Assembly (NCBI GenBank): GCA_965234735.1
Contig: OZ248542.1
Origin: Burkholderiaceae bacterium
GTDB taxonomy: Bacteria > Pseudomonadota > Gammaproteobacteria > Burkholderiales > Burkholderiaceae_C
Length of the DNA: 32,000 nucleotides
Direction: 5' to 3' (one strand)
Part shown: positions 1 through 32,000 of the stretch, in pieces
Numbering within the stretch: position 1 is the stretch's first letter
Layout: each line of letters starts with the position of its first letter
Notes under the pieces: generated by a model
Seen by the model: the letters and a program-made list of their open reading frames with translations, nothing else
The model's database searches: none
Told to the model about the DNA's origin: nothing
Program-made: the position numbers and the translations under genes

Positions 1-171
1 CATGAACATGGCCATGAACAAGCCGATGCGGCGAGCCATTTCTTGCTTGGCTTTGGGCAGCTTGCTGACCAAAATTGAGATGAAGATGATGTTGTCAATG
101 CCCAGCACCAACTCGAGAATGGTGAGGGTGGCCAAGGCGACCCACATATGAGGCTGTGTCAATAGTTCCAT
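1..171 (-). CDS. TerC-family integral membrane protein, N-terminal fragment (gene runs off the window)
   Basis: My own translation of the minus strand from ATG (169-171) gives MELLTQPHMWVALATLTILELVLGIDNIIFISILVSKLPKAKQEMARRIGLFMAMFM. LELVLGIDNIIFI is the TerC/YoaE signature. It is absent from the ORF track because it is open-ended. Confidence 0.75.
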   Translation of the reverse strand, partial: MELLTQPHMWVALATLTILELVLGIDNIIFISILVSKLPKAKQEMARRIGLFMAMFM

Positions 172-186
172 GGTGCTTCCAACAAT

Positions 187-882
187 CTATAAATGCAATG
201 AACGAATACGCCGCAACCGAGAATGTAACCAAATATGGCGGATGGCTTGGTAGAGCAGCCAAATGACCCAGCCTGCAAACACCACATCGCTTAAATAATG
301 GCCGCCTTGGGCGATGCGCATCCAGCCCAGGCCGCTGCCCGCGAAGACACCCAGCATGATCCACTGCTGGCGCTTGCGCCTCGGCGCCCACATACCCCAA
401 ACCATGAGGGCAAAGCCGCCTGCTGCATGCCCGCTGACGAAAGAGCAATTCAAATCACAGCCTTGTGCAAATTCGAACAGGGGTTTGCCGATTGAGGGAC
501 CACCAAAAGCTTGTGTTTGTTCGGGGCGGGCGCGACCCACATGGTCTTTCAAGGCCCAGTCCACCACCACACCGATGCCCAGCACCATCATCAAGGCCCA
601 GCTCATGCTTCGCCTGCGCCAACGCGCATTAACCCAATCAGGTTTGCGCCAAACCGCCACCAAGACGAGCAAACTGGCGACAAACAAAATTTGATTGAGC
701 AAAGGCGCCAGTTGATAGACCAGTGTCAGCCACTCGATGCGTTTGGCAGGAAACCCTGGCAAGGTGGGGTCGAAATAATGCTGACTGACTTGGTTGTCCA
801 ACTCAGGGCGCAGCGCAAAAAGCGCCATGCTGAGCAGCAAAGACATGACGACCCAGACCCAAGTTGGCTGGCGCGGTGTCAT
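187..882 (-). CDS. PAP2-family (type 2 phosphatidic acid phosphatase-like) membrane phosphatase
   Basis: ORF 187..903 carries the PAP2 motifs KDHVGRARP ... SFVSGHAAGGF ... RIAQGGHYLSDV. I prefer the ATG at 880-882, which forms an ATGA overlap with the stop (879-881) of the upstream PAP2 gene. Confidence 0.85.
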   Translation of the reverse strand: MTPRQPTWVWVVMSLLLSMALFALRPELDNQVSQHYFDPTLPGFPAKRIEWLTLVYQLAPLLNQILFVASLLVLVAVWRKPDWVNARWRRRSMSWALMMVLGIGVVVDWALKDHVGRARPEQTQAFGGPSIGKPLFEFAQGCDLNCSFVSGHAAGGFALMVWGMWAPRRKRQQWIMLGVFAGSGLGWMRIAQGGHYLSDVVFAGWVIWLLYQAIRHIWLHSRLRRIRSLHL

Positions 883-1685
883 GAGGCTTCGCGACGCAAA
901 CAAATCCAGCGGTTCATGGCACCGGCGATGCCCACAGTGGCTATCAAATCAAAAGCCAATCGTGCGGCCTCGGTGTCGGTTTTGGCCTTGAACAAGTACA
1001 GGACTAAACCCAATTCGACCAGCAGCAAGACCAATTGAAAGGGCTTTGTTTGCAACCGAGGCGACCAGGGTGATCGCTGCTCCCAAGTCACGGCCAGCAA
1101 GGCCACCATGATGCCCAGACCACTGCCAACCAAAATATCGGCAGGCCAATGGGCACCCACCACCACCCGTGACAACGCGATCAACACACCCAAGACCACC
1201 AGCGCCATCCACAACGGCCGCCGATGCTTGAAATGGCGCGTCATGTACATGGCCAATGCAATGGTGGCTGCAATCGTCATGGCGTGGCCAGAGGGCATGG
1301 CGTTGGACCCTGCGGCGGGTGTGCCAATGGGTTTGAGCAAACTGGGCTCCAATGCGCCCAAGGGGCGTGGCACACCAGCCCAGTTTTTCAGCAAAGGTGA
1401 CAGCAGTGAGCCAAGCAAGAAACTCTTCAACACCACCGCACTTGTCAGAGGCGCAAATTGCGCTGCCACGATCAACAGCAAAAAGGCCGCCCCCCCTTCA
1501 CCAAATTGGGTGAGGAAAGACCACAGGGCAGCAGGCCCTGTTTCGCTGGCGTGGACCAGCAACAACCAAGCTTGGTTCCAGGGAGAATTGAAAACAACCA
1601 AGCCCACCAGCACCAGCAACAAAGAAAGCATCCAAGCAGCTTTAGGGGTGCGCTGACTGGGCGCGGTGTCGGGTAGAAGATTCAT
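879..1685 (-). CDS. PAP2-family membrane phosphatase (second, tandem copy)
   Basis: ORF 879..1811 carries the motifs MPSGHAMTIA ... SRVVVGAHWPADILVG and multiple TM segments. The start is trimmed to the internal ATG (MNLLPDTAPS...) at 1683-1685, because the upstream part overlaps the promoter region of the divergent SET gene. Confidence 0.8.
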   Translation of the reverse strand: MNLLPDTAPSQRTPKAAWMLSLLLVLVGLVVFNSPWNQAWLLLVHASETGPAALWSFLTQFGEGGAAFLLLIVAAQFAPLTSAVVLKSFLLGSLLSPLLKNWAGVPRPLGALEPSLLKPIGTPAAGSNAMPSGHAMTIAATIALAMYMTRHFKHRRPLWMALVVLGVLIALSRVVVGAHWPADILVGSGLGIMVALLAVTWEQRSPWSPRLQTKPFQLVLLLVELGLVLYLFKAKTDTEAARLAFDLIATVGIAGAMNRWICLRREAS

Positions 1686-1785
1686 GCCTTGGATTCTAAG
1701 CAGGCTTGCACGGCGTCCCTTGGGGCATGGCGTGAGGAGAAGCGATTCGTTATAGTCCCACCCCCCCCCTGTCAGGAGATGCGGC

Positions 1786-2205
1786 ATGTTGAATACCAAA
1801 AAGAAAATCATCGACCACTTGGATAACGAGGTTTACTGCCGCCTGGGCGTGTCTCCCATCCATGGCATTGGCGTGTTTGCCTTGCGTGACATTCCCAAGG
1901 GCGTGAATCCGTTGAAGAGCTATGTTCGCTTCAAGGAAATCGATGTCGCCAAGCAAGACATCAAGCACCTGCCCAAAGGGGTGCGCGAGCAAATCGACAC
2001 CTTTTGCTATTACGACCGGAAAAAGGTCAGCATTCCGCGCTTGGGTCTGAACACATTTGACATGGCGATCTACCTCAACCATTCCAAGAAACCCAATTTG
2101 CGCTTCAAAAAAGCAGGCGTTTTGATCGCTTTGCGTGATGTCAAAAAAGGCGAAGAAATGTTCATCGACTACGACATCAGTTTCGGCGAGAAGCACAAGT
2201 TCTAA
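1786..2205 (+). CDS. SET-domain protein (putative protein-lysine methyltransferase)
   Basis: 139 aa with SET hallmarks: GIGVFALRDIPKG ... YLNHSKKPNL ... ALRDVKKGEEMFIDY. Confidence 0.85.
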   Translation: MLNTKKKIIDHLDNEVYCRLGVSPIHGIGVFALRDIPKGVNPLKSYVRFKEIDVAKQDIKHLPKGVREQIDTFCYYDRKKVSIPRLGLNTFDMAIYLNHSKKPNLRFKKAGVLIALRDVKKGEEMFIDYDISFGEKHKF

Positions 2206-2208
2206 AAC

Positions 2209-2237
2209 AAACAAGCCGCTGATCAAGCGGCTTGTTT
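2209..2237. terminator. Bidirectional intrinsic terminator between convergent genes
   Basis: Perfect 12-bp stem AAACAAGCCGCT / AGCGGCTTGTTT with a 5-nt loop GATCA. A/T runs on both sides allow use from either strand. Confidence 0.7.
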
Positions 2238-2261
2238 GATTGGGGCAGGGCTTGTGACTGC

Positions 2262-3173
2262 TTAGCCAGCCATCGCCAGTTCATCCTGCAGATGCTGCTG
2301 GTGTTGCTCTGGGTGGCGATAGATCTGGTTCAACTCGTGCGGTTTGAAGTCCACGATCAGCGGTGAAGTGGGGTCGGTGGCCAAGGGATGGTCAGCATCG
2401 ATCAGGGCCATGGCGTAGATGGGCTCGTAGTCGGTGACAAACAAAGCTTTGTAGCCATAGTCGTCCACGGGGCCCAAGTTGTAATAGCGCAAGCCGTTTT
2501 TGGCGGCCCAGCGGCAAGCTTGCAAACAAGCGTAAATGCCAGGTGATTTGTTCTTGAAATCACGGTTCCATTGGCAGAAGCTGCCGTATAGCTGGTTGTA
2601 CTGAGGCAAGATGATGGAGACATCGGTGAAGACCAGTTCGCCTTCATTCGAGTGCACTTGCAAGATAAGCACATCGAGGTGGCGTACGTAGTCGACAAAG
2701 CCTTCCACCTCGCGATCATCGATGTAGTAGTTGGCAAAGTGCTCGCCACCCATCTCGAACATGTCTTCCACCGTCAGGTCTTTGCCAGCCACCACTTTCT
2801 CGGTGTAGGTGAAGTGCTTGTATTGCTTGTCGAGTTCGCGGAATTTGCGTTCGCGTCGCGCTTCTTGCCAAAAGCTGTCGGCAAAGCAATCCACCAAACC
2901 ATATTTGTCGTTGATGGGCACGCCGTAGGGGCTGTCGGGGGGCAGGGCATAGACCACGAAGGGCCGGGGTGCAAAGTTCAGCATCTCGTCCGAGACGTTG
3001 ATGTAGGGGCACAGGGCGTCCCAGCGGGTGGTGTAGTAAAGAATGTCGTTGTGCTCGCTCTCTACCAAGAGGTTGTCTTCGGTCCAACTTTGGTATCCCA
3101 CTTCGTGCACCACCGGGCCGGGTGGCGCGGTGAAGGAATTCGAAGGTTTGAATTGATAGAGCGTGCCATTCAT
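2262..3173 (-). CDS. Conserved hypothetical protein, probable GNAT-fold acyltransferase of the CelD/BioF2/FemAB-like type
   Basis: 303-aa ORF. The C-terminal half has the pattern ...NKSPGIYACLQACRWAAKNGLRYYNLGPVDDYGYKALF, which I recall from CelD/BioF2-like acetyltransferases. Its start overlaps the stop of the upstream YkgJ-like gene by 4 nt. Confidence 0.5.
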   Translation of the reverse strand: MNGTLYQFKPSNSFTAPPGPVVHEVGYQSWTEDNLLVESEHNDILYYTTRWDALCPYINVSDEMLNFAPRPFVVYALPPDSPYGVPINDKYGLVDCFADSFWQEARRERKFRELDKQYKHFTYTEKVVAGKDLTVEDMFEMGGEHFANYYIDDREVEGFVDYVRHLDVLILQVHSNEGELVFTDVSIILPQYNQLYGSFCQWNRDFKNKSPGIYACLQACRWAAKNGLRYYNLGPVDDYGYKALFVTDYEPIYAMALIDADHPLATDPTSPLIVDFKPHELNQIYRHPEQHQQHLQDELAMAG

Positions 3174-3667
3174 GTTGTTGCCTTTTTATGCAAGCTTTTT
3201 TTGCTTGTTTTTTTATTATTGGAATTGGCAGTGCTGTGTATTTTCTTCAGGTCGAAGTACATCTTGTCTACTGCGTGGTTGTTTTTCAAAAACGCTGGAT
3301 CTTTTTTTTCCAGCTGCAATATAACTTGTTGTGCGCTGTGCAAATGCAAACTGGCGTCGCTGCCTGCATCTTGCAAACTGTCGATGTAAGGGTCCATCAA
3401 AGGACAGTCGGCATCAAAATAAAAACTTTTGTTTTTTGGGTTGTAGCTCAGTGGGTAGAGTTTGCATCCAAAGGGTTTGTCCTCGCCCATCGTGCAACCT
3501 TGTGGACCCAAGTGTGTGCATTGTTGTTCTATGCATACGCTGCCCAAGCGCTGCTGCTCCACAGCGGTCAAGGTGATTTCAAGAGGTGGGTACCCTTCCT
3601 CGATGTGGCAGCATCGTTGGCATTGGGCACAGTGGTCAAACAACACGCGTGGGCTCCTGTGAAACAA
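3170..3667 (-). CDS. YkgJ-family (UPF0153) cysteine-cluster protein
   Basis: N-terminal CAQCQRCCH plus downstream C..C..GC..C pattern (CIEQQCTHLGPQGCTMGEDKPFGCKLYP). Lys/Ser-rich C-terminal tail. Translationally coupled to 2262..3173. Confidence 0.65.
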   Translation of the reverse strand: MFHRSPRVLFDHCAQCQRCCHIEEGYPPLEITLTAVEQQRLGSVCIEQQCTHLGPQGCTMGEDKPFGCKLYPLSYNPKNKSFYFDADCPLMDPYIDSLQDAGSDASLHLHSAQQVILQLEKKDPAFLKNNHAVDKMYFDLKKIHSTANSNNKKTSKKSLHKKATT

Positions 3668-3770
3668 AGCCTGGGTGCTGCTTGCTGTTCAATAAAACTG
3701 TAGTGTTGGACATCAAGCTCAGCAATGGTTTAAATAATTATGAACGTATTTGACATATTGCGTCAAGAAA

Positions 3771-4931
3771 TCATTTTTTATTTTGAACCACGGCCACGTT
3801 CACCAAGTCACCTTGCATCACACCATCGGGTGGATTTTCAATCACGCGATCGGTGCTCTCAAGACCCGATAAAAGTTCGAGTCGAACACCATGGTCTTTG
3901 GCCACCACCACCGACTTGATGACAACCTTGTTATCTGCATTCACGGTGGCCACTTGCAGACCTGTTTTGCTGAAGATCAAAGCACTTGGTGGGATATTGA
4001 GATGCTTGGTTTGCGCAGGCATGTCAAAGCTGACCTGCGCATAACCGCCGGGCAACAACCTGCCCTGCTTGTTGTCGGCGGCGAGTTGCACCAACATGCT
4101 GCCCGAACCGGCTTGAATGGCCTGGGCCATCGACTGCACTTTGGCCGTGAACACTTGGCCAGGCATTTCTGGCACCGTGAAGCTCGCCTGACTGCCTGTT
4201 TGGATGGCGGTCACTTGGTTTTGTGGCACCTGAACGTACAAACGCAGTCGACGTACATCGGACACCACAAACAACTCGGTGCCGGGTGCGCCACCCACAT
4301 TCACCAAAGCACCGATATCGGTGTTGCGTGCCGTCACCACGCCATCAAAGGGTGCGGTGATGCGGCTGAAATTTTTCATGGCTTGCAAACGGTTCACATT
4401 GGCTTGCGAAGCGTTCACCATGGCTTGTTTGGCCCGCAAGTCGCCCATTTTTTCTTCCACCGCTTGGGCCGAAACAAAGTTGGTGGCTTGCAATGACTGC
4501 CAACGCTTGGCGGTGTTTTCGGACAATGCCGCATTGGCTTGGGTGATGGCCAACTCGGCTTTGGCTTGCAGGATTTGCTGGTCTACATCGGGGGTGTCGA
4601 TCTCGGCCAACAACTGACCCGCTTTCACGGAGGTGCCAATGTCCGCTTTCCAGGTTTTCAAGTAGCCGCTGATGCGAGCGTACAAAGGCGCTTTTGAATA
4701 GGCTTCGATGCGTCCGGGCAAGTCCATGCTGGGCGAGGCGGGCGACACGGCTGGGGTGATGATGTTGACAGTGCGCACGGATTGCTTGTCGGCCACCGCC
4801 TTGAGTTGCTGGTTGTCGGCGCTGCGGTCGAGCAAACCCTGAGCCAAAACGTAGGCGGCCACCAAGCCCAGGATGAGCAACACCGTCCATAGTTTGCTGC
4901 GCGAAAAAACGGGGGGACGGGGATCAAGCAT
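3771..4931 (-). CDS. Efflux RND transporter periplasmic adaptor (membrane fusion protein, HlyD-like)
   Basis: 386 aa with an N-terminal TM anchor, lipoyl/coiled-coil hairpin (GQLLAEIDTPDVDQQILQAKAELAITQAN...) and beta-barrel region typical of MFPs. It overlaps the RND stop by 8 nt. Confidence 0.9.
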   Translation of the reverse strand: MLDPRPPVFSRSKLWTVLLILGLVAAYVLAQGLLDRSADNQQLKAVADKQSVRTVNIITPAVSPASPSMDLPGRIEAYSKAPLYARISGYLKTWKADIGTSVKAGQLLAEIDTPDVDQQILQAKAELAITQANAALSENTAKRWQSLQATNFVSAQAVEEKMGDLRAKQAMVNASQANVNRLQAMKNFSRITAPFDGVVTARNTDIGALVNVGGAPGTELFVVSDVRRLRLYVQVPQNQVTAIQTGSQASFTVPEMPGQVFTAKVQSMAQAIQAGSGSMLVQLAADNKQGRLLPGGYAQVSFDMPAQTKHLNIPPSALIFSKTGLQVATVNADNKVVIKSVVVAKDHGVRLELLSGLESTDRVIENPPDGVMQGDLVNVAVVQNKK

Positions 4932-7900
4932 GAAGGACTCCGGGATTCAAAGAAGGGGTAGCCTTGCGACGGCCGTGCACCATGCTGAACAACAAGGGCA
5001 CCAAGACCAAAGTAGCCACAGTGGCAAACAACAGGCCGCCAATGACCGCGCGGCCCAAGGGCGCGTTTTGTTCGCCGCCTTCACCCAGGCCCAAGGCCAT
5101 GGGCACCATGCCCATCATCATCGCCAAAGCGGTCATGAGCACGGGGCGAAAACGCACAAAGCCTGCGTCCAGCGCTGCAGCCACTGCATCGCCGAGCTGG
5201 TCCAAGCGTTCACGCGCAAAGCTGATCACCAACACACTGTTGGCGGTGGCCACGCCCATGCACATGATGGCCCCGGTGAGTGCCGGTACCGAGAGCGTGG
5301 TGCGGGTGGCAAACAAGATCCACACAATACCGGCCAAGGCCGCGGGCAAGGCGCTGATGATCACCAGTGGGTCACGCCAGGATTGGAAATTGACGACGAT
5401 CACAAAGTAAATCAAGACCACCGCGCCCAACAAACCCCACAGCAATCCCGAGAAGGCTTTTTCCATGGTGCGCACCTGGCCCAGCATGACCACTTTGCTG
5501 CCCTTGGGTTGCTGCGCTTGCGTTTCATGGATGACGCGCTGAATGGCTTTGGAGACGGTGCCCAAATCCAGGCCTTGGGTGGCGGCATGAATTTGCACCA
5601 TGGGCTGGATGTCGTACTGACTGACCAAGGCGCTTTTCGCCGTGCGGTTGAAACTCGCCACACTGCCCAAGACTTGCTGAGAATTGGCGTTGGCCGGACT
5701 GATTGGGACGTTGGCCAAATCATTCAAAGAATCAATGTTGTATTGCGGGGTTTGTATCACCACGGGGTAAGACACACCATTGGCAGGATTGAGCCAAAAA
5801 GTGGGTGCGACCTGGCTGCTGCCCGCCAAATTCACCACCATGTTGTTGGTGACATCTCGCGCGGTGATGCCCATGTTTTGTGCTTGCGTGCGGTCTAGAT
5901 TCACCTCAAACACGGGGCTTCTGGCCGATTGTTGAATGCGAGCGTCGGCCACGCCCGGGATGCGGCGGATTTCTTTCAACAACAGATTGGCGTAGTCAAA
6001 GTTGGCGGCCAAGTCGTTGCCGCGAATTTGAATGTCAATCGGTGCTGGCGCACCAAAGTTCAAGATCTGGCTGACGATGTCGGCAGGCGGAAAAGAGAAC
6101 ACCGTGTCAGGGAAGGCCACGGGCAGTTGCTCGCGCAGCGCTTTGACGTAGTCCGCCGTGGGCGCGTGGTTGGGGCTCAGTGCGATTTGAATGTCGCCAT
6201 CTTGCGAACCCACCACACCGGTGTTGTTGTAGATCAGATTGATATAGCTGGGCGGCAAACCGATGTTGTCCACCATGGTGGTGATGTCGTGGGCCGGAAT
6301 CACTTGCCGAATGTGCGCTTGAATGTTGGCAAAGCGGGCGGCGGTTTCTTCCACCCGGGTGCCCACCGGCACCCGCGCATGGATCAAGATTTGACCGCCG
6401 TCCACATCGGGAAAGAAGTTGCTGCCCAAAAAAGGCAGCAAGCCAAACGAGCCCAGCACCACGGCTGCAAAGCCCACAGACACTTTGCCACGGTGCTGCA
6501 GTGCCGCTTGCAACACGTTTTTATAGCCAGCGCGAACGGCTTCAAAACGGGCTTCAAAGCCGCGCTGAAACGCCATGATCGGGTTGCGGGTGCGGGGCTG
6601 TGTGCTGTTCAAGCCATGCATGTCGGTGTGGGGTGCATGTGGCTTCAACAAAAACAGCGCCATGGTCGGCACCAAGGTGCGTGACAAAAAGAAGGACCAG
6701 ACCATGGCCAACATCACCGCGATGGCCATGGGCACAAACAAAAAGCGCGACACGCCCTCGAGGAAAAACATGGGCACAAACACAATGCAAATACACAGCA
6801 AGGACACAAAAGCGGGGGTGACGATTTGCGCCGCGCCATCCATGATGGCTTGCTCCACGCCTTTGCCTTGCTCTAAGTGCCAGTTGATGTTTTCGATGGT
6901 GACCGTGGCGTCATCGACCAAGATGCCCACGGCCAGCGCCAAGCCGCCCAAGGTCATGATGTTCAAGGTCTCACCCAAGGCATACAGGCCCACGATGGCG
7001 CCCATGATGGACAGTGGAATCGACACGGCAATGATCAGCGTCGAGCGCCAACTGCCCAGGAACAGAAAAATCATCAAGCTGGTGAGCGCCGCCGCGATCA
7101 CACCTTCCAAGGCCACGCCTTTGATGGCTGCACGCACAAACACCGATTGGTCGTTGATCGGCTGAATCGTCAAATTGGGCGGCAAGGACGCTTTGATGTC
7201 TTGCAATTTTTCGCGCACACCATCGACGATGGCCAAGGTCGAGGTGCTGCCGTTTTTCAACACCGACATCAACACCGAACGGTTGCCGTCCACATGCACC
7301 ACATTGGTTTGCGGGGCATTGCCATCGTGCACATGGGCCACATCGCGGATGTAGACCATGGCCCCATTCACCGACTTGATCGGCAGGTTGTCCAAGTCTT
7401 TCAAATCGGTGGCGGCGTTGTTCAGGCTGATGGTGTATTCGTAGCTGCCCATTTTTTGGGTGCCCACCGGGATGATGATGTTTTGCGCGGCCAAGGCATT
7501 GGTCACGTCTTGCGTGGACAAGCCTCGCGCTTGCAAGGCACTCGGGTTCAAATCCAGTTGCACCAAACGCGATTTGCCACCATAGGGAAACGGCACGGCC
7601 GCACCCGGCACGGTCACCAAGGGGCTGCGCACTTGTGTGAGCGCCAGGTCGGCCAGATTTTGCTCGGTCAGGCCCTTGCCCGCCAAGGCCAGTTGCAATA
7701 TCGGGACGGTGGAAGCGTTGTAGTTGATGATGATGGGCGGCTGGGTGCCCGGCGGCATTTGGCGCACCATGAACTGCGATACCGAGGTGACCTGCGCATT
7801 GGCCACCGCGATGTTCACGCCGGGCTGGAAAAAGATTTTGACAATGCCCACGCCGTTGTACGAGTTGGCCTCGATGTGTTCGATGTCGTTCACCGTGGTG

Positions 7901-8121
7901 GTGAGGACGCGTTGAAACGAGGTGGTGATGCGACCAGCCATTTGATCGGGCGGCAAGCCGGTGTAAGACCAGGCCACAGCAATCACCGGAATGCGAATTT
8001 CAGGAAAGATGTCGGTGGGGGTTTTGAAAGCCGCCAGCGGCCCCAAGATGAGTAGCAACAAGGCCATGACCACAAAGGTGTAGGGTCGTTTCAGGGCCAC
8101 GCCCACCACGTTAGTCAACAT
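4924..8121 (-). CDS. Efflux RND transporter permease (AcrB/AcrD/AcrF superfamily)
   Basis: 1065 aa with 12-TM/two large loop architecture. N-terminus ALKRPYTFVVMALLLLILGPLAAFKTPTDIFPEI. Internal GGLALAVGILVDDATVTIENI motif. Confidence 0.95.
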   Translation of the reverse strand: MLTNVVGVALKRPYTFVVMALLLLILGPLAAFKTPTDIFPEIRIPVIAVAWSYTGLPPDQMAGRITTSFQRVLTTTVNDIEHIEANSYNGVGIVKIFFQPGVNIAVANAQVTSVSQFMVRQMPPGTQPPIIINYNASTVPILQLALAGKGLTEQNLADLALTQVRSPLVTVPGAAVPFPYGGKSRLVQLDLNPSALQARGLSTQDVTNALAAQNIIIPVGTQKMGSYEYTISLNNAATDLKDLDNLPIKSVNGAMVYIRDVAHVHDGNAPQTNVVHVDGNRSVLMSVLKNGSTSTLAIVDGVREKLQDIKASLPPNLTIQPINDQSVFVRAAIKGVALEGVIAAALTSLMIFLFLGSWRSTLIIAVSIPLSIMGAIVGLYALGETLNIMTLGGLALAVGILVDDATVTIENINWHLEQGKGVEQAIMDGAAQIVTPAFVSLLCICIVFVPMFFLEGVSRFLFVPMAIAVMLAMVWSFFLSRTLVPTMALFLLKPHAPHTDMHGLNSTQPRTRNPIMAFQRGFEARFEAVRAGYKNVLQAALQHRGKVSVGFAAVVLGSFGLLPFLGSNFFPDVDGGQILIHARVPVGTRVEETAARFANIQAHIRQVIPAHDITTMVDNIGLPPSYINLIYNNTGVVGSQDGDIQIALSPNHAPTADYVKALREQLPVAFPDTVFSFPPADIVSQILNFGAPAPIDIQIRGNDLAANFDYANLLLKEIRRIPGVADARIQQSARSPVFEVNLDRTQAQNMGITARDVTNNMVVNLAGSSQVAPTFWLNPANGVSYPVVIQTPQYNIDSLNDLANVPISPANANSQQVLGSVASFNRTAKSALVSQYDIQPMVQIHAATQGLDLGTVSKAIQRVIHETQAQQPKGSKVVMLGQVRTMEKAFSGLLWGLLGAVVLIYFVIVVNFQSWRDPLVIISALPAALAGIVWILFATRTTLSVPALTGAIMCMGVATANSVLVISFARERLDQLGDAVAAALDAGFVRFRPVLMTALAMMMGMVPMALGLGEGGEQNAPLGRAVIGGLLFATVATLVLVPLLFSMVHGRRKATPSLNPGVLHA

Positions 8122-8203
8122 CAGACGCCTTTGTACTTTTATTCACACGACAACAAAAACAAACACGCTTTCATCCAAAGCGTGCAGGGCATTATCGGTA
8201 TTT

Positions 8204-9184
8204 TCAAACGGCCTGCGCGGTTCTGTTTTTCAGCACTTGGGCATCGGCACTCGGGGTCACGTCACCGGCCACCATCAAGTGCAAATCCAAGTGCCGCTCC
8301 GAGGCAGGCAACAAAAGGGCATACAGGCTTTTGAACAGCGCACGTGCTTTCGAGCCCAACCAACGCGCGGGCAACAAACTCGGTGGCAGCATCGGGTCGC
8401 GCAACAGCAAACGTCGAAAGTCATGCACCAACAAGACCCGCAACCAAAACGCTTGTTCATCGGTGCAGGCCTTGGTCTTGTGTTTTTTGCACCAGCGCTC
8501 AATGCCTTCGTAGGTGCCAACGAAGTGGCCGTAGTTGCGGTCGAGCTCGTTCAAATACCAAGCGGTTTTCACCACCTTGGCGGGTGCGTCCAACACACTG
8601 CCGGTGGGCGGCTTGCCAACCAGGGTGATCAAGCGGCCTTCCCACGCACCCAAACCGCCGATGCGCAAGTTGGTCATGACGCTGCTCAAGTCAGCGCTGG
8701 GGTGGATGAAGCATTGGTGGTTGATTTGCCCAAAGCCTTGCCAATAAAGGGCACGACGTAAAGGCTCCAGCGCCGTGGGGCTGTGGTTGCCCGTGACGAT
8801 GATGCTGCGCCACTGCTTGTCCCAAGCTGCTGGTTGCGCGGCGTAAATGTGGCGCGAGGCTTCTTCCACCCGGCTGCGCCCGGTGCGGCTGAGCGCGTAG
8901 TTGCTGCGGTTGCCCACCGCTTTGGCTTGCAGCCAATCTTCTTGCACCAGCCGAAAGCAAGCCGTGCGGATCAGCCGCTCGTTCACTTGCAGCGGTGCCA
9001 ACAGCTGGATCAGGCTGCCCATGGCCGCCACGCCGCCGCGCGGGTACAGGGCGTCGCCAAACACTGACACGATGAGCGGACCGGCTTGCTGGCGCGGCTG
9101 ATCTTGCCAGCTGCGCAGGCGTTTGGGGATGGGGTTGGAAAGGCCTGGTTTTGAGGGGTTGGTCATATGGGTATTGGGTTTCAA
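8204..9184 (-). CDS. paaX: PaaX-family transcriptional repressor of phenylacetate catabolism
   Basis: LIVSVFGDALYPRGG ... RTACFRLVQEDWL ... IYAAQPAAWDKQW ... LLVHDFRRLLLRDPMLPPSLLP follows the E. coli PaaX pattern. It is divergent from paaA. The start could instead be the Met 6 codons downstream. Confidence 0.85.
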   Translation of the reverse strand: MKPNTHMTNPSKPGLSNPIPKRLRSWQDQPRQQAGPLIVSVFGDALYPRGGVAAMGSLIQLLAPLQVNERLIRTACFRLVQEDWLQAKAVGNRSNYALSRTGRSRVEEASRHIYAAQPAAWDKQWRSIIVTGNHSPTALEPLRRALYWQGFGQINHQCFIHPSADLSSVMTNLRIGGLGAWEGRLITLVGKPPTGSVLDAPAKVVKTAWYLNELDRNYGHFVGTYEGIERWCKKHKTKACTDEQAFWLRVLLVHDFRRLLLRDPMLPPSLLPARWLGSKARALFKSLYALLLPASERHLDLHLMVAGDVTPSADAQVLKNRTAQAV

Positions 9185-9193
9185 ACGTTTTTA

Positions 9194-9232
9194 TGATACA
9201 GAAAAACAGATTTTCGCTGAAATTATGTATCA
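9194..9232. promoter_or_regulatory. Candidate PaaX operator: inverted half-sites TGATACA-N25-TGTATCA in the paaX/paaA intergenic region
   Basis: TGATACA at 9194-9200 and its reverse complement TGTATCA at 9226-9232. From memory, reported PaaX sites are GATACA/TGTATC half-sites about 26 bp apart. Confidence 0.45.
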
Positions 9233-9273
9233 CCGTGCTAATCTGCGCCTTCTTCTAGTGGAGCCCAGCCGCC

Positions 9274-10308
9274 ATGTACACCCAGTCTTTCAACGTGCCC
9301 GATGGGGCCGCAACCGCCAAACCCGTGGCCGCGGTGCCCACTGCCGCTCAGCAGCAAGTGCTGGACGCCGCCCAAATCAAGTTTGACGCCGTCATTGATG
9401 CCGACGGCAAGATCGAGCCCAAAGATTGGATGCCCGACGCTTACCGCAAAACTTTGGTGCGCCAAATCAGCCAGCACGCCCACAGTGAAATTGTCGGCAT
9501 GCTGCCCGAGGGCAACTGGATCAGCCGCGCCCCGAGCCTCAAGCGCAAAGCGATTCTGATTGCCAAGGTGCAAGACGAGGGCGGCCATGGCCTGTACCTG
9601 TACAGCGCCGCCGAAACCCTGGGCACCAGCCGCGACCAAATGCTGGACGCGCTGCACACCGGCCGCGCCAAGTACAGCTCGATCTTCAACTACCCCACGC
9701 TCACCTGGGCCGATGTCGGTGTCATCGGTTGGCTGGTCGACGGCGCGGCCATCATGAACCAGATTCCGCTGTGCCGCTGCTCGTATGGCCCCTACGCCCG
9801 TGCCATGGTGCGGGTTTGCAAGGAAGAAAGTTTTCACCAACGCCAAGGCTTTGAAGCCTTGCTGGCCATGATGCAAGGCACCGCCGCGCAACAAGCCATG
9901 GTGCAAGACGCGGTGAACCGCTGGTGGTGGAAATGCCTGGCCATGTTTGGCCCGCCCGACAGCGACAGCCCCAACAGCGTGCAAGGCATGCGCTGGGGCA
10001 TCAAGCGCATCTCTAATGACGACCTGCGGCAAAAATTTGTGGACGCCACCGTGCCGCAAGCCCAGGTCTTGGGCGTGAGCTTGCCCGACCCCGACCTGAA
10101 ATGGAACGAAGAACGTGGCCACCACGACTACGGCCAGATTGATTGGGACGAGTTTTGGGCCACGGTGAACGGCAACGGCCCGTGCAACAAAGAACGCTTG
10201 GCCACGCGGGTGAAAGCCCACGAAGACGGCCAATGGGTGCGCGAAGCCGCTTTGGCCCACGCGCAGAAAAAAGCCGCTCGCCAAGCTGCACAACAGGAGG
10301 CCGCATGA
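9274..10308 (+). CDS. paaA: 1,2-phenylacetyl-CoA epoxidase, catalytic subunit A
   Basis: 344 aa, ferritin-like di-iron oxygenase ([17 protein letters not shown] ... [13 protein letters not shown] ... [11 protein letters not shown]). First gene of the paaABCDE order. Confidence 0.95.
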
Positions 10309-10607
10309 GCGATCAAGCACCCGCCATGAAAGAGTGGCCGCTGTGGGAAGTGTTTGTGCGCAGCAAACAAGGCCTGGAGCACAAACATTGCGGCAGCTTG
10401 CACGCAGCCGACGCACAGCAAGCCTTGCACATGGCGCGGGACGTTTATACGCGCCGCCAAGAAGGCGTGAGCATTTGGGTGTTGCCGTCAGCCGCCATCA
10501 CGGCCAGCGACCCCGAAGACAAAGACACCTTGTTCGAGCCTGCGCGTGACAAGGTGTACCGCCATCCCACCTTCTTTGTGATTCCGGACGAAGTGGGGCA
10601 CATGTGA
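10305..10607 (+). CDS. paaB: 1,2-phenylacetyl-CoA epoxidase subunit B
   Basis: ATGA overlap with the paaA stop. 100 aa: [41 protein letters not shown]..., typical of PaaB. Confidence 0.9.
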
Positions 10608-11401
10608 GCGCGGTGGTTTCAACAGATGCAGCCGCCTTGGTGCTGCACCTGGCCGACAACGCGCTGATCTTGGCGCAACGCAATGCCGAGTGGTGTGGGC
10701 ACGGGCCCATTCTGGAAGAAGACTTGGCGCTGGCCAACAACGCCTTGGATTTGATGGGCCAAGCGCGTTTGCTCTACCAACATGTGGCGGCGCTGCGTCA
10801 AGACGGCAGCGATGAAGACCGCTTGGCGTATTTTCGCGATGCGTACGAATTCAAAAACCACACGCTGTTGGAGTTGCCGCATTCCACCGCACTGGCACCC
10901 ACGGCCAGTGGCGACCGTGACTACGCCGTCACCATCGTGCGCAATTTTTTGTACAGCAGCTTCATGGTGTTGGTGTGGGACGCTTTGCAACACGCCAACG
11001 ACCCGCAGCTGGCAGCGATTGCCAGCAAGTCGCGCAAAGAGGCGCTCTACCATGTGCAACATGCACAAGATTGGCTGATTCGTTTTGGCGATGGCACCCT
11101 AGAGTCGCACCAGAAAGCGCAAGCTGCCTTGAACCATTTGATGCCCTACACCCAAGCGTTTTGGTTGTTGGGCGAGGCTGAAGCAGCGGCTTTGCAACAT
11201 CTTGGCGTGGCGCACTTCAGCAGCTTGCAAAACGCCTGGCAAACCCAAGTGACCAGTGTCGTGGCAGAGGCCACACTTGCTATGCCAGCCGATGGCGGCT
11301 TTGTGCCGCAAGGCCATGCGGGTGTGCATTCCGAGCACTTGGGATTTTTGTTGGCCGAAATGCAAAGCCTGGCCCGTGCCCATCCGGATGGCGTGTGGTG
11401 A
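10604..11401 (+). CDS. paaC: 1,2-phenylacetyl-CoA epoxidase subunit C
   Basis: GTG start overlapping the paaB stop. 265 aa with the PaaC pattern (LADNALILAQRNAEWCGHGPILEEDLALANNALDLMGQAR). Confidence 0.9.
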   Translation: MSAVVSTDAAALVLHLADNALILAQRNAEWCGHGPILEEDLALANNALDLMGQARLLYQHVAALRQDGSDEDRLAYFRDAYEFKNHTLLELPHSTALAPTASGDRDYAVTIVRNFLYSSFMVLVWDALQHANDPQLAAIASKSRKEALYHVQHAQDWLIRFGDGTLESHQKAQAALNHLMPYTQAFWLLGEAEAAALQHLGVAHFSSLQNAWQTQVTSVVAEATLAMPADGGFVPQGHAGVHSEHLGFLLAEMQSLARAHPDGVW

Positions 11402-12018
11402 GTCTGTTGCCAGCCGTGAACCCGCACGGGCCACTCGATTTGCCGGATGCCGACCATCCGCACCATGCGCTGTGGCTGTTGCTGGAAAACGTGTGCGACC
11501 CTGAAATCCCGGTGGTGTCTTTGCGCGAGATGGGTGTGCTGCGCGACATCCGCGAGAGCGCCCAAGGTTTGCAAGTCATCATCACGCCCACCTACAGCGG
11601 ATGCCCGGCCATGACGCAAATGCACGACGATGTGCAAGCCGCCTTGGCCGCAGCGGGTGTGCAAGCGCAGGTCTTGACACAACTCGCACCAGCGTGGTCC
11701 ACCGATTGGTTGACCGATGAGGCAAGAGAAAAACTCAGGCGTTATGGCATTGCGCCGCCGAATGGCAATGCATCGCTGCATGGAAGTGCATCGCTGCACG
11801 GCCATGCATCTCAAACTGCTGAGGGTGCTGGCAGGGGCGGTGTTGTTTCCAACGTGGTGCTTTTCAGCCGCAGCACCTCACGCACAGACGATGTGGCCTG
11901 CCCGCAATGCAACTCCAGCAACACCACCGAGGTGTCGCGCTTTGGCTCGACCGCCTGCAAAGCCATGTACCGCTGTTTGGACTGCATGGAACCCTTCGAC
12001 TATTTCAAACCGTATTGA
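11395..12018 (+). CDS. paaD: Phenylacetate-CoA oxygenase subunit PaaD (PaaJ in some nomenclatures)
   Basis: GTG start overlapping the paaC stop. DUF59-like N-domain (VCDPEIPVVSLREMGVLRDI...TPTYSGCPAM) and a C-terminal Zn-ribbon (CPQCNSSNT...CKAMYRCLDCMEPFDYFK). It contains an extra repeat-bearing linker. Confidence 0.85.
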   Translation: MVSLLPAVNPHGPLDLPDADHPHHALWLLLENVCDPEIPVVSLREMGVLRDIRESAQGLQVIITPTYSGCPAMTQMHDDVQAALAAAGVQAQVLTQLAPAWSTDWLTDEAREKLRRYGIAPPNGNASLHGSASLHGHASQTAEGAGRGGVVSNVVLFSRSTSRTDDVACPQCNSSNTTEVSRFGSTACKAMYRCLDCMEPFDYFKPY

Positions 12019-12019
12019 C

Positions 12020-13108
12020 ATGAACACTTCCACCCGTTTCCATGCCTTGACCGTGGCCGCCGTGCGCCCCGAAGCAGGCGAGGCCGTGGTCATTCGATTC
12101 GCGGTGCCTGAGGCATTGCGCGATGCATTTGCTTTTCAGCCCGGGCAGTTCATCACGCTGCGTGCCGATGTGAATGGCGCGGATGTGCGCCGCAGTTATT
12201 CCATTTGCAGCACGCCGCAGTGGCTGGCGCAATCCGGCTTCGTGGAAGTGGGTGTGCGTGTGGTGCCCGATGGTGTGTTTTCCAACTGGTTGGCCACGCA
12301 TGTGAAGGCAGGCAGCAGCTTGCAAGTGATGCCGCCCGATGGGCGCTTCGTGTCCAAGCAGCCCAAAGCGATTCACCGTGTGGGGTTTGCGGCGGGCTCG
12401 GGCATCACCCCCATTCTGTCCATCATGCTGCACAGCCTGCAAACCCAAGCGCACAGCAAATTTTCATTGGTGTATGGCAACAAAAACATGGCCTCGGTCA
12501 TGTTCAACGAAACCTTGCAAGACTTGAAAGACCGCTACCCGGATCGCGTCACCTTGGTGCATGTGTTGTCGCGTCAATCGCAAGAAGCCGATTTGCTGGA
12601 GGGGCGGATTGACACCGCCAAAGTGCAGCGCTTGCTGTCAAGTTTGTTGCCGGCGAAAAGCATGGACGAGGTTTTTGTGTGCGGCCCCGAAGGCATGATT
12701 GAAACCACCTGCCAAGCTTTGATGGACGCTGGTGTGCCTGCCAACCGTGTGCATGCCGAACGCTTTGCGTCTGCCTCAACACCCGCCTCACCTCGCCAAG
12801 CCAACATCGCCAGCAAGCACACAGAGCCAGCCGTGGCGCTCACCCTGGTGCTTGATGGCAAAACGCATCACTTGCGCATGAATGCGGATGAACGCATCTT
12901 GGATGTTGCCTTGACGGCGGGCCTGGACTTGCCGCATTCCTGCAAGGGCGGTGTGTGTTGCACCTGCCGCGCCAAAGTCACGCAAGGCAGCGTGGCCATG
13001 GAGAAAAATTTCACACTGGAAGCATGGGAAACCGCGCAAGGCTTTGTGCTGTCGTGCCAGTCCAAGCCCACCAGCGCCGCCGTGACCCTGAGTTTTGATG
13101 AACGTTAA
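12020..13108 (+). CDS. paaE: Phenylacetate-CoA oxygenase reductase subunit (FNR-like plus plant-type 2Fe-2S ferredoxin)
   Basis: In-frame ATG at 12020, 2 nt after the paaD stop. RSYSICS flavin-binding motif, GSGITP NAD-binding motif, C-terminal CKGGVCCTCRAKV...LSCQ 2Fe-2S motif. Confidence 0.9.
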   Translation: MNTSTRFHALTVAAVRPEAGEAVVIRFAVPEALRDAFAFQPGQFITLRADVNGADVRRSYSICSTPQWLAQSGFVEVGVRVVPDGVFSNWLATHVKAGSSLQVMPPDGRFVSKQPKAIHRVGFAAGSGITPILSIMLHSLQTQAHSKFSLVYGNKNMASVMFNETLQDLKDRYPDRVTLVHVLSRQSQEADLLEGRIDTAKVQRLLSSLLPAKSMDEVFVCGPEGMIETTCQALMDAGVPANRVHAERFASASTPASPRQANIASKHTEPAVALTLVLDGKTHHLRMNADERILDVALTAGLDLPHSCKGGVCCTCRAKVTQGSVAMEKNFTLEAWETAQGFVLSCQSKPTSAAVTLSFDER

Positions 13109-13120
13109 ACAAAGACACCT

Positions 13121-15166
13121 ATGACACACACCCTTCAAAGTTACATCGCTGGCCAATGGCTGGGCCAGCAATCTGCACAAACTTTGCGCAGCGCCATCAA
13201 CGGTCAAACCGTGGCCACCACCCATGCCGAAGCCATTGATTTTGAGAGCGCGGTGCACCATGCACGCAGCGTGGGTTTGAACAACCTTATGGCCATGGAT
13301 TTTCAAGAACGTGCCCAACGCTTGAAAGCCTTGGCCAAGTACTTGATGGACCACAAAGAAACTTTGTATGCCATCTCAGCGCATACCGGGGCCACGAAAG
13401 CCGACAGTTGGATTGACATCGATGGCGGTGCTGGCACTTTGTATGCGTATGCAGGCATGGGCAGCAACGAACTGCCTTCGGGCAATGTGATCCATGAAGG
13501 CCCTGCGTTTTCATTGGGCAAAAAAGGCGGCTTTGCGGGTACACACATCTTGGTGCCGCGCGGTGGAGTGGCAGTGCACATCAACGCCTTCAACTTCCCC
13601 GTGTGGGGCTTGTTGGAAAAATTCGCACCCAGCTTTTTGGCAGGCATGCCTTGCATTGGCAAGCCCGCCACCGCCACCAGTTACCTCACCGAAGCCGCAG
13701 TGCGTTTGATGTTGGATTCGGGCTTGTTGCCTGAGGGCAGTTTGCAATTGGTGATTGGCGGCACCGGCGATTTGCTCGACAGACTCGACGTGTCCGATGT
13801 CGTCACCTTCACGGGCTCGGCAGACACGGCTGCCAAGTTGCGGGTGCATCCCAACTTGGTGAAGAACAGCATTCCATTCAATGCCGAAGCCGATTCGCTC
13901 AACTGCGCCATCCTCGGCCCCGATGTCAGCCCGGATGACGAAGAGTTCGATCTTTTTGTGAAAGAAGTGGCGAAAGAAATCACCACCAAAGCAGGCCAAA
14001 AATGCACCGCCATCCGCCGCGCCATCGTGCCTGCCAAACACCTGGATGCCGTTGCTGAAAAGCTCATTGCGCGATTGTCGAAAACCGTGGTCGGTGACCC
14101 GTCTGTGGAAGGTGTGCGCATGGGCGCATTGGCCTCCCATGCACAACGCGATGACGTGGCTGACAAAGTGGCCTTGCTGAAACAACACGCCAAATTGTTG
14201 TTGGGTGGCAGCGCCGATGTGAAACTGGTGGGCGAGGGCGTGGACCAAGGGGCCTTCTTCGCACCCACCGTGTTGGTCTGTGACAAACCCCTCAGCACCT
14301 CGTCCGTACATGATGTGGAAGCCTTTGGCCCGGTCAGCACCTTGATGCCTTACGCGGATGTGGAAGAAGCCTTGGCGATTGCCAAGTTGGGCAAAGGCAG
14401 TTTGGTGGGCAGCTTGATCACGCGCGACCCCGCCGTGGCTGTGAAAGTGGTGCATGCGGCGGCGGCGTGGCATGGCCGCATGTTGATCTTGGACCGCGAA
14501 GCCGCGGTGGAATCCACAGGCCACGGCTCGCCCTTGCCGCAACTCAAACACGGCGGCCCTGGCCGCGCAGGCGGTGGCGAAGAGTTGGGTGGTTTGCGGG
14601 CGGTCACGCACTACATGCAGCGCACGGCGTTGCAAGGCTCACCCAGCATGTTGGCCGCCATCACCGGCGAATTCATGCGTGGTGCCAAAGTGAACGACAC
14701 CCACTTGCACCCGTTCAGAAGTTATTTTGAAGAACTGCAAATTGGCGACTCCTTGTTGACCCACAGACGCACCGTGACCGAAGCGGATGTGGTGAACTTC
14801 GGCGGCATTTCGGGTGACTATTTCTACATGCACTTTGATGAAGAAGCCGCCAAAAACTCCGCCTTTGGCAAACGCATCGCGCATGGTTATTTCGTGTTGT
14901 CTGCGGCGGCGGGTTTGTTCGTGTCACCCGCCGTGGGCCCGGTCTTGGCCAACTACGGTTTGGACACCTTGCGCTTTGTGAAGCCGGTGGGCATTGGCGA
15001 CACCATCCAAGCGCGGCTCACTGCGAAACGCAAAATCGACCGCCGCAAACGCGACGCCAACGGCGTGGGCCAAGGCGTGGTGGCTTGGGACGTGGAAGTC
15101 ACCAACCAATTGGGTGAGGTGGTGGCCAGCTATGACATCTTGACCTTGGTGGCCAAAAAGACCTGA
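13121..15166 (+). CDS. paaZ: Bifunctional PaaZ (oxepin-CoA hydrolase / 3-oxo-5,6-dehydrosuberyl-CoA semialdehyde dehydrogenase)
   Basis: 681 aa. N-terminal aldehyde dehydrogenase domain (FTGSADTA...GQKCTAIRR) fused to a C-terminal MaoC-like hotdog hydratase (SGDYFYMHFDEEAAKNSAFGKRIAHGY). Confidence 0.9.
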   Translation: MTHTLQSYIAGQWLGQQSAQTLRSAINGQTVATTHAEAIDFESAVHHARSVGLNNLMAMDFQERAQRLKALAKYLMDHKETLYAISAHTGATKADSWIDIDGGAGTLYAYAGMGSNELPSGNVIHEGPAFSLGKKGGFAGTHILVPRGGVAVHINAFNFPVWGLLEKFAPSFLAGMPCIGKPATATSYLTEAAVRLMLDSGLLPEGSLQLVIGGTGDLLDRLDVSDVVTFTGSADTAAKLRVHPNLVKNSIPFNAEADSLNCAILGPDVSPDDEEFDLFVKEVAKEITTKAGQKCTAIRRAIVPAKHLDAVAEKLIARLSKTVVGDPSVEGVRMGALASHAQRDDVADKVALLKQHAKLLLGGSADVKLVGEGVDQGAFFAPTVLVCDKPLSTSSVHDVEAFGPVSTLMPYADVEEALAIAKLGKGSLVGSLITRDPAVAVKVVHAAAAWHGRMLILDREAAVESTGHGSPLPQLKHGGPGRAGGGEELGGLRAVTHYMQRTALQGSPSMLAAITGEFMRGAKVNDTHLHPFRSYFEELQIGDSLLTHRRTVTEADVVNFGGISGDYFYMHFDEEAAKNSAFGKRIAHGYFVLSAAAGLFVSPAVGPVLANYGLDTLRFVKPVGIGDTIQARLTAKRKIDRRKRDANGVGQGVVAWDVEVTNQLGEVVASYDILTLVAKKT

Positions 15167-15295
15167 AGCGAGGCCCATGCTTTGGCGCTGGGTCAGACCA
15201 GCCTAAAGCCTTGGTACCGTGGGCAGGTAAGCCATTCGTACAACAAATCCCCCTTGTTCGCACGCTGGGAGCCATAAGCCTTTAAAGTGTTGCGG

Positions 15296-16255
15296 ATGAA
15301 AAACCTCGCTGCTTTTTTACTCTGCTGTGTCCAAGGGCTGGCTTTTGCGCAAGACATGCCGCCACTCAAGAGCTGGGTTGACCAACACCCACAGTGGCGC
15401 GACAACAAAACCGAATTGGCCTACCTGTCGAACCGGTGTGCCAGTGCTTTTGATTTGGTTGGCAACCATTTCGCTGTTCATGCTGCACTGGATGAACAGC
15501 TTCGCAGTGCCAATATCTTTCTCAACCACAGCGATACCTATGTTCGGATTGGTTATTTTTTAACCATCAAACAAGGTTCTTCTGAAACCCAAGCGCTGGA
15601 GAACTACAACTTCATCAACAGCACCTATGCCAAGTGGATGAAAGACAACTTGGCGAACACGGGCGATGTCATGCAAGCGCCGTTGAGTGATGATGTGGAG
15701 TTGTGTTTGTTGCATTACCGCGCGGTTCAGATCATGGCTCGCGAGTTGGAGCTGGAATTCGCCACCAACAAACCTGCCACACCCGACATGATTCAAAACG
15801 TTGATAAAAAGTTGGACATGGCGGTTTTGCAAATCATTTGGACCTTCATCAAAACAGAGACTGCTGGGCCTTCAGACTTTCCGATGCCGCAAGTGGTGGT
15901 GGACGCCAGCTTGCCGCTGAACGCCCGTATGGTGTTTCAATACCCTTCGAATGACCAGCCCAACAACACATTGCAAATAGGCGTGTCACCGCGCACCTTG
16001 AGCGCTTGGAGTCGTGGCATGGTGAGTTGGGCCGCTGGGCACGAGCTGACCCACTATGCTTTTTTGATGCGCGACAACGGCTGGGTTCGGCAAGACAAAT
16101 ACCAAAGCAACACCAAGCACCACTGCAACCCCGATTTCATTCGCCTGACCACCTCCATTGCAGATTTGATTTCAGATGAACTCACCAATGGCAAAGACCG
16201 CTTGCGCATGTACTCCGAGGTGTTTCGCAGTTGCTCTCGGCACCCCGAGCAATAA
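15296..16255 (+). CDS. Secreted hypothetical protein with an HExxH motif (possible zinc metallopeptidase-like)
   Basis: The ATG at 15296 gives the signal peptide MKNLAAFLLCCVQGLAFAQD. There is a single HELTH motif (WAAGHELTHYAF). I recognise no family. Confidence 0.6.
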   Translation: MKNLAAFLLCCVQGLAFAQDMPPLKSWVDQHPQWRDNKTELAYLSNRCASAFDLVGNHFAVHAALDEQLRSANIFLNHSDTYVRIGYFLTIKQGSSETQALENYNFINSTYAKWMKDNLANTGDVMQAPLSDDVELCLLHYRAVQIMARELELEFATNKPATPDMIQNVDKKLDMAVLQIIWTFIKTETAGPSDFPMPQVVVDASLPLNARMVFQYPSNDQPNNTLQIGVSPRTLSAWSRGMVSWAAGHELTHYAFLMRDNGWVRQDKYQSNTKHHCNPDFIRLTTSIADLISDELTNGKDRLRMYSEVFRSCSRHPEQ

Positions 16256-16261
16256 GCGGTT

Positions 16262-16879
16262 TTAGAAAAAGTTTTTGCCAACGCCCAAGAGCGTGGCCAC
16301 GCCCAGCACTGCAAATATCGCCGCTGCGATGGTGTGCACCAAACGCATGGGGATTTTGTCAGCCAGTTTGTTACCCACAAACACGGCGGGCACATCGGCA
16401 ATCAGCATGCCCAAGGTGGTGCCCACCACCACCATCAGCGGCATGGCATAGTGCGCCGCCAAGGCGACGGTGGCGATTTGGGTTTTGTCACCCATCTCCG
16501 CCAAAAAGAAGGTGACGAAGGTGGCACCAAACACGCCCAGCTTGTGCGCCACTTCGGTTTCTTCTTCTTCAATTTTGTCGGGTATCAAGGTCCACACGGC
16601 CATGCCAATGAAGGACGCGCCCAACAACCAACGCAAGATGGACGGGTCCACCGCGTTGGTGATGTACGCACCCAAGGCACCGGCCAAGCCGTGGTTCAGA
16701 ATGGTGGCCACCAAAATGCCCGCGATGATGGGCAGTGGTTTTTTGAAACGTGCGGCCAAGATGAAGGCCAGCAATTGGGTTTTGTCGCCAATCTCGGCCA
16801 GTGCCACCACACCGGTGGACACCAATAAAGCTTGCAAGGTTTGGGAGGAGAAGGAAAGGTATTCCAAGAGCGCTTTCAA
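16262..16879 (-). CDS. GDT1/TMEM165 (UPF0016) family cation (Mn2+/Ca2+) transporter
   Basis: Two copies of the E-x-G-D-K-T motif (LAEIGDKTQ and LAEMGDKTQ) in a 6-TM protein. The start is uncertain: the track start at 16879 is TTG, and an in-frame TTG at 16837 would give the usual short N-terminus. Confidence 0.85.
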   Translation of the reverse strand: MKALLEYLSFSSQTLQALLVSTGVVALAEIGDKTQLLAFILAARFKKPLPIIAGILVATILNHGLAGALGAYITNAVDPSILRWLLGASFIGMAVWTLIPDKIEEEETEVAHKLGVFGATFVTFFLAEMGDKTQIATVALAAHYAMPLMVVVGTTLGMLIADVPAVFVGNKLADKIPMRLVHTIAAAIFAVLGVATLLGVGKNFF

Positions 16880-16910
16880 AGGGCGATGGACGAGCCGAGA
16901 ATGTTCATTG

Positions 16911-16941
16911 AAAAAGCCCTTGATGCGGACATCAAGGGCTT
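16911..16941 (-). terminator. Intrinsic terminator downstream of the tRNA
   Basis: 11-bp perfect stem AAGCCCTTGAT / ATCAAGGGCTT with a 6-nt loop, followed on the minus strand by a T5 run. Confidence 0.6.
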
Positions 16942-16945
16942 GATT

Positions 16946-17022
16946 TGGTGGCGCTTCACGGATTCGAACCGCGGACCTGTGGATTATGATTCCATCGCTC
17001 TAACCGACTGAGCTAAAGCGCC
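16946..17022 (-). tRNA. tRNA with CAT anticodon (elongator tRNA-Met, or tRNA-Ile2 if C34 is lysidinylated)
   Basis: The reverse complement GGCGCTTTAGCTCAGTCGGTTAGAGCGATGGAATCATAATCCACAGGTCCGCGGTTCGAATCCGTGAAGCGCCACCA folds as a cloverleaf. It has a 7-bp acceptor, GCTC/GAGC D-stem, anticodon loop ATCATAA, CGCGG/CCGTG T-stem, TTCGAAT loop and encoded CCA. It is not initiator-like. Confidence 0.9.
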
Positions 17023-17095
17023 GAGCCGCAAATTATAGCGAGACTACGGTCTGGTCTATTGGGTAGTTTTTCAATGCAGCTTCAGCTTTGATTTT

Positions 17096-17245
17096 TCATT
17101 GACTGCCAGCACCCATGACAGCTGTGGTGACAGCAACACCAGAGGTCGTTGATATGCTGCTACTTGAACTGGTGCTGTTGGATCCAGCACCTCCGCCACC
17201 GCAAGCAACCAGCAACAGAGTCAATAAGAAGAATGAGATTTTCAT
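17096..17245 (-). CDS. Small putative lipoprotein (49 aa)
   Basis: The internal ATG gives MKISFFLLTLLLVAC with a lipobox (LLVAC), then a Gly/Ser/Thr-rich tail. It lies 5 nt downstream of the previous gene. Its short length keeps confidence low. Confidence 0.4.
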   Translation of the reverse strand: MKISFFLLTLLLVACGGGGAGSNSTSSSSSISTTSGVAVTTAVMGAGSQ

Positions 17246-17249
17246 GGCA

Positions 17250-17762
17250 TCAAATCTTTTGGCAAACGCCAACTGTGTCGTTGTCAATAAATTGAATCAA
17301 ATATGTATTTTTGCCATTCACAGGCAATACTTGAAATGATGGAAAGTGACCTGCGGTACCTGCTTTTTGAGAAACCAAAGCAGCACCCTCAAAATAGCCA
17401 CCACTTACTTCAAACTCATAAGACATTGCTTCTAGTTTGGCTCCTTTAGGGTAATTTACAGTGTCAACTAGCTCAAGTTTATTGATTGATCCCACAATTG
17501 TTTTGTTGTCAAAGTTGATGATGCCCATGCCATCCAATGCTTGATCTCCGCTGGGCGTAACGCCTTTGCGAGTCATGTACATCGCAATACCGCATGAACC
17601 TGAAAGGGTAGGAGTGGACACCACAGCATTTGAAGTAGGTGTGAACGTGGACAAGCTTGCGCCCACGGCAAGTGCAATAGCTACAGAAGAAATATAAATG
17701 GGAAGTTTGAATTGCACGTTAGGTCCTTGGGTTGAAATAAGCAAACCCATTGTCATAGACAA
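17250..17762 (-). CDS. Hypothetical secreted protein
   Basis: 170-aa ORF in AT-rich DNA with a hydrophobic signal-like segment (IYISSVAIALAVGASLSTFTPTSNA). No recognisable family. The true start may be internal. Confidence 0.55.
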   Translation of the reverse strand: MSMTMGLLISTQGPNVQFKLPIYISSVAIALAVGASLSTFTPTSNAVVSTPTLSGSCGIAMYMTRKGVTPSGDQALDGMGIINFDNKTIVGSINKLELVDTVNYPKGAKLEAMSYEFEVSGGYFEGAALVSQKAGTAGHFPSFQVLPVNGKNTYLIQFIDNDTVGVCQKI

Positions 17763-17980
17763 GCTTCATTTATCAAAGTCCCAAAAATAGCTCATTTCAA
17801 TCAGATATGTAAATAAATTTGATATGCAATGGCTTCTGAATGAATTTATTGCTGATAAACATCAGGCTGAATGAGGTCGCTGCAATAAGTGCATGTGAAA
17901 ACTTAACTCGCGAGGCGATTAGTGGAAATGATTGACAGTTGAAATCTATATTGGATGTCGTTTCTTATGACTCTTACCCT

Positions 17981-18067
17981 GCGTCCAGCAACAGCTCGGT
18001 TGATCAGATGTCGGGTGAACCGACACTTCAGCATCAGGGTCTGAAGTTGATTGGCCGTGGTTGCTGG
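17981..18067 (+). repeat. Island repeat family, most complete copy (87 nt, Y-shaped fold)
   Basis: GCGTCCAGCAAC box. Outer 8-bp stem CCAGCAAC (17985-92) / GTTGCTGG (18060-67). An 11-bp helix 17997-18007 / 18047-18057 contains four G:T pairs. Hairpin TGTCGG-GTGAA-CCGACA at 18009-25 and hairpin CTTCAG-N9-CTGAAG at 18026-46. Confidence 0.8.
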
Positions 18068-18111
18068 TTGGCTTTAATGAAAGTATTCCACGACGAAGTC
18101 AAGCCTACAAG

Positions 18112-18402
18112 TCAGCGCCTATATATTTCCTTGCGGTTACCAACCCGCAAGACCAAGATCACCAGTCGATCATCTTCTATGCTGGCAATGATTCTGATGT
18201 CACCCAATCGGTATTTCCAGAAGTCACCAAGCTCAGAACCTTTCAGGGCTTGACCAATACTCCTTGGATCTTTGACGCTTTGAAGTCTGGTTCTTAGAAA
18301 CTGTATGACTCTGCGAGCTACTTGAGGGTCTAGTTTGCCAAGCTCTTTCTTGGCGGCTTCATCAATTTCAATTTGCCAAGCCAAGCTCTTGCTCCACAGC
18401 AC
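18112..18402 (-). CDS. Type II toxin, RelE/ParE superfamily
   Basis: WQIEIDEAAKKELGKLDPQVARRVIQFL...LKGSELGDFWKYRLGDIRIIASIEDDRLVILVLRVGNRKEIYR is a canonical RelE/StbE pattern. It overlaps the antitoxin stop. The true start may be the TTG at 18384. Confidence 0.85.
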   Translation of the reverse strand: MLWSKSLAWQIEIDEAAKKELGKLDPQVARRVIQFLRTRLQSVKDPRSIGQALKGSELGDFWKYRLGDIRIIASIEDDRLVILVLRVGNRKEIYRR

Positions 18403-18592
18403 TCAAGCTGTAAGTTTTGCTTTTGCCATTGCGAACTTTGGCAAGTCGCTTTTCTGCAAGATAGAGATCTTCCAGATCAGCCAAATGTTCAAGAATGGCC
18501 TCACGGGCGTAAAAACTCTTGGTGCGCCCAGTGGCTTTGGCTAACTTGTCAAGACGGGACTCGATATCTTCGGGAAGTCTCAGGGCTAACAT
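18368..18592 (-). CDS. Type II antitoxin, ribbon-helix-helix (CopG/RelB-like)
   Basis: 74 aa. MLALRLPEDIESRLDKLAKATGRTKSFYAREAILEHL is an RHH fold signature. AGGAG RBS upstream. It lies upstream of and overlaps the toxin gene. Confidence 0.85.
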   Translation of the reverse strand: MLALRLPEDIESRLDKLAKATGRTKSFYAREAILEHLADLEDLYLAEKRLAKVRNGKSKTYSLSAVEQELGLAN

Positions 18593-18610
18593 GCACGTCT
18601 CCTAATTTGC

Positions 18611-18622
18611 TATACAAGTATA
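18611..18622. promoter_or_regulatory. Candidate toxin-antitoxin operator (TATAC-AA-GTATA dyad) in the TA promoter region
   Basis: A 5-bp inverted-repeat dyad lies about 20 nt upstream of the antitoxin start and overlaps a -10-like TATA stretch on the minus strand. RHH antitoxins typically autoregulate through such dyads. Confidence 0.35.
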
Positions 18623-18722
18623 TTTTGAATGCTTGAGCAAGGCAAATGAATCTATGGAGTTATCAAAACTCACATTCGACACCGTGCGGGGCAGGGTTGA
18701 CACGAAGGAGGGGTGGTAAGGG

Positions 18723-18741
18723 GTGTCGTGTAAAACGACAC
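18723..18741. repeat. Island repeat family, hairpin-only variant
   Basis: GTGTCGT-GTAAA-ACGACAC (7-bp stem). It is preceded at about 40 nt by CCGTGCGG, as is the copy at 25570. Confidence 0.6.
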
Positions 18742-18840
18742 TATGGTGTGGGGTTGGTATTGGTGGGTGAGGTCATGACGAGATGGGATTGCCACCATCA
18801 AATGAATTACTAGAAATGTCACATGTGTGTCACTGTTGTG

Positions 18841-18863
18841 AACGTTAGCGTAATGCTAATGTT
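18841..18863. promoter_or_regulatory. Candidate MerR-type operator dyad upstream of the MerR gene
   Basis: AACGTTAGC-GTAAT-GCTAATGTT (9-bp arms, one mismatch) lies just downstream of a TTGTGA -35-like hexamer at 18836-41. MerR regulators bind dyads within the promoter spacer. Confidence 0.35.
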
Positions 18864-18878
18864 GATAGACTTTTTTAC

Positions 18879-19238
18879 ATGAAAATTTCTGAGTTAGCCA
18901 AGAGAACAAATATTTCAACGCATCGCCTGCGACGGTATGAGGCGTTGGGGTTAATTAAATCAACCCGCTCAAAAAATAGCTATCGTGAATTTAGCGAAAG
19001 TGTTGTGCGTGAGGCTATTTTTATTAGTATGTCAAGGGAATGTGGATTCTCAATAAATTCAATAACTGATTACTTGCCAAGATTTAGAGCTGGAACTTTG
19101 ACAGCTAAAGAAATGATAGAGGCAATAAGGCAAAGAATAAAAGAAGTAAATGAAGCTATCAATACTCAATTGGATCTTAGAACAAAACTTGAGGATCATA
19201 TTGAATGGTTTAACAACAAAGCAAGGAAATCAAAATGA
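18879..19238 (+). CDS. MerR-family transcriptional regulator (no metal-binding Cys triad)
   Basis: MKISELAKRTNISTHRLRRYEALGLI is a winged-HTH of the MerR family, followed by a coiled-coil C-terminus. ATGA overlap with the next gene. Confidence 0.85.
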   Translation: MKISELAKRTNISTHRLRRYEALGLIKSTRSKNSYREFSESVVREAIFISMSRECGFSINSITDYLPRFRAGTLTAKEMIEAIRQRIKEVNEAINTQLDLRTKLEDHIEWFNNKARKSK

Positions 19239-19639
19239 ATGATAAAAAAGAATTTATTGAATCAATCAACTCAATGGCGGAATTCAATAAATGGTGCGGA
19301 ATTAGTGTGTTGAGTGCTACTGAAGGCGCTGTTGAAATTCAAATTGAGTGGCGCAAAGAAATGGGGCAGTACTCAGGCTTTCTTCATGCAGGACTGATAG
19401 GTACTTTGATTGATACGGCTTGTGGATTTGCGGCGGCAACTATGGCAAGTTCAAATTTACTTGCTTCTAACTTTTCTGTAAATTGCTTACGTCCTGCTAC
19501 TGGGGAGAAATTTATTGCCAGAGCTAGAGTCGTTAAACCAGGCAAACAACAATTTTTCACATCGTGTGATTTATTTTCAGTAACTGGTACTGAAGAAAAA
19601 TTAGTAGCTAATGGTGAAACGTTATTGTGTGTTGTGTAA
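19235..19639 (+). CDS. PaaI-family hotdog-fold thioesterase
   Basis: 134 aa. The pattern NKWCGISVLSATEGAVEIQIEWRKEM...GFLHAGLIGTLIDTACGFAA is typical of PaaI/YdiI-type thioesterases. Confidence 0.8.
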   Translation: MNDKKEFIESINSMAEFNKWCGISVLSATEGAVEIQIEWRKEMGQYSGFLHAGLIGTLIDTACGFAAATMASSNLLASNFSVNCLRPATGEKFIARARVVKPGKQQFFTSCDLFSVTGTEEKLVANGETLLCVV

Positions 19640-19640
19640 C

Positions 19641-19670
19641 AGCGTCCAGTAACGGGACTGTGAATGATCA
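19641..19670 (+). repeat. Island repeat family, 5' box only (left junction of the OMP module)
   Basis: AGCGTCCAGTAACGGGAC. The 14-mer TCCAGTAACGGGAC (19645-19658) recurs exactly at 20357-20370. Confidence 0.75.
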
Positions 19671-20279
19671 AAACTTCTTCGCCCAGCCCAATGTGATCAT
19701 GCTCAAGTTGGGTGCAATGGCAGCGCCACTCTTGAAGCTGGCAAATTCTTTTTTATTGGTTGGCAGGCTTGCCCACTCAAGAGTGATCAAGTTGTCTTGC
19801 ATGAATGTGTATCTGTATCCAAAGCCATAGCCTACGGATGAGAAATTGGGGGATGGCGACTTCACACCATCGGGGTCTGTTTTCATGTTGGTCCAGATCA
19901 GTTTGGCATATAAAAATCTGTTGTCCGTCAAATACATTCCAGGAGCAGCATAAAAGCCCCATTTGATTTTTTGGTCAATCTTTTCAGTGCCTTTGGTGAA
20001 CACTGTGACATCAGTCCCGGTACTACCCTTCAGGTAATAGTCAATGTCATAAGTGCCACCAAGAAGCACAGAGTATTTGTCATTCAAGGGAAGTTCATAT
20101 CCAGCATGAAGAATCACACTGGAGCCAGAGCCAAAGTTTTCAGTGGCAGTGGTCGTTTTCACTGACATGGTTTCATAGCTGGCGTCCACACCTATGTAGA
20201 ACCCGCTGTGATTGTTTTCTGCATGGGCTGCAAAGTTAAACAGCATAAGGGGCGCAATTAGACTGAGTGGATATTTCAT
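19668..20279 (-). CDS. Outer-membrane beta-barrel protein (OmpW/opacity-porin-like small barrel)
   Basis: The internal ATG gives the signal peptide MKYPLSLIAPLMLFNFAAHA. The protein has alternating amphipathic beta strands, aromatic girdles and a C-terminal ...ITLGWAKKF ending in Phe. Confidence 0.75.
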   Translation of the reverse strand: MKYPLSLIAPLMLFNFAAHAENNHSGFYIGVDASYETMSVKTTTATENFGSGSSVILHAGYELPLNDKYSVLLGGTYDIDYYLKGSTGTDVTVFTKGTEKIDQKIKWGFYAAPGMYLTDNRFLYAKLIWTNMKTDPDGVKSPSPNFSSVGYGFGYRYTFMQDNLITLEWASLPTNKKEFASFKSGAAIAPNLSMITLGWAKKF

Positions 20280-20350
20280 AATAAATTTCGCAAAGTGTAT
20301 GGATCGACAAATTCTATCAATTTGGCTTGTAAATTGATCACGACACTTGC

Positions 20351-20589
20351 ACGGCTTCCAGTAACGGGACGACTGATGGTGACGGTTCAGTCCGACCCTA
20401 AAGATACAGAATTGAAAACGCGTACAGGTCAAGCAGTGTGAAGTCTGCGTCCAGCGACGGCTCGGTTGAGAGATGTCGGTTTAACCCTTCCTTGTGCAGC
20501 TGGATAAAACACCCAGCAGAGGTCAAGCTGTGTGATGGATGCGTCACGCTTCAGTTGGATTGATTGATGCGGGTTCAATCCAGCAGGGT
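20351..20589 (+). repeat. Three tandem, progressively decayed copies of the island repeat
   Basis: Copy a, 20357-20398: TCCAGTAACGGGAC...GACGG-TTCAG-TCCGAC. Copy b, 20447-20503: GCGTCCAGCGACGGCTCGGTTGAGAGATGTCGG...GCAGCTGGA. Copy c, 20541-20589: GCGTCAC...TGGATTGA-N11-TCAATCCA GCAGGGT. Copies b and c are each preceded by AGGTCAAGCWGTGTGAWG. Confidence 0.7.
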
Positions 20590-20642
20590 TATCTAAGTAG
20601 GTTTCTAAATGTAGTAATGTTGATGTGTCGATTGGAGGACAT

Positions 20643-21110
20643 ATGATTTACAAAGACCGAATGACAGCACGGATGGATGGTGATTTTGTCGTCTTCCTAA
20701 TTGGGATGCGTATCAACAAGCCACTGGCATTTCACAAGTACTTGCCTGTGCTGAATGCGATGCCCAAGATGCTGACAGAGCTTTATACAAAACCAGAGTT
20801 GGGTTTGATACACCACGAGATGTGGTTTTCACGAACGATCATTTTGGTTCAATATTGGCGTTCAATGGAACTACTCATTGATTACGCAAAAAACAAAGAC
20901 TCCGCCCATTTGCCAGCTTGGCAAGCATTCAACAAAGCTGTTGGCACGGATGGTAGCGTAGGCATATGGCACGAAACATACAAAGCAGGTCAGGGCACCT
21001 ATGAAAATGTCTACGCCAATATGCCAGCCTTTGGTTTGGGTAAAGCTGGAACTTTGGTAGAAGCTAAGGGTGAGTTGAAGTCAGCGACCGATCGCTTTGC
21101 AAGCAAATAG
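20643..21110 (+). CDS. DUF4188-like protein (uncharacterised)
   Basis: The ATG at 20643 lies 6 nt after a GGAGG RBS. DGDFVVFLIGMRINK...EMWFSRTIILVQYWRSMELLIDYA matches my memory of the DUF4188 family. This is unverified. Confidence 0.6.
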   Translation: MIYKDRMTARMDGDFVVFLIGMRINKPLAFHKYLPVLNAMPKMLTELYTKPELGLIHHEMWFSRTIILVQYWRSMELLIDYAKNKDSAHLPAWQAFNKAVGTDGSVGIWHETYKAGQGTYENVYANMPAFGLGKAGTLVEAKGELKSATDRFASK

Positions 21111-21174
21111 TTGAAATACCATTATTCTTACAAATGGACAGTACTTCATGCTGAAGATAGGCAGTGGGATGGCA

Positions 21175-21240
21175 GCGTACGGCGACGGGACGATCAATAG
21201 ATGTCGGGTGAACCGACACTACGGCAGCAGGGTAGCTGAT
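21175..21240 (+). repeat. Island repeat family copy
   Basis: GCGTACGGCGACGGGACGATCAAT, then AGATGTCGGGTGAACCGACACT (21199-21220). That 22-mer is identical to 18006-18027. It is followed by CAGCAGGGTAGCTGA, related to the second hairpin of the 17981 copy. Confidence 0.8.
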
Positions 21241-21325
21241 TTCCTTTCTCAGGACATTAGCAGTACCTATTTCATTATCATGATGGTTATTTCGAAAAAA
21301 ACTGTTAGGCATTGAGAATCTTCAG

Positions 21326-22372
21326 ATGAACCGCTCTGGTGTTGTATTTGCATTATTGGCAGCATTCTTATTTGGTGCCAGTACACCCCTTGCCAAACTA
21401 CTGATTGGCGACGTCCCGCCTGTGTTGCTAGGCGGCTTGCTCTACTTGGGGAGCGGTGTTGGTTTGAGTGTTTATAGACTTGTACGTGACAAATCATGGC
21501 ATGCATCGGGCATGCAGGCTGGCGAATGGAAATGGCTCGCAGGTGCCATATTCTTCGGGGGAGTGCTGGGACCAGTTGCCCTGATGTATGGCTTGATCAG
21601 CACCTCGGGATCAACGGCTTCTTTAATGCTGAATTTGGAATCGGTGTTGACTGCAGTTATTGCTTGGGTCGTCTTCAAAGAAAACGCAGACAAGCGTATC
21701 GTTTTGGGAATGTTGGCTATCGTATTGGGTGGTGTTGTACTTACATTTCAACCTGACACGAAAGAAAGTGGTTCTTCATTGTTGGGCTTGTCAGCCATTG
21801 CCTTGGCATGCACATGCTGGGCAATAGACAACAATTTGACACGAAAGGTATCCGCCTCAGACCCAGTGTTCATAGCCAGCACCAAAGGTTTATTGGCTGG
21901 TATTGTGAATTGCACCATCGCTTTATTGATGGGCATGCAATTCCCAGAAATCCAAACAACTGTGGTCGCAATGACGCTGGGTTTGTGTGGTTATGGCATC
22001 AGTCTGGTGTTATTTGTCCTGGCACTCAGAGGGCTAGGTGCTGCCAGGACAGGCGCTTACTTTTCTACAGCGCCATTCATTGGTTCAGCGGTGGCACTGG
22101 TGTTTATGGGTGAAAGTGCCAGTACTGCTTTTTGGTTAGCTTCAGTGCTAATGGGACTGGGGGTTTGGTTGCACATCTCAGAAGTTCATGAGCATGAACA
22201 TACTCACGAAGTGCTTGAGCATTCACATGCACACTCACATGATGAGCACCATCAACATGATCATTCTGATGGCGAAGTGTTCAGCGACAACCATGTTCAC
22301 TGGCACAGGCATACAGCACTGAAACACAAGCATCCTCATTACCCTGACATTCATCATCAGCATTCCCATTGA
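21326..22372 (+). CDS. DMT/EamA-family transporter with a histidine-rich C-terminal tail
   Basis: 10-TM EamA-type duplication. The last 66 residues or so (22172-22369) contain 24 His (HEHEHTHEVLEHSHAHSHDEHHQHDHSD...HWHRHTALKHKHPHYPDIHHQHSH). Confidence 0.85.
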   Translation: MNRSGVVFALLAAFLFGASTPLAKLLIGDVPPVLLGGLLYLGSGVGLSVYRLVRDKSWHASGMQAGEWKWLAGAIFFGGVLGPVALMYGLISTSGSTASLMLNLESVLTAVIAWVVFKENADKRIVLGMLAIVLGGVVLTFQPDTKESGSSLLGLSAIALACTCWAIDNNLTRKVSASDPVFIASTKGLLAGIVNCTIALLMGMQFPEIQTTVVAMTLGLCGYGISLVLFVLALRGLGAARTGAYFSTAPFIGSAVALVFMGESASTAFWLASVLMGLGVWLHISEVHEHEHTHEVLEHSHAHSHDEHHQHDHSDGEVFSDNHVHWHRHTALKHKHPHYPDIHHQHSH

Positions 22373-22394
22373 CTATCGTGCCAGGGAGTATTGG

Positions 22395-22763
22395 ATGAAT
22401 TTACAATTAGCGATGATCAGAAAAACCCGAGCGATCTTTTCGTTGCTTTTGTGCTTGAATTTATTTGCCATCAGTCTGTATGGCTGCCTGATCAACTTTG
22501 CAGACAACTTGCATATGATGACGACCCACCAAGTTGCCATTGACCATCATCACCATGACTCATTTTCATTACATATCGATCATGACGATGTCAATATGGT
22601 TCATCAACATACGGTTGATTATGTTCAAAATATCGCGGTGCTGGTTGATAACAACTTATCGACACCTCTCTTGAAAGTTAGCAGAGTTCATTTGCCTCAA
22701 ATTGAACAACCTGCTTCTGCCCTTATCGAGGGTCCATTCAGACCCCCGCAATTGCCCGCTTGA
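22395..22763 (+). CDS. Small His-rich membrane-anchored/periplasmic protein, CzcI-like
   Basis: GGGAG RBS and an N-terminal TM/signal segment. HQVAIDHHHHDSFSLHIDHDDVNMVHQH. The C-terminal EGPFRPPQLPA resembles the ...DGPRKPDW end of CzcI as I recall it. Confidence 0.5.
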   Translation: MNLQLAMIRKTRAIFSLLLCLNLFAISLYGCLINFADNLHMMTTHQVAIDHHHHDSFSLHIDHDDVNMVHQHTVDYVQNIAVLVDNNLSTPLLKVSRVHLPQIEQPASALIEGPFRPPQLPA

Positions 22764-22818
22764 TCTCGAGTCCAGATGAGCAATTTGCCGTCTGTTTATT
22801 GATTTCAAAAGGGTCGTT

Positions 22819-23604
22819 ATGAAATTGAACTTTTCATTCATGAAGGGCGGTTTACTGCTCTTACTGATGCCATTGCTTGCGTTTGCACATGGCATCAGCG
22901 AAGCGGACAAGCAACGGATGTTGGATGGCGGCTATATGCAGTATGTGGGACTGGGTGCCAGTCACATGCTCACAGGCTACGACCACTTGCTGTTTTTGCT
23001 GGGCGTGGTGTTTTTCTTAAGCACTTTCAAAGACATTGTGAAGTTTGTGACTGCCTTTACTGTGGGTCACTGCATCACCTTGGTTTTTGCAACCTTTTTC
23101 CATATCACTTGGAACTTTTGGTTGGTTGACGCCATCATTGCAGTCAGTGTGATCTACAAAGGTTTTGACAACAACGGCGGTTTTCAGAAGCATTTCAATA
23201 TGTCTTCACCGAACCTGCTTGGCATGGTTTTCGCCTTTGGCTTGTTACACGGCTTTGGCTTATCCACTCGTTTGCAGCAACTTCCACTTGGTGAAGATTC
23301 GTGGCAAATGTTGCTTCGCATCCTGAGCTTCAATGTAGGTGTTGAGCTTGGACAAATTGCCGCACTGATTGTCATGGTGGGTGTACTTGCAATATTCAGA
23401 AAATCAAAGTCTTTTTTGCGATTCAGCTATTTTGCAAATTTGGGATTGATTGCAGCAGGCATATACCTGTTGTTTGTTCAATTGCATGGTTACCAGCACG
23501 ACACAAACGCAGAGCTTTTCCGATTCCCTGTTCAAGAGCATATTCATATCCACGAGGATATGGAAATTCAAAATGCAACAACTTCACCTCGAAATTCACT
23601 TTAA
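22819..23604 (+). CDS. HupE/UreJ-family membrane protein (Ni/Co-transporter-like family)
   Basis: Signal peptide ending AFAHG, then GYDHLLFLLGVVFF ... FTVGHCITL ... FGLLHGFGLS ... FNVGVELGQ, the conserved HupE_UreJ-type motifs. Confidence 0.8.
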   Translation: MKLNFSFMKGGLLLLLMPLLAFAHGISEADKQRMLDGGYMQYVGLGASHMLTGYDHLLFLLGVVFFLSTFKDIVKFVTAFTVGHCITLVFATFFHITWNFWLVDAIIAVSVIYKGFDNNGGFQKHFNMSSPNLLGMVFAFGLLHGFGLSTRLQQLPLGEDSWQMLLRILSFNVGVELGQIAALIVMVGVLAIFRKSKSFLRFSYFANLGLIAAGIYLLFVQLHGYQHDTNAELFRFPVQEHIHIHEDMEIQNATTSPRNSL

Positions 23605-23619
23605 TTCAAAGGAAAAAAC

Positions 23620-23970
23620 ATGAAAAATATTATTCAGATCTTGACATTGGTGTTAGCCATCACATCTTCTCAATCAGTCATGGCGGGTGGTGGTGAGGAT
23701 TGCCACTTTCACGGTAGCAAGCCGGCAGCCAAAGAGACAGTTCTCAAGTGTGCCGATCAGCGAGTTGAAAAATTGATTGCTCGCGGCAAGCTAGATGCCG
23801 GTTGGAAAGCCATCACTCCTGAATCCATCGCTCCAATCGATGGGGAAAAAGGCAAAGAATGGAAAATCGTCATTAAAAACCCAACTGCCTCTGACAAGAC
23901 AAAGGCAACTTTGTATTTGTTTTTTGCTGAAAATGGTAACTTCATTGCAGCGAATCACACAGGAAAGTAA
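23620..23970 (+). CDS. Small secreted protein with an N-terminal CHFHG motif (PepSY-like neighbour of HupE/UreJ genes)
   Basis: AAGGAAAA RBS and signal peptide MKNIIQILTLVLAITSSQSVMA. The mature N-terminus is GGGEDCHFHG. It is followed by a strong terminator. Confidence 0.6.
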   Translation: MKNIIQILTLVLAITSSQSVMAGGGEDCHFHGSKPAAKETVLKCADQRVEKLIARGKLDAGWKAITPESIAPIDGEKGKEWKIVIKNPTASDKTKATLYLFFAENGNFIAANHTGK

Positions 23971-23980
23971 GTAGCATTGA

Positions 23981-24020
23981 AACCAGGACAACTAGGGCGA
24001 AAGTTGCCCTGGTTTGTTTG
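23981..24020 (+). terminator. Intrinsic terminator
   Basis: Stem 23981-23993 / 24002-24014 (AACCAGGACAACT / AGTTGCCCTGGTT, 12 of 13 pairs) with an 8-nt loop, then TGTTTG. Confidence 0.65.
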
Positions 24021-24062
24021 AGTTAGGTTTAAGAATTCAATAGGAGGTAATTTGCTCTCAAT

Positions 24063-24431
24063 ATGGACAGAATAAGTTGGTGTCCACTAGAATGGCTTAT
24101 GCGTATGTGGTGCTTGACATTGTGTTTTAGTTTGATCAGTGGTTTATTCCACGCATCTGCCATGCCATTGGAATCCTTGTCAACGTCACCAGTTGGGTCT
24201 ATGACTGCTGAAAGCCACACGGCATGCCACGAAGCACAAGACACCAGCCACCAAAAATCTTGTCATATCACTGGTCATTTGTGTTGCCTAGGCTTCACCA
24301 CATTAGCAAGCCACAAGCCGCAATCTGCATTGCATTTGAATCACACGTGGAATCCAGTTTTTCGAACATTGCTTCTTCAAGAACATCCATTCAAGCAGTT
24401 CAAACCTCCCAAGCGTCCTTTCCAAATCTAA
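24063..24431 (+). CDS. Small Cys/His-rich exported protein, CzcI/DUF2946-like (second paralogue)
   Basis: Hydrophobic N-terminus. ESHTACHEAQDTSHQKSCHITGHLCCLGF. C-terminal FKPPKRPFQI. The start is uncertain because the AGGAGG at 24042-47 is 15 nt from the ATG. Confidence 0.45.
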   Translation: MDRISWCPLEWLMRMWCLTLCFSLISGLFHASAMPLESLSTSPVGSMTAESHTACHEAQDTSHQKSCHITGHLCCLGFTTLASHKPQSALHLNHTWNPVFRTLLLQEHPFKQFKPPKRPFQI

Positions 24432-24480
24432 AAAAACATCTTGCCCCTTTGAGGGCTGTTATCTTTGATTGGAGAATTTG

Positions 24481-24981
24481 ATGAACATGACGCATTACAT
24501 GGAGTTGTTGGCTGTCAACCAACCTTGGAACTTATTGATATTCATGGCCATTCCGATAGTGCTGGCGGAAACGCTGGCCATCAGCGAGTTGTATCTGCTG
24601 TCCACACGCAACTACACGGGCTGGGTCAATAGCTTGAACCGCATGGCAGGAATCACTGTGGGTTTGTATTTCATCGGGGTGATTGTGTATCTGATGAAAA
24701 CCGCCGTGTTGCCCATCACCCAAGCAGGAGAGTGGCGAACCATCATTGATGTGATTGCGGTGGGCACTTATTTGATTGGCGGCCTGCCACTCATCTACAT
24801 CGCTTTTCAGGAATTAGGATGGGTCAACACAAAAGCGACAGATGAGTCCAAGCGTCATACACATGCCATTTGTGTGGCATTGTTTTTGGTGTTCGGACAT
24901 ATCGCAATGATTGCTGGCATGTTAGATCCCTCATTGCTAGGCTATGTGCCTGAAGGCATGTCAGAGATGCACAACCATTGA
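24481..24981 (+). CDS. Hypothetical polytopic membrane protein
   Basis: ATG at 24481, 6 nt after GGAG. About 5 TM segments. The C-terminus ends in EGMSEMHNH. No family recognised. Confidence 0.6.
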   Translation: MNMTHYMELLAVNQPWNLLIFMAIPIVLAETLAISELYLLSTRNYTGWVNSLNRMAGITVGLYFIGVIVYLMKTAVLPITQAGEWRTIIDVIAVGTYLIGGLPLIYIAFQELGWVNTKATDESKRHTHAICVALFLVFGHIAMIAGMLDPSLLGYVPEGMSEMHNH

Positions 24982-24994
24982 CAGTTTGAAGTTC

Positions 24995-25033
24995 GGAAAT
25001 GGTGTCTTATCTCAAGACACCATTTCTTGTTTA
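24995..25033. terminator. Bidirectional intrinsic terminator between convergent genes
   Basis: Perfect 13-bp stem GAAATGGTGTCTT / AAGACACCATTTC with a 5-nt loop, followed by TTGTTT. Confidence 0.75.
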
Positions 25034-25048
25034 AGGCAACCATTTCCA

Positions 25049-25483
25049 CTATGCCTGTCGTGACCAAGCTTGAGGTTTTGCTGTCGCAGCAGTATTTGCC
25101 ACAAAAGCCCCGCTTTTCGGCACGATAGACGAATTTGCCGTTGTGGTAGTTGTCACAGGCATTCGGGGGGCAAGTGCTTGCTGACGCTGGGCTAGGCTCT
25201 GAGCCTGTGGGTTGGCAGCTGGGGGTTGACTGGGCTTGGCGCTGGGGTTCTCTGGGGGTGGGGCTTTCTTGGGTGGGGGTGTCTTGGGGGAGGGCATGGG
25301 TGCAGCTGATCTGCTTTTGCCTTTGCGACCACCCCGAGGTTTCAGCTTGGCCTTGGCTGCTTTGGCCTGCTCAGCTTGTGCTTGTTGCTGACGCTGGGTT
25401 TCAATGGCCTGCCAAACACTGTCACTGACCAAGCGCCACAAGGCCATTTGATCTTCGGCACTGGCAATTTCATTGATACGCAT
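25049..25483 (-). CDS. Hypothetical protein with Pro/Lys/Ala/Gln-rich low-complexity C-terminal half
   Basis: 144-aa ORF with a structured-looking N-terminus (MRINEIASAEDQMALWRLVSDSVWQAIE) followed by low complexity. Coding status is plausible but unproven. Confidence 0.45.
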   Translation of the reverse strand: MRINEIASAEDQMALWRLVSDSVWQAIETQRQQQAQAEQAKAAKAKLKPRGGRKGKSRSAAPMPSPKTPPPKKAPPPENPSAKPSQPPAANPQAQSLAQRQQALAPRMPVTTTTTANSSIVPKSGAFVANTAATAKPQAWSRQA

Positions 25484-25569
25484 CCCCGACTCCTTTTCTT
25501 TTATTTATCAGAAAAGTACTCAGGGCATATTCAAAAACCTAGGCCGTGCGGTTCCAGCCCGGGTTCCGG

Positions 25570-25588
25570 GTGTCGGTTCAACCGACAC
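25570..25588. repeat. Island repeat family, hairpin copy
   Basis: GTGTCGG-TTCAA-CCGACAC, preceded by CCGTGCGG about 25 nt upstream. A second unrelated 9-bp hairpin CAGGCCTGA-N7-TCAGGCCTG follows at about 25597-25621. Confidence 0.65.
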
Positions 25589-25625
25589 TGCGTGAACAGG
25601 CCTGAATTTCAATCAGGCCTGATGT

Positions 25626-26063
25626 TTACTTGCCAAAGCCCTCCCGCAGCTTGTTGCTGGCAGACTCAATTTGGGTGTCAAGCTCTCCGGCTTCCACTGC
25701 CCGCTTGAGCAGCTCCAAAGTGGGAATCAAGTCTGTTTGTGCAGCAACTTCTATGGTGCTTTTGCCCTTGGCAATCTCAACCACCTTCGCACCATATCTG
25801 ACATTCAGTGCAATCTTGCCGTTGTCCCCATTCCACCACCAAGCGCGAACACGCTTGGGCAGCTCGATGCTGCGACGCAAGCCATCTTGATCTGTCACAG
25901 TGCGAAAGCGTGTGGTGGTGAATTCTTTGCCTTCCAAGTGGGCTTGTGCCAGTTGGATCTGCTCCCACAATTTCTTGCACAGCTTGTTGCGGCGCTGTGC
26001 TGCGGGATTCATCACCTGTGACTTTTTGCTGGTACTCAGCTTGAGAGTTGCGATTGTGCTCAT
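25626..26063 (-). CDS. Conserved hypothetical protein (mobile-element associated)
   Basis: The ATG at 26063 lies 8 nt after an AAGGAG RBS. MSTIATLKLSTSKK...RVRAWWWNGDNGKIALNVRYGAKVVEI resembles small island/ICE-borne proteins I have seen annotated only as DUF. Confidence 0.6.
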   Translation of the reverse strand: MSTIATLKLSTSKKSQVMNPAAQRRNKLCKKLWEQIQLAQAHLEGKEFTTTRFRTVTDQDGLRRSIELPKRVRAWWWNGDNGKIALNVRYGAKVVEIAKGKSTIEVAAQTDLIPTLELLKRAVEAGELDTQIESASNKLREGFGK

Positions 26064-26432
26064 GTCATTTGCTCCTTGTTTGTTAATGACAAAAACAACT
26101 TTAGTTTCGACCAGCATTTCTGGGCAACCACGATGTCATGGAAACCCGAAAGACCTCTGGGACTTTGCCCAAAATCACATAAAAATCACCAGATTTTCAA
26201 TAGCTTTTATTTGGTTCAGCTAAATAAACATGACAGGCAAATCAAAGAACTGGATTTGTGCTGCCATTTATTACTACCGAAACAAAGAGCCGCGTCACTC
26301 AGTCGTACTTGACGCCCTAGACCTGGACATTGGTGTTCGCAGGGACGGAAATTCTGAGCGGTAGCAGAGACTTGTTGTCACTACCCGTTGAGGATGCTGT
26401 TGGGAGTTGCTGACCAATTGACACAAGAATCT

Positions 26433-26447
26433 ATTCAAGCACCAAGG
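26433..26447 (+). repeat. Left copy of a 15-bp perfect inverted repeat ATTCAAGCACCAAGG
   Basis: Exact reverse complement of 28048-28062. A partial direct copy TTCAAGCATCAAC lies at 26723-26735. Confidence 0.9.
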
Positions 26448-26647
26448 TGATGGACTCAATGTCCATGCACCACGAGCAAGCCCTGCCTACACAGCAACTT
26501 GCAAACCCTGCGGCCAGTTGGCACTTCGGCTGTCGCAGACTGTTGCGTTTCATTAGCAGCACATAAAAGGAGACCGCGAAACCGCCCTTGCCTAATTAGG
26601 TTGTGCTGAAGTGCTGTGGTAACGAACTCAGCGAAAGAGTGTTGCCC

Positions 26648-26678
26648 AAAAAACTGAGCCTGTGTGCACAAGGCTCAG
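26648..26678 (-). terminator. Orphan intrinsic terminator on the minus strand (no annotated gene upstream of it)
   Basis: 8-bp stem CTGAGCCT / AGGCTCAG (26654-61 / 26671-78). On the minus strand it is followed by TTTTTT (26648-53). Confidence 0.55.
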
Positions 26679-27146
26679 TGTGGGTTGAATCTAGCGAAAG
26701 CCCTTGAACACCAGTCACAGTTTCAAGCATCAACACAATATCAAATTAAATTGACAATTCAAACTCTAGTATCAAATAGGAAATAAATGTGCTGAAACAA
26801 ATCCTTGAGCGATCAGCGAAAAGGGATTTGTGAAAGCACAAGCGAGCTGCAAGGCTCGCTATCAATACACCATGAATGGATTCAGCAATTTTACAAATGG
26901 CATCGTGCGAGTTCAGTTATGTAACCTCAGGAGTGGTTAAAAATCACCACCATGAAAAGTCAAGTACTGGGTGCTAATTTTTCGCAGCTGAAAAAATTAT
27001 CAATGCAGACCCCATTTGGGCAAACAGCAGCTGGGTCAAATCAGCCCTACAGCGCAAGATCGCTTGAGCCCAGCACCCCGAGCTACCCAGCTGATCAAAA
27101 ACTGCTTGTAGGGCTGCTAAATACATCGTGGCGTAACAGCCACGAG

Positions 27147-27155
27147 TTATCCACA
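27147..27155 (+). promoter_or_regulatory. Perfect consensus DnaA box TTATCCACA
   Basis: Exact 9-mer in the noncoding leader upstream of the recombinase gene. A single box could be chance. Confidence 0.3.
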
Positions 27156-27314
27156 GACGCTCATACTAAAACCACATCAAATCGTGATTTCATGAGGTTC
27201 TTGCGTAACGCATTGATTTCATTGACCCGAAGTTGTTTCGGGTTTCAGGTTGTCCAGACCATATCAAAGAAAACAAACTGTAGCTCTGTATTTATTACTT
27301 TTAGGAGCACTGAA

Positions 27315-27887
27315 ATGAAACAAGCAAAAACACTCACAGCTGCTGAATTGCGCCGTGTAACTGATTCCATAGCCACAAGAGCACATGCAGCCCGCAACAG
27401 AGCCATGCTGATGATGACCCATTTGGCAGGACTTCGCGTGGGAGAAGTTGCCCAACTCACTTGGACGGATGTGATCAACGCAGAAGGGCGGGTGCGCGAG
27501 GAGGTACGTTTGAATGCCGATCAGACCAAGGGCAGACATCCACGCACTGTTTACATCAGTCCCAAGCTGCAAAAGGAATTACAAACCTATGCCAGTTCAA
27601 TCAAGCAGCGCGAAGACTCAGCTGCGTTCTTTTACACCCAGAAACACCCACGCAGAGGCTTTACGCCCAACACATTGGCTCAGCACTTCTTGAACATGTA
27701 TCGCGTGGCTGGCATTGACGGTGCCAGTAGCCACAGTGGTCGCAGGACGTTTGCAACTTCGCTCAGCAGCCGAGGAGCCAGCATCAGGGTGCTGATGAAA
27801 ATCCTAGGACACCGCAACATATCGACCACTATCGGATATGTGGATGCCAGCGACGACATGCTGCGCCGTGCGGTTGAGTTGGTGTAA
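27315..27887 (+). CDS. Short (190 aa) tyrosine recombinase, catalytic domain only, FimB/FimE-sized
   Basis: The ATG lies 8 nt after AGGAG. Catalytic signature: R in AGLRVGEV, K in QTKGRHPRTVYI, HxxR in SHSGRRTF, H in LGHRNISTT, Y in IGYVD. HAARNRAML...LRVGEV parallels the FimB HAARNYCL...FRASEI segment as I recall it. Confidence 0.85.
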   Translation: MKQAKTLTAAELRRVTDSIATRAHAARNRAMLMMTHLAGLRVGEVAQLTWTDVINAEGRVREEVRLNADQTKGRHPRTVYISPKLQKELQTYASSIKQREDSAAFFYTQKHPRRGFTPNTLAQHFLNMYRVAGIDGASSHSGRRTFATSLSSRGASIRVLMKILGHRNISTTIGYVDASDDMLRRAVELV

Positions 27888-27895
27888 AACTCGCA

Positions 27896-27957
27896 GCGTC
27901 ACTCAAGACTCAACATCACAAGGGGCACAACACCAAGTGTCGGTTCGCCCGACACTT
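27896..27957 (+). repeat. Island repeat family copy immediately 3' of the recombinase gene
   Basis: GCGTCAC box at 27896-27902, then the hairpin AAGTGTCGG-TTCGC-CCGACACTT (27935-27957, 9-bp perfect stem). Confidence 0.7.
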
Positions 27958-28034
27958 GATGACGGGGGGCAGCCCTTATGCTGTCCGGACTCCAATTGGC
28001 GGACTTGCAATCCACCAGCCCAAACAAGCACGGG

Positions 28035-28955
28035 TCAGAACAACAGGCCTTGGTGCTTGAATGATGGTTCTGCTGACACCATGCCCACCGCACCAGTACA
28101 CCGTATTACCTGACTTCTGGCGTACATGGACTCCTCCAATGAGTGGGAAGTTAGATGTGGCAATAAGTCCACGGCTTGCAACTCAAGGCATTGCTGATCA
28201 TTGGACAAGGCCTCTTTGCAGGGAAACTTGTCGATGGCGGCATATTCAGAAATGTTTGCCGCCCATGCTCTGTGCCGAACCACCATGGCCACTAACAATC
28301 GTCGCTCATGATCTTGGCTGGAGTTCATGCGTCGACCCGTGGGCTCGACCTTGCCAATGAATCTGTCAACCAGCATGGCCTCTGCACCCAATCGCCAAAG
28401 TTCTGCCTCGGGGTAGTTTTTAATCAGGTAGGCAAGGTAGACATCACGCCAGAGGTTTTTCTGCACCACTGGCGTCAATCGCACGCCTAGGTGATCTTCA
28501 CTGTCTGCCCTGACTTTGACAGCTGACGGCACCATGGAGGCAATCATGGCCAAAAGCTCCAGCTGCGGCATGGCATTACGTCCATACGGAAAGCGGATAA
28601 ACAAATCCGACTGATGCCCGACCATAAGCGTTTGAGCAGAGACTATCTCCGGCATTCGGCTCGGAGCTTTGATGCGCACACTGCCTGCACCTGCCACCCA
28701 GTCCTCAAAACTGGTTTGGTGTACATCACGGTACTTGTTGACACAGGCAAGCACTTTTGCACCGTGCCGGTTTAGCTTGATGCTCTTACTGCCCAAGCTA
28801 CGCAGGCTGTGCAAGCTGCCTGCTGCGTAACTGGGGCTCAAGCGCAGGTAGTTATAGAAAAGTCGCGCGGAGGTCATTGCAGCGACCCAATGCCGTTTGG
28901 TTGACCGAGCAAGCCCAGTCAGGAGAGTTGCCACCATTGCCAATACCCCTTTCAC
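28035..28955 (-). CDS. Hypothetical protein (about 290-306 aa)
   Basis: Long ORF with ordinary amino-acid composition, divergent from the 29081 gene. The start is uncertain: GTG at 28955, ATG at 28937, or ATG at 28877. No family recognised. Confidence 0.6.
   Translation of the reverse strand: MKGVLAMVATLLTGLARSTKRHWVAAMTSARLFYNYLRLSPSYAAGSLHSLRSLGSKSIKLNRHGAKVLACVNKYRDVHQTSFEDWVAGAGSVRIKAPSRMPEIVSAQTLMVGHQSDLFIRFPYGRNAMPQLELLAMIASMVPSAVKVRADSEDHLGVRLTPVVQKNLWRDVYLAYLIKNYPEAELWRLGAEAMLVDRFIGKVEPTGRRMNSSQDHERRLLVAMVVRHRAWAANISEYAAIDKFPCKEALSNDQQCLELQAVDLLPHLTSHSLEESMYARSQVIRCTGAVGMVSAEPSFKHQGLLF
28048..28062 (-). repeat. Right copy of the 15-bp perfect inverted repeat (CCTTGGTGCTTGAAT on the plus strand)
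   Basis: Exact reverse complement of 26433-26447. It lies inside the last 9 codons of the minus-strand ORF 28035..28955. Confidence 0.9.
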
Positions 28956-29080
28956 AGATTTACTAACTTTTTTCGTTAACCCTTTTTGTATGTATTCACG
29001 GGCTGTACCAAAAGCTGAAATCGGGGGGTGGCCATCATGGTGATTGCCGCACTTTCAATTCACATTTTTTGGAGAACTTC

Positions 29081-29911
29081 ATGAGTGATCAAACCCAAGC
29101 CACCGAAGCAACAGCTTTGGCTGCGGCAGTTCCAGCAGTGGAACGACCCAGCACATTTGCCATAAATATCGGCAATCTTTTGACAAAAGGCAACCCCGAG
29201 CAATCTATTGGCGAAGCCATAGACACGCTGGTAACACAGCGTGTTGAATGGGAGAGCAACGAGCTGGCATCGGCCAACGATGGCCTTTACGCCCTCTTGC
29301 AGCACTGCTATTCGCTTAACAACGCCATGTCCGGCACGGGAGTTGCGGCCAAAGGTCTCAAAAAAGGGCTGGCTAACTACATTGACACCAAGGGGCTCAA
29401 GTTCACAGATGCCACGCCCTTGATCACAAAAATCGTCAAATGCGTCTTTGGCGTAGACCGCCGCCGCGTCAGTGCCTACGCCTCTGCTCTCAAAGTGGCC
29501 ATTGCAGAAAAAAAACAAGTAATGGAACTGCCAAAGTTTTTTCGGGACAACGGAGGCATCGAGGAAGTCCGCCGCAGCAGCACCGCCAAGCCCAAATCCG
29601 TCAAAGACAAAGCAGCTTTGGGCCGCTCTGTGCTGGAAGGTGATGTCTTGGCCACTGTGTCAGGCGATTCGCTAAACGCCAACTATTCCACCGAAAGCCT
29701 TGAAGAAGGAGTGGTGCTGCTGGCCACACGAGAGGACGATGGCACTTTTGCTGTGCGCAAGGTTGTGCAAAACAAATCGGTGATCAATAGCGCATTGGCA
29801 ACCTTTGCCAGTGTCGGCGCAGAGCAAGAAAAAGCTCGCGTGCTGCAACAAGAGCAAGACGCAATGGACGAGCAACGGGCAGCGGCACGAGCAGCTTTGA
29901 AGGCAGCTTAA
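29081..29911 (+). CDS. Hypothetical protein with a C-terminal coiled-coil (276 aa)
   Basis: ATG 6 nt after GGAG. Globular N-terminal region and a Gln/Glu/Ala-rich C-terminus (EQEKARVLQQEQDAMDEQRAAARAALKAA). No family recognised. Confidence 0.65.
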   Translation: MSDQTQATEATALAAAVPAVERPSTFAINIGNLLTKGNPEQSIGEAIDTLVTQRVEWESNELASANDGLYALLQHCYSLNNAMSGTGVAAKGLKKGLANYIDTKGLKFTDATPLITKIVKCVFGVDRRRVSAYASALKVAIAEKKQVMELPKFFRDNGGIEEVRRSSTAKPKSVKDKAALGRSVLEGDVLATVSGDSLNANYSTESLEEGVVLLATREDDGTFAVRKVVQNKSVINSALATFASVGAEQEKARVLQQEQDAMDEQRAAARAALKAA

Positions 29912-29981
29912 ACAAATTCCTGCAACAGATCTGACTAACTACCTATTCAGTTAAATGCACAGATAAATGTCTTCAACCCTT

Positions 29982-30015
29982 GAGTGATCACGCCAGCGTG
30001 GTCACTCCCTTTTTT
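29982..30015 (+). terminator. Intrinsic terminator/attenuator between the 276-aa gene and the AAA+ gene
   Basis: 10-bp stem GAGTGATCAC / GTGGTCACTC (one G:T pair) with a 6-nt loop, then CC-TTTTTT. It lies only about 20 nt before the AAA+ start codon. Confidence 0.6.
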
Positions 30016-30034
30016 AATTGATGGAGATTGCACC

Positions 30035-30784
30035 ATGTCACTAACCAGCATTAACTCAGTCAAAGTCATTGCACCACGATGTCTGAACGACTTTGCACTG
30101 CAACAAAACAGTCGCTTCAAATTGGAAAGCATCTTGGATGCCACACTGTCATTTCCTGACAACGGCGTCAACGGCATCGTCTTGCACGGACTTTATGGCA
30201 CTGGAAAAACCACTATGGCCAATTTGTTGCCCGGCTTGATTGAGACCGCCAAATCAGACCCAAATGCGCATGCAATACCCATTGGCGATTTGTCAGACAC
30301 CACAAATCCCGCGCAAAGCTACCACCCCTGCATCCAAGGTCAAAACGGTGTGGGCTTGATCAACAGCATCCAAAACGCCACCAGCTTTGTGTCATGGAAC
30401 ACCAGTGGACTGCACTATGTGATCTTGGATGAAGTGGATTTGCTGACCGATGCAGCCAAGGCTTCTTTCAAGGCTTTGATGAACCGAACCAATGTGGCGT
30501 TCATCATGACCACCAACCACTTGAATGAAGTTGACCCAGGGGTGCAAAACCGCAGTGTGCTGGTTGACATGAATGCGCCACCGGCACAGCACTGGCGTCC
30601 CATTCTTCGTCGTATCTACACCCAGTCAGGATTGGTGGCACCACCAGACGCAACGTTGGACCAAGTAGTGCAAGCTGGTAGAGGTTCGGCAAGGTCAATA
30701 TTTAGCGATGTGGTCATGAGCGCCAACCAAGCTCGTAAAGCTGGCCAATCCAATGTAATCAAAATTTCAAATATCCGGAGCTGA
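30035..30784 (+). CDS. AAA+ ATPase, clamp-loader (RFC/gp44/DnaX)-like core
   Basis: Walker A GLYGTGKTT and Walker B YVILDEVDLL. The sensor-1 region AFIMTTNHLNEVDPGVQNRSVLVDMNAP parallels the clamp-loader ...ITANN...IIKPLQSRC... arrangement. GGAG RBS. Confidence 0.8.
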   Translation: MSLTSINSVKVIAPRCLNDFALQQNSRFKLESILDATLSFPDNGVNGIVLHGLYGTGKTTMANLLPGLIETAKSDPNAHAIPIGDLSDTTNPAQSYHPCIQGQNGVGLINSIQNATSFVSWNTSGLHYVILDEVDLLTDAAKASFKALMNRTNVAFIMTTNHLNEVDPGVQNRSVLVDMNAPPAQHWRPILRRIYTQSGLVAPPDATLDQVVQAGRGSARSIFSDVVMSANQARKAGQSNVIKISNIRS

Positions 30785-30786
30785 TC

Positions 30787-31368
30787 ATGAAATACCCACA
30801 AGGCTATATTTTTTTAAAAGACAAAACAAAGCTTCCGCCAATGGAAGTGCTTGAGAAAAGATTTCCAGCAGGCGCTGACATTTATGTTCGGGGGGTCAGC
30901 AAAGCATCCAAAGTCTTAGATGACCGAATTGTTTTACTTGAAGAGCTGCATCGTTACGCGATGAAGAAAAGCGATTACCAGATGCAAAGTGTCGTCTTTT
31001 GTGGCACTGGGGTAAGCGATTTCTTTTTGATGTCCAATTCAAGCAATATTCTGAAAGTTTATTGGATTGACTCATCTGAGCAGGCAAAGCAGATCAAACA
31101 ATTGTCAAGTTACATAAACTGCGCGACGCAATTGGATCTACACATTACCAATGTGCGGGAAATCTACAGCACATTGACAAACTACATTTACTCAAAAACA
31201 GGTCACACATTGACTGGCGATGCGGATATTGAACGATTCTTTTCTGGTCGAGACTGGGGCGCTACCACCGAGGCAGAAATCCACATCCGCCAAATCGCCA
31301 AGAACGAAACACGTGCCGGTGTGCTGCGACGCTTTGACCTAGAAAACGAAGCGGAAACATTGCCCTAA
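30787..31368 (+). CDS. Hypothetical protein (193 aa), translationally coupled to the AAA+ gene
   Basis: The ATG lies 2 nt after the AAA+ stop codon, with a GGAG RBS inside the upstream gene. It is AT-richer than its neighbours. No family recognised. Confidence 0.65.
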   Translation: MKYPQGYIFLKDKTKLPPMEVLEKRFPAGADIYVRGVSKASKVLDDRIVLLEELHRYAMKKSDYQMQSVVFCGTGVSDFFLMSNSSNILKVYWIDSSEQAKQIKQLSSYINCATQLDLHITNVREIYSTLTNYIYSKTGHTLTGDADIERFFSGRDWGATTEAEIHIRQIAKNETRAGVLRRFDLENEAETLP

Positions 31369-31650
31369 TTTATTTTGTTAACCACTTTTGGAAATCTTGT
31401 TGGCTTTCGTTGGATGGTTGTAAATTCACCAGAGCCCAAGATTTCCAGACCACTTGAAAATGGCAGCCCAATTTTTTCCCACGCAAATACCCGGTTCAAG
31501 CAAGCCCAACAGCAGGTTGAAGCTAAACACCCAAGGCGTCTCGCGCCATCGGCACAGAAATTGACTACTTACTGCGGCGATTTGACTCGCTGCATGAGCT
31601 GGCTAAGGCTCAGTAAAGAATACAAAAGGCATCCAAATTAAATTGGGTGG

Positions 31651-31664
31651 ATTCAAGCACGAAG
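31651..31664 (+). repeat. Third, imperfect copy (13/15) of the ATTCAAGCACCAAGG repeat
   Basis: ATTCAAGCACGAAGT lies 95 nt upstream of the IS30-family transposase ATG. It has the same orientation as the 26433 copy and is inverted relative to the 28048 copy. Confidence 0.7.
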
Positions 31665-31745
31665 TGCAACTTTGATTAACTAATGGTTAGGTGGCTGAGA
31701 ATGTTTAGCATTCAAAGCTTCTTGACCTGGCAGTCGAAGTTGCTT

Positions 31746-32000
31746 ATGACCTACAAACACCTCAGCCAAGCTGAAAGATATCAGATTCATGCCCTTATGA
31801 AAGCCGGACACGATCAGTCTCAAATAGCCAAACTGCTGGACCGGCACAAGTCCACCATCAGTCGGGAGTTGAGCCGCAACACTGGCTCTCGAGGTTACCG
31901 CCCCAAGCAGGCTTGTGAGATGTCTGCTGATCGAGCGCAGAACAGCCGTAACGCCAATACGGTGCCAGCTTGGGTGAATGACCAAGCGCAGTTGCTGCTG
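31746..32000 (+). CDS. IS30-family DDE transposase, N-terminal 85 aa (open-ended)
   Basis: My own translation gives MTYKHLSQAERYQIHALMKAGHDQSQIAKLLDRHKSTISRELSRNTGSRGYRPKQACEMSADRAQNSRNAN..., the characteristic IS30 HTH N-terminus. It is missing from the ORF track because there is no stop in the window. The minus-strand ORF 31680..31985 is its shadow. Confidence 0.85.
   Translation, partial: MTYKHLSQAERYQIHALMKAGHDQSQIAKLLDRHKSTISRELSRNTGSRGYRPKQACEMSADRAQNSRNANTVPAWVNDQAQLLL

Follow-up and report, generated by a model that had tools for sequence, protein, structure and literature searches.

Repeats of a tRNA-Met island as possible junction sites of a gene-module array

What purpose is served by a family of structured repeats lying between the gene modules of a bacterial genomic island? 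The island, found in a 32,000-nucleotide stretch of DNA (the window) from a Limnohabitans-like freshwater betaproteobacterium, starts at the 5′ side of a tRNA-Met gene, where GC content drops from ~0.58 to 0.40–0.47. The original prediction listed nine related repeat copies, placed them at every module junction and suggested that they are recombination sites. The family is real: model R1, trained solely on copies from beyond the window and run unfiltered over the whole of it, recovers eight of the nine (15.1–73.9 bits), whereas 20541–20589 reaches just 3.2 bits (E = 7) and is assigned by its leader sequence and 94-nt tandem spacing only. Scanning of 1–17000 and 28000–32000 with R1 gave nothing with E < 0.4, and therefore the predicted lack of complete copies in the 17-kb core, and with it the restriction of the repeats to the island, holds. 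The list itself was incomplete, as hairpins at 17956–17972 and 25003–25019 had been missed, and of the copy given as 27896–27957 the hairpin 27938–27956 belongs to the family and the remainder lies outside it.

The basic unit of ~94 nt consists of a leader, a BOX (GCGTCCAGCGACGG), a spacer, the hairpin TGTCGG-N5-CCGACACT and a right arm. The hairpin TGTCGG-N5-CCGACA is present four times exactly and once with two compensatory mismatches, all within 18009–27954, against 1.1 matches expected by chance at two mismatches. Exact matches to the BOX GCGTCCAGYRACRG lie at 17981, 19642 and 20447, the match at 20354 has one mismatch and that at 21175 has two, and all five are on the + strand. A 22-mer reported to be identical at 18006–18027 and 21199–21220 is indeed so. 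Units are mosaics in which leader, BOX, two or three hairpin types and long or short right arms combine variably, and tandem units with a period of 93–95 nt occur in 25 instances across loci. The wider TGTC...GACA hairpin class has three complementary stem alleles, with 172 complementary versus 39 non-complementary instances, where 13 complementary ones would be expected if the two sides were independent. The second hairpin type, HP-B, is canonically TGTCGT-TTCTC-ACGACA, and half of its copies have the loop flipped; 17956–17972 aligns with it in the unit alignment (row L070_3339), and the HP-B copy at 18717–18761 has a G-rich lead-in common to other loci. The hairpin at 24997–25025 contains a TT/AA member of the class at the boundary of cargo and backbone, and stops ~10 nt short of the start of backbone homology (25036, versus loci L004–L006). 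The BOX-only site lies where two genes converge, in the 28 nt that separate their stop codons.

Table 1. Coordinates of features of the island and its repeats in the window
Feature	Position	Strand	Basis or remark
tRNA-Met (CAT)	16946–17022	-	ARAGORN; Rfam tRNA model 67.6 bits
46-bp att-like segment (attF)	17005–17050		first 18 nt of tRNA plus 28 nt upstream
Module 1: two small predicted secreted proteins	17051–17955		genes 17115–17339 (+), 17250–17762 (-); Pfam search of the proteins: no match
Degenerate HP-B hairpin TGTCGT-TTCTT-ATGACT	17956–17972	+	read from sequence
Unit copy 1	17978–18067	+	R1 64.7 bits over 17978–18046; BOX, spacer, hairpin 18009–18025, long right arm
Module 2: ParE toxin and TraY/ribbon-helix-helix antitoxin	18112–18592	-	Pfam
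HP-B hairpin copy	18717–18761	+	R1 17.2 bits; TGTCGT-GTAAA-ACGACA at 18724–18740
Module 3: MerR regulator and 4HBT thioesterase	18879–19639	+	Pfam
BOX-only site GCGTCC/AGTAACG/GGACTG	19639–19694	+	R1 27.5 bits; BOX 19642–19655
Module 4: outer-membrane beta-barrel protein	19668–20279	-	Pfam OMP_b-brl
Three tandem 'empty' units	20351–20604	+	period 93–94 nt
Tandem unit 1	20351–20418	+	R1 27.7 bits
Tandem unit 2	20444–20511	+	R1 46.3 bits
Tandem unit 3, degenerate	20538–20604	+	R1 3.2 bits (E = 7)
Module 5: DUF4188/Monooxy_af470-like protein	20643–21110	+	Pfam
Best unit copy	21172–21239	+	R1 73.9 bits; hairpin 21202–21218
Module 6: EamA transporter, 122-aa protein, HupE/UreJ, DUF6488, 122-aa protein, DUF6803	21326–24981	+	Pfam
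Hairpin with 12-bp stem	24997–25025	+	holds TGTCTT-ATCTC-AAGACA at 25003–25019; read from sequence
Backbone gene p144	25049–25483	-	conserved beside small recombinase
Backbone hairpin copy	25569–25608	+	R1 28.8 bits; hairpin 25571–25587
Backbone gene DUF6641	25626–26117	-	Pfam; conserved beside small recombinase
Polynucleobacter-1 RNA	26287–26425	+	Rfam RF01718, 94.9 bits; also in L004, L010
190-aa tyrosine recombinase, catalytic domain only	27315–27887	+	Pfam Phage_integrase 1.4e-26
Backbone hairpin copy	27938–27956	+	R1 15.1 bits; between convergent genes
Backbone block p306 (-), p280 (+), AAA+ ATPase (+), p193 (+), p88 (+)	28035–31641		conserved

The island belongs to a widespread family of elements that integrate at tRNA-Met in Limnohabitans-like Comamonadaceae, a membership that the original prediction missed. 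BLASTN finds attF at 96–100% identity in L004–L009, L037 and L050, and in related loci its second copy adjoins a small protein (p73) and a large integrase of about 431 aa (p431), encoded outside the window. The small enzyme of the window is thus not the sole recombinase of the element, as had been supposed, and p431 probably serves to integrate the element as a whole at the tRNA. A genome-wide spread of the generic REP or BIME kind was looked for, and the repeats are not genome-wide REP: a census of 185,579 species genomes found 53 matching stretches, of which chance would account for about half; the excess is in Limnohabitans/Comamonadaceae at 1–4 copies per genome. Full units are confined to element loci, and control genomes, which had been fetched by the bare hairpin, yield essentially just that hairpin. 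Integration at the tRNA offers one account of the units: many small elements, integrating there one after another, could have left attachment sites that have since decayed to partial copies of the tRNA or of att, an origin described for islands that tRNA-targeting elements have built. Tandem integration at tRNA-Met is seen in L004–L009 and L067, where the 46-bp att segment is duplicated beside p431, and partial tRNAs are scattered through tycheposon islands (10.1101/2020.12.28.424599); but the units resemble neither the 46-bp att segment nor tRNA-Met, none gives a tRNA-like match even at E <= 5, some lie inside conserved backbone, and the 0.6-kb modules carry no integrase remnants. We consider such an origin very unlikely.

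Between more than 100 related contigs whole modules have been gained or lost or have changed place, and breakpoints are enriched at the repeats, in keeping with the original prediction; most of these sequences are short-read metagenome contigs in which joins across repeats could be assembly chimeras, but the same repeat junctions recur in independent samples and assemblers. L060 is without window 17051–21196, its homology resuming directly after the tRNA region at the 21202 hairpin and matching 21197–25390 at 98%, and L008 has a 3.9-kb block between two hairpins where L011 has a single hairpin. Module 1 is missing in L041, L059, L060 and L071, in which other modules come after the tRNA. The toxin-antitoxin module has at least four distinct left contexts and is found in the left array and, in L008 and L011, in the right-hand cargo region of the element. 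Module 3 has another left neighbour in L002 and L003, joined at window 18776, and the gene of module 4 persists as a 70-nt remnant beside a repeat in L073. An identical DUF4188 protein has three different left and three different right neighbours, the three left contexts meeting within 2 nt at the boundary of hairpin arm and loop. Module 6 has no family repeats inside 21326–24981, and L026 has just its HupE-DUF6803 part, with a unit in front. The modules are multi-gene and of mixed orientation, with regulators of their own; mixed orientation and own regulators also fit ordinary island mosaicism.

In an unbiased test, 118 of 402 breakpoints were no more than 10 nt from a repeat feature, where random placement gives 17.5, and with intergenic positions only 79 of 238 did so against 32.3 expected (2.4-fold), counts in which events are not independent, many loci being closely related. 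Fine mapping found 21 of 28 informative site pairs compatible with crossover at -3 to +18 of the hairpin; the other seven require crossover elsewhere, with four or five pairs pointing to the BOX. Some sites are hybrids, the left half going with one module and the right half with another. Within loci the BOX keeps one orientation (126:4) irrespective of the direction of neighbouring genes, and in the window the + orientation is kept at tandem, convergent and divergent gene junctions, which favours a function at the DNA level and argues against one at the RNA level.

Based on these observations, we propose, at roughly even odds in our own estimate, that the repeats are junction sites of a gene-module array in the variable arm of the tRNA-Met island, and this array may be an undescribed gene-capture system with its own sites and a very small recombinase. 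At its start a module would have the right-hand portion of one site, made up of the hairpin loop, the right arm of the hairpin and ~15 nt (ACGGCAGCAGGGT); one to six genes in either direction would follow; and its end would be the left-hand portion of the next site, in which a leader of ~22 nt, the BOX and a spacer of 13 nt precede the left arm of the hairpin. Sites joined with no intervening genes would give the 94-nt tandem units, and recombination between two sites would allow modules to be gained, lost and moved. The crossover would occur mostly inside the near-invariant hairpin TGTCGG-TTCAA-CCGACA, and less often in the BOX. The hairpin may also be seen as inverted arms of 5 bp on either side of a 7-bp centre; inverted arms around a short centre are the usual layout of tyrosine-recombinase core sites.

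The exchange is probably site-specific, and homologous recombination between repeats is the main rival to this reading. The repeats could be selfish or neutral mosaic palindromes of a BIME- or MITE-like kind, now dispersed over the intergenic spaces of the element family. No dedicated recombinase would then be involved; modules would be shuffled by homologous recombination between copies in different elements, or by template switching between such copies where hairpins are extruded, and the copies would meet, for example, after tandem integration or DNA uptake. Such an origin, which we judge possible but lean against, would suit the modular build of the units, their gene-free tandem arrays and the quarter of mapped pairs that break elsewhere, and tandem element copies would supply homologous partners. 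The flipped HP-B loops also fit, as loop flipping is a known product of template switching on hairpins. The crossover interval is the longest identical stretch of the unit, and homologous recombination would favour the hairpin too. However, inserted selfish repeats and BIME clusters usually show both or alternating orientations, unlike the 126:4 bias, and the identical core, at just 17–21 bp, is barely as long as efficient RecA recombination usually requires, or shorter. The convergence of the three DUF4188 contexts, the near-zero copy number outside elements, and the constant place of the hairpin at the recombinase stop codon in lineages that differ in its stem sequence likewise speak against selfish spread.

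A regulatory or insulating role, in DNA or in RNA, is improbable in our view; hairpins and BOX would then be, for instance, operators of a regulator encoded by the element or stabilisers of transcript ends, would accompany every module, and would overlap junctions simply since both are intergenic. What is conserved in the repeats is primary sequence, as for a protein-binding palindrome; the backbone copies sit at 3′ ends of operons, and breakpoints are 3.3-fold enriched in intergenic space anyway. The 2.4-fold enrichment at repeats nevertheless persists among intergenic positions, and orientation tracks the array rather than the flanking genes, with units both between divergent promoters and after stop codons. 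The hairpins tested negative as intrinsic terminators, having no T-tract, while true terminators adjoin some copies, and regulation leaves both the gene-free tandem units and the hybrid sites unexplained. An Rfam search of the units matched no family.

The array works like an integron or a pdif module array, yet fails the membership tests of both. The layout of modules between sites is that of an integron, but the sites are different, as is the very small recombinase, and classical integron cassettes differ from modules of mixed orientation with their own regulators. The Y fold of the original prediction is a property of copy 1 (-42.6 kcal/mol, z = -3.6; the opposite strand is weaker), in which the long right arm folds back onto the BOX. 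This arm otherwise occurs only in the copies preceding the toxin-antitoxin module in L008 and L011; no other copy tested has a significant fold, and a consensus fold sought across 32 copies is absent. One could still envisage true attC sites in an integrase-less cluster (CALIN), or Xer pdif-type sites, served by IntI or XerCD elsewhere in the genome. In copy 1 the outer stem (CCAGCAAC/GTTGCTGG) holds the AAC...GTT triplets, and beyond it come an internal loop, another helix and a tip that branches; the fold of this copy is strand-asymmetric, the sites are direct and at module borders, and toxin-antitoxin modules are typical of chromosomal integron arrays (PMC13108822). Against this, the two-armed fold is limited to copies preceding that module, the family consensus has no R′/L′ half, neither the window nor any related locus has IntI, and the modules are multi-gene, run in both directions and have regulators. 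Nor was an 11-6-11 dif-like Xer site found, and pdif modules are flanked by inversely oriented sites (PMC6449649, PMC13141974), whereas the array sites are direct rather than alternating. Membership in either class is accordingly not supported, and service by IntI or XerCD from elsewhere seems hardly credible. Overall, the original interpretation is supported in part.

If the repeats are junction sites, as we prefer, the 190-aa recombinase is a candidate catalyst of the exchange, to judge from its co-occurrence and position. A backbone that encodes an identical recombinase accompanies the repeats on more than 100 contigs with different cargo. Its predicted length is confirmed, as more than 100 family representatives are 190–191 aa, and for this reason the 190-aa reading is kept despite a 311-aa open reading frame. 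All catalytic residues are present in alignment with XerA/XerD structures, and the usual N-terminal DNA-binding domain is absent. Identity as IntI was rejected, the integron-integrase models giving 37 and 20 bits versus cut-offs of 265 and 435.

The predicted placement of repeats at module junctions is supported. Several copies, at 25571 and 27938, belong to the conserved backbone rather than marking joints in the cargo. Genes p144 and DUF6641 adjoin the small recombinase in every lineage examined, with the hairpin between them in the same place in L004–L006, L012 and L064. The other hairpin, said to start 9 nt after the recombinase stop codon, begins 51 nt after it. A TGTC...GACA-class hairpin follows this stop codon in lineages at 62–100% identity (62–81% in L021, L119 and L124), and L106 (65%) keeps the position with a variant stem, TGTCCT/AGGACA, at stop+1; two recombinase lineages, L121 and L123, lack a hairpin of this kind, and none was found on the far side of the backbone block in the window sub-lineage. 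The Polynucleobacter-1 RNA lies within a conserved 1.2-kb gene-free backbone stretch, and the block at 28035–31641 is inverted as one unit in L121, L123 and L124.

GC content is ~58% in the core of the window up to ~17.0 kb and 40-47% beyond it, with a tRNA-Met gene exactly at the change. A mechanical repeat search, run without prior information, recovers the hairpin family that the original prediction had described. For the motif TGTCGG-N5-CCGACA there are four exact occurrences and one with two compensatory changes, all within 18009-27954 (shuffles give 1.1). Nine related copies restricted to the island had been claimed, and most of that list stands: a covariance model, R1, built from 24 copies on other contigs only and run unfiltered over the whole window, matches eight of the nine at 15-74 bits, finds 20541-20589 not significant (3.2 bits), and gives nothing significant in 1-17000 or 28000-32000. 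In the copy claimed at 27896-27957, the hairpin belongs to the family and the rest does not.

Coordinates of the features discussed, in window numbering
Feature	Position	Strand	Remark
tRNA-Met (CAT)	16946-17022	-	
att segment	17005-17050		46 bp; first 18 nt of tRNA-Met plus 28 nt upstream
Repeat unit, copy 1	17978-18067	+	
BOX GCGTCCAGYRACRG	17981	+	exact
TA module	18112-18592	-	
BOX	19642	+	exact
Run of gene-free units	20351-20604		
BOX	20354	+	1 mismatch
BOX	20447	+	exact
DUF4188 module	20643-21110	+	
BOX	21175	+	2 mismatches
Hairpin with T-rich tail	24997-25025		12-bp perfect stem; end of EamA-DUF6803 module
Stretch between DUF6641 and recombinase	26118-27314		no called genes; ~95% conserved
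Polynucleobacter-1 RNA	26287-26425		RF01718, 94.9 bits
Tyrosine recombinase	27315-27887	+	190 aa
Family hairpin after recombinase	27938-27956		
Three-gene block	28035-30784		
ORF running off window end	31746-32000		helix-turn-helix N-terminus

Alignment of 32 distinct copies, together with inspection of many junctions, gives the anatomy of the unit. Its 5' part is either a ~22-nt leader, GAGGTCAAGCTGTGTGATGGCA, or a second hairpin type, HP-B (TGTCGT-N5-ACGACA), and this is followed by the BOX, 13 nt of spacer, HP-A as the main hairpin and, last, a right arm, ACGGCAGCAGGGT. Where no genes intervene, units recur at a sharply defined period of 93-95 nt (25 cases across loci), and the window holds one such run. 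Conservation of the unit is in primary sequence, at 76% mean column identity. The hairpins form one class, TGTC-NN-loop-NN-GACA, with three complementary stem alleles (GG/CC 97, GT/AC 52, CT/AG 16); 172 stems are complementary and 39 are not, against 13 complementary expected if the two sides were independent. The arms of HP-A are 6-8 bp, and the hairpin can also be read as TGTCG-GTTCAAC-CGACA, that is, as 5-bp inverted arms about a 7-bp centre. Inverted arms around a central region are the layout of tyrosine-recombinase core sites. The BOX may be a self-contained stem-7 nt-stem site of its own; its right arm is kept in only about half of the copies, whether or not a hairpin follows. The 5-nt loop of HP-B is inverted in half of 40 distinct copies (GAGAA 20, TTCTC 20); the flip occurs inside a 6-bp palindrome, while the downstream BOX keeps its orientation (for example at positions 6432, 7040 and 7560 of L007, a related locus). 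HP-A loop orientation is 47:12. No obvious target-site duplication, which along with terminal inverted repeats marks MITEs, was seen at the junctions inspected.

The units do not behave as a structured RNA. The Y fold proposed for the best copy is real in copy 1 and strand-asymmetric (-42.6 versus -32.3 kcal/mol on the other strand; z = -3.6), but it is significant in no other copy, and the long right arm that forms it is found only in copies preceding the TA module. RNAalifold gives no consensus fold on either strand for the 32 aligned copies, and we have dropped a structured-RNA reading for that reason. Rfam 15, named at the outset as a check on the repeats, yields no family match at any unit, either at gathering thresholds or at a permissive E <= 5; its matches in the window are the tRNA and Polynucleobacter-1 only.

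A transcript-level role also sits poorly with the polarity of the units. Within loci, BOX orientation is 126:4, and the units of the window are all on the + strand, whether the junction is tandem, convergent or divergent with respect to the genes; each module has a fixed orientation relative to the sites. This polarity fits a DNA-level role tied to the array and does not fit one exerted on transcripts. None of the family hairpins carries a T-run and a terminator scan called none of them; the absence of a T-run excludes their being intrinsic terminators. Separate terminator-like hairpins do adjoin some of them. A purely regulatory role, which would leave both the hybrid sites and the gene-free tandem units unexplained, is in our judgement improbable.

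In the best-supported reading, which we hold to be very probable, each repeat is a junction site in a module array and exchange takes place mostly in the hairpin. It had been predicted that modules would be present or absent in relatives with breakpoints at the repeats, and this is borne out both by individual loci and by a BLAST breakpoint test. At L060, the tRNA region is followed by HP-B, a BOX-like stretch and then window 21197-25390 at 98% identity, so that 4.1 kb (17051-21196) is absent and the breakpoint lies at the hairpin at 21202. In three other loci (L041, L059 and L071) the TA module directly follows the tRNA, and a 3.9-kb block encoding a response regulator and a TonB receptor lies between two hairpins at L008, in the place of one hairpin at L011. 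The DUF4188 gene encodes an identical product beside three different left and three different right neighbours; its three left contexts meet within 2 nt, where the left hairpin arm passes into the loop. Copies of the TA module are present in the left array as well as in the element's right-hand cargo region.

For the breakpoint test, 71 loci were compared all against all by BLAST, and internal breakpoints were scored by a distance of <=10 nt to a repeat feature. Such proximity was found for 118 of 402 breakpoints, against 17.5 for random placement. Because repeats and breakpoints are both intergenic, which inflates this first enrichment, the test was redone in non-ORF space, where the count is 79 of 238 against 32.3, or 2.4-fold. 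The enrichment is thus real but more modest than the first figure. As a caveat, most of the sequences compared are short-read contigs, although identical junctions turn up again in independent samples and with different assemblers.

Fine-mapping of site pairs is compatible with most exchanges lying within the hairpin. Pairs with the right flank alone in common are identical leftward to hairpin positions -3 to +6 in five of seven cases. Pairs sharing only the left flank diverge at +18 to +20 (7), at +27 to +36 (6), at +46 and +72 (2), in the BOX at -27 to -21 (4) and at -1 (1). A crossover inside the hairpin fits 21 of the 28 pairs, and from these pairs the BOX and spacer therefore segregate with the left module and the right arm with the right module. 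Homologous recombination or template switching between the mosaic repeats is the main competing explanation. Several observations speak for it: no identical stretch is longer than the hairpin, a quarter of the fine-mapped pairs break outside the hairpin, and the 20:20 flipping of the HP-B loop is typical of template switching on hairpins. We nevertheless regard this explanation as rather unlikely.

The element encodes a small candidate enzyme for exchange at the hairpin. The recombinase gene lies in a 311-aa ORF, which we reject in favour of the 190-aa form on account of the ribosome-binding site supporting the start at 27315, the contigs with an identical 190-aa protein and the lengths of relatives. 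That identical protein is encoded on >100 metagenome contigs, and >100 cluster representatives, related to it at 58-98% identity, have lengths of 190-191 aa. Its catalytic residues align with the XerA and XerD structures; the Pfam catalytic domain, closest to Xer-type enzymes, covers the whole protein, and there is no N-terminal core-binding domain. The earlier description of it as FimB-sized is right as to its 190 aa and its single catalytic domain, but the invertase models score below their cut-offs (NF007371 33.7 bits, cut-off 222; NF007370 33.1 bits, cut-off 221). It is also, as had been stated, no IntI: the integron-integrase models TIGR02249 and NF011946 reach 37.1 bits (cut-off 265) and 20.1 bits (cut-off 435) on it and cover the C-terminal motif only, and no other IntI candidate was found in the window or the related loci. 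In viral contigs the recombinase family is essentially absent, with relatives at 26-28% identity only, and a phage origin was dropped on these grounds.

A hairpin of the class stands just after the recombinase stop codon in several lineages: that of the window and those of the related loci L021, L119, L124 and L106, whose recombinases are 74%, 81%, 62% and 65% identical, respectively; the one at L119 reads TTGTCGGTTTAACCGACAA. The hairpin of L106 has a different stem, ATGTCCTTTCAAAAGGACAT, and its first base directly follows the stop codon. L106 has additional hairpin copies at other backbone junctions, and a perfect palindrome that includes the BOX, GCGTCCAG-TTG-CTGGACGC, is present in it six times. 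L106 thereby suggests that BOX and hairpin may be separate site types that were joined in the lineage of the window. The three-gene block beside the recombinase is inverted as a unit, relative to the window, in L121:4531-7017, L123:7513-10066 and L124:6017-8653, in the last with a family hairpin on either side; both orientations are seen between lineages and not within any one lineage. L121 and L123 have no hairpin after the recombinase, which argues against a strict link between site and enzyme. From the association of the two, it is quite possible that exchange is site-specific and would be carried out by the 190-aa enzyme. The statement as a whole, that the repeats are junction sites and that exchange at them is site-specific and made by this enzyme, appears to us evenly balanced between right and wrong.

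All contigs with the 190-aa protein share a constant backbone surrounded by variable cargo. It runs from the 144-aa protein p144 through DUF6641, a 1.2-kb gene-free stretch with the Polynucleobacter-1 RNA and the recombinase to three further genes, for a ~270-306 aa protein, a ~280 aa protein and an AAA+ ATPase. Searches of PADLOC, Pfam, NCBIfam, PHROGs and PDB sequences gave nothing usable for the backbone proteins p306, p280, p193 and p144, and generic AAA+ matches only for the ATPase; an AlphaFold model of p306 from a 20-sequence alignment has a mean pLDDT of 53.5. At the far end of the element in related loci lie a 431-aa protein, p431, then a 73-aa gene and then a 46-bp copy of the att segment, which adjoins p431 in at least 8 loci. 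The window stops short of this integrase and that element end. As a tyrosine integrase p431 is divergent (PHROG integrase, E = 1e-19): its Pfam SAM-like and catalytic domains are weak, and it scores below the cut-off of the Pfam catalytic-domain model. Because p431 adjoins the duplicated partial tRNA/att segment, the island is an integrative element, with tRNA-Met as its insertion site on the 5' side of the gene. The duplication (also at L004:13951-13996 and equivalents) covers the 5' end of the tRNA, versus the usual 3' end. A derivation of the units themselves from tRNA or att remnants is scarcely credible, as they have no similarity to the tRNA or the att segment.

Tandem copies of the element occur in two loci (L006, L067), and the best matches of the island fall among Limnohabitans-like Comamonadaceae. 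More distant elements, inserted at other sites, have this backbone too, and their cargo is mostly defence. These distant members (L119, L121, L123, L124, L103) carry a TIR-domain protein, type I and MmeI-type RM, Abi_C and a DprA-like protein, unlike the window, whose cargo consists of transport, metal and envelope genes and a TA pair. One relative at L106:6331-19008 is complete at 12.6 kb and bounded by a perfect 50-bp tRNA-derived direct repeat.

The mosaic clusters, in which short imperfect palindromes are joined with other motifs in units, recall those of REP/BIME elements. REP/BIME elements occur in hundreds of copies over the whole chromosome, in alternating orientations. The family described here resembles them in being extragenic palindromes with other conserved motifs in mosaic, sometimes tandem, clusters, and differs in being co-oriented, absent from the 17-kb core and nearly absent outside the element family. 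Spread over the core genome was the alternative that the original prediction had itself named, and it does not hold. When one genome per species was scanned for the exact hairpin pattern across 185,579 species, many of the genomes being fragmented MAGs prone to losing islands, 53 stretches matched, with ~26 expected by chance. The excess comes from freshwater genomes of Limnohabitans, Comamonadaceae and Burkholderiales, each with 1-4 copies, and most of the loci found also carry backbone or array genes. R1 recovers >100 full-length units in element loci and, on control genomes, essentially the bare hairpin only, the sole exception being a weak full-span match at L048 (25.6 bits). The 1-4 exact hairpins per representative genome and the empty 17-kb core speak against a genome-wide REP/BIME.

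Comparison with known module-capture systems suggests a likeness in operation and not in kind: the system operates as integrons and pdif module arrays do, and belongs to neither. An attC site is an imperfect two-armed palindrome, R''-L''...L'-R', conserved in structure and not in sequence, and integron cassettes are mostly single, promoterless, co-oriented ORFs. As in integrons, especially sedentary chromosomal ones, directly oriented sites of ~60-140 nt lie at every module border, each module has the greater part of a site at one end and a short piece of it at the other, and the same module appears in different arrays and at different positions; gene-free units, a TA module in the array and a tyrosine recombinase encoded nearby are further parallels. 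Here, however, the sites are conserved in sequence and not in a two-armed fold, there is no IntI, and the inferred crossover falls in a short perfect palindrome and not at the GTT triplet of a folded strand. The modules hold 1-6 genes on both strands with their own regulators (a MerR regulator; the array also holds a TA operon), and the array lies inside a tRNA-integrating element. A pdif site comprises 28 bp, with an 11-bp XerC arm, a 6-bp spacer and an 11-bp XerD arm, and C/D sites alternate with D/C sites. In Acinetobacter, too, short core-type sites bound modules of unrelated function, TA modules are common, and modules are shuffled among related replicons. The present sites, by contrast, lack the 11-6-11 Xer layout and sequence, are direct and not alternately inverted, and are embedded in a 94-nt unit of a chromosomal island and not a plasmid, with a candidate enzyme that is element-encoded and has no N-terminal domain. 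A degenerate dif/pdif pattern finds no match with <=3 mismatches. In line with the earlier statement that the sites follow neither consensus, there is neither a shared two-armed fold nor a dif/pdif pattern. That the units are true attC or Xer sites is highly improbable, since the IntI and two-armed fold of the one and the dif/pdif pattern and alternating orientation of the other were not found.

FimB/FimE invertases share with the candidate enzyme a length of ~190-200 aa and a catalytic domain only. The adjacent segment of such invertases is flanked by inverted sites and occurs in both orientations, which the inversion of the three-gene block between lineages may recall; no evidence of within-population switching was seen here. 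Tycheposons resemble the element in tRNA integration, a duplicated partial tRNA/att, a divergent integrase, tandem copies that push older ones inward, and adaptive or defensive cargo (10.1101/2020.12.28.424599). They are reported to vary as whole elements, and their description contains neither "palindrom" nor "hairpin" and mentions no internal junction repeats and no second small recombinase (10.1101/2020.12.28.424599); integration here, unlike theirs, is at the 5' end of the tRNA. The Streptomyces island PAISt is reported to undergo modular excision at repeated 8-bp palindromes, and it resembles our case in that one island has several short palindromic att copies, between which recombination removes or moves sub-modules (PMC4057263). 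PAISt differs in that its sites are a few copies of its own att site, used by its integrase, whereas the distinct 94-nt unit here is unrelated to the island's att and lies at nearly every module border (PMC4057263). In the literature searched, we found no description of this repeat family or of a role for the 190-aa recombinase family.

We tentatively propose an undescribed gene-capture platform, integron-like yet unrelated to integrons, in which ~94-nt directional sites and the 190-aa recombinase would move modules within tRNA-integrating elements. The sites would have a short palindromic crossover core and the enzyme would act without an N-terminal DNA-binding domain, and the pair would serve to assemble, excise and move modules of genes within the element family. 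It is also conceivable that BOX and hairpin are two site types, each of which might be served by one of the element's two recombinases. The element family is widespread among freshwater Comamonadaceae, and defence genes are frequent in its cargo. To our knowledge, integrons are the main dedicated cassette-capture system in bacteria, with pdif modules a narrower second example. If the proposal is true, abundant freshwater bacteria would hold a third independent solution, site-bounded module arrays would be a recurrent way to build flexible genomic islands, tRNA-linked "additive" islands would have a mechanism for gene-by-gene change, and a large family of very short tyrosine recombinases labelled only XerD-like in databases would gain a role. 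The short, well-defined sites and the small enzyme make the proposal directly testable. Even if exchange is homologous, the repeats would be useful markers delimiting modules in metagenomic islands.

A few smaller features of the island deserve mention. The hairpin at the end of the EamA-DUF6803 module contains a TT/AA member of the TGTC...GACA class and ends ~10 nt before backbone homology with other elements begins. The Polynucleobacter-1 RNA is also present in L004 and L010 and absent from five other loci with related recombinases; it is at least sometimes part of the mobile element backbone. The ORF at the window end weakly resembles IS30/IS630 transposases (E ~1e-3) and may be an insertion sequence interrupting the element between the backbone protein p88 and the large integrase. 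Finally, MAG records titled "Rickettsia typhi" and "Bordetella parapertussis" (L017, L026, L060/L064) carry DNA 86-98% identical to the island/tRNA region, and these organism names look like mislabels.
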